From contig CP064962.1 in NCBI GenBank assembly GCA_016699145.1, positions 240,001 to 272,000 of the forward strand: a stretch of 32,000 bases of DNA, read 5' to 3'. The stretch is from Candidatus Saccharimonadota bacterium (GTDB taxonomy: Bacteria > Patescibacteriota > Gracilibacteria > UBA1369 > 2-02-FULL-48-14). Below the pieces are notes generated by a model that saw only the letters and a list, made by a program, of their open reading frames with translations, was not told where the DNA came from and searched no databases. Shown one piece after another: positions 1 through 32,000 of this stretch; positions within the stretch are counted from its first letter, which is position 1, and each line of letters begins with the position of its first letter. Position numbers and translations under genes: made by a program.

Positions 1-1829
1 GGCAAAGAAGCAATCAAAGGAATGTACACGACCGGACGCGGTGGAGTGACTGTGCGCGCCAAAGCCGAAATTCAAGAAGAAAAAAGTGGACGTTTCCGCA
101 TTGTGATCACGGAAATTCCTTACCAAGTCAACAAAGCCAGTCTGGTTGAAAAAATTGCCGAACTGGTGACCGAAAAGAAAATTGTGGGTATTTCTGACCT
201 GCGCGACGAATCCAACCGTGAAGGAATGCGCATTGTGATCGAACTCAAAAAGACTCCTACCCCAACAAGATTTTGAACCAGCTCTACAAGCTCACCCCGT
301 TGCAGATCAACTTCAACGTGAACATGATTGCGTTGGTGGATGGCATCCAACCTCGCCTTTTGAACCTCAAACAAGTGCTGGAGTACTTCATCTTGCACCG
401 AAAAGAAGTCATCACTCGCCGCACGGTTTACGAACTCAAAGTCGCTAAAGCTCGCGCTCACATTTTAGAAGGGCTCAAAATTGCGCTCGACCACATCGAT
501 GAAGTCATCGCCACCATTCGTGCCGCCGACACCAAAGAAGAAGCGCACGCCGCCCTCATCAAGAAGTTCAAGCTCTCCGATTTGCAAGCCACGGCCATCC
601 TCGAAATGCGTCTGCAAACCCTCGCCGGCCTGGAACGCAATAAGATTGAAGACGAACTCAAAGAAAAGATTGCCCTCATTGAAGAGCTCGAAGGCATTTT
701 GGCCGATGAAAAGAAGGTTTTGAAAATCATGCAGGCTGAATTCAAGGAAATCAAAGACAATTACGGCGATGCACGCCGCACCGAAATCGTGCCTCACGCC
801 CTCGGTGAATTCTCTGTAAAAGACACCATTCCGAACGAGGACATGGTGGTGGTGCTCACCGAAGAAAATTACATCAAGCGCGTGCACCCCTCCGCCTTCA
901 CTCGCCAAGCGCGCGGAGGTCAAGGTAAACTCGCCATGAGCACCAAAGAAGAGGATGAAATCGCCATTTTGCGCTTCGCTCGCAACCACGACAAACTGCT
1001 GTTCTTTACGAACACCGGGCGCACTTTCCAACTGCCTGTCTACGAATTGCCCAAAGCAACTCGCCAGGCCAAGGGAACCCCGCTCATCAACCTGATCCAA
1101 CTCACCAAAGATGAAACCGTTACCGCCATGCTCGTGGTGGTGGACGAAAAATTCGGCGGACAATTCCTCTTCATGGCCACCGAAAAAGGAACCGTGAAAA
1201 AAACACCTGTCGAAGACTTTAAAAATGTGCGCAAATCAGGACTCATCGCCATCAAGCTCCGCGAGGACGACTGCCTCTCTTGGGTGAAACAAAGTTCTGA
1301 AGGAGACCATATTATGATGGTGACTCGCGAAGGAAAATGCATCCAGTTCGATCAAGCCGACGCTCGCCCGATGGGACGCGCTTCCATGGGAGTGCGTGGC
1401 ATCAAACTCAGAGCTGGAGATGAAGTCGTAGAAATGGATGTGGTCAAAGACATGAGCTCCGACTTACTGGTCGTGATGGAAAATGGACTTGGAAAACGAA
1501 CTCCACTTGAGGAATATCGCTTCCAAGGACGCGGAGGGTCCGGCGTGAAAACCGCCAACCTCACCGAAAAGACCGGCAAACTCGTGGGCGCCAAAGTCAT
1601 TGAACCCGGCACCGAAGGCGACATCATGATTGTTTCCAAAAAAGGAGTGATGATCCGCAGCAGTTTAGACAGCGTGCCCGCTCGAGGACGCGCCACCCAA
1701 GGCGTCTACCTGATGCGTGTGAAGGGCGACGACAAAGTCGCTTCCATGTCCTTCATTGAGAAAGGAGAAGAAGGCGAAGGCAGCACCGAAGAAGAAGAAA
1801 CCACAGAAGAACAGACGGCTCTTGTGTAA
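1..1829 (+). CDS. gyrA: DNA gyrase subunit A, C-terminal part. The 5' end is upstream of the window, and the frame is interrupted by an apparent 1-nt loss at 247-252.
   Basis: Frame 1 is open from base 1 (GKEAIKGMYTTGRGGVTVRAK...). ORFs 22..276 and 273..1829 join as ...MRIVIELKK/DSYPNKILNQLYKLTPLQINF if one base is added in the A5 run. Supporting motifs: LEMRLQTLAGLE, a GyrA-box-like QARGGQG, repeated beta-pinwheel CTD blades, and an acidic tail GEEGEGSTEEEETTEEQ. Confidence 0.9.
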
Positions 1830-1850
1830 AACCCAGGCCACCCTTTCCAC

Positions 1851-1931
1851 GCCCACAAACTCGCCGTCGCCCGCCAAACCAACCTCGACATGCCCCGCAA
1901 CTTGGCAAAGTCAGTGACGGTGAGATGTTAG
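1851..1931 (+). pseudogene. Orphan 3'-terminal fragment of a glmS gene (last ~26 codons plus stop) with no gene body.
   Basis: It translates AHKLAVARQTNLDMPRNLAKSVTVRC-stop. The resident GlmS C-terminus (16451-16528) reads AYKLAVARQTDPDMPRNLAKSVTVK-stop. The fragment begins about 20 nt after the gyrA stop (TAA 1827-1829). Confidence 0.8.
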
Positions 1932-2221
1932 AGGCTTGAATCTAAAATATTTTCGCAACCTTTTAGAAAGGAAATAATATTTTTAGGATTTAATCCTATT
2001 TTTGGTTTATTCAAAATCACTGCTTCAGTGAGATCATCTTTGGTGCGCAATTCAAGCGATGAATCGCGTCCATCAAAAACCAAACTGTATTCCCTACCTT
2101 TATATCTAACAAGAGAGTACCAACTTCCAAAAGAATTGGCATGATAGTGATGTTCAGTCGTTACAAACTGAATTTCCTTCATGCCAACTTCAACTTCAGA
2201 CATTAATTTAAAATGATCCAT
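1928..2221 (-). CDS. Hypothetical 97-aa protein, last gene of the island operon.
   Basis: ORF track. Its ATG (2219-2221) lies 1 nt after the upstream gene's TAA (2223-2225). Its stop (1928-1930) overlaps the stop of the glmS fragment. No family recognised. Confidence 0.5.
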   Translation of the reverse strand: MDHFKLMSEVEVGMKEIQFVTTEHHYHANSFGSWYSLVRYKGREYSLVFDGRDSSLELRTKDDLTEAVILNKPKIGLNPKNIISFLKGCENILDSSL

Positions 2222-2222
2222 T

Positions 2223-2719
2223 TTATTGCGTGTAGCGATCTTCGTAATAAAGCTCCCGAGTGTCGAGGTGGTATTCTATCGTGTAAACCTTCCAGGCATG
2301 CCCTCCTAAAAATTCAGAATGCACAAATTCATAACCATAGTCGGTTGGCCCCCAGATTGCCTCAGTTCCGAGCGCATCGACTGGGTCTACGTCAGGAACG
2401 TAGACTTTGATTGTAAAATGGAGTCAACCATGCCTTCTGCAGACATCTCGTCAAGGAAGCGGATGTCGTAATGAACACTAGAGCTTTGAAAGTTATAGTC
2501 AGATTCATTCCTTAACACGAGAATATTTTCAGGAATAGCAACATCCGCGATGCGTTCGACTTCATTGCCATCCACGGGGCCACCAAAAAATTCGAGTACA
2601 AGCGCAAGTACGACTATAAGTAAACTTGCTAGTATGTAGAGGAAAAATCCTGTTATGCACACTGCAACTCCACCTAAAAGCAAACGACCTAACAATAAAA
2701 CTGGTTTTTGAATATTCAT
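2223..2719 (-). CDS. Hypothetical N-terminally membrane-anchored protein, with its frame broken between 2390 and 2423.
   Basis: The 110-aa ORF 2387..2719 has a hydrophobic N-terminus (LLLGRLLLGGVAVCITGFFLYILASLLIVVLALVL). A second frame continues without any start codon as ...IKVYVPDVDPVDALGTEAIWGPTDYGYEFVHSEFLGGHAWKVYTIEYHLDTRELYYEDRYTQ-stop (TAA at 2223-2225). That continuation can only be the same gene. Confidence 0.45.
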
Positions 2720-2738
2720 AAGGCAATCTTATCAAAAT

Positions 2739-3776
2739 TCAATTCCTATCAAAAGGAAATCCCCCCTTCTCAACAGAAATCATTACACTGCGTAAAAGAG
2801 GGTTGTGAACAAGAAATTGGTGTAAACCGACCGTATCCATTTCAATTGCAACAGAATCGCCGGGGGAAAGACTCATGCGTTCAGTGATCCCTAGAATTTC
2901 GAAATCGAGTACTTCCTCAAGTTCATTTTTAACAGTGAGCATTTGGCCCACTTCGCTACGAGTCCACGTCTCACTGATAAAATCTTCCCGCACTAAAATG
3001 GTATTGGCGGGCACCTGTTCTCCACGCCCTAAGTGCCAGGCCTCCCAAAAGAAAAGTCCTACGACAAGAGTCGCAAGCATTATGTAAGGGAAAATACGAT
3101 TCAAACGTTGCCTTAAAAGTAAAGGCTTCTCACAAAACCATCCTAGCGGAAATCCATAGAAAAGATGCGCACCATAGGCAATGGCCAAGGCTTTGTAAGC
3201 TGTTCTTATGCCATAAATAGCTCCAAAAGGAGTCAAAACGGCTAAGGTTTCGAGGAGAAGACCCCACAGCACAGCCCACCCAATGGATTTATTTTTCATC
3301 ACTAAGGAGTAAATCCATGCAAAAGTGATCCCATTTGAGAAATGATAAAAAAGTCCTGTTAGATCACTCAAAACAGTACTGGACTGCACATTCAACAAAT
3401 ACATTCCGTAAGACTGAATAGGTGGGAAGGGATTAAAGCCGAAAAAATGCATGGGGATGCGCACCAAATCGTAGCCCAAGGTGCCCACAAATCCACCGAT
3501 CAATCCTAAGAACATTGCTTCGTGAATACTTTTTAAACCCTTCTTATAAGCCCAAAACCATAGCAAAGAAATGAGTAAGAGGCTGGGTAAAAGCACCCAT
3601 CGACCCAACACGTGCATGGGAGCAGCTCCATATAGAAATCCAAGTAAAGTAAAGATAGAACCAAAGCTCAAAAACCAAAGAGCAGCTCTTACTTGTAATT
3701 CTCTATTTTTAGAAACCAAGAATGATTTCATTGTCAGATTTGTTAGGATGTAATTTTTTTTGTTCCTTATATGCAT
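2739..3776 (-). CDS. Polytopic membrane protein with a C-terminal soluble beta-rich domain, function unknown.
   Basis: About 7 hydrophobic segments, then a ~90-aa tail (TILVREDF...LTVKNELEEVLDFEILG...GDSVAIEMDTVGLHQFLV) vaguely cupredoxin-like but without obvious Cu ligands. An AAGGA lies 7 nt before the ATG at 3776. An alternative ATG at 3731 would shorten the 68-nt overlap with the upstream gene. Confidence 0.55.
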   Translation of the reverse strand: MHIRNKKNYILTNLTMKSFLVSKNRELQVRAALWFLSFGSIFTLLGFLYGAAPMHVLGRWVLLPSLLLISLLWFWAYKKGLKSIHEAMFLGLIGGFVGTLGYDLVRIPMHFFGFNPFPPIQSYGMYLLNVQSSTVLSDLTGLFYHFSNGITFAWIYSLVMKNKSIGWAVLWGLLLETLAVLTPFGAIYGIRTAYKALAIAYGAHLFYGFPLGWFCEKPLLLRQRLNRIFPYIMLATLVVGLFFWEAWHLGRGEQVPANTILVREDFISETWTRSEVGQMLTVKNELEEVLDFEILGITERMSLSPGDSVAIEMDTVGLHQFLVHNPLLRSVMISVEKGGFPFDRN

Positions 3777-5118
3777 TTTCTAATCCTTTTAGAGTTTTTC
3801 CACCGGTGTTCCCGAAATGACCTGGATCATATTTATTACTCCAAGCTCCACCCCAGTCATCAAAACCATGTTGTTTGGCGATTTCACTGATTTTACGCCA
3901 CGTTCCATTGGGCAGTCTTTTGCCCGCATCATCAAACGTGATCACTTGCCCCTTATTATCAAAAGCAGAAACATCTATAGCACGTCCATAGTTATGCCAA
4001 CTTTTTCCACCTTTAGCGTTCGTTGCTTTTGAGTTAGTCTTCCGAATTTCATCTTGCTGATTCATAGTACGAAAATGTCCATCAGAATTAACACGCAGTC
4101 TAATTCCCATATCTTTTTCTACATGATTAATAAAATCAATGCCATTTTGTATGACGTCTGGATGACAGTCTTTTAAGCGGTCAACATTACGAGGATCCCA
4201 AGTAGAAGAAGGTCCCCAAGGATCATTTCCAATGCTTTTAGCTTTTGCTGCTACACCAGCCCCAAAAGCTCCAAAGGTACAAAAGAGACTAGGGTTTAAG
4301 CCGGTTTCCAATAAATCTAAAAATCCATCACTCATTAACCATTTTCCAAAAGAACCACCCGCCTCACTCCAACCACCATCATCAGCAGAAACATAATGCG
4401 CATCTAAAAGGGAAATAAACACCACTCCATTTATAGCCCAAAAAAATAGATGAGCTACACGAGAGTTATTTTTCTTAAAAAAGAACATGCTGGCAGCACC
4501 TACTAAAGCGAAGCCCAAGAGCCATTTCAATGGGACGAAAGCACTCACTATTAAAGTGATACCAAATATGAAAATCAAAATTTTTGTGAACGACTTTGTG
4601 AGAAGTGTACTCTTATGAAAATACTTTAACATCTTATGAAGATTCCAAAACAAAAACCTTAATAGAAAGTCCCCGAAAAAATTCCCAATAACAAAGATGA
4701 TTGTTAGACCCAAAGTAAAACTAAAAGCTTGTCCTAAAAATTTGCCGATTAGTAATGAAGCACCAATGAACCCAAAGAGTAAGAAAAGTTTTTTTTGATC
4801 AAGTCGAAAAATCTCTCGAATGATCTCAAATGGAGTAGTTAGGAGTAGATGACAATATTTCTTCAAACCATAGTAAGAGATACTGTCCATTGTAGACCAA
4901 AACAAAAATCCAAATAAAAACCATACTAAATAGATCAAAAAAGAGGATTGATCAGTGGTAACATATTGACTCCAAGAATTATCAACCTGGTAATGGAATC
5001 CGTCTAACTTGAATGCTAATATGTAAGTATGGAATATCCAGCTACTGAAAAAAGTGATCCCCATTCGTAAAATGAAATGTTTTATGTTTTGTCTGAAAAA
5101 CAAATCCTTCAAATGCAT
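3709..5118 (-). CDS. Polytopic membrane domain (~7 TM) fused to a C-terminal M15/LAS-family zinc peptidoglycan peptidase (VanY/endolysin-like).
   Basis: The C-terminal ~140 aa contain SWHNYGRAIDV (H-x6-D, plus-strand 3973-3996) and YDPGHFGN (D-x-x-H, His codon at 3817-3819). This is the metal-ligand pattern of D-Ala-D-Ala carboxypeptidase / L-Ala-D-Glu peptidase folds. The N-terminal ~300 aa are strongly hydrophobic. ATG at 5116-5118 is preferred over TTG at 5124. Confidence 0.7.
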   Translation of the reverse strand: MHLKDLFFRQNIKHFILRMGITFFSSWIFHTYILAFKLDGFHYQVDNSWSQYVTTDQSSFLIYLVWFLFGFLFWSTMDSISYYGLKKYCHLLLTTPFEIIREIFRLDQKKLFLLFGFIGASLLIGKFLGQAFSFTLGLTIIFVIGNFFGDFLLRFLFWNLHKMLKYFHKSTLLTKSFTKILIFIFGITLIVSAFVPLKWLLGFALVGAASMFFFKKNNSRVAHLFFWAINGVVFISLLDAHYVSADDGGWSEAGGSFGKWLMSDGFLDLLETGLNPSLFCTFGAFGAGVAAKAKSIGNDPWGPSSTWDPRNVDRLKDCHPDVIQNGIDFINHVEKDMGIRLRVNSDGHFRTMNQQDEIRKTNSKATNAKGGKSWHNYGRAIDVSAFDNKGQVITFDDAGKRLPNGTWRKISEIAKQHGFDDWGGAWSNKYDPGHFGNTGGKTLKGLENAYKEQKKLHPNKSDNEIILGF

Positions 5119-5180
5119 AGTCAAAGATTAGAACATCTGATCTGGATTTTCAATCTTCAAGCCTTTAAACAACGGTCACC

Positions 5181-6080
5181 ATGCAAGACAAGATTCAAAG
5201 CATCGTTGATGCTATCAATCTTTGCTCAAGGAAGAAGCTCAATCTTTTAAATAGATGGCGGGTTCGGGCTATTTCGAAGAGGGTTTTACCAGCGGAAATA
5301 TATAGACATTACACTCGGAATAATCAATACCTTTCCGAACTTACTTGGATATATCAACTGAAACAAGCGTTTAAAACATCCCAGCCTTTACCAAGTAGTG
5401 CGACCATGTGGCACTATGTTAAACAAATTCTTTCCGAGACCATGCAGCTACATGCTCTGATGTTTTTGATTCAACTCACAATTGAAAATGAAGGGGTCAA
5501 AGAGGCTATGCCCTATGTTGAAAAATCTTCAAGTTATAGAGCTTACAGGCTGCTATTGGATTATTATGCAGGTGAGGCAGATTTAGAGCATTTTCTGCAC
5601 TTTTATAAAAAGGCTGAACCTAAAAAAAAGCAGAATAGGATTGGACTGATTAAGTGTAAATTTGTTTCACATTATTCTGATAAGTTTGGTGTCGACCTTG
5701 GGTTGAAGTTGTGTCAAAAAGCTCCTTTTAGCCAGACTCAGTTGTACTCGGCTCTGGCACCCCATTTCTCAAAAATAACTTACAAAGAAGCGAAGAAGTT
5801 GCTTAAGAGCATACTTCAAAAATACCCTCTTGTCCAAGAAATAGACCACTGTGAAGCTTGTTTTTTAACCATGGCTTTTAGTTCGGACAAGAATGCAGCG
5901 CATGCAAAGGACTTCGCAGAACTATTTCAGATAGTTACTGCCATTCCAAAGACAGCGAAAGCTGGTGATTTTCGATTGCGGGATTGTCTTTTACTCGACA
6001 TTGCAAGGAAGTGTGCAGGAAATGTGGAACAATCGATTCTTTGCAAAAAGGCTATTATAAATCCGAAGCTAAAAAATTAA
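5181..6080 (+). CDS. Hypothetical 299-aa, apparently all-helical cytoplasmic protein.
   Basis: ORF track. Divergent from the island operon across a 62-nt spacer. No TM segments and no recognised motifs. Confidence 0.5.
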   Translation: MQDKIQSIVDAINLCSRKKLNLLNRWRVRAISKRVLPAEIYRHYTRNNQYLSELTWIYQLKQAFKTSQPLPSSATMWHYVKQILSETMQLHALMFLIQLTIENEGVKEAMPYVEKSSSYRAYRLLLDYYAGEADLEHFLHFYKKAEPKKKQNRIGLIKCKFVSHYSDKFGVDLGLKLCQKAPFSQTQLYSALAPHFSKITYKEAKKLLKSILQKYPLVQEIDHCEACFLTMAFSSDKNAAHAKDFAELFQIVTAIPKTAKAGDFRLRDCLLLDIARKCAGNVEQSILCKKAIINPKLKN

Positions 6081-6907
6081 CGTATTTTTTTAAAGTTAAA
6101 AATCAGCCATCCTTTATCCAATGCATCGTTAGAATAATATGGGAATATACCTAAAGAGGAAGCGTCTGTTTTAGAACCGTCATTCAGTAATAAATGGTCT
6201 GATTGAATAAAATAATCTGAATAAGAAGTCAGTTCATACAAAGCCTGTATATTTTCTTCGAATAGATCACATTTGCGGCAAGAAACAGCCCGACCATTAT
6301 TGAAGAAACCAGCCAGACCTGCATTAGAACTGTAGAGGTACTGCAAAGTCAACTCGGGTTCTTCTTCAACTAAAAGAGTTTTGATGACGGACTCAATTTT
6401 CTTCCTATCGGATGGATGAGGTTCTCTGTAGATAAAAACTAAAGCCTTATCCAGTGAAATTGGATAGTAATGAAAAATATCAGGAATACCAATGTCGGTT
6501 GCCACCGAAAATCTATAACCTTGAATAGTGGACTCATTTATGGGCTGAAAATCAAACTCCTCAAAAGGATTTAATCCAGGTACAGAAAATTCATAATTTG
6601 ATATTATTTTCACAATTTCTTCCTTACTCAAATTTGTAATACCGAAGTTTACAGTATCAGTGCCTACATATTCATTCACTGCATCAAATCTGAGCTGAGC
6701 TCCCGCGACAAGATCAATACCCCACTTGTTGAACGTCTTATTACTTTCATCCAACTCCCAACCTTCTGGGTATGCAAGAGAAAAGCCATATTCCTCATTT
6801 TCATAAATCATCCAATTTGAATGGTTCACATAGGAATAAATTCCATAAGCCCCAGTGGTCACAATCACCACAATAAGTAAAACAACTTCTCTTGGTCTCA
6901 TATCCAC
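6077..6907 (-). CDS. Hypothetical membrane-anchored or secreted protein.
   Basis: N-terminal anchor VVLLIVVIVTTGAYGIYSYV, followed by the WMIYENEEYGFSLAYPEGWELDE pattern common in uncharacterised extracytoplasmic proteins. Shares a TTAA double stop with the 5181..6080 gene. Confidence 0.55.
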   Translation of the reverse strand: MDMRPREVVLLIVVIVTTGAYGIYSYVNHSNWMIYENEEYGFSLAYPEGWELDESNKTFNKWGIDLVAGAQLRFDAVNEYVGTDTVNFGITNLSKEEIVKIISNYEFSVPGLNPFEEFDFQPINESTIQGYRFSVATDIGIPDIFHYYPISLDKALVFIYREPHPSDRKKIESVIKTLLVEEEPELTLQYLYSSNAGLAGFFNNGRAVSCRKCDLFEENIQALYELTSYSDYFIQSDHLLLNDGSKTDASSLGIFPYYSNDALDKGWLIFNFKKIR

Positions 6908-6944
6908 ATTTTAGCACAAATGGAATTTCGGTCTAATCCTCCTC

Positions 6945-6973
6945 TTGCAAAAAAGCCACCTCCCTATCATAAT
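6945..6973 (+). promoter_or_regulatory. Sigma70-like promoter candidate for the surface-protein gene.
   Basis: TTGCAA (6945-6950), a 17-nt spacer, then CATAAT (6968-6973). This favours the ATG at 6996 (MRRALLALLSL...) as the start codon. Confidence 0.35.
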
Positions 6974-6995
6974 GCAGCCACCTATTCTGCCCTCC

Positions 6996-8225
6996 ATGCG
7001 CCGCGCCCTTCTCGCTCTTTTGAGCCTGGTCTTATTTTCTTCCACTGCTTTTGCAGCCGGAGACCTTTCCTTGAACGCTTCCAGTTTGCAACTCAGTGCC
7101 GATTCTTGCCTGGAAGGGCACAGCATTCGCATTTGGGTGTCAGTGAGCAACAACAGCACAGAAGACCTGCTGGGTTCCGTGCGCTTCACCGCAAACGGGG
7201 TACAAGTGGGCTCGGATCAAGGAGTTTCCGCCCTTGCAGGGAAAAGTGATGAAGTTTTTTTGAACTGGACCCCTCCAAGCTATGGTACCTTCACCCTCAC
7301 AGCCAATCTCAGCCCCTGGGAAAATGCAGGTGACGATCCTTCCAACAACAGCGTTTCCAAACAAGTGACCGTAGGCCAAGACACCGACCGCGATGGAGTC
7401 GCCAACAGCAGCGACAGCGATGACGATAACGATGGCACCCCCGACAGCGACGATGTTTTCCCAACCAATCGAAACGAAAACAAAGACAGTGACGGAGACG
7501 GCCAAGGCAACAGCGCCGACACAGACGATGACAACGACGGCACCTCCGACACAGAGGATCACTTGCCGGAAGATTCCCGCTACACCAAAGACCAAGATGG
7601 AGACAGCATTCCCAATGAATTGGATGAAGACATCGATGGAGACCAAGTTTCAAACGAAGAAGAAACCGCCCAAGGCACCATCACAACAGAAGCCGACAGC
7701 GACAAAGATCTGGTACTGGATGGCATAGACCTCTTCCCTCTTGATGAAACCGAATGGGCAGACCTCGATGCAGACGGCATCGGCGACAACAGCGATCCCG
7801 ACATCGACAACGATGGAATTTTAAACGAAACCGATCCCGATCCCAGCAATCCCGCACCTGAAGCAGCAGTGAACGATTCAGTCATCCTCACAAGTTTAGA
7901 TGAAGAAGTGACCTTCGACGCCAGCGCCTCCATGGACAACAATGAAATTGTAAAATACACCTGGACCTTTGGAGAGGAGGTGGTGGAAGGCAAAACGGTG
8001 ACCCATCGCTTTGAACAAAAAGGCGCTCAAGTGGCCACTCTCACCGTGTACGATGCCGAAGGACAATCGGACACTCTGGAAGTTAAAGTGCATGTTTTTG
8101 GACAAAATTTCCTCGTCAAAGCCATTGCCTTCAGCCTCGTCTTACTTTTACTTGCGTTCTACCTTATCTATCGCTATAATCGGCGGGCTTCTGGGGAAAA
8201 ACCCAAGAAAAACGCTAAAAAATAG
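6996..8225 (+). CDS. Secreted surface protein: signal peptide, CARDB-like domain, Asp-rich thrombospondin-type-3-like Ca-binding repeats, PKD-like domain, C-terminal TM anchor.
   Basis: MRRALLALLSLVLFSSTAFA signal. Repeats DTDRDGVANSSDSDDDNDGTPDSDD / DSDGDGQGNSADTDDDNDGTSDTED (about 7380-7850). VKYTWTFGEE...ATLTVYDAEGQSDTLEVKVHV (PKD-like, about 7870-8095). LVKAIAFSLVLLLLAFYLIY plus a Lys-rich tail. Confidence 0.75.
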   Translation: MRRALLALLSLVLFSSTAFAAGDLSLNASSLQLSADSCLEGHSIRIWVSVSNNSTEDLLGSVRFTANGVQVGSDQGVSALAGKSDEVFLNWTPPSYGTFTLTANLSPWENAGDDPSNNSVSKQVTVGQDTDRDGVANSSDSDDDNDGTPDSDDVFPTNRNENKDSDGDGQGNSADTDDDNDGTSDTEDHLPEDSRYTKDQDGDSIPNELDEDIDGDQVSNEEETAQGTITTEADSDKDLVLDGIDLFPLDETEWADLDADGIGDNSDPDIDNDGILNETDPDPSNPAPEAAVNDSVILTSLDEEVTFDASASMDNNEIVKYTWTFGEEVVEGKTVTHRFEQKGAQVATLTVYDAEGQSDTLEVKVHVFGQNFLVKAIAFSLVLLLLAFYLIYRYNRRASGEKPKKNAKK

Positions 8226-8228
8226 CTT

Positions 8229-8546
8229 ATGAAAACGGAGATTCACCCTCAATACTTCCAAGACGCAGTGACCGTGTGTGCAAACTGCAAAAAGGAATTC
8301 ACGTTCGGAAACACCAAGGAAACGGTTCAAGTGGAAATCTGTTCCAACTGCCACCCTTTCTACACCGGTAAAAAGATGCTCATCGACACCGAAGGACGCG
8401 TGGACAAATTCCAACAAAAACGTGCCGCTGCAAAACCGGTGGCTAAAAAGGATCGTAAGAAGAAGACTTTGGAAGAGCGTGTGAACGAAGAGCTTTCCGC
8501 TCAATTGGCCAAAGAAAAGGCTAAACTCGCGAAGAAAGAAGACTAA
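8229..8546 (+). CDS. rpmE: 50S ribosomal protein L31 (Zn-ribbon type) with a ~40-aa Lys/Glu-rich C-terminal extension.
   Basis: MKTEIHPQY...VCANCKKEF...CSNCHPFYTGKKMLIDTEGRVDKF. Confidence 0.9.
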   Translation: MKTEIHPQYFQDAVTVCANCKKEFTFGNTKETVQVEICSNCHPFYTGKKMLIDTEGRVDKFQQKRAAAKPVAKKDRKKKTLEERVNEELSAQLAKEKAKLAKKED

Positions 8547-8548
8547 AC

Positions 8549-9679
8549 ATGTTTGAATTCAAACTAGAAACGGCCTCCAAAGAGTGCAATGCTCGCTTGG
8601 GCCGTTTTTTGACTCCACACGGGGAAATCAAAACACCCGTCTTCATGCCGGTTGGCACCAAAGCCACGGTCAAATCCCTCGACCCCAAAGACCTAGAAGG
8701 ATTAGGCGCTCAAATCATCTTGGCCAACACTTATCATTTGGCCATGCGTCCCGGCTCTGAATTGGTGGCTAAAATGGGCGGCCTCCACAAGTGGATGAAC
8801 TGGCCTCATCCTCTTTTGACCGATTCCGGTGGCTTTCAAGTCTTCTCGCTGGGCGCAGACGAAGCGGGCACTTTCAAACCCAAAATCAGCGACGACGGCG
8901 TGGAATTTCGCTCGCACCTCGATGGCAGCACTCACTTTTTTAGCCCAGAAGAAGCCATTCGCATTCAAGAAAATTTAGGAGCAGACATCATCATGGCTTT
9001 TGACGAATGTGCCCCCGCAAACGTGGACGAAATTTATGCTCGCAAGGCGATGGAACGCACACACGACTGGGCCAAACGCTGCCTCGCCGCCAAAACCCGC
9101 GAAGATCAAGCGCTCTTCCCTATTGTACAAGGAAGCCGCTTCAAAACATTGCGCGAAGAATCTGCCAAGTTCATGGCGAGCCTCGATACACCGGGTATTG
9201 CCATCGGCGGCGTTTCCGTGGGAGAAGATTTTGAACAAAAATTTTATGCAATCGATTGTGCCATCCCTTTTTTGCCCAAAGACAAGCCTCGTTACCTGAT
9301 GGGCGTCGGCACTCCCGACGACATTTTGGAAGCCGTGGAACGCGGCATCGACATGTTCGACTGCGTACTGGCCACCCGCCTTGCCCGCCACAAAGCCTTT
9401 TGGGATTTCGATGGGCGCCACGACATCAGCAATGAAATCTACAAGTTGGACGAAACGCCGCTCTGCCCCGAACTGCCCTGCTACGCCTCTCGCGATTTTT
9501 CAAAAAGCTACCTGCGCCACCTCATGATTGAAAACGAGCTCTTGGGCATCCGTCTACTGACTTTGCACAACATCGCCTTGCTCTTATATTTAATGGAACA
9601 AATTGGCGTTCACATCGCCGTAAGAGACTTTCTAAACTTTAAAAAGGCTTTCTTGAAAAGATTTAAAAGCATAAAGTAG
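8549..9679 (+). CDS. tgt: Queuine tRNA-ribosyltransferase.
   Basis: ARLGRFLTPHGEIKTPVFMPVGT, ILANTYHL, LTDSGGFQVFSL, YLMGVGTPDDILEAV, SYLRHL...LLTLHNI. Confidence 0.9.
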   Translation: MFEFKLETASKECNARLGRFLTPHGEIKTPVFMPVGTKATVKSLDPKDLEGLGAQIILANTYHLAMRPGSELVAKMGGLHKWMNWPHPLLTDSGGFQVFSLGADEAGTFKPKISDDGVEFRSHLDGSTHFFSPEEAIRIQENLGADIIMAFDECAPANVDEIYARKAMERTHDWAKRCLAAKTREDQALFPIVQGSRFKTLREESAKFMASLDTPGIAIGGVSVGEDFEQKFYAIDCAIPFLPKDKPRYLMGVGTPDDILEAVERGIDMFDCVLATRLARHKAFWDFDGRHDISNEIYKLDETPLCPELPCYASRDFSKSYLRHLMIENELLGIRLLTLHNIALLLYLMEQIGVHIAVRDFLNFKKAFLKRFKSIK

Positions 9680-9704
9680 ATCCGTCATAAATAAAATCCG
9701 TGCC

Positions 9705-10274
9705 ATGATTCGTCTCCTTAAAGGAATTGTCATCGATCGTAGCGAAAAAGCCCTCACCCTCTTGGTAAACGGTGTGGGTTATGACGTGAGCATCCCCGCA
9801 CGCTTGAACCTGCAAAATGGCCAAGAAACGATGCTGCACATCCACACTCATGTGCGCGAAGACACCTTGGCCCTCTTCGGTTTTGAAAACAAACAAGAAC
9901 TCGCTTTCTTTGAACTGCTCATCACCGTGAACGGTATTGGACCCAAAATGGCCATGGGCATTTTAGATCAACCCATCGAAATCATTCAAAATGCCATCTT
10001 CACCGGCAACATTTCCAAGCTCACGCAAAGCCCCGGTGTGGGCAAAAAACTCGCCGAACGCCTTATCTTGGAACTCAAAGGCAAAGTGAATCCGGACACC
10101 TTCAACTCCTCTGGAAAAATGTCGGCCTCAAGCCCCGACTTCGACGAAGATGCCGTTGCCGCCCTGGAAAGCTTGGGCTACAAGCGCCACCACATTCAAA
10201 AAGTGCTGAGCAACTACGAAGGCGCCCCCTTCAGCAGCGAAGAAGCGATTCGTTTTTTCTTGCAAAAAGCCTAG
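9705..10274 (+). CDS. ruvA: Holliday junction DNA helicase subunit RuvA.
   Basis: MIRLLKGIV...VNGVGYDVSIP...HTHVREDTLALFGF...LITVNGIGPKMAMGIL...GVGKKLAERLILELK. Confidence 0.9.
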   Translation: MIRLLKGIVIDRSEKALTLLVNGVGYDVSIPARLNLQNGQETMLHIHTHVREDTLALFGFENKQELAFFELLITVNGIGPKMAMGILDQPIEIIQNAIFTGNISKLTQSPGVGKKLAERLILELKGKVNPDTFNSSGKMSASSPDFDEDAVAALESLGYKRHHIQKVLSNYEGAPFSSEEAIRFFLQKA

Positions 10275-10329
10275 CGGTTTGACTAAAGGAACAAATGGAG
10301 TATGATTTTGGACATACCCAAAAAGACCT

Positions 10330-11172
10330 ATGCTTGAAGATGGATTTTTATCAGAAACAAGAAAAAAGCCGGCTACACCAGAGCGCTTTAGCAAAATAAC
10401 TCTGATCCAATTTCCGGGCATTGGAAATGGAGTTTTAGACGAGGCAAAGACTCCATTTTTGAACAGCAAATACTTCAACAAGGAAGCGGCTGGAAAACCT
10501 TTCGAAGCTTTAGCTGCTAAAGGGATACAAACAGAAACAGTCCATGTGGCTTGGAATAAAGTCAAAGCCTCCCTCCCTCAAATCCCTGGGCTGGCCATCG
10601 CCACCAATTGTCATGCCTATTACAACGACCCTGAGTACAAACAACGAGTCATGGAAATGGTGAGCCAAACGATAGATCCTTACTTAGCTCAAGAGGACCC
10701 AGGTCTCATTTGCTTTCAAACCCACAGCTTCGGCGCCGTAGTGCTCACCGATTATTTAAAGAAAGCAGAACAGGAAGGAAAACTGGAAGCCTTCAAAGCC
10801 AAAGGCGGAGCATTCGACGTGATGATGCTCAGCCCCGCTCTCGATGAAATGGGAGCAGGCTTAATCAGTTCCAAAAACAAAATCATCCAAACCCTAGGCA
10901 TGAAGGTGGATCGAGAAGCCATTGAAGGAATTTACCGAAGCAGAGCACGCCGCGTATTGGGCCTTTCCATCAAAGGAGATCCTTTGACAGGAAGGTGGAT
11001 GCCTCAAGGAGAAAACATCACAAACCTCACTTTGGAACCTGAGTGGGGGAGATGGAATACATTTGTGCATGCGATCACAACGGGCAATGCACATCATTGG
11101 GGCATTTTTACCGACCCCAATGCTCAATGGGTCATGACAGAGTGGCTGAAGGGGACTAATCTAAGCATATGA
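10330..11172 (+). CDS. Alpha/beta-hydrolase-like protein of unknown specificity.
   Basis: A nucleophile-elbow-like CFQTHSFGAVV (x-S-x-G), with later GDPL and HHW as candidate Asp/His. This is only a pattern match. Confidence 0.4.
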   Translation: MLEDGFLSETRKKPATPERFSKITLIQFPGIGNGVLDEAKTPFLNSKYFNKEAAGKPFEALAAKGIQTETVHVAWNKVKASLPQIPGLAIATNCHAYYNDPEYKQRVMEMVSQTIDPYLAQEDPGLICFQTHSFGAVVLTDYLKKAEQEGKLEAFKAKGGAFDVMMLSPALDEMGAGLISSKNKIIQTLGMKVDREAIEGIYRSRARRVLGLSIKGDPLTGRWMPQGENITNLTLEPEWGRWNTFVHAITTGNAHHWGIFTDPNAQWVMTEWLKGTNLSI

Positions 11173-12140
11173 CCCGCGGTCAGTTAGCCGAAAGAACTAG
11201 GCGATCGATAGGAGGAGACCCACACGCACTCGCTCAATTAACACAAGGTCTTTTTGATGAGGCTGGAATGGCCTCCATTTCGCCCAGCGATACAGGGGGC
11301 ACTAATACTGGATATGGAGATGCTCTCGACCCTGTAAGAGCTGCTCATTGCACCATTAGGAACGAGAGCCAACGAACCGGTGCATTGATTCGAGGTCTTT
11401 ACCAAAAAGTAAACGAGCTTCGACAAAAATACCCAAACAGACCCGTACGCATTGCAGAATTGGGCTGCGGCCCTTTAGCGCCCATTGCTCTGAGCGTAGC
11501 CAGTCTTTTTCAACCGGAAGAAGTCCGCTTACTCCTTGTCGATATTCATAACGAGTCCTTAGCAATTTTAGAAAGATTGAGTGAAAAGCTCAAACTTAAA
11601 GGGCACATAGAGACTCTAGAACAAGGAAATCTTCTTGTAGGGAACTGGGGCCATCTAAGGCCAGATATTGTGGTACTTGAAGTCATGATGGCAGCTCTTC
11701 TGCGTGAACCACAAGGGGCTGTTACAGCCCATCTTGCCCCTCAATTCGAACCATCAACCCTCTGGTTACCTCAAAAAATTGAAGTTACAGGAAGCCTATT
11801 TCATGGAAGTGAAACTCCAGCTTCCAAATGGATTTCCCTTGGACCCATCTGCAGCATTGATCCTCATTTTAGAGAGCGTGCACGAGAAGGCACACCCTTA
11901 CAAAAGTTGATATCGGTTAAGAGGGGTTTTCAACTACCAGAACCACTAACACGCACTCAAAATCTTCGTTTGCACACGAGGGTAGAAGTCATACCTGGGA
12001 TAGAAATACCTCTGGGTTCAGTAATCACCAAAGATGTGATTTCTGAATGCAATGGCAGAGCTCAAACTGGACACCGGGGCATCCATGTCCGCTACACAAT
12101 GGGAGCGGATCACGTGGACTTCCACTCCACAGAATCGTAA
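11169..12140 (+). CDS. Class I SAM-dependent methyltransferase with PRMT-like features.
   Basis: Motif I VRIAELGCGPLAP (about 11446-11484), post-I LLLVDIHNES, and LEVMMAALLREP (11679-11708), where two Glu are separated by 8 residues as in the PRMT double-E loop SEWMGYxLLxE. Its ATG overlaps the upstream TGA (ATGA at 11169-11172). Confidence 0.55.
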   Translation: MTRGQLAERTRRSIGGDPHALAQLTQGLFDEAGMASISPSDTGGTNTGYGDALDPVRAAHCTIRNESQRTGALIRGLYQKVNELRQKYPNRPVRIAELGCGPLAPIALSVASLFQPEEVRLLLVDIHNESLAILERLSEKLKLKGHIETLEQGNLLVGNWGHLRPDIVVLEVMMAALLREPQGAVTAHLAPQFEPSTLWLPQKIEVTGSLFHGSETPASKWISLGPICSIDPHFRERAREGTPLQKLISVKRGFQLPEPLTRTQNLRLHTRVEVIPGIEIPLGSVITKDVISECNGRAQTGHRGIHVRYTMGADHVDFHSTES

Positions 12141-12150
12141 GCTGAAGACC

Positions 12151-13149
12151 ATGCGCCTCCTCACTCACCTCACGAACCTTCGCTACCTCATCGGCTTCAC
12201 GGGCACGGCGGGTTTCATGGTGCTCACTCCCACTAAAAACCTCTTTTTTACGGATTTTCGTTACCGTGGCTTCGCCAGCGCTCTTGCCGCTCATCCCATC
12301 AAAGAACCCTTTGAATTTGTAGAACTCGACGAAGAGGGCAAAGCCAAACTCAAAAAATGCTTCGCGAATAAAACCATAGAGTTTGAAGCTAATCACATGA
12401 GCATCAGCGAGCTGGAAAACTGGAAAAAACGCTTCCCCACGAGCCGCTTTGTGCCGGCTAAAAAAACGATCGAGGAGCAGCGTCATCTCAAAACCGAAGA
12501 TGAAATTCGAAAACTCAAAAAATCCCAACAGATCAATGAAGCAACCTTAAAAGCCGTGCGAAAACTGCTCAAACCGGGCGTAACTGAACTCGAAATCGCC
12601 TGGAAAATCAAAGTGATCGGCCACGAGCTCGGCGCCGAAGACATTTCCTTTGAACCCATCGTGGGCTTCGGACCACACAGCGCCGTGCCTCACCATCAAA
12701 ACACAGCCACTAAACTGAAAGCCAGCGACCTCGTGCTCATCGACATGGGTATGAAATTTGAGGGCTATTGCAGCGACATGACCCGCACCTTTCTGCCTCG
12801 CAATTATACAAACGAACAAGCAAGCATTTACCTAAAAGTACTGCACTCTCAAGAAGCCGCCATCAAGGCTCTCAAAGCAGGTGTCCGCTGTGCCCAACTC
12901 GACAAAATCGCACGCACTTCCATGGGCAAGGATGCAGAGTTCTTCGGCCACTCGCTTGGCCACGGTGTGGGCCTCGACGTGCACGAATTCCCCTCTCTCT
13001 CAAGTAGCAGCAAAGACGTACTCAAAGAAAACATGGTGGTCACCGTAGAGCCCGGCATTTACCTGGACGGCAAGTTCGGCGTGCGCATCGAAGACTGCGG
13101 CCGCGTCACAAAAACAGGCTATGAGAATTTTATGAGGGTGGAGAAATAA
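12151..13149 (+). CDS. M24-family Xaa-Pro aminopeptidase/dipeptidase.
   Basis: N-terminal creatinase-like domain (LRYLIGFTGTAGFMVL). Metal ligands DMGMKFEGYCSDMTRTF, HSLGHGVGLDVHE, VEPGIY, RIEDC. The ATG at 12151 is chosen because the longer ORF overlaps the preceding gene. Confidence 0.85.
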   Translation: MRLLTHLTNLRYLIGFTGTAGFMVLTPTKNLFFTDFRYRGFASALAAHPIKEPFEFVELDEEGKAKLKKCFANKTIEFEANHMSISELENWKKRFPTSRFVPAKKTIEEQRHLKTEDEIRKLKKSQQINEATLKAVRKLLKPGVTELEIAWKIKVIGHELGAEDISFEPIVGFGPHSAVPHHQNTATKLKASDLVLIDMGMKFEGYCSDMTRTFLPRNYTNEQASIYLKVLHSQEAAIKALKAGVRCAQLDKIARTSMGKDAEFFGHSLGHGVGLDVHEFPSLSSSSKDVLKENMVVTVEPGIYLDGKFGVRIEDCGRVTKTGYENFMRVEK

Positions 13150-14558
13150 AAGTTAAATCGATGCTCTTGGAGGGATCCACCGAACCGAACGAACGGTTCC
13201 AGGACCTTTTCCGAATTAATGGATCGAACAAAATTCTGAAGATTATCCACAGTTAGAGAAGCGCTGTGCCCATTCGCATCCAAAGCAAGAAGCGTCGTAC
13301 CAAAACCAATGGGTCCACGTGTATCGATCCAATCTGTACCCTTGTTTTCAGGGACATTGCCAGAGAGCTCCTTAGAGACCGCACCTAAAATAGCACCAGA
13401 GGTACCACGTTTATTCCTGTGAACAATAAACAAACGTCCCAAGCCTGCATGAGACCGATCCAGCTGAAAAGGAACCCTTCGAGGGTCTCGGCTACCCACC
13501 AACATATGGTTGTGATAAACCGTAGAAAGTTCACCAGAATTCAGAAAACGATCAAAAACTTGCCCAGCAACCTTAGAAACCTTGAACTGTCCCTCGCGAG
13601 TGGAAGCAGAATTGTGAGGAGACCAAACAAAAGCACGAGTAAACTCATGGTCACTTAGAAAGGCAGGATGCCAGTTGCCTCTCTCCGCCGCCGTCTTAGG
13701 CTCATGATCATAAACATCAAAGGCCCCTCGCCTCAAATGACCCGCATGGAAAGCATCTCGAGCCTCTTCTACCCGCAAAAGAGGTGCACGAGCAAAGTTC
13801 AACGCCCATTTCAAAGGTTCTTTCCCATCCGCTAACTCTGCTTCTTCAGCAAAATGTTCAAAAGAGCGCGCTGTTAAAATACCATCATTCTTCTTTCCAT
13901 GAGGATCTCTAAAAGAAGCATGTACGCTAACGATATCACTACCTCTCATCAGTTCTTCAATGCTTCGAAAACGCCAAATACCAGAAGGTACATTGCGTGG
14001 ATCATCAAAATAAGGGTCAGGATCATAAAAACCAACTCGAACTCCTTTAGCCAAAAGACGACGAGCCAGAGCAGAACCCACATTTCCAAAACCAATAAGC
14101 CCAGCAGCAGAACCTTCCACTTCGCGAGCCTCATAAAGGTCGGGCTCCTCTCCTGCATCTTTGGGAAATCGTCCTGCTAAAACAGCAGCATTCGTTACAT
14201 GCCCTCCACGAGCCAAAAGCCCCAAAGCGGCTTCCACATTTTCAACCACAGAATTTGTATTGGCACCGGGTGCATTTTGGTAAGTAACACCTGCAGAAAA
14301 AGCATCATCCGGAGAAACACTTTCTTCACCCACACAACAAAGTCCAACATAAGCCAGATCAGTACCCTTTAAAGCAGCATCATCCACCACACCACCACTT
14401 CTTTTAAAAAGCAGTTGAGCACCTTCTTTCCGTAAAACCTCACCCAAGGCTGCACCTGAATAAGAATTATTGGCTTGGGTCCGAATGGGAAGAATACCCA
14501 TCTGAGAGAGCTGCACATCCAAAGCTTCATGAGGATTACCCATAATAAGGGCTTTCAT
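13119..14558 (-). CDS. D-isomer-specific 2-hydroxyacid dehydrogenase, phosphoglycerate-dehydrogenase-like, with a C-terminal ACT-like extension.
   Basis: NAD motif GLIGFGNVGSALARRLLAKGVRV. Catalytic-triad context NFARAPLL / DVYDHEP / SPHNSASTREGQ. Tail GRLFIVHRNKRGTSGAILGAVSKEL resembles an ACT domain. Start taken at MKALIMG. The 3' end overlaps the convergent peptidase gene by 31 nt. Confidence 0.65.
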   Translation of the reverse strand: MKALIMGNPHEALDVQLSQMGILPIRTQANNSYSGAALGEVLRKEGAQLLFKRSGGVVDDAALKGTDLAYVGLCCVGEESVSPDDAFSAGVTYQNAPGANTNSVVENVEAALGLLARGGHVTNAAVLAGRFPKDAGEEPDLYEAREVEGSAAGLIGFGNVGSALARRLLAKGVRVGFYDPDPYFDDPRNVPSGIWRFRSIEELMRGSDIVSVHASFRDPHGKKNDGILTARSFEHFAEEAELADGKEPLKWALNFARAPLLRVEEARDAFHAGHLRRGAFDVYDHEPKTAAERGNWHPAFLSDHEFTRAFVWSPHNSASTREGQFKVSKVAGQVFDRFLNSGELSTVYHNHMLVGSRDPRRVPFQLDRSHAGLGRLFIVHRNKRGTSGAILGAVSKELSGNVPENKGTDWIDTRGPIGFGTTLLALDANGHSASLTVDNLQNFVRSINSEKVLEPFVRFGGSLQEHRFNFYFSTLIKFS

Positions 14559-14717
14559 TGGCCTGTCCCCAGGCTGAGAAGGCATAAATATCCTAGCATC
14601 ATCAACATGATGAACTTCCATACTTTTAAAAAAGATAAGGAAAAACTAATGAGCTTTTTCCGCAGAGTAAAGGCAAAAAACAGACTTTCAGCTTGATTTG
14701 CCCACATCCCCATGGCC

Positions 14718-14726
14718 TGCTACAAT
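14718..14726 (+). promoter_or_regulatory. Extended -10 promoter candidate for glmS.
   Basis: TGCTACAAT at 14718-14726, 24 nt upstream of the glmS ATG. No convincing -35 at proper spacing. Confidence 0.3.
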
Positions 14727-14749
14727 TCCCCGGTAATAAAAAAAGTTTT

Positions 14750-16528
14750 ATGTGCGGCATCTTCGCCTATCTCGGACCCAATGAAAAAGCAGCAGAAATT
14801 GTGCTCAAAGGATTAAAAAAACTGGAATACCGCGGTTACGACTCCTGGGGTATCGCTGCCCAAGTTGCAGGGGGTGACATTAAAATTGAAAAACATGTGG
14901 GGAAAATCTCTGAAGTCATCAATCTCAGCGAAAAACTGACTCAGCCCTCACACCTCGCCATGGGGCACTCCCGCTGGGCCACTCACGGAGGCGTCACGCA
15001 ATACAACGCCCACCCCCACACCACCGAAAACCAAGACATCGTGGTGGTGCACAACGGTATTTTTGAAAACTATTTGGAACTCAAAGAGGCGCTCATCGAA
15101 AAAGGTCATCAATTCCGCTCAGAAACCGACAGTGAAATTTTTGCCCATCTCATTGAAGAAGAAATCGCTTCTGGCTTCGAAACCGCCTTCAAAAAAGCCT
15201 GCGCCAAAGTCACCGGACGTTTCGCCATTTTGGCTCTCCACAAAGGAGAGGATAAGCTCATCGCCGCCCGCCGTGGCTCCCCACTCATCGTGGGCAAAGC
15301 CGATAATGGAGCGCTTTTCGTAGCCTCCGACGTGCCCGCCTTCTTGGAATACACCAAAAAAATCCAATACCTCGACGACAATCAAATGGTTGTGCTCGAC
15401 GCCGAAGGCACCCATTTTTATGATCTGGACAGCGACCGACTCATCCAAAAACGCCTCATTTCCATCGACTGGAAAGAAGAAGAAGCCGAAAAGGGAGACT
15501 ACCCCCACTTCATGATCAAAGAAATCATGGAGCAAAAAGAAACCTTAACCAGAGCCATCAATTCGGAACCCGCCTTGATCCAAAAAGCCGTAGAAATGAT
15601 CAAAAACGCTTACGGCACCACCCTCGTGGGCTGCGGCACCGCCGGAAAAGTAGCCATGATTGGCGAATATTTATTTGCCAACATTGCCAAACGCCATGTG
15701 AATGTGAAGTTCGGCTCCGAATTCAAAAGCGCCCGCCACTTCCTCACAGAACGTTCCCTGGTCATCGCCATTTCTCAATCGGGGGAAACCGCCGACACCC
15801 TCGAAGCGCTGGAAATCGCCAAAAGCAAAGGAGCCAAAATCATCTCGATTGTGAACGTAGAAACCTCCACCATGGCCCGCCTGTCGGACCTTGTGATCCC
15901 CTTAAAAGCAGGACCCGAAAAAGCCGTGGCTTCCACCAAAGCCACCACCTCTCAAATCGCCATTTTAACCTTATTGGCTTACGCCGTGGCCGGACGAGCG
16001 GACGAAGGCAAGCAACTGCTCATTGAAGCAGAAGCCAAACTCAATGATCTGCTCAACCCTCGTTATGAATGCCACATTGAATCGGTAGCCGATCAAATCA
16101 AGGATGCCAAAGACATCATGATCATTGGGCGCGACATGAATTTTCCCATCGCCCTTGAATCCGCCATCAAATTGCAGGAGGTGTCTTACATCCATGCCGA
16201 AGGTTTTGCCGGTGGCGAATTGAAACACGGCCCCATCGCCCTGATTTCAGAGGGCACACCCTGCATTGTGATCGCCCCCAACGACGAATATAAAAGTGAA
16301 ATCTTATCCAACGCCATGGAGTTGAAAGCGCGCGGCGCACTGCTCATTGGCATTTCGCCCGACAACGCCGAAATTTTCGACATCTGGATCAAAGTGCCTA
16401 GCGTCGGCAACGCCTCCCCCATTCTGGACTTGATTCCCATTCAAATTTTGGCGTATAAACTAGCCGTCGCGCGTCAAACCGACCCCGACATGCCTCGCAA
16501 CCTCGCGAAATCTGTTACTGTTAAATAA
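14750..16528 (+). CDS. glmS: Glutamine--fructose-6-phosphate aminotransferase.
   Basis: MCGIFAY N-terminal Cys nucleophile, HSRWATHG, two SIS domains (SQSGETADT), C-terminus DMPRNLAKSVTVK. Confidence 0.95.
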   Translation: MCGIFAYLGPNEKAAEIVLKGLKKLEYRGYDSWGIAAQVAGGDIKIEKHVGKISEVINLSEKLTQPSHLAMGHSRWATHGGVTQYNAHPHTTENQDIVVVHNGIFENYLELKEALIEKGHQFRSETDSEIFAHLIEEEIASGFETAFKKACAKVTGRFAILALHKGEDKLIAARRGSPLIVGKADNGALFVASDVPAFLEYTKKIQYLDDNQMVVLDAEGTHFYDLDSDRLIQKRLISIDWKEEEAEKGDYPHFMIKEIMEQKETLTRAINSEPALIQKAVEMIKNAYGTTLVGCGTAGKVAMIGEYLFANIAKRHVNVKFGSEFKSARHFLTERSLVIAISQSGETADTLEALEIAKSKGAKIISIVNVETSTMARLSDLVIPLKAGPEKAVASTKATTSQIAILTLLAYAVAGRADEGKQLLIEAEAKLNDLLNPRYECHIESVADQIKDAKDIMIIGRDMNFPIALESAIKLQEVSYIHAEGFAGGELKHGPIALISEGTPCIVIAPNDEYKSEILSNAMELKARGALLIGISPDNAEIFDIWIKVPSVGNASPILDLIPIQILAYKLAVARQTDPDMPRNLAKSVTVK

Positions 16529-16538
16529 CCCCTTTCTT

Positions 16539-16865
16539 ATGAGTCTCGAAAATGAAGCCGATATTGAAACCCCAAAAACCTTGGAAGCTGTTTTGACTCT
16601 GCTATCTACAGAAGACCGACAGAATGCCCTAAATGGTCTCGCTGAAGAGAAGCGTTTACAAAGAAAAAACACCGAAGGAAACTGGGTTTCAGTTGGCGTA
16701 GTAATAGCCAATGAAGAAGGCATAACAATTCTAGGGGAAAAGTCATCTGAAGAAGGAGTTGAGCAGCAGTCAGCTAAACCAGCTACGATCCAAGAGAAGA
16801 AGATAGATGTGAATATAAACCATATTCCATGGAATATGGTGAAAGAAAAGCTTCGCATTCTGTAG
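16539..16865 (+). CDS. Hypothetical acidic 108-aa protein.
   Basis: ORF track. Starts 10 nt after glmS and is followed by a strong terminator. No family recognised. Confidence 0.45.
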   Translation: MSLENEADIETPKTLEAVLTLLSTEDRQNALNGLAEEKRLQRKNTEGNWVSVGVVIANEEGITILGEKSSEEGVEQQSAKPATIQEKKIDVNINHIPWNMVKEKLRIL

Positions 16866-16887
16866 AGCTAAAAACACCGCCCATTTC

Positions 16888-16916
16888 AGCTCCCTTGCGT
16901 AAGGGGGCTTTTTTTG
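16888..16916 (+). terminator. Rho-independent terminator.
   Basis: agctccctt-gcgt-aagggggct gives a 9-bp stem (one G-U pair) and a 4-nt loop, followed by T7. Confidence 0.75.
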
Positions 16917-16953
16917 GTACAATAAAAGGATTTTAAAACATAAATAAAAACGT

Positions 16954-19900
16954 ATGGCGCATCCTTTACCTCTTAAAAAAAGCTTCGCAGCCCTATTCGG
17001 CTTCATGGTTCTTTTCACGACCGTCGGGCCTCGTGGACTGAGCCTCACCATTCCCACTGTGAAAGCAGCGACCTTCACGGTGAGCAACCTTGACGACGCA
17101 GGGGCAGGATCTTTACGCCAAGCCATCACAGACGCAAACGCCAGCCCTGGTGAAGACCTCATCAGTTTCAGCGTAGCCGGCAGCATCACCCTGCTTTCAG
17201 ACTTGCCCATCATCAGCGACTCGGTAACGGTCGATGCCACGACCACCGTTCAAGCTGGACCCAACATTGTCTTAAATGCCACAGGAAGAACTCAAGGACT
17301 CGGGGTTTCTGGAGGAACTTCCACACAAATCAAAGGGATAGGAGTCAGTGGAGGAGATAATTGCATCGGCGTCTACGGCGGCTCTGGCATTGAAATTGGA
17401 GAAGCCACGGCTGAAGGAGGAATAGAAGTGGACGGTTGCACCAACGGAATCCATCTTGGAAACGGCAGCGACATCACTATCATCAATACTTCTGTAGGAA
17501 CCAATACCGCAAACACCGGCAACGGAATCAATATGTCCAACCCCACCGACGTGGTGGTGGGAGGAACCAGCGAAAGTGAACGTGTGGTGGTTTCTGGCAA
17601 CGATCAAAATGGAATTTACATGGTGAACGCCGACAACGTGACCATTCGAGGAAGCTACATTGGACTCCATGAAGATGGGGTCACCGACCAAGGCAACGAT
17701 CAAATGGGAATTTACGTGGACACGGGTTGCACCGGCATTGTGATTGGAGAAGGCACGCTTTCAACACGAAACATCATTTCTGGGAACGGACAAGACGGAA
17801 TCAAAGTCGATTCCGATGGAACAATCATTCAAGGAAACTATATAGGTCTCAATGCAGCAGCCAGCGCGGTCGTACAAAACGGCGGCTCAGGAATTCTGCT
17901 CAGTTCTAACATCAATACCGTGGGTGGAAGCACCAACGGAGAAGGCAACGTGATTTCCGGCAACAACGAATCGGGAGTTTCGATTGAAGCCTCCGGCAGC
18001 ACCCTCATGGGCAACTGCATTGGAACCGACGGCAACTGCGACGAAGACGCCGCTTTCATCAACATGGATGATGCGATTTTGATCGAATCCACTGCCAGCG
18101 ACAACATTATAGGAGCGGATGGCGACAACGAAGCCAACACCCTCCACCAAAGAATGCCTGGAAATTTTGCCGTTCACGTTTTGAATACGGCTGGAGATGA
18201 CAATCGTTTCAGCAAAAACAACTACCTCGATCTGAGTGCCGGGGAAGCCTTCACCGAAGTTGCCGCACCTGCGAACAGCAACATTGAAGACCCTGTGCTC
18301 ACTTCTGTGATTCAAGATTCCAGCTCCACCGTTACGCTCACTGGAACCACCGGCAGTGGCTTCCGCGTGGATGTGTATGCCGATGGACTGTGGGTCGATA
18401 CGGGAACAGCCACAGGGGACGGTGCTTTTGACCTCACCGTGGACAGCACATCTGATCGCTTCACCGTTATAGCAACAAATACAACAGGAGGCTCTTCTGG
18501 AACCCCTGCCATTGTCACGGCAAGCCCCGATGTCACTGCCCCAGCTGCCCCCACCGCCAGTCCCAGTCAAAGCACGGCCCTGCCCGGCAGCATCGTGAGC
18601 ATTTCTGGAACTGGTGAAGAAGGGGCCAAAGTCTATTCCAATGGAGCAGACACCGAAGCAGCTGTGGATGAATTTGGCAATTTTGAATTCGACGTGACGG
18701 TTTTGGCTGGAAACAATTCTTTTGAAATAACCCTGGTGGACGGCATGGAAAACGTGTCTGAAGCCGTAACGGTCAGCATTTTGGGCCGAAGCAGCGGGGG
18801 CGCTGCCACCAGCGGCGGAGCTTCAAACGGAGGCAACTCTTCCAGTAATGAAGACGCCGAGGAACCCGAGGAATCCGAGGAACCCGAAACTGGAAACATC
18901 GTAGACCCCGACAGCCAAATCATCATCGATACCGATGGAGCTCCTGACAATTCCAGCAGCATGGCTGGGGATGAAGAAGTCGTGGAAGAAACAGAAGAAA
19001 ACCCTGCTTCTAACCCCGCCGAAGAAAATCCAATGAATTCGGAAACCCCCAGTGCTCAAACAGAAAGCTCCAAGCCCGTCAAAAACTTCATAGAAGAATT
19101 CTACTACGAAGTCGTTGAACCTGTTAAAATCAAAAACATCCGCGACAGCTTGCCTCAAGATCCGCTCATCGAAGCCGCTTTCACCGCTGAATTCGATCCT
19201 CTCAACTACTTGGAATGGGAATTGGCCAACAGGGGCCTCACGCTTGATCAAGTGAACCAAGATAACGACGGAGATGGACTCACCAACGGCGAAGAAATTC
19301 AATACGGAAGCAACCCCCTGGTCACCGACACCGATGAGGACGGGGAAGACGATATTCACGAAATCTTCGTGAAAGGAACCGATCCTGCGCATTACGATTC
19401 AGACCATGACGGATTGGCCGACACTCTCGACGCCGAACCTCAAAACTTCAACACTTTTGAAAACCGCGTGAGCGAGGAAGAAATCAGCGCTCATGTCACC
19501 GAAGAAGGAATCAGCACTCCCCTAGGGATGACCGACTCCGATGAAGACGGTTTAGCAGATTTGTTTGAACTCTACCTGAGCACCGATCCCTTGCAAAAAG
19601 ACAGCGACGACGACGGTCTGAGCGACGGAGACGAATGGACTCAATATGGAACCGATCCCAATAAAGCCACCAGTGCTTTCCAAGTGGGAGGACTGCGCAT
19701 CGTCAATGCTTTGAACAACGAAGTCATGGTGGAAGGACAACAGTTCTACATGGGACAAGGCCCAGCTGAAACCCAAATCACTTTCTTTGAAATGCTGAGT
19801 GGTGGAACTTTAGTGCCCCTTGGGGAAACCGAAACGGATGAAGCTGGTCGTTTCAACCTGCTCACCCAAGAAAAATTGAGCCCCGGAAAACACACTCTCA

Positions 19901-20379
19901 TTGCCCTTGCAGGCACTCAAGAACGCCCCTTGGACTTTTCAAACCCCTTCCATGTGGAAGTGGTGAAATACACGGGCAAACCCGACTACATCAGTTTGAA
20001 CCTTCAAAATGGATCCAATCTCACTGAACGTCGACCCACGCTCGATTTGCGAGCCACCGACAATTACATGATTGTGGTTTCATGGAGGAGCACCATCTAC
20101 AGTCAAGTTTTGATTGCAGACAGTGCGGATCAAACAGTCTACGCAAAGCCCATGGAGAACTTGGAATGGGGCGAACACACCGTCAGTTGGTATGCCGTTG
20201 ACCCCAGCGACAATCAAAAAAGCGAAGCCACACAATTGTCCTTCACAGTGACGAATGCCGCCTTCTTGAACGGAACCAATGGAGCTCAAATGGGCCTCAT
20301 TGTGCTCGGAAGTATTGCGGTGCTGGCCATCTTGAGTACCCTGGGCCTCTCCTTGCGAAAACCCAAAAAGAGGAATTAG
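16954..20379 (+). CDS. 1141-aa secreted surface protein: CSLREA-like/parallel beta-helix region, Ig-like domains, acidic linker, thrombospondin-type-3-like Ca-binding repeats, C-terminal TM anchor.
   Basis: Signal-like N-terminus. TFTVSNLDDAGAGSLRQAITDANASPGEDLISF, then periodic G-x-x-I-x-G-N repeats (17070-18250). Ig-like segments 18280-18790 and 19680-20250. DNDGDGLTNGEE...DTDEDGEDD...DSDHDGLADTLD...DSDEDGLADLFE...DSDDDGLSDGDE (19258-19670). MGLIVLGSIAVLAILSTLGLSLRKPKKRN. Confidence 0.75.
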   Translation: MAHPLPLKKSFAALFGFMVLFTTVGPRGLSLTIPTVKAATFTVSNLDDAGAGSLRQAITDANASPGEDLISFSVAGSITLLSDLPIISDSVTVDATTTVQAGPNIVLNATGRTQGLGVSGGTSTQIKGIGVSGGDNCIGVYGGSGIEIGEATAEGGIEVDGCTNGIHLGNGSDITIINTSVGTNTANTGNGINMSNPTDVVVGGTSESERVVVSGNDQNGIYMVNADNVTIRGSYIGLHEDGVTDQGNDQMGIYVDTGCTGIVIGEGTLSTRNIISGNGQDGIKVDSDGTIIQGNYIGLNAAASAVVQNGGSGILLSSNINTVGGSTNGEGNVISGNNESGVSIEASGSTLMGNCIGTDGNCDEDAAFINMDDAILIESTASDNIIGADGDNEANTLHQRMPGNFAVHVLNTAGDDNRFSKNNYLDLSAGEAFTEVAAPANSNIEDPVLTSVIQDSSSTVTLTGTTGSGFRVDVYADGLWVDTGTATGDGAFDLTVDSTSDRFTVIATNTTGGSSGTPAIVTASPDVTAPAAPTASPSQSTALPGSIVSISGTGEEGAKVYSNGADTEAAVDEFGNFEFDVTVLAGNNSFEITLVDGMENVSEAVTVSILGRSSGGAATSGGASNGGNSSSNEDAEEPEESEEPETGNIVDPDSQIIIDTDGAPDNSSSMAGDEEVVEETEENPASNPAEENPMNSETPSAQTESSKPVKNFIEEFYYEVVEPVKIKNIRDSLPQDPLIEAAFTAEFDPLNYLEWELANRGLTLDQVNQDNDGDGLTNGEEIQYGSNPLVTDTDEDGEDDIHEIFVKGTDPAHYDSDHDGLADTLDAEPQNFNTFENRVSEEEISAHVTEEGISTPLGMTDSDEDGLADLFELYLSTDPLQKDSDDDGLSDGDEWTQYGTDPNKATSAFQVGGLRIVNALNNEVMVEGQQFYMGQGPAETQITFFEMLSGGTLVPLGETETDEAGRFNLLTQEKLSPGKHTLIALAGTQERPLDFSNPFHVEVVKYTGKPDYISLNLQNGSNLTERRPTLDLRATDNYMIVVSWRSTIYSQVLIADSADQTVYAKPMENLEWGEHTVSWYAVDPSDNQKSEATQLSFTVTNAAFLNGTNGAQMGLIVLGSIAVLAILSTLGLSLRKPKKRN

Positions 20380-20394
20380 TGGTATATTGAATCC

Positions 20395-21819
20395 ATGCCG
20401 CTGCCAAAGACTAAAATCATCGCCACTTTAGGCCCTGCTTCAGAAAGCAAAGATCAAATCCGAGCTCTGATTCAGGCTGGAATGTCGATTGTGCGTTTGA
20501 ATTTTTCGCACGGCAACTATGAAGAGTTCAAAAGCATCGTAAAAAAGGTGCGTGAACTGGAAAAAGAATTGGGGAAAACCGTGCTCATTTTTCAAGATTT
20601 GCAGGGTCCCAAAATTCGGCTCGGCGTCTTGCCACCCGAAGGCATCGTCGTAAAAAAAGGCCAAGTGCTACATTTGGACACGCGCAGTAAAATCCATCAA
20701 GCTCAAAAGCCCCTGCCTCTGCCTTATGCCCCTTTGCCCAAAGTGCTCAAAGTGGGCCACCGTCTCTTCATTGAAGACGGACTCATCCGCACGGTGGTCA
20801 CTCGCATTCAAGGGCCTTTCCTAGAACTCAAAGTGGAAGTGGGTGGTCTCTTGAAAAGTCACAAAGGGGTCAACATTCCCGACTCCAAATTACCCAACGA
20901 ACTGGCCCTCACTGCCAAAGATAAAAAAGACCTGCATTTCGGAATAAAAACTCTAAAAGTCGACGCCGTCGCCCTCTCATTTGTGGAAGAAGCCGAAGAC
21001 GTGGAGCGCGTACGAAAAAAAGTGCAAAGCCTGAGCAAAAAGCCCACTTTTTTAATCGCAAAAATCGAAAGACCCAAAGCCCTGAAAAACCTGCATGAAC
21101 TGGTGAAAGCCGCTGACGCCGTCATGGTGGCTCGCGGTGATTTAGGCGTAGAAACCCCCGCCGAAGCAGTGCCGCTGTTGCAAAGACAAATCATCCAAGA
21201 ATGCCGCTCCGAAGGCAAGCCCGTCATTGTAGCGACTCAAATTTTGCAATCGATGGTTGAAAACGCCGTGGCCACTCGCGCCGAAATCAGCGATGCCGCC
21301 ACTGCTATTTTTGAGCAAACCGACGCCTTCATGCTGTCGAACGAAACCGCCACCGGGAAACATCCCATAGAAGCCGTGAAAACTTTATTTCGAGTGGCCA
21401 AAAGCACCGAAGCCGCCATTGAGAAAAAGCAAATATTGCTGCCTCAAGTGCAAGAATTCGGTGCTATGGGAGGAACTTTGGAAGACCACCGCATGGCCAA
21501 AGAAGCCTGGCGCCTCGCTGAAGACATTCAAGCCGACGCCCTGGTGATTGCGACCAAACAAGGCTACACCGCTCGAGCCGTTTTGCGTTACCGCCCCAAC
21601 TGCCCCATTGTCATTGTGAGCAATGAAGCCGCCCGCGCACGCCTCTTGCATTTTCATTGGGGAGTGAATGAAGTTCTCCTTATAAAAGGCCGCCTTCGTG
21701 CAGAAGAAGTGCGAGAAAAGTTGCGTAAACATCCTCATTTTCAAAGCAAAAAACGCCTGGTCTTTTTACGTTTAGGGAAAAGTAAACGCTCTCTTGTGGT
21801 GATGGAACTGGGCCGTTAA
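20395..21819 (+). CDS. pyk: Pyruvate kinase.
   Basis: KTKIIATLGPAS, IVRLNFSHG, LQGPKIR, MVARGDLGVE, VATQILQSM, MLSNETATGKHP. Confidence 0.95.
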   Translation: MPLPKTKIIATLGPASESKDQIRALIQAGMSIVRLNFSHGNYEEFKSIVKKVRELEKELGKTVLIFQDLQGPKIRLGVLPPEGIVVKKGQVLHLDTRSKIHQAQKPLPLPYAPLPKVLKVGHRLFIEDGLIRTVVTRIQGPFLELKVEVGGLLKSHKGVNIPDSKLPNELALTAKDKKDLHFGIKTLKVDAVALSFVEEAEDVERVRKKVQSLSKKPTFLIAKIERPKALKNLHELVKAADAVMVARGDLGVETPAEAVPLLQRQIIQECRSEGKPVIVATQILQSMVENAVATRAEISDAATAIFEQTDAFMLSNETATGKHPIEAVKTLFRVAKSTEAAIEKKQILLPQVQEFGAMGGTLEDHRMAKEAWRLAEDIQADALVIATKQGYTARAVLRYRPNCPIVIVSNEAARARLLHFHWGVNEVLLIKGRLRAEEVREKLRKHPHFQSKKRLVFLRLGKSKRSLVVMELGR

Positions 21820-21841
21820 GATGAAGGCCTAGCCCTTCTCC

Positions 21842-22320
21842 ATGCGCATCCTCGGTTTAGACCCCGGCCTCGCCACCATCGGCTACGCACTTTTAGACTG
21901 CCAAAAGGGCGGGAAAAAACTGCTCACTTGCGGAGTGATTCGCACGGCCGCTCACTCGAGTCTAGGGGCTCGCCTCAAAGAAATTCATCAAGATTTTGGC
22001 CAACTGCTCAAAGAATTGAAACCCGACCACTGTGCAGTTGAACAAATTTTTTTTCAAAGAACATCACCACCGGAATCAACGTGTCTCACGCTCGCGGCAT
22101 TTTACTTTTATGTTTGGAGGAATACGGCATCCCTTTGACTGAATTTTCGCCCAGCGCCATGAAGCGCGCCCTCACGGGTGACGGACGCGCCGACAAAAAA
22201 AACATCCAAAAAATGGTGATGCTCGAACTGGGGCTGCGCGCGGCTCCTCAGCCCGATGACGCCGCCGACGCCGTAAGCCTTGCCCTGACGCTCGCGGCTA
22301 CAGTAAGATGGGCCCAATGA
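21842..22320 (+). CDS. ruvC: Holliday junction resolvase RuvC, with its frame interrupted in the T8 run at 22047-22054.
   Basis: MRILGLDPGLATIGYALL...AVEQIFF, then (with one extra T) SKNITTGINVSHARGILLLCLEEYGIPLTEFSPSAMKRALTGDGRADKKNIQ...PQPDDAADAVSLAL. Confidence 0.85.
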
Positions 22321-23705
22321 ATCAACGCCTCTCTCAACTTGGAATCATTGGTTTTTCAGCGCTGCTCATGATGAGCGTTGGGCTCTTTGCCTTTCAAAGC
22401 CTAAACAAACTCAGCCAAAGCAGCATTTTAAACGCCGATGAAAAAGCCCCCACGAGTTTGTCTTACGAAACCCGTCTCCAAAAAGGAGACGAATGGTTCC
22501 AGGCCGGACACTACACCGAAGCCGCCTCCGAGTATGCTTACGCCATGCAACTGGAACCCGAACAAGCAGCCCCCTACCTCAAACTGAGCACCACCTACAC
22601 CGCATCAAACGACCCCACAAAAGCCGAAGAAAATGCAAAAAAAGCCTATGAATTAGAAGCCGTGCCACAGAATCTCGCGACTTATGCCCATGCTCTATTG
22701 AATTCCGGCAAAATCAACGAAGCCAAAGCGCTGCTCGAATCCTCCTCCACTCCAGATCAAAGCCTCGCCTACGTCAAAGGCCTTTTGGCTCTTGCGGAAG
22801 GGGCCGACGGAAAAGTTTTTTTTCAAGAGGCCCTACAGTTGAGTGGACCTGTGCTGCCCACTAAAATTCAAGGGTTTCTCAGTGCTTATGAAACGTATGA
22901 AAGCGCCCAAGGTGCAAGCCAGACTTATCTGAGTGCCCTCCTGAGCAAAGCTTTGCTGGATGCCAACGAACCCCGTTTAGCCCAAAACATGGCCCTGAGC
23001 ACTCTCAAAATTAAAAGTGATTACCGAGATCTTTGGATGATACTGGGCTATGCACAACTGGAATTGAATCAACTGGCCGAAGCCGAAGACTCCTTCAAAG
23101 CGGCTAAAAAAATCGACTCCATCAAACCGGAAGTGCATTATTTGCTGGGCAAAACTCACTACTTGCAAAAAGAGTACGACGACTGCATCAACGAAATGGA
23201 ATTGGCTTTGCTCTACAATTTTGAACCCGCCGCAGAAGCCTATAAAAAAATGGCCGAAAGTCACAGCGCCCTCGGGCAATACAACGAAGCCCTTTCCGCC
23301 TACGAAGCCATGATCAATGTCGACCCTCATTCCATCACCCTTTTTAAAGAACCCATACGCATCGCAACAGAAGAAGTCAAAGACTTGGACCGAGCTCAAA
23401 CCTTGGCTCAAAAAGGAACAAATCTCTTCCCCAGTGAAGCCCTTAGCCACAGTTTACTGGCCAGCGTTCATCTTAAAAAAGAAGAGTTGGAAGCAGCCGA
23501 AACTTCCATTCAAATGGCCTTCAAACAAAACGCCAAAGACCCAGAAGCGCATTTGATTGCGGGCCTCATCCGTGAAAAACAAGACAATATGGAAGGGGCA
23601 AAGTGGGAATACAAAAAAGCCTTCGAACTCAGTCAAGCTGGCGATCCCATCAACGTGAGCGCCGCTGAAAACTACAACCGTTTGATGACCCCCGTGAGTG
23701 AATGA
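22308..23705 (+). CDS. Membrane-anchored TPR-repeat protein.
   Basis: N-terminal TM LGIIGFSALLMMSVGLFAF, then repeated 34-aa A/Y/L patterns (GHYTEAASEYAYAMQLEPEQAAPY, GQYNEALSAYEAMINVDPHS and others). Confidence 0.7.
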   Translation: MGPMNQRLSQLGIIGFSALLMMSVGLFAFQSLNKLSQSSILNADEKAPTSLSYETRLQKGDEWFQAGHYTEAASEYAYAMQLEPEQAAPYLKLSTTYTASNDPTKAEENAKKAYELEAVPQNLATYAHALLNSGKINEAKALLESSSTPDQSLAYVKGLLALAEGADGKVFFQEALQLSGPVLPTKIQGFLSAYETYESAQGASQTYLSALLSKALLDANEPRLAQNMALSTLKIKSDYRDLWMILGYAQLELNQLAEAEDSFKAAKKIDSIKPEVHYLLGKTHYLQKEYDDCINEMELALLYNFEPAAEAYKKMAESHSALGQYNEALSAYEAMINVDPHSITLFKEPIRIATEEVKDLDRAQTLAQKGTNLFPSEALSHSLLASVHLKKEELEAAETSIQMAFKQNAKDPEAHLIAGLIREKQDNMEGAKWEYKKAFELSQAGDPINVSAAENYNRLMTPVSE

Positions 23706-24448
23706 GCTCTCTGCCTCTCAGCATTGCTTTCGGACTGATTTTTGGAAGTTTTTTGAGCCTGCTGATTCCACGCTTACACCAGGGCGAAAAGGGCATTGTT
23801 GCCGGACGCTCTCATTGCCCTGAGTGCAAACACCTACTCCGTGCCATCGATTTGTTGCCCTTGCTTTCTTACCTCTTTCAAAAAGGACGCTGTCGCTACT
23901 GCAAAAAAAAGATCTCTTTTTGGTACCCGATTACAGAGCTCGCCCTGCTGAGTTTCAGCATCGGCCTAGCCTTACTCTACCCCGAACCCAAATTTTACGC
24001 GCTGCATTTTCCTTTGCTCTTTGTTGCCGTTTTCATTTTTTTGTACGATTTACGTTACAAAGAAATTCACGAGGCGATTTTACTTCCCGGCATACTCTAT
24101 GCCGTGTTTTATGGACTCACTCAATACGGCTGGGAAAGCACTGGCCTGGGCCTCGCCATCGGCGGTCTCTTTTTTGGCCTTCAATTCGTGCTTTCACGCG
24201 GACGCTGGCTGGGCAGCGGAGACATTGAAATCGGCCTCTTCATGGGCGCCTTGCTCGGCTTTCCTCACATTTTGGTGGGAATTTTTTCGAGTTATCTTTT
24301 GGGCAGTTTCTTAAGTCTCATTCTGCTCGCCACTAAAAAAGCCAGCGGTCAAACCGCACTTCCCCTCGGCCCTTTCCTCATGTTGGGAACTGTGCTAAGT
24401 TTCGTTTGGGGTGAAAAACTTCTTTCCCTCTATTTCAGCGCACTATGA
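23702..24448 (+). CDS. pilD: Type IV prepilin peptidase (A24 family).
   Basis: CPECKHLL...CRYCKKKI zinc knuckle, multiple TMs, LYDLRYKEI and LGSGDIEIGLFMG aspartyl-protease motifs. ATGA overlap with the upstream gene. Confidence 0.85.
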   Translation: MSSLPLSIAFGLIFGSFLSLLIPRLHQGEKGIVAGRSHCPECKHLLRAIDLLPLLSYLFQKGRCRYCKKKISFWYPITELALLSFSIGLALLYPEPKFYALHFPLLFVAVFIFLYDLRYKEIHEAILLPGILYAVFYGLTQYGWESTGLGLAIGGLFFGLQFVLSRGRWLGSGDIEIGLFMGALLGFPHILVGIFSSYLLGSFLSLILLATKKASGQTALPLGPFLMLGTVLSFVWGEKLLSLYFSAL

Positions 24449-25482
24449 AAATTGTCATTTTAGCCGGAGGAGCCGGATCGCGCCTCTGGCCCATGAGCTC
24501 CAAGAAAAAGCCCAAGCAGTTTCAAAAATTGGTGTCCGATAAAACCATGCTCCAAGAAACCTGGAACCGTGTCTCTTTTGTGAAACCTGAGGACATTTAT
24601 GTGAGCACCAATGCCGAATACGCCCACTATGTGCGCGAAGAACTGCCCGACTTGCCTAGCGAAAACCTCATCCTAGAACCCAGCATGCAAGACACCGGAC
24701 CTTGCATCGGCTTGGCCGCCGCACTCATCGCCAAAAAAGACCCTGAGGCTGTAATGGCCATTGTTTACGCAGATCATCTGGTGCAAGACGTCGCTGAATT
24801 CGAAGCCAAACTGCGAGCTGCCGAAAAACTTGCCGCCACCGAAAACACCTTGAACATCATTGAAGTGAAAGCCAAGTACCCCAACACCAATCTAGGCTAC
24901 GTGCGCATCGGACGCATGCTGCACGAAGAAGACGGCATCGAAATTTATGAGTTCAAAGCTTTTAAAGAAAAACCTGACTACGAAACCGCCAAACGCTTCC
25001 TTTCTTCCTACAGCTACCTCTGGAACACCGGTTATTACGTGTGGAAAGTTTCCACCATCCTAGAAGAATTCGCCAAACACTTGCCCAAGACCTACGAGCA
25101 ACTTCAGTCGATCGCTTCTGGCACCCCGCTCGAAACGGCCTACCCTCAGTGCGATAAAATTTCCATCGACTATGGGGTGATGGAAAAAGTGGATCCCTCC
25201 CGCGTGCGCATCATTCCAGCCGACCTCGGTTGGAGCGACATCGGCACCTTCGCTTCCTTACACGAAGAACTCGCCCGCAGCGCCAAAGACAATCTCATTA
25301 AAGGCAAAATCATCGCCGTAGAAAACGAAGGCTGCGTGCTCTACAACGAAGGCTCCGACCCCATTGCCACCTTCGGCCTCAAAAACATGGTCGTGGTGAA
25401 CGCCGGCGGACATACCCTGATTTGTTCGAAGGAAAAAAGCAACGATTTAAAAGAGCTTTTAAGTAAACTAGAAAGCCTTTAA
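24445..25482 (+). CDS. Mannose-1-phosphate guanylyltransferase-type nucleotidyltransferase, lacking a fused isomerase domain.
   Basis: MKIVILAGGAGSRLWPMS..KPKQF, DTGPCIGLAA, WNTGYYVWK, DLGWSDIGTF. Confidence 0.85.
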   Translation: MKIVILAGGAGSRLWPMSSKKKPKQFQKLVSDKTMLQETWNRVSFVKPEDIYVSTNAEYAHYVREELPDLPSENLILEPSMQDTGPCIGLAAALIAKKDPEAVMAIVYADHLVQDVAEFEAKLRAAEKLAATENTLNIIEVKAKYPNTNLGYVRIGRMLHEEDGIEIYEFKAFKEKPDYETAKRFLSSYSYLWNTGYYVWKVSTILEEFAKHLPKTYEQLQSIASGTPLETAYPQCDKISIDYGVMEKVDPSRVRIIPADLGWSDIGTFASLHEELARSAKDNLIKGKIIAVENEGCVLYNEGSDPIATFGLKNMVVVNAGGHTLICSKEKSNDLKELLSKLESL

Positions 25483-25506
25483 AGTAAGAAAACTTAGTCA
25501 TTTTCA

Positions 25507-25929
25507 ATGAACAATCAAACTCCCATCAAAGAAGTGCTTAAACCTTGGGGCAAGGAACTCTGGTTTGCCGTCGAGCCCGAATATGTAGGGAAAATCCTCT
25601 GCCTCAAAAAAGGCCACCGCTACTCTTTGCAATACCACGAAAAAAAGAAGGAGACGCAATACCTCATGAAGGGCAAAATCAAATTCTACCTGGGCAACAG
25701 CGTGGATGCACTCGATGAAATCATTCTGAACCCCGGCGACAAACTGGACGTGCACCCCGGTGTGATCCACCGCGCGGAAGCCTTGGAAGACTCCGAAATT
25801 TTCGAGGTCTCCACGAACGACTTAGACGACGTTGTAAAACTGTCAGACGACTACGGCCGTAGCGGCAAAGGCAACGATTTTGAAAACGATGCAAGCTTGG
25901 CTAGAAAGTCAGAGTTATTCAAGCTTTGA
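25507..25929 (+). CDS. Stand-alone cupin, type II phosphomannose-isomerase-like.
   Basis: KPWGKELWF...GKILCLKKGHRYSLQYHEKKKETQYLMKGKIKF...HPGVIHRAEAL. Confidence 0.75.
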   Translation: MNNQTPIKEVLKPWGKELWFAVEPEYVGKILCLKKGHRYSLQYHEKKKETQYLMKGKIKFYLGNSVDALDEIILNPGDKLDVHPGVIHRAEALEDSEIFEVSTNDLDDVVKLSDDYGRSGKGNDFENDASLARKSELFKL

Positions 25930-26112
25930 TAGAAGGTAAATCACAAAGAGACATTTCAAAAGGCTAAAAATCAGCATCGGAAAAGTCACAAGGGGTTCAC
26001 GCGTAGTTAAATTTGGGAAAACAAATTGGAATAAAATGCTGGAAAATTTGTGAAACATTGCCTAGCACTGCAGGGCTGGTTCGCTCGCCAAATAATCCTC
26101 AATTCAAGCCCA

Positions 26113-26375
26113 TGAACTTAGTCGCACTATTAATATCAATAACAGCATTGGTCGTTTCCACCGCCGTTGCAATATGGGGTTGGTGGCGACATCGAAATGT
26201 TTATGACATTGAAAGAACCTTGTTTTTTCGACAAAATGAAGCTAAAAGATCAGATCAAAATTCAAAGCACAATGAAGAATTAAAGAAAAAACTCAATTCT
26301 GGACATTACACAATACTGCACACCGGAGAATATGGTGGCTACATAGAATTGATCCTTGGAAAAATTAAAAAGTGA
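26113..26375 (+). CDS. Small single-pass membrane protein (87 aa), hypothetical.
   Basis: Internal ATG of ORF 26013..26375. MNLVALLISITALVVSTAVAIWGWW, then a charged tail. Confidence 0.35.
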
Positions 26376-26430
26376 TTGTTGCGATGGCCTATGGGGCTCA
26401 CTTTTTGTTTTATTTTCATCCTGTGATAAA

Positions 26431-26580
26431 ATGGGCTCGCTTAAAATTTTCCATTATGAAAACAGCACAGTTTACATCGAGCAAGATGAGGATGGAATGT
26501 TCATCGGATCAATCCCAGCAGTGAAAAATTTTAACGATATTCAGCTTTCCGTAGAAGAATACGAAAAACTAAGAAAATAA
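26431..26580 (+). CDS. 49-aa HicB/UPF0150-like fragment or mini-protein.
   Basis: STVYIEQDEDGMFIGSIPAVKNF resembles the N-terminal strand pattern of HicB-type antitoxins (v-iE-dedG-y-a-vP). No DNA-binding C-terminus and no adjacent hicA. Confidence 0.3.
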   Translation: MGSLKIFHYENSTVYIEQDEDGMFIGSIPAVKNFNDIQLSVEEYEKLRK

Positions 26581-26593
26581 AAACCACTCAGAA

Positions 26594-27208
26594 ATGAAAC
26601 GTATCGACCTCACCCACACCTTCACGCACGACATGCCCGTTTACCCGGGTGATTCACAGCCAGAATTGATCGAAACGGCTGATGATTACGAAGGTGGAAA
26701 AATCATTCATTATCAGCTCAAAACCAGTATGCATGTGGGCACTCACATGGACGCCCCTTTGCACATGCTCCCCAATGGCAAACGCATCAATGAGTATGAC
26801 GTGGATCATTTTTTTGGCAGAGGCCATCTCATAGATGCACGAGGCAAAGCGATAGATCTTGATTTGCTTGAAGGACAATCCATTTCAAAAGGAGACATCG
26901 TTCTCATCCTCACAGGCTTTTCCAAAATCTTTGGCACCCCTGAATATTACGAATCTTACCCAGAGATAAGCGAAACCTTCGCCTCAAAAATGGTGGAACT
27001 GGGTGTCCATATTGTGGGTACAGACACGCCAAGTCCAGATCGATCCCCCTTTGCCATTCACAAAATATTGCTAGGAAGCGACATCTTGATCATTGAGAAT
27101 CTTACCCACTTAGAAGCTCTGTTGGGGCAGGAGCCATTCACGGTCACTGCCTTGCCCGTTAAATTTGATGCGGAGGCAGCTCCGGTTAGAGTGGTTGCGG
27201 AAATTTAA
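26594..27208 (+). CDS. Cyclase-family protein / kynurenine-formamidase-like metal hydrolase.
   Basis: DLTHTF...MPVYPGD, HVGTHMDAPLHM (HxGTHxDxPxH), GTDTPSPD, IIENL. Confidence 0.8.
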   Translation: MKRIDLTHTFTHDMPVYPGDSQPELIETADDYEGGKIIHYQLKTSMHVGTHMDAPLHMLPNGKRINEYDVDHFFGRGHLIDARGKAIDLDLLEGQSISKGDIVLILTGFSKIFGTPEYYESYPEISETFASKMVELGVHIVGTDTPSPDRSPFAIHKILLGSDILIIENLTHLEALLGQEPFTVTALPVKFDAEAAPVRVVAEI

Positions 27209-27248
27209 CCAGGGTTTACACTTCGTGCATATTTTACAATATTCAAAC

Positions 27249-27278
27249 TTGGACGTTGTACGAAAAATATGCTAGAAT
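27249..27278 (+). promoter_or_regulatory. Sigma70-like promoter with an extended -10.
   Basis: TTGGAC (27249-27254), an 18-nt spacer ending in TGC, then TAGAAT (27273-27278). This would give a ~130-nt A/T-rich leader before the ATG at 27415. Confidence 0.35.
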
Positions 27279-27414
27279 GTAAGCATTACAGTTTAAAAAA
27301 ACAAAACTATGAAAAGTCCCGATAGAATAGACATATTTCCCTTCACCATCTATACAACCGTTGTAAAAAATAAAACAAACGGTATATTTTCGTAGTACAA
27401 GTAACCCACTGAAC

Positions 27415-27756
27415 ATGAAAAACTTAGCTACAATAATGGCTTTAGTATTATTAGCCTTTCCTGGCTGTTCCACCTCAGAACCTAGCGGAACTGAAAGTGA
27501 AATCACAAATGACCACGAAACAACGGGGGATCATGATCAGGGTGCACCTGAGGATTCAGAAAAAGAAGTCGCCTGTGAAGACTCAGGAGGTAGATTCTCA
27601 GATGAAACTTGCGAATGCCCAGACGAAACCTATGGAGACGCAGAATGGCCTCTTTATACTTATGACGAAGAAACGGGCTATTGCATAGATGCCCTTGGCA
27701 TTCCAGGCGGAGCGCTTGGAGAAGAAGAAAAAGAGAACCACCCTCTAGCGGAGTAA
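27415..27756 (+). CDS. Small acidic secreted protein, probably a lipoprotein.
   Basis: MKNLATIMALVLLAFPGCSTSEP has a signal peptide with an imperfect lipobox. The mature part is Asp/Glu-rich with 4 Cys. Confidence 0.6.
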   Translation: MKNLATIMALVLLAFPGCSTSEPSGTESEITNDHETTGDHDQGAPEDSEKEVACEDSGGRFSDETCECPDETYGDAEWPLYTYDEETGYCIDALGIPGGALGEEEKENHPLAE

Positions 27757-27815
27757 AGTCAGACTGTTTTACCTCACACAACAGAGGAGTAACATATTTA
27801 GGTTTAAAATAATTT

Positions 27816-28031
27816 ATGAATAGGAAGGTAAAAAAAACATTATTATGGATCCTAGTATTTACAGTAATGATATTAATATTATTCTTTTTCTTTGCCTTAA
27901 GTCATGCAATTCCATTTGATGAAGTACTGGAAGGACCTAAACCAGGAGAACGAAAAATCGTTACATACATACTTTTAATTCTAATACTAACAGAAATCTT
28001 TTTATTAAAACGTATTTTTAAGAAAGAATAA
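27816..28031 (+). CDS. Small two-TM membrane protein, hypothetical.
   Basis: ORF track. Hydrophobic segments LLWILVFTVMILILFFFFAL and IVTYILLILILTEIFLL. Confidence 0.4.
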   Translation: MNRKVKKTLLWILVFTVMILILFFFFALSHAIPFDEVLEGPKPGERKIVTYILLILILTEIFLLKRIFKKE

Positions 28032-28065
28032 ACGGAACATTTGATCATATAAAAGAAAAAGCCGA

Positions 28066-28695
28066 ATGCCACTCCTACCCCACTCAAACCTTGTCCGTCT
28101 TTTCATTCTACTCGCGATACTCGCGGGAACAGCCTTTGGGCTCTACATCCATTCCAAACCTGAACCTCTGGTCGGCGACATCCACACCCACGCCGACTTC
28201 AAAGTGTACCTAAACGGAACCGCTTATGACTTTGCCCAAGAAAAATACATGTCTGAAGAAGGCTCCCCACTCAGTCCCTTCGCCCACCTGCACGACGGGG
28301 ATGGAACGGTGATTCACAAACACATGAGTGGCATCACTCTCGGTGATTTTTTTGAATCCATTGGAATGAAGCTCAGCGAGACCTGCTTCACCTTAGACAA
28401 CGGCACCACCTACTGCAACGACGCGGAAAACACCCTAAAATTTTTCGTGAACGGAAAGTTGAACAAGAAATTTGATCAATATGAATTCGGCGATTTAGAT
28501 CGCCTGTTGCTCACTTATGGAGATGAAACAGAAGAAGAGCTCCAAATTCAAGTTCAAAGTGTGGGCGACAAAGCCTGCATTTATTCGGAACAATGCCCCG
28601 AACGAGGCACGCCTCCCGACGAAAGTTCTTGCACCGGCGCCACAGATGGCTGCCTACCCGCCCAAGCGCATACTCATGCGGAAAACGCAGGGTGA
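28066..28695 (+). CDS. Membrane-anchored extracytoplasmic protein with His clusters, unknown function.
   Basis: N-terminal TM LVRLFILLAILAGTAFGLYI, then IHTHADFKVYLNG...FAHLHDGDGTVIHKH...TLGDFFESIG...FFVNGK, and a Cys-rich tail. Confidence 0.55.
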   Translation: MPLLPHSNLVRLFILLAILAGTAFGLYIHSKPEPLVGDIHTHADFKVYLNGTAYDFAQEKYMSEEGSPLSPFAHLHDGDGTVIHKHMSGITLGDFFESIGMKLSETCFTLDNGTTYCNDAENTLKFFVNGKLNKKFDQYEFGDLDRLLLTYGDETEEELQIQVQSVGDKACIYSEQCPERGTPPDESSCTGATDGCLPAQAHTHAENAG

Positions 28696-28739
28696 GAATA
28701 CAAAAAAAGAATTTGACAAGTCGACAGCAATTGAGCGGC

Positions 28740-28767
28740 TTGTTTTAAAGAAGTTTGGCCGTATAAT
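28740..28767 (+). promoter_or_regulatory. Sigma70-like promoter candidate for secDF.
   Basis: TTGTTT (28740-28745), a 16-nt spacer, then TATAAT (28762-28767), 30 nt before the ATG at 28798. Confidence 0.35.
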
Positions 28768-28797
28768 TTCGCCGCAAACTATCCTTTATATTTTCCT

Positions 28798-31700
28798 ATG
28801 GCGTGGACTTCTAAACGTACGCTCGCGGCAAAAACTCTGCTCATTTTGGTGTTCGCGGGTCTGCTTTCTTATTTCGACAGCACTACCGATCTCAAACTGG
28901 GGCTCGACCTCAAAGGGGGAACTCAACTCGATTACTCCATCGACCTGAGTGAAGTGGCCCTTGCCGACCAAAAACAGCTGGTGGAAGGGGTGAAAGAGGT
29001 GATCCGCCGCCGCGTCGACAGCCTAGGGGTGGCTGAACCCAGCATTTATGATTCTAAAGTGGGAGATGAATTTCACGTGATTGTAGAATTGGCCGGTGTT
29101 CAAGATTTAGAAGAAGCCAAAGCCATCGTAGGGAAAACCATACAATTGGAATTCAGAGAAGAAGAGCCAAACCCGGACAACAGTAAGCAAGTGGCTTGGG
29201 CCAATGAAGCCGCTAAAAACTTCCTAAGCCAAGTGAATGCCGGTGAAAACTTTCAAAGCCTAGGAGAAAAAGAACGCAACGAAAACAAACAAAACGTGCA
29301 ATTCACAGCGCACACCGGCTCTAAAATAGAAGATTTGCCTGCCGACCTCCAAACGGCTATCGAAGGGAAAAGTGAAGGCAGTCTCGTGGGTCCCTTGGAT
29401 CTGACAGGAGCCTACACGGTGAACTCAACAGGAAATTTGAGTGCCTTCAGCGGAACCGGTCTCATCCAAGTGGGAGCACGTCACATGGAAACAGAAGAAA
29501 AAGAGATTCCAGAAACCGTCAGTGCTCGCCACATTTTAGTGAGCTGGAATGAAATCAATGAGGAGCAAACACGCAGTAAAGAAGAAGCCCTCGCCCGCAT
29601 TCAAGAAGTGCAAAACAAACTTGCAGAAGGGCAAAGTTTTGAAGAACTCGCCAAAGAATATTCTGAAGATCCTGGCAGCAAAGATAAAGGAGGCGACCTG
29701 GGAGCTTTTGGTCGTGGAGCCATGGTGGAAGCCTTTGAAGAAACGGCATTCAGCACCGAAGTGGGACAGATTTCTGAACCTATAGAAAGCGATTTTGGTT
29801 ACCACCTGATTCAAGTTTACGACAAACAAGAAGCCGCTACCGAAACAGTGGAGATCGAAAAAATAGATGTGAACAGCATCATCTGGAACACCACCGCCGA
29901 TCCTTGGAAAGAAGAAGCCGTCCTCACCGGGGAACATTTTGAACACGCAGACGTTCAATTCAACGGCTCTTATCAACCTTTTGTGAGCATCACCTTCGAT
30001 GAAGAAGGAGGTAAAATTTTTGAAGAACTCACAGGAAGAAACATCAATAAAAGCATTGCCATTTTCGTGGGTGGAGAACTGATTTCCGCTCCCACGGTTC
30101 AAGCTCAAATCAGCGGTGGACAAGCACAAATTTCAGGGAGTTTCACCATTGAAGAAGCTCAAGAACTGGCTCGTGATCTCAATACCGGAGCCATCCCTGC
30201 CCCCGTTGAACTGGTGGGACAACACAACATCAGCGCCACCCTTGGGGAAGAAGCGTTGAATCAAAGTTTACACGCAGGACTCATTGGTGTGCTCGTGCTG
30301 GCCCTCTTCATGATTCTCTACTACCGCTTGCCAGGACTCATCGCCTCTGTCGCTCTGGCCATCTATTCGGCCTTGCTCATCTTCGTGATCAAAAGCTCAG
30401 TCCCCGTACTGCTCTCCATCTTGGTCAGCCTGGGCATCTTCTCTTACCTCGTCTACCTCATCCTCAAGAGTCGTGATTCTTTAGGAGAAAAATGCATCGC
30501 CTTTGTAGTGGCTTGTTTTGGACTCTTCTTCCTGGCTTCCGTACTGGCTAGCCCCATCACCCTGACCTTAGCGGGCATCGCCGGGGTCGTGCTCTCTATT
30601 GGAATGGCCGTGGACGCGAACATCCTCATTTTCGAACGCATGAAAGAAGAACTCCGAGAAGGACGTACCTTACACAGTGCCATCGATGAAGGGTTCAAGC
30701 GAGCCTGGGAGTCCATCCGCGACTCCAACTTTTCTTCGCTCATCACTTGTGGCATTTTGTTCTACTTTGGCTCCTCCATCATTCGTGGTTTTGCAGCCAA
30801 CCTAGCGCTCGGTATTTTGGTTTCCATGTTCAGCGCCATTTTGCTCACACGCACCTTGTTGCTCTTCACTGCCGAAAGCGGCCTTTCTAAAAAAATGGGG
30901 CTCTGGGGCAGCAACATCAAAAAAGAACCCAAACCTTGGCCTATCATGAAGTTCTCTGGCCTTTGGACAGCTCTCTCTGGCCTGCTCGCCGTAGTGGCCA
31001 TTGTGGCCGTGCTGATTTTTGGAGTACGCCTCGGCCTCGATTTCACCGGTGGAACCAGCCTGGAAGTGAAACTCAATAACCCTGAAATAACCAAAGAAGA
31101 AGTGATCAGCGATGTGGAAGCAGTGGCCAGCGCTCTGGGCGAAGATTTGGGCTCCCCGCAAGTGCTTTCCAACGACGAAGGCCATTTCATCATTCGTCTC
31201 AAACACATCTCTGAAGAAGACCGTGTCGCCCTCATGAGCAAATTCAAAGAAAGCAGTCCCAATTTAGAGGAGATCCGTTTCACAACCGTAGGCCCTGTGA
31301 TCGGAGACACGCTCAAACAAAAAGCAGCTCTGGCCTTGGGACTCACTTCCATCATGATTGTGCTGTACATTGCCTTTGCCTTCCGACGCATCCCTAAAGA
31401 GGTCAGCCCTTGGCGCTTTGGGATGTCCGCTATTGTGGCCTTGATCCACGACGTGCTCATTGTTTTTGGCGTCTTCGTGGTGCTCGGGCATTATTACGGA
31501 GTAGAGATGGACGCCCTCTTCATCACGGCGCTGCTCACCATCATGGGATTCTCGGTGCACGACACCATTGTGGTTTTCGACCGTATTCGCGAGAATTTGC
31601 GTCACCGCAGTGAAAAAGAAACTTTGATGGAAACCGCGAACAAAGCCCTCAATCAAACACTGGCGCGTTCCATAAACACTTCCATTTCTACGCTCATCAC

Positions 31701-31851
31701 CATCGTGGCCATGCTCATTCTGGGCCCCGAAAGCATTCGCATGTTCCTACTCGCGCTGACCGTGGGTATTGTGGCCGGAACCTATTCCTCCATCTTCATT
31801 GCCAGCCCTCTCATGGTTTGGTGGAACAACTGGGCCGTCAAACGTCGATAA
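28798..31851 (+). CDS. secDF: Fused protein-export membrane protein SecD-SecF carrying an inserted parvulin-type peptidyl-prolyl isomerase module in the SecD periplasmic domain.
   Basis: SecD: LGLDLKGGTQL, RRRVDSLGVAEPSI, IVELAG, IAIFVGGELISAPTVQAQISGGQAQISGSF, NTGAIPAPVE, and a TM bundle with GMAVDANILIFERMKEE. SecF from about 30925: LGLDFTGGTSLEV, VGPVIGDTL, VHDTIVVFDRIREN, RSINTSISTL. Inserted rotamase: ARHILVSW...GGDLGAFGRGAMVEAFEE...GYHLIQV (29515-29830). Confidence 0.9.
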   Translation: MAWTSKRTLAAKTLLILVFAGLLSYFDSTTDLKLGLDLKGGTQLDYSIDLSEVALADQKQLVEGVKEVIRRRVDSLGVAEPSIYDSKVGDEFHVIVELAGVQDLEEAKAIVGKTIQLEFREEEPNPDNSKQVAWANEAAKNFLSQVNAGENFQSLGEKERNENKQNVQFTAHTGSKIEDLPADLQTAIEGKSEGSLVGPLDLTGAYTVNSTGNLSAFSGTGLIQVGARHMETEEKEIPETVSARHILVSWNEINEEQTRSKEEALARIQEVQNKLAEGQSFEELAKEYSEDPGSKDKGGDLGAFGRGAMVEAFEETAFSTEVGQISEPIESDFGYHLIQVYDKQEAATETVEIEKIDVNSIIWNTTADPWKEEAVLTGEHFEHADVQFNGSYQPFVSITFDEEGGKIFEELTGRNINKSIAIFVGGELISAPTVQAQISGGQAQISGSFTIEEAQELARDLNTGAIPAPVELVGQHNISATLGEEALNQSLHAGLIGVLVLALFMILYYRLPGLIASVALAIYSALLIFVIKSSVPVLLSILVSLGIFSYLVYLILKSRDSLGEKCIAFVVACFGLFFLASVLASPITLTLAGIAGVVLSIGMAVDANILIFERMKEELREGRTLHSAIDEGFKRAWESIRDSNFSSLITCGILFYFGSSIIRGFAANLALGILVSMFSAILLTRTLLLFTAESGLSKKMGLWGSNIKKEPKPWPIMKFSGLWTALSGLLAVVAIVAVLIFGVRLGLDFTGGTSLEVKLNNPEITKEEVISDVEAVASALGEDLGSPQVLSNDEGHFIIRLKHISEEDRVALMSKFKESSPNLEEIRFTTVGPVIGDTLKQKAALALGLTSIMIVLYIAFAFRRIPKEVSPWRFGMSAIVALIHDVLIVFGVFVVLGHYYGVEMDALFITALLTIMGFSVHDTIVVFDRIRENLRHRSEKETLMETANKALNQTLARSINTSISTLITIVAMLILGPESIRMFLLALTVGIVAGTYSSIFIASPLMVWWNNWAVKRR

Positions 31852-31889
31852 AAGCCATTGGGTGCAATAAAAACCTATGTTACACTAGG

Positions 31890-31918
31890 CCCCGCCAGAT
31901 TGGCGGGGCTTTCTCTTC
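31890..31918 (+). terminator. Rho-independent terminator after secDF.
   Basis: ccccgcca-gat-tggcgggg forms an 8-bp G/C-rich stem, followed by the T-rich ctttctctt. Confidence 0.55.
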
Positions 31919-31951
31919 CAGCCCAGATCTTCAGAAGGAAATCAAAAAAAT

Positions 31952-32000
31952 GCACCCATAGCTCAACTGGATAGAGCACTGGTCTTCGGAACCAGGGGTT
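31952..32000 (+). tRNA. tRNA-Arg (anticodon UCG), 5' two-thirds only because it is truncated by the window end.
   Basis: GCACCCA acceptor arm, TA, D arm GCTC-AACTGGATA-GAGC, anticodon stem CTGGT/ACCAG with loop CT-TCG-GA. The T arm and 3' acceptor strand lie outside the window. Confidence 0.8.

What the first reader, a model, noticed from the sequence alone, without database searches (positions are those of the whole stretch)
1830..1931. Orphan, synonymously diverged glmS 3' end wedged between the gyrA stop and an A/T-rich island
Right after the gyrA TAA (1827-1829) the same frame reads NPGHPFHAHKLAVARQTNLDMPRNLAKSVTVRC-stop. From AHKL onward this is the conserved C-terminus of GlmS, with no glmS body upstream. 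The intact glmS lies about 12.8 kb away in the same orientation and ends AYKLAVARQTDPDMPRNLAKSVTVK. I aligned 1857-1925 against 16457-16525 by hand and counted about 54 of 69 identical bases. Most differences are at third codon positions, and 20 of 23 residues are identical. The fragment is therefore not a recent copy of the resident gene. It descends from a separately evolving, once-functional glmS, either a displaced native end, a xenolog, or an old paralog. The last ~30 codons of glmS are the recognition sequence for glmS-homing elements (Tn7 TnsD/attTn7 and related Tn7-like and CRISPR-associated transposons). Such elements insert just downstream of the stop. Here the compositionally foreign island starts at the very base after the fragment's stop, and a minus-strand gene's stop overlaps it. 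This looks like the scar of an attTn7-like junction that was later rearranged, so that gyrA now abuts the fragment, or like an att-site decoy.
Basis: partly seen in the sequence, partly recalled or inferred. Interest (0 to 1): 0.65.

Follow-up and report, generated by a model that had tools for sequence, protein, structure and literature searches.

The report
Stray glmS tail heading inserted island
A dead copy of the last 25 codons of the glmS gene sits at the leading edge of a 5-kb block of foreign, A/T-rich DNA inserted between two normally adjacent genes of a Peribacteria (candidate phyla radiation, CPR) genome. It is a familiar kind of horizontal-transfer scar found at an unusual address, and it hints that the end of glmS is a landing site for cargo DNA in this lineage.

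Summary
Window 1851-1925 is homologous to the last 25 codons of the resident glmS (54/69 nt, 20/23 aa). Differences fall 3:2:13 by codon position. Four changes occur at positions that do not vary in 120 relatives, which marks later decay.

Context changes the picture. In 12 related Peribacteria loci, gyrA is followed within -4 to +32 nt by the PKD-domain gene. The window has 5.17 kb there instead. The fragment is therefore the left end of one lineage-specific insertion (about 1854-7000, 38.5% GC against 51%). gyrA was not rearranged onto it.

The island has no transposase, integrase or Tn7 genes, and its genes have no close relatives anywhere. The resident glmS carries a second footprint:
- a 310-bp A/T-rich single-ORF insert lies exactly at its stop codon;
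- a vestigial native end is displaced behind that insert;
- the last 25 codons carry excess lineage-specific synonymous changes (P=0.003), starting in the same register as the orphan.

Best reading (confidence 0.42): cargo elements home to the glmS terminus and carry a substitute gene end, as e14 does in icd. One such element integrated at a secondary site. A Tn7-type scar is not supported. This is a new member of a known kind and of moderate interest.

The parts
273..1829 (+). 3' part of gyrA with its native stop at 1827-1829. The gene runs off the window start.
   Evidence: Pfam DNA_gyraseA_C 8.8e-69. 87-95% aa identity to Peribacteria GyrA, with the tail ...QTALV* conserved.
1830..1853 (+). 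Native DNA left of the insertion. It is the spacer or the remnant of the first codons of the PKD gene (CCTTTCCACGCC = P F H A; compare S F H A/T in L010 and L001).
   Evidence: Junction comparison with relatives. This is inference, because the sequences are short.
1851..1931 (+). Orphan glmS 3' end. Homology runs from 1851-1857 to about 1923, with a decayed end AGA TGT TAG. It has no start codon and no gene body.
   Evidence: Its Y->H, P->L, K->R and extra Cys occur in none of 120 homologues.
1932..6995 (.). A/T-rich island (38.5% GC) absent from all 12 relatives. ORFs are 1928-2221(-), 2387-2719(-), 2739-3776(-), 3709-5124(-; membrane domain plus Peptidase_M15_4), 5181-6080(+) and 6077-6907(-). 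The right boundary lies somewhere between 6908 and 7008.
   Evidence: for composition and absence from relatives. Searches find no mobility or defence genes. One search gives 49% as the closest relative of the 345-aa protein among 5.8 billion proteins.
6945..6973 (+). Promoter-like site TTGCAA-17-CATAAT in front of the PKD gene. Relatives have no room for a promoter here.
   Evidence: consensus match only; the number of such sites equals the shuffle expectation. Inference.
6996..8225 (+). PKD/CARDB-domain surface-protein gene. In relatives it starts -4 to +32 nt after the gyrA stop.
14750..16528 (+). Resident, syntenic, intact glmS.
   Evidence: About 81% nt identity to L001, L002 and L229.
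16451..16528 (+). Last 25-26 codons of the resident glmS, with an excess of window-specific synonymous states (7/25 against 42/567).
   Evidence: Fisher P=0.0026. The unsupervised breakpoint falls at 16451-16453 (permutation P=0.002 with three relatives, 0.024 with six).
16529..16838 (+). 310-bp insert (about 41% GC) placed exactly at the resident glmS stop. It holds one ORF (16539-16865, 108 aa), ends in a perfect 20-nt palindrome at 16820-16839, and is absent from ten relatives.
16839..16847 (+). Vestigial displaced native glmS end, GTGAAAGAA (compare the functional GTTAAATAA at 16520-16528). Native downstream DNA and the conserved promoter of the next gene follow it.
   Evidence: Alignment A2 and inter.aln. 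GGTGAAAGAAAAGC against L231 GGTGAAATAAAAGT matches 12/14.

Best explanation
Shown. The fragment is a dead relic of the last 25 codons of a Peribacteria-type glmS. It is the left-hand end of a single A/T-rich insertion of about 5.15 kb (about 1854-7000) that separated gyrA from the PKD-domain gene, which follows gyrA directly in all relatives. It is therefore a transplanted junction of a glmS end with cargo DNA. It is neither a remnant of a gene that once stood there nor a copy of the resident gene.

Inferred mechanism. In this lineage, A/T-rich cargo elements home to the very end of glmS by recombination inside its last codons. They bring their own substitute gene end, so the essential gene stays intact. 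Prophage e14 does the same with icd, leaving the displaced fragment icdC. One such element, led by its substitute end, integrated at a secondary site in the first codons of the PKD gene just after gyrA. Freed from selection, the substitute end then decayed (Y->H, P->L, K->R, +Cys). The recombinase has been lost or acts in trans from elsewhere in the 1.34-Mb genome. The resident glmS shows a second, smaller footprint of the same process.
For: (1) Twelve relatives have the PKD gene's ATG -4 to +32 nt after the gyrA stop, against 5166 nt in the window.
(2) Island proteins have no homologue in the relatives' loci, and island GC is 38.5% against 51%.
(3) The fragment is about equally distant (55-61/75 nt) from every glmS of the clade. 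Differences are 3:2:13 by codon position (P=0.00085), so most divergence accrued while it was translated.
(4) Its four odd residues occur in none of 120 homologues, which indicates later decay.
(5) At the resident glmS, a 310-bp A/T-rich insert starts exactly at the stop. A vestigial copy of the native end (GTGAAAGAA plus native downstream DNA) lies behind it. This is the e14/icd geometry in miniature.
(6) Window-specific synonymous states are enriched in the resident gene's last 25 codons (7/25 against 42/567, P=0.0026). None of six relatives shows this. The unsupervised breakpoint at 16451-16453 matches the register where the orphan's homology starts (1851-1857).
(7) This kind of element exists. 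IMG/VR holds phage contigs with orphan glmS ends (L156, L164, L218), and both serine and tyrosine integrases abutting glmS ends (L191, L216). The e14/icd/icdC precedent is in PMC13626634.
Against: - No integrase, transposase or excisionase was found in the island or anywhere in the 32 kb.
- Neither insertion has significant direct or inverted repeats at its ends. The candidate 8-bp duplication (CCACGCCC/CCGCGCCC) and 9-bp duplication (GTTAAATAA/GTGAAAGAA) are imperfect and not significant on their own.
- At the resident locus only about 9-13 nt of the displaced native end are recognisable, not 76.
- The window-specific changes fall in two clusters with a native-looking middle, so no clean cassette swap is visible.
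- No other genome with this island next to an intact glmS was found; the closest relative of the 345-aa island protein is 49% identical and lies in an unrelated context.
- The two A/T-rich inserts share no sequence.
Confidence: 0.42

Rival explanations
1. A random piece of another Peribacteria chromosome was taken up and inserted by illegitimate, microhomology-mediated recombination. It comprised the end of that organism's glmS and whatever lay downstream of it. No site-specific machinery was involved, and the left end falls inside glmS by chance.
For: There are no mobility genes, no significant terminal repeats and no att-like repeats. A 3-nt overlap (GCC) is shared by the native flank and the glmS reading at the left junction. 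The fragment is of Peribacteria type.
Against: The donor would still need A/T-rich foreign DNA starting exactly at its glmS stop, as the resident gene has today, so a glmS-terminal hot spot is needed anyway. The left break coincides within a few nt with the breakpoint in the resident gene. The one island gene whose homologues were searched, the 345-aa protein, is not Peribacteria-like: its best match is 49%, on 62%-GC contigs.
Confidence: 0.3
2. The orphan is this genome's own original glmS end, displaced when an element gave the gene a substitute end (the icdC analogue), and later moved next to gyrA by a further rearrangement.
For: At third codon positions the orphan is as close to the six nearest relatives (9-13/25, mean 11.7) as they are to each other (8-16/25). 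The resident end is further from them (14-19/25).
Against: A displaced native end should lie downstream of glmS and be followed by native DNA. This one lies 14.6 kb upstream, is followed by the island, and sits inside an otherwise perfectly syntenic gyrA-to-glmS stretch. A vestigial native end is already present behind the resident gene. With 25 codons the distances cannot discriminate; the orphan is closest to the distant L030 and to L231 (9/25 each).
Confidence: 0.1
3. It is the scar of a Tn7-like or CRISPR-associated transposon at an attTn7-type site, with TnsD/TniQ homing to the glmS end, later degraded and rearranged.
For: glmS ends are the classic Tn7 target. Degraded Tn7-like islands without transposition genes are common at glmS in other bacteria: 54/203 A. 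baumannii genomes carry one, and fewer than half are intact (PMC11014353). Tn7-like elements about 20 nt after glmS appeared in my IMG/VR scan (L143, L193, L223).
Against: There are no TnsA/B/C/D, TniQ or Cas genes. No TGT...ACA ends or terminal repeats were found. Foreign DNA begins at the stop codon rather than about 20-25 nt downstream, and no 5-bp duplication is present (for the Tn7 rules). Tn7 neither duplicates nor replaces the gene end, whereas the resident locus has a duplicated end.
Confidence: 0.05
4. It is an assembly chimera: reads from a second population carrying glmS plus the island were wrongly joined after gyrA.
For: The source is an uncultivated-organism genome, and there is a sharp GC step. 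I could not inspect reads.
Against: Two false joins would be needed, and both would have to return to the native context. No repeat long enough to mislead an assembler is shared between the junctions and glmS. The contig is 1.34 Mb.
Confidence: 0.04
5. It is an in-place remnant of an ancestral or paralogous glmS that once followed gyrA, or it is kept as a decoy att site.
For: None beyond the presence of the fragment itself.
Against: No relative has glmS or any fragment of it after gyrA. The resident glmS is the syntenic orthologue. The fragment has decayed at invariant positions, which argues against maintenance.
Confidence: 0.03

Closest known systems
Prophage e14 (and phage 21) integrated in the 3' end of E. 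coli icd, with the displaced fragment icdC
   Same: An essential or metabolic gene is used as the landing site. The element supplies a substitute 3' end that differs mostly at synonymous sites. A dead C-terminal fragment of the gene is left as a marker (PMC13626634, citing Hill et al. 1989). The resident glmS here has foreign DNA right after a working end and a vestigial native end behind it.
   Different: No integrase is present. The long (76-nt) orphan lies at a non-glmS site, 14.6 kb upstream. At the resident locus the recognisable duplication is only about 9-13 nt. Excision is untested.
Tn7 / attTn7 and Tn7-like or CAST elements that home to glmS through TnsD/TniQ
   Same: The same gene end serves as the address, and cargo islands accumulate right after glmS. 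Degraded, gene-less remnants are common (PMC2918618, PMC11014353).
   Different: There are no Tns/TniQ genes, no Tn7 ends and no 5-bp duplication. The offset is zero instead of about 20-25 bp. The gene end is duplicated, which Tn7 does not do.
Cis-mobilisable or degenerate integrative elements (CIME-type remnants of ICEs and genomic islands integrated in 3' ends of genes such as fda, guaA or tRNA genes); recalled from general knowledge, not checked here
   Same: They are islands without their own recombinase that keep a piece of the target gene at one edge. Tandem accretion and secondary-site integration are known routes to odd arrangements.
   Different: Those elements keep recognisable att repeats at both ends. 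None is demonstrable here.
Phage or provirus contigs in IMG/VR that carry orphan glmS 3' ends (L156, L164, L218), or integrases abutting a glmS end (L191 serine recombinase, L216 tyrosine recombinase)
   Same: They hold short glmS C-terminal coding pieces with no gene body inside mobile DNA.
   Different: They come from unrelated hosts with other sequences. I did not establish their att sites.

Membership tests
GlmS C-terminal coding sequence (homology of the fragment) | Significant similarity to the conserved ...AYKLAV.R...PDMPRNLAKSVTVK end of Peregrinibacteria GlmS | tested here: met
   tblastn E=3e-11, blastn E=5e-14 to L030, nhmmer profile E=4e-4 over 1899-1923, 22/24 residues identical to P0034.
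Tn7-like / CAST transposon at attTn7 | TnsA/TnsB/TnsC plus a TnsD/TniQ target selector encoded in the element | tested here: not met
   Pfam, PHROGs, NCBIfam and PADLOC scans of all six island ORFs and the 108-aa ORF found none, and Pfam scans of the other large ORFs of the window (plus NCBIfam for three of them) found none either. The rest of the genome is not available.
Tn7-like / CAST transposon at attTn7 | Insertion about 20-25 bp downstream of the glmS stop, with a 5-bp target duplication | tested here: not met
   Foreign DNA starts within 0-5 nt of the stop in both copies. The rule is taken from PMC2918618.
Tn7-like / CAST transposon at attTn7 | Terminal TGT...ACA ends with repeated TnsB-binding sites in inverted orientation | tested here: not met
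   No inverted similarity between island ends above the shuffle level (P=0.57). The island does begin with TGT at 1926-1928, which alone means nothing.
Integrase-type integrative element with a substitute 3' end (e14/icd type) | Tyrosine or serine recombinase gene in the element | tested here: not met
   None found in the island or elsewhere in the 32-kb window. A single-sequence AlphaFold model of the 299-aa ORF was too poor to use (pLDDT 46).
Integrase-type integrative element with a substitute 3' end (e14/icd type) | Element-borne copy of the target gene's 3' end, kept translatable (divergence mainly synonymous) | tested here: met
   Codon-position pattern 3:2:13, P=0.00085. A donor chromosomal origin would give the same pattern.
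Integrase-type integrative element with a substitute 3' end (e14/icd type) | Target gene ends in element-derived sequence, and a displaced native end lies at the far side of the element | tested here: inconclusive
   At the resident glmS a vestigial native end sits at 16839-16847 behind a 310-bp insert. The last 25 codons show excess lineage-specific synonymous change (P=0.0026). However, the duplication is short and the change is patchy.
Integrase-type integrative element with a substitute 3' end (e14/icd type) | att core repeats at both ends; ability to excise | tested here: inconclusive
   The candidate repeat CCACGCCC (1847-1854) / CCGCGCCC (7001-7008) does not exceed chance. Excision cannot be tested with these tools.

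The most novel reading that the evidence does not exclude
Peribacteria, and perhaps other CPR bacteria, host a so-far undescribed class of small A/T-rich cargo elements. These would home to the stop-codon region of glmS, carry a replacement gene end, and move without any recognisable integrase or transposase, either through a new enzyme among the island's unknown proteins or through a host-encoded or trans-acting recombinase. The window would then hold two independent footprints of the class: a 310-bp single-gene insert at glmS itself and a 5-kb island at a secondary site.
Probability: 0.12. Interest if true: 0.7.

Novelty: new member of a known kind. Interest (0 to 1): 0.38.

Why it matters
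Mobile elements and integration sites are almost undescribed in CPR bacteria, which have tiny genomes and no cultured, genetically tractable members. If the end of glmS is a recurrent landing site there, it offers a marker for detecting horizontal transfer between these organisms. It would also be a candidate safe-harbour site for future genetic tools. The case also shows that an orphan gene end need not mark the place where the gene once stood, because it can travel with the cargo. As a single locus without an identified recombinase it remains a modest finding.

Tried and rejected
1. Finding the window's own contig or strain-level relatives by exact protein look-up: nothing on record.
2. Finding the island elsewhere:
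   - The 345-aa protein has no relative above 49% among 5.8 billion proteins, and those contexts have no glmS.
   - The IMG/VR (viral contigs) scans with the 471-, 276- and 299-aa proteins found no relatives. A megablast of window 1-8600 against the GenBank phage records found nothing. tblastn of the 471- and 345-aa proteins against those records gave only domain-level endolysin-type hits to the M15 domain.
3. The single metagenome scan, run with the tgt protein, was largely wasted. It returned only one useful relative, L030.
4. A search with a 43-aa chimeric peptide meant to find the donor GlmS gave one irrelevant hit.
5. Flanking direct repeats and terminal inverted repeats for both insertions did not exceed shuffles.
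6. Similarity between the two A/T-rich inserts: none.
7. By eye, the DNA after the orphan's stop looked like the native glmS-downstream promoter region. A profile built from 11 sequences did not support this; homology ends at 1923.
8. RNA families (Rfam) and tRNA genes as alternative integration targets: none in the window.
9. Structure prediction of the 299-aa ORF to look for a hidden recombinase: pLDDT 46, so I did not take it further. PDB sequence searches were empty.
10. An integron-cassette reading of the 310-bp insert (G|TTAAAT junction plus palindrome): the palindrome is far shorter than known attC sites and the inverse core match is poor. I did not pursue it.

Full report
**Observation**

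gyrA ends with TAA at 1827-1829. The same frame then reads NPGHPFHAHKLAVARQTNLDMPRNLAKSVTVRC* up to 1931. Window 1857-1925 matches 16457-16525, the end of the intact glmS (14750-16528), at 54 of 69 bases in register. Shifted registers give 13-24 matches. The repeat finder reports the same pair (D2). A GlmS C-terminal peptide finds only these two places in the 32 kb, with E=5e-14 and 3e-11. Over 75 nt the differences to the resident gene fall 3/2/13 by codon position, and 13 or more of 18 at third positions has P=0.00085 under an even spread. GC falls from 59% in the fragment to 38.5% over 1932-6996, against about 51% on both sides. The minus-strand ORF 1928-2221 stops inside the fragment's last codons. 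Homology to glmS runs from 1851-1857 to about 1923, and 1830-1850 is not glmS.

**Organism and relatives**

The window is from a Candidatus Peribacteria (Peregrinibacteria, CPR) genome whose contig is 1.34 Mb long. A genome scan with the GyrA C-terminus gave eleven related loci that also carry the PKD gene (L001-L011), and a metagenome scan gave one more (L030).

**Synteny**

This result changes the interpretation. In all twelve relatives, the gene after gyrA is the PKD/CARDB-domain gene that sits at 6996-8225 in the window. Its ATG lies -4 to +32 nt after the gyrA stop. rpmE, tgt, ruvA, an M24 peptidase gene and glmS follow in the loci that extend far enough. The window has 5166 nt between the gyrA stop and that ATG. 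None of the six island ORFs has a homologue in the relatives' loci. No relative has a glmS-like piece after gyrA. The fragment and the A/T-rich island are therefore one lineage-specific insertion into an ancestral gyrA-PKD junction, and the glmS fragment is its left terminus.

The 24 nt between the gyrA stop and the fragment look native. CCTTTCCACGCC (P F H A) resembles codons 4-7 of the PKD gene in L010 and L001 (S F H A/T). Joining it to the right side (LLALLSLVLFSSTAFA) gives a signal peptide of the same length as in L010. The insertion may therefore have split the first codons of that gene. The right end would then supply a new start (ATG CGC CGC) and possibly a promoter (TTGCAA-17-CATAAT, 6945-6973). 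This part is inference from short sequences. The right boundary cannot be placed better than 6908-7008. A candidate 8-bp target duplication (CCACGCCC 1847-1854 / CCGCGCCC 7001-7008) does not exceed chance.

**Origin of the fragment**

Its protein sequence is of Peregrinibacteria type. All 120 closest GlmS homologues end in ...PDMPRNLAKSVTVK. None has the fragment's AHK, NLD or an extra residue. The changes Y->H, P->L, K->R and the added Cys are therefore decay after the piece stopped being translated.

At the DNA level the fragment is 55-61/75 identical to every glmS of the clade, including the resident one (57/75). That is the same range as orthologues from different species show with one another. 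Because the divergence is mostly synonymous, it accrued while the sequence was under selection as a GlmS end, either in another organism's gene or as a substitute end carried by an element. It is not a recent copy of the resident gene. The resident gene is the syntenic orthologue, with about 81% nt identity to L001, L002 and L229, the same level as gyrA.

**The island**

Its ORFs are:
- a multi-pass membrane protein with a C-terminal Peptidase_M15_4 (CwlK/endolysin-like) domain;
- a 345-aa membrane protein whose closest relative among 5.8 billion proteins is 49% identical. That relative lies on 62%-GC contigs, in a conserved three-gene module with no glmS nearby;
- four ORFs without any family match.

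I found no integrase, transposase, Tns/TniQ, excisionase or defence gene in the island or elsewhere in the window. There are no viral relatives, no tRNA or Rfam hits, and no terminal inverted repeats.

**A second footprint at the resident glmS**

Ten relatives have the strongly conserved promoter of the next gene (a 1141-aa TSP3-repeat protein in the window) 60-100 nt after the glmS stop. The window has an extra 310 bp (16529-16838, about 41% GC) that begins exactly after the stop. This insert holds one 108-aa ORF and ends in a perfect 20-nt palindrome at 16820-16839. Directly behind it lies a vestigial copy of the native gene end, GGTGAAAGAAAAGC. Compare L231, GGTGAAATAAAAGT, which matches 12/14. 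Native downstream DNA follows. The working end (GTTAAATAA, 16520-16528) and the vestigial end (GTGAAAGAA, 16839-16847) therefore flank the insert.

The resident gene's last 25 codons also carry 7 third-position states found in none of six close relatives, against 42 in the other 567 codons (Fisher P=0.0026). None of the relatives shows such an excess (0-3/25). An unsupervised breakpoint scan places the change at 16451-16453 (permutation P=0.002 with three relatives, 0.024 with six). That is the register where the orphan's homology begins.

This signal has limits. The seven sites form two clusters (16453-16468 and 16516-16522) with a native-looking middle. The signal is suggestive and does not amount to a clean cassette swap.

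**Mechanism**

The following are shown:
- the fragment arrived with the island as one insertion;
- it stems from a separately evolving, once-translated Peribacteria-type glmS end;
- it has since decayed;
- the resident glmS has foreign DNA inserted exactly at its stop, with a displaced native end behind it.

What follows is inference. The end of glmS is a landing site for A/T-rich cargo in this lineage. Recombination takes place inside the last codons, and the incoming DNA supplies a working gene end. This is the logic of e14 in icd, where the functional gene extends into the prophage and a dead C-terminal fragment, icdC, marks the other end (PMC13626634). An element of this kind that integrates at a secondary site places its substitute gene end at its left edge, next to unrelated DNA, which is what is seen after gyrA. 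Tandem accretion at glmS, then excision of the inner element and its reintegration, would explain both footprints with standard integrase biology.

I put this at about 0.42, because no recombinase and no att repeats are demonstrable. The main rival, at about 0.3, is uptake of a random chromosomal piece from another Peribacteria and illegitimate insertion. It needs no enzyme. It still requires a donor with foreign DNA starting at its glmS stop, and it leaves the coincidence of breakpoints unexplained.

A Tn7-type scar is unlikely (0.05). Tn7 inserts about 20-25 bp past the stop, makes a 5-bp duplication, leaves the gene end untouched and encodes TnsABCD (PMC2918618). None of this applies here. 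Gene-less remnants at glmS are nevertheless common in other bacteria (PMC11014353).

Another possibility is that the orphan is the genome's own displaced native end. It is closer to the relatives at synonymous sites than the resident end is. This fits the numbers but not the geometry (0.1). I consider an assembly chimera (0.04) and an in-place remnant or decoy (0.03) improbable, for the reasons given under the rival explanations.

**Comparison with known systems**

This kind of feature is known. Orphan gene ends mark integration of islands into the 3' ends of genes, and glmS is a classic address. My IMG/VR scan found several relevant classes:
- Tn7-like elements about 20 nt after glmS (L143, L193, L223);
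- a large serine recombinase (L191) and a tyrosine recombinase (L216) abutting glmS ends;
- true orphan glmS ends inside phage contigs (L156, L164, L218).

Three things are unusual here. The host is a CPR bacterium. The orphan sits at a non-glmS site as the leading edge of the cargo. There is no recognisable mobility gene. I file it as a new member of a known kind.

**Verdict**

The attTn7 and rearrangement story is only partly right. Interest is 0.38. The most novel reading not excluded is an undescribed glmS-terminus-homing cargo element class in CPR bacteria that moves without a known recombinase (probability about 0.12).

Noticed in passing
window 16529-16847: A 310-bp A/T-rich insert sits exactly at the stop of the resident glmS. 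It holds a single 108-aa ORF (16539-16865) and ends in a perfect 20-nt palindrome, CCATATTCCATGGAATATGG (16820-16839). It is flanked by the working gene end GTTAAATAA and a vestigial native end GTGAAAGAA. Ten relatives lack it.
   Followed up: partly
window 16451-16528: The last 25 codons of the resident glmS carry 7 synonymous states not seen in six close relatives, against 42 in the other 567 codons (P=0.0026). The change starts in the same register as the orphan fragment.
   Followed up: yes
window 16890-16953, and after glmS in L001, L002, L004, L007, L008, L010, L229-L231: A very strongly conserved promoter and leader lies in front of the large TSP3-repeat surface-protein gene: CTTGCR-N17-TGGTAYAAT, followed by GATTTAAAA, a few bases further on. 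The T-rich tract followed by TGnTAnAAT recurs before island ORF 6077-6907 (minus strand, 6904-6923).
   Followed up: no
window 10330-12140 and 13119-14621: Two further variable slots exist in an otherwise syntenic stretch. Two unknown ORFs lie between ruvA and the M24 peptidase gene, and a 2-hydroxyacid dehydrogenase gene lies on the minus strand before glmS. Relatives hold different genes there or none (for example L231: 304-aa and 704-aa ORFs).
   Followed up: partly
window 21842-22138: The ruvC ORF is only 98 aa and matches positions 1-72 of the 148-position RuvC profile. It may be truncated or split.
   Followed up: no
window 2739-5124; L027 3195-7732, L028 4189-8336, L029 3682-7751: The 471-aa and 345-aa island membrane proteins have counterparts in a conserved three-gene module (a 660-810-aa protein, a roughly 350-aa protein and a roughly 340-aa protein) on 62%-GC metagenome contigs of unknown taxon. 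Function unknown.
   Followed up: partly
IMG/VR loci L156 (about 185-300), L164 (about 1380-1455 on the minus strand), L218 (about 1240-1335 on the minus strand), L191, L216: Phage or provirus contigs carry orphan glmS C-terminal coding pieces of 12-29 codons. Other contigs have a large serine recombinase (L191) or a tyrosine recombinase (L216) directly beside a glmS end. Several element types other than Tn7 therefore use the glmS end.
   Followed up: partly
window 6996-7070 compared with relatives: The window's PKD-domain protein has a shorter signal peptide with a different n-region (MRRA...) than its closest relatives (MKKSFH..., MKKTLH...). This is consistent with its first codons having been replaced when the island was inserted.
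   Followed up: partly

What the first reader, a model, noticed from the sequence alone, without database searches (positions are those of the whole stretch)
29170..29830. Parvulin (PrsA/PpiC-type) foldase module embedded in the periplasmic P1 domain of a fused SecDF
ORF 28798..31851 (1017 aa) begins and ends as a textbook SecDF but is far longer than a plain SecD-SecF fusion should be. The extra sequence sits between the N-terminal P1 elements (IVELAGVQDLEEAKAIVGKTIQLEFRE) and the P1 base (IAIFVGGELISAPTVQAQISGGQAQISGSF). Bases 29515-29830 translate to VSARHILVSW..ALARIQEVQNKLAEGQSFEELAKEYSEDPGSKDKGGDLGAFGRGAMVEAFEETAFSTEVGQISEPIESDFGYHLIQVYDK. That is a complete parvulin rotamase signature with both conserved His contexts (HIL and GYHLI). 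Bases 29170-29510 look like a second, degenerate parvulin-like unit (AAKNFLSQVNAGENFQSLGE...LPADLQTAIEGKSEGSLVGPLDLTGAYTV), similar to the inactive parvulin domains of SurA and PpiD. P1 faces the outside of the membrane, so a prolyl isomerase/chaperone would be covalently placed on the proton-driven pulling device at the Sec exit. PrsA and PpiD are known to work at the translocon exit as separate proteins, so a covalent fusion would be Rosetta-stone evidence for that coupling. It would also be a compact solution for a reduced genome. I am not aware of a characterised SecDF with this architecture.
Basis: partly seen in the sequence, partly recalled or inferred. Interest (0 to 1): 0.75.

Follow-up and report, generated by a model that had tools for sequence, protein, structure and literature searches.

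The report
SecDF translocon motor with built-in parvulins
This gene encodes the membrane protein-export helper SecDF with a pair of prolyl-isomerase (parvulin) domains inserted into its outward-facing domain. The fusion is real and turns up across the tiny-celled CPR/Patescibacteria bacteria, but I found no paper that describes it.

Summary
ORF 28798..31851 (+, 1017 aa) is an intact fused SecDF. About 250 residues are inserted between the P1 base and the P1 head.

- **Canonical parvulin.** Residues 233-344 match PPIC-type PPIase models (Rotamase_3, E 8e-34) and keep the catalytic-site equivalents H245, D291, L301, M309, F313 and H336.
- **Degenerate parvulin.** Residues 123-237 score below Pfam's threshold on their own. 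Profile-profile comparison (96.5%, E 7e-10; controls at most 4%) and relatives that still carry GGDLG/GYH motifs identify the stretch as a degenerate parvulin.
- **SecDF core.** The proton-relay residues are present (D606, D922, R957).
- **Not a misassembly.** At least 55 species-level genomes carry the same uninterrupted fused gene.
- **Spread.** SecD with one to three parvulin units occurs in Peribacteria/Peregrinibacteria, Uhr-/Falkow-/Buchananbacteria and Moranbacteria.

No paper describing the covalent fusion was found. The nearest known systems are non-covalent: the PpiD-SecD contact, and the Mycoplasma Sec "dome" built from PrsA-like proteins.

The most likely function is a foldase/chaperone module tethered to the SecDF pulling head. 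This is inferred, not shown. I rate it a new variant of a known kind, of moderate interest.

The parts
28798..31851 (+). Complete fused secDF gene (1017 aa, TAA stop) carrying the tandem parvulin insertion
   Evidence: ORF list; Pfam and NCBIfam domain hits; AF2 model with mean pLDDT 87.1; best PDB fold matches are SecDF 5yhf/5xan/3aqp
28801..28878 (+). TM1 of SecD (aa 2-27)
   Evidence: Predicted helix 2-27; hydrophobic 19-residue window 1.83; position as in Thermus SecDF
28879..29163 (+). P1 base, N-terminal part (aa 28-122; Pfam SecD_1st aa 63-122), ending in strand IQLEFRE that leads into the insertion
   Evidence: Pfam PF21760 E 2.1e-16; aligns to Tt SecDF 28-120
29164..29508 (+). Insertion unit 1 (aa 123-237): degenerate parvulin-like domain that lacks both catalytic His. 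It is the fastest-evolving part of the protein.
   Evidence: hhalign against the canonical parvulin profile 96.5%, E 7e-10, controls at most 4%. 16 of 35 orthologous segments hit Rotamase models, best 8e-16. P0103/P0110 keep GGDLG and GYH/GHE motifs here. Predicted alpha-alpha-beta-alpha-beta-beta order. Mean pairwise identity 0.31. Foldseek on the isolated model was inconclusive.
29509..29847 (+). Insertion unit 2 (aa 238-350): canonical PPIC/parvulin-type PPIase domain with H245, D291, L301, M309, F313 and H336
   Evidence: Rotamase_3 E 7.9e-34 and Rotamase E 1.8e-29. Best solved relatives are PrsA 6vj6 (E 2.6e-25) and SurA parvulin 2. Residue conservation: H245 in 62 of 65 sequences that have this domain, H336 in 64 of 65. 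pLDDT blocks mostly 92-96, range 72-96.
29848..29907 (+). Return linker (aa 351-370), predicted as a long beta-strand (347-364) leading into the P1 head; W370 is nearly invariant
   Evidence: DSSP of the AF2 model; linker length is constant at 20 aa in 62 of 67 aligned sequences
29908..30201 (+). P1 head subdomain (aa 371-468), essentially complete
   Evidence: PF22599 E 5.5e-30, profile positions 16-114 of 114; aligns to Tt SecDF from residue 159
30238..30897 (+). SecD transmembrane bundle TM2-6 (aa 481-700), including D606, the equivalent of Thermus D340
   Evidence: SecD_SecF_C and MMPL hits; residue-level alignment to 3AQP; positions; D606 is invariant in 67 sequences
30898..31848 (+). SecF half (aa 701-1017): TM7, P4 domain and TM8-12, with D922 and R957 (equivalents of Thermus D637 and R671)
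   Evidence: TIGR00966 SecF 327 bits against cut-off 160; alignment to 3AQP; positions
31887..31918 (+). Terminator-like 11-bp G+C-rich hairpin followed by a U-rich tail, 36 nt after the stop codon
   Evidence: RNA fold -21.3 kcal/mol, z = -3.4, 0 of 200 shuffles as stable. The simple consensus scan did not list it.

Best explanation
The gene encodes a functional proton-driven SecDF. Two parvulin-fold domains are grafted in tandem onto its extracytoplasmic P1 domain at the base-to-head junction: a degenerate, probably non-catalytic unit (aa 123-237), then a canonical, probably catalytic PPIC-type PPIase (aa 238-350). The architecture, its integrity and its conservation are shown here. The function is inferred. 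The pair rides on, or next to, the mobile P1 head that captures polypeptides emerging from SecYEG. It would act as a translocon-tethered foldase/chaperone that binds the emerging unfolded chain and catalyses prolyl cis-trans isomerisation as the chain is pulled out and released. That is the job done non-covalently by the PrsA lipoprotein in Firmicutes, by PpiD in Proteobacteria and by the PrsA-like Mdp proteins of the Mycoplasma Sec 'dome'. The degenerate first unit would serve as a peptide-binding or spacer module, as the inactive first parvulin does in SurA. The fusion is a lineage trait of CPR/Patescibacteria SecD, with 1-3 units depending on the clade.
For: The ORF is intact and the domain order is clear. 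The full-length AF2 model is confident across the insertion (mean pLDDT 87.1; blocks for aa 121-350 are 72-96), and its best fold matches are SecDF crystal structures. The insertion point is mapped on Thermus SecDF. The parvulin active-site equivalents are present in the window and conserved in the family: H245 62/65, H336 64/65, L301 63/65, F313 62/65, M309 51/65 (of the 65 aligned sequences that have this domain). The loop spacing 'SEDPGSKDKGGDLG' equals that of the active SurA parvulin 2; that comparison is from my own knowledge of the SurA sequence. The SecDF proton-relay residues D606, D922 and R957 are present. Conservation by region indicates selection on parvulin 2 (0.48 pairwise identity) and relaxed but fold-preserving evolution of unit 1 (0.31), against 0.64-0.69 for the SecDF core. 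Independent occurrences: 419 GTDB species genomes encode relatives. Of the 80 best, at least 55 give one uninterrupted tblastn match over about aa 1-1017. The same insertion site holds parvulins in Uhr-/Falkow-/Buchananbacteria (tandem) and Moranbacteria (single). [quoted passage not shown] In Mycoplasma, PrsA-like Mdp444 binds the SecDF head and base, and substrate density touches its active PPIC domain (10.1101/2025.04.25.650208).
Against: There is no biochemical or genetic evidence for any member. The tools returned no coordinates or PAE, so I could not tell whether the parvulin groove faces the SecY exit, whether the module is rigid or flexible relative to the head, or whether it hinders the head's swing between its crystal conformations (F and I forms). 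About 10 of 67 relatives have a remodelled catalytic loop (GGDLG lost, Met to Tyr), and 24 of 67 have Gly at the Cys/Asp position with Asp one residue earlier. Catalysis may therefore not be the selected function everywhere. The module lacks the SurA/PrsA-type N/C chaperone domain that carries much of the chaperone activity in PrsA and SurA (only parvulin models match). The fold search with unit 1 alone gave no significant hit.
Confidence: 0.7

Rival explanations
1. The parvulins are catalysis-independent holdase or ratchet modules. They bind emerging chains to prevent back-sliding and extend the capture surface of the P1 head, as the inactive parvulin of PpiD or parvulin 1 of SurA is thought to do. 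Prolyl isomerisation would be irrelevant.
For: Unit 1 has lost both His residues in the Peribacteria-type proteins. About 10 of 67 relatives have a diverged catalytic loop in unit 2, and 24 of 67 have Gly at the Cys/Asp position. Class C relatives (P0074, P0080) keep only the degenerate unit. PpiD cooperates with SecD, and the JBC paper notes that a role for its parvulin domain has been questioned (PMC9643414).
Against: In the window protein and in most relatives the full set of active-site equivalents is retained over deep divergence (H245 62/65, H336 64/65). That is hard to explain without selection on the active site.
Confidence: 0.2
2. The insertion is mainly architectural. It would be a rigid spacer that lengthens or repositions the P1 head relative to the membrane, cell wall or S-layer of these small cells, or a docking site for another envelope component, with no direct role in substrate folding.
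For: The copy number at this one site varies from 0 to 3 units among related SecDs. Long predicted beta-strands (214-237, 347-364) connect the units like a stalk. Unit 1 evolves fast (0.31 identity).
Against: A pure spacer would not need to keep parvulin active-site residues. The repeated recruitment of this one fold, which belongs to translocon-associated foldases elsewhere, argues for a substrate-related role.
Confidence: 0.07
3. Assembly or annotation artefact: a prsA-like gene chimerically joined to secD, or a hidden frameshift or stop that separates two genes.
For: None found. NCBI names some partial copies 'peptidylprolyl isomerase', which shows only that automatic naming is confused by the fusion.
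Against: The window has a single open frame with flanking SecD P1 elements on both sides of the insert. At least 55 independent species-level genomes give one uninterrupted full-length match. Hundreds of protein clusters from NCBI, JGI, ENA and Logan share the domain order.
Confidence: 0.01

Closest known systems
SecDF of Thermus thermophilus / Deinococcus radiodurans (PDB 3AQP, 5YHF, 5XAN, 5XAP, 5XAM)
   Same: Fused 12-TM SecD-SecF with P1 (base plus head) and P4 domains. These are the best fold matches. The base and head align by sequence. The proton-relay Asp/Asp/Arg residues are conserved.
   Different: In Thermus, about 38 residues connect the base strand to the conserved part of the head. 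Here about 250 residues forming two parvulin-fold domains occupy that position. No solved SecDF contains a PPIase domain.
Mycoplasma pneumoniae Sec 'dome' complex (SecYEG-SecA-SecDF with PrsA-like Mdp444/Mdp436/Mdp489)
   Same: A parvulin/PPIC-domain foldase is held directly on the SecDF head and base at the translocon exit in a genome-reduced bacterium without a periplasm. Only one PPIC domain keeps catalytic residues; the others are degenerate. Substrate density contacts the active PPIC domain (also 10.1101/2024.09.05.611430).
   Different: That association is non-covalent. The Mdps are large lipoproteins with SurA-like helical domains that form a closed chamber. Here the parvulins are part of the SecD polypeptide, with no SurA-like domain and no evidence of a chamber.
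PrsA lipoprotein foldase (Bacillus and other Firmicutes)
   Same: PrsA parvulin domains are the closest solved relatives of unit 2 (6vj6 E 2.6e-25; 6xd8, 1zk6, 4wo7). It is an extracytoplasmic, membrane-tethered foldase for Sec substrates in monoderm cells.
   Different: PrsA is a separate lipoprotein whose parvulin is inserted into an N/C chaperone domain and which dimerises. The NCBIfam PrsA models score far below their cut-offs here (99.5 against 361) and match only the parvulin region.
SurA (tandem parvulins: inactive P1, active P2)
   Same: The order is the same: a degenerate parvulin followed by a canonical one. The NCBIfam SurA model aligns across both units (aa 125-346 to profile positions 186-386). 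SurA parvulin 2 matches unit 2 (E 5.6e-17). The best non-trivial structural match of unit 1 alone is SurA (TM 0.52, not significant).
   Different: SurA is a soluble periplasmic chaperone of diderm bacteria whose N/C core domain is absent here. The score of 80 is far below the cut-off of 394.
PpiD-YfgM at the E. coli/Vibrio Sec translocon
   Same: [quoted passage not shown]
   Different: PpiD is a separate protein with its own TM anchor and SurA-like domains. Here the anchor is SecD itself, and unit 2 keeps its catalytic residues.

Membership tests
SecDF (SecD/SecF protein-export membrane proteins, RND superfamily) | Two SecD_SecF_C transmembrane modules and Sec_GG motifs in one chain | tested here: met
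   PF02355 E 4.1e-67 (2 stretches) and PF07549 E 8.9e-12 (2 stretches). TIGR01129 secD 384 bits against 244.4; TIGR00966 SecF 327 bits against 160.
SecDF (SecD/SecF protein-export membrane proteins, RND superfamily) | Periplasmic P1 domain with base and head subdomains | tested here: met
   PF21760 (aa 63-122) and PF22599 (aa 371-468); alignment to 3AQP and 3AQO P1; fold match with TM-score 0.68-0.73 normalised to SecDF targets
SecDF (SecD/SecF protein-export membrane proteins, RND superfamily) | Proton-relay residues equivalent to Thermus D340, D637 and R671 | tested here: met
   D606, D922 and R957 by residue-level alignment to 3AQP
SecDF (SecD/SecF protein-export membrane proteins, RND superfamily) | Full-length NCBIfam SecDF equivalog/subfamily score above the curated cut-off | tested here: not met
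   The best is NF009583, 621 bits against a cut-off of 721, matched in 3 stretches. The model is interrupted by the insertion. This bears on automatic naming, not on homology.
SecDF (SecD/SecF protein-export membrane proteins, RND superfamily) | PMF-dependent stimulation of Sec export | not testable with these tools
   Needs genetics or biochemistry
Parvulin / PPIC-type PPIase (PF00639, PF13616) - unit 2, aa 238-350 | Match to family models above the gathering score | tested here: met
   Rotamase_3 117.1 bits against 22.5; Rotamase 103 bits against 21.7; Rotamase_2 44.7 bits against 27
Parvulin / PPIC-type PPIase (PF00639, PF13616) - unit 2, aa 238-350 | Active-site residues (Pin1 H59, C113/Asp, L122, M130, F134, H157 equivalents) | tested here: met
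   H245, D291, L301, M309, F313 and H336 are present. The mapping to Pin1 numbering is by my own alignment of motifs.
Parvulin / PPIC-type PPIase (PF00639, PF13616) - unit 2, aa 238-350 | Measured prolyl cis-trans isomerase activity | not testable with these tools
   Needs an enzyme assay
Parvulin fold - unit 1, aa 123-237 | Match to family models above the gathering score | tested here: not met
   Window sequence: Rotamase 16.5 bits against 21.7, E 0.017
Parvulin fold - unit 1, aa 123-237 | Profile-level homology to parvulins, specific against controls | tested here: met
   hhalign 96.5%, E 7e-10; controls at most 4%; 16 of 35 orthologous segments hit Rotamase models; transitional sequences P0103 and P0110
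Parvulin fold - unit 1, aa 123-237 | Structural similarity of the predicted domain to solved parvulins | tested here: inconclusive
   Isolated model pLDDT 79.7. Foldseek found no hit at E <= 0.001; SurA was the best plausible match (TM 0.52, E 0.7).
Parvulin fold - unit 1, aa 123-237 | Catalytic His pair | tested here: not met
   There is no HIL-type first strand and no GxH motif in the window sequence or in most Peribacteria-type relatives
PrsA foldase lipoprotein | Parvulin flanked by the PrsA N/C chaperone domain, an N-terminal lipobox, and a full-length model score above the cut-off | tested here: not met
   NF002846 99.5 bits against 361, aligned only over aa 225-361. The flanks are SecD P1 elements.
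SurA | N-terminal and C-terminal chaperone core plus two parvulins, with a model score above the cut-off | tested here: not met
   NF008038 80.3 bits against 394; only the two-parvulin part aligns

The most novel reading that the evidence does not exclude
The parvulin pair is a working part of the SecDF power stroke, not merely a tethered helper. The proton-driven swing of the P1 head would be mechanically coupled to capture and release of the chain by the parvulin groove. That would make this an energy-coupled extracytoplasmic foldase, a way to drive folding outside the membrane where there is no ATP. It would also be the ancestral, default Sec-exit design of the whole CPR radiation.
Probability: 0.15. 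Interest if true: 0.85.

Novelty: new variant of a known kind. Interest (0 to 1): 0.55.

Why it matters
How polypeptides leaving SecYEG are handed from the SecDF pulling device to extracytoplasmic foldases is still unsettled. The evidence so far is cross-linking of PpiD to SecD and low-resolution in-cell maps of the Mycoplasma dome. A natural single-chain SecDF-parvulin, conserved over a very large bacterial radiation, is independent evolutionary evidence that the two activities work together.

It also offers a compact, stoichiometrically defined object for cryo-EM, cross-linking and chimera experiments. In addition, it flags a systematic annotation problem. These proteins are named either 'peptidylprolyl isomerase' or 'SecD', and PrsA calls in CPR genome surveys may partly reflect the fusion.

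Tried and rejected
- **Exact look-up of the window protein** in the contig collection found nothing on record, so the source contig could not be identified. The closest genome is a lake Peribacteria MAG at 74% identity.
- **Rfam and tRNA scans** of the window found nothing.
- **Fold search against AFDB** (afdb50) was unavailable, so a UniProt-level taxonomic map by structure was not possible.
- **Fold search with the isolated unit 1 model** gave no significant hit. One strand seen in the full-length model did not form in isolation. I count this test as inconclusive and rely on profile evidence instead.
- **My first hhalign of the class B extra unit** was invalid, because the template alignment contained the same residues. 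I redid it with a class A-only template.
- **Cluster look-up for taxonomy** of single-parvulin representatives returned no names. A third homolog search resolved this instead: Moranbacteria.
- **Unit 1 as a SurA/PrsA-type helical chaperone domain** was considered and rejected. Only Rotamase models match it, and its predicted secondary structure is alpha/beta.
- **Misassembly** was considered and rejected.
- **The consensus terminator scan** missed the hairpin after the gene. Folding shows the hairpin.
- **Not achieved:** checking whether these genomes also have stand-alone PrsA/PpiD/SurA, and any geometric analysis, because no model coordinates or PAE were returned.
Full report
**1. What is in the sequence**

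ORF 28798..31851 on the + strand is 1017 codons long. It starts with ATG, ends with TAA and has no internal stop. Pfam gives this order of domains:
- SecD_1st (P1 base, aa 63-122)
- Rotamase_3/Rotamase (aa 233-344; E 7.9e-34 and 1.8e-29)
- SecDF_P1_head (aa 371-468; E 5.5e-30)
- the first SecD_SecF_C transmembrane module
- a Sec_GG motif, then the SecF-type module

NCBIfam agrees. TIGR01129 (SecD) and TIGR00966 (SecF) score above their cut-offs. The full-length SecDF models fall short because they are split into three stretches by the insert.

A residue-level alignment with Thermus thermophilus SecDF places query 27-125 on Tt 28-120 and query 375-536 on Tt 159-320. About 250 residues therefore stand where Thermus has about 38, right after the base strand that leads into the P1 head. 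The head itself matches positions 16-114 of the 114-position head model, so it is decorated rather than replaced.

**2. The canonical parvulin (aa 238-350)**

Its closest solved relatives are PrsA parvulin domains (6vj6, E 2.6e-25), SurA parvulin 2, archaeal and bacterial PpiC-type proteins, and Pin1.

The residues that line the parvulin active site are all present: H245, D291, L301, M309, F313 and H336. I matched them to Pin1 H59, C113, L122, M130, F134 and H157 by motif alignment from my own knowledge of the Pin1 sequence.

In a 67-sequence family alignment (65 sequences have this domain), H245 is kept in 62, H336 in 64, L301 in 63 and F313 in 62.

There are two caveats at family level:
- About ten relatives have a remodelled loop in which GGDLG is lost and Met becomes Tyr.
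- In 24 relatives the Cys/Asp position is Gly, with an Asp one residue earlier.

The window protein has the standard form.

**3. The upstream unit (aa 123-237)**

On its own the window sequence is sub-threshold for Pfam (Rotamase E 0.017, 16.5 bits against 21.7), although the alignment spans most of the model. Stronger evidence comes from three sources:
- A profile of this region from 64 relatives matches a profile of the canonical parvulin at 96.5% probability, E 7e-10. The two motif-retaining relatives were excluded from the profile. The same profile scores 4% or less against the P1 head, P1 base and P4.
- 16 of 35 orthologous segments hit Rotamase models individually, the best at 8e-16.
- Two relatives (P0103, P0110) still show GGDLG and GYH/GHE motifs at the aligned positions.

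In the full-length model the region has parvulin-like secondary-structure order, preceded by the base strand IQLEFRE where a parvulin would have its first strand. It has lost both catalytic histidines.

A fold search with this unit modelled alone was not significant. SurA was the best sensible match at TM 0.52. I count that test as inconclusive.

The arrangement 'degenerate then canonical' is that of SurA, and the NCBIfam SurA model aligns across both units.

**4. The SecDF core looks functional**

The AF2 model of the whole protein is confident (mean pLDDT 87.1, no segment below 50). Its best structural matches are the SecDF crystal structures. The equivalents of Thermus D340, D637 and R671 are D606, D922 and R957, and D606 is invariant in the family.

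**5. Not an artefact, and not rare**

A first homolog search with aa 1-560 returned more than 100 clusters (at 90% identity) with the same domain list. They are named Peregrinibacteria, Gracilibacteria or Patescibacteria.

A scan of one genome per GTDB species found 419 genomes that encode a relative. The 80 best are nearly all Peribacteria/Peregrinibacteria. In at least 55 of them the whole 1017-residue query aligns in a single uninterrupted frame, so they too carry a fused SecDF with the insertion. The closest is 74% identical (L002, a lake Peribacteria MAG).

Two further searches extended the range:
- Uhrbacteria, Falkowbacteria, Buchananbacteria and other Parcubacteria have SecD with two recognisable parvulins.
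- Moranbacteria have SecD with one.

Within the Peribacteria-type proteins there are three forms:
- degenerate plus canonical unit, as here
- a form with an additional truncated parvulin-like unit (95%, E 3e-8)
- a form with the degenerate unit only (P0074, P0080)

The insertion site is always the same.

Region-by-region pairwise identity among 44 class A sequences:

| Region | Pairwise identity |
|---|---|
| P1 base | 0.69 |
| Unit 1 (degenerate parvulin) | 0.31 |
| Unit 2 (canonical parvulin) | 0.48 |
| P1 head | 0.64 |
| TM2-6 | 0.69 |

Unit 2 is under clear constraint. Unit 1 keeps its fold but little sequence.

**6. How it most likely works**

By homology with SecDF, P1 lies outside the membrane, and its head binds emerging unfolded chains and swings on the base. 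This is established knowledge of the family, from the Tsukazaki/Furukawa structures that appear as hits.

Mounting a substrate-binding, probably catalytic parvulin on the head's N-terminal edge puts a foldase at the point where the chain is pulled out and released.

This is inferred. No activity was measured, and I had no coordinates to check orientation.

Precedents exist for the same partnership made non-covalently:
- In Mycoplasma pneumoniae the PrsA-like Mdp444 binds the SecDF head and base, and substrate density touches its one active PPIC domain. Its paralogues carry degenerate PPIC domains (10.1101/2025.04.25.650208; 10.1101/2024.09.05.611430).

The main rival is that the parvulins act as binding or ratchet modules without catalysis. 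The diverged loops in some relatives support that view, and the strong retention of active-site residues in most relatives argues against it.

**7. Known or new**

Seven full-text searches found no description of a SecD or SecDF with an embedded PPIase. The search library omits many subscription papers, so this is absence of evidence only.

The architecture is visible in precomputed Pfam annotations and has been in public databases since the 2015 groundwater CPR genomes (for example P0495, P0504, P0234). Automatic names waver between 'peptidylprolyl isomerase' and 'SecD'.

The protein is a true SecDF and carries a true parvulin. It is not a PrsA, SurA or PpiD, because it lacks their chaperone cores and scores far below their model cut-offs. 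I classify it as a new variant of a known kind: a lineage-wide covalent version of a coupling known elsewhere as a non-covalent complex.

**8. Verdict**

Interest is moderate (0.55). A Sec specialist would find it noteworthy and experimentally useful. It fits current models rather than overturning them, and every functional statement remains inference.

Noticed in passing
window 31953-32000: A tRNA-like sequence (gcacccatagctcaactggatagagcactggtcttcggaaccaggggtt) starts about 100 nt after secDF and is cut off by the window end. ARAGORN reported no tRNA, presumably because the sequence is truncated.
   Followed up: no
window 31887-31918: An 11-bp G+C-rich hairpin followed by a U-rich tail lies 36 nt after the secDF stop (-21.3 kcal/mol, z -3.4). 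It is a likely intrinsic terminator. The consensus scan did not list it.
   Followed up: partly
window 28066-28695 (+): A 209-aa ORF directly upstream of secDF has an N-terminal hydrophobic segment, many His/Cys/Asp residues and no Pfam match. It may be an extracytoplasmic metal-binding or redox protein, and may be co-transcribed with secDF.
   Followed up: no
window 2001-7000: G+C drops to 0.36-0.42 against about 0.47-0.54 elsewhere. The ORFs here mostly lack Pfam matches, apart from a VanY/M15-type peptidase (3709-5124, - strand). This may be an acquired island.
   Followed up: no
window 16954-20379 and 6945-8225 (+): Two large ORFs look like secreted or surface proteins. One is 1141 aa with bacterial TSP3 repeats. 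The other is 426 aa with PKD, TSP3 and CARDB matches. They are candidate clients of the Sec/foldase machinery.
   Followed up: no
related proteins: P0103, P0110, P0121-P0239 (tandem); P0322, P0361, P0390-P0506 (single); P0055, P0086, P0095 and others (triple); P0074, P0080 (degenerate only): The same P1 insertion site holds 0, 1, 2 or 3 parvulin-derived units, depending on the CPR lineage. Moranbacteria have one. Uhr-, Falkow- and Buchananbacteria have two recognisable units. Peribacteria have a degenerate unit plus a canonical one, sometimes with a truncated third unit.
   Followed up: partly
alignment A1, columns for window aa 284-316: About 10 of 67 relatives (for example P0007, P0010, P0012, P0017, P0036, P0039) have replaced the GGDLG...GxM loop of the canonical parvulin with GGxLxxPV...GxY. 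This suggests a subgroup in which catalysis is altered or lost.
   Followed up: partly
L012 (JBLIGW010000056.1, 6961-bp contig): A full-length copy of the fused gene sits in a MAG labelled Oceanicoccus sp. (a gammaproteobacterium). On such a short contig this is most likely binning contamination rather than transfer.
   Followed up: no
P0326, P0332, P0379, P0351, P0371 (representative library): These proteins of 700-1040 aa appear to consist of 4-7 tandem parvulin units, with no SecD base or head detected by my local HMMs. This is an unexplained multi-parvulin architecture.
   Followed up: no
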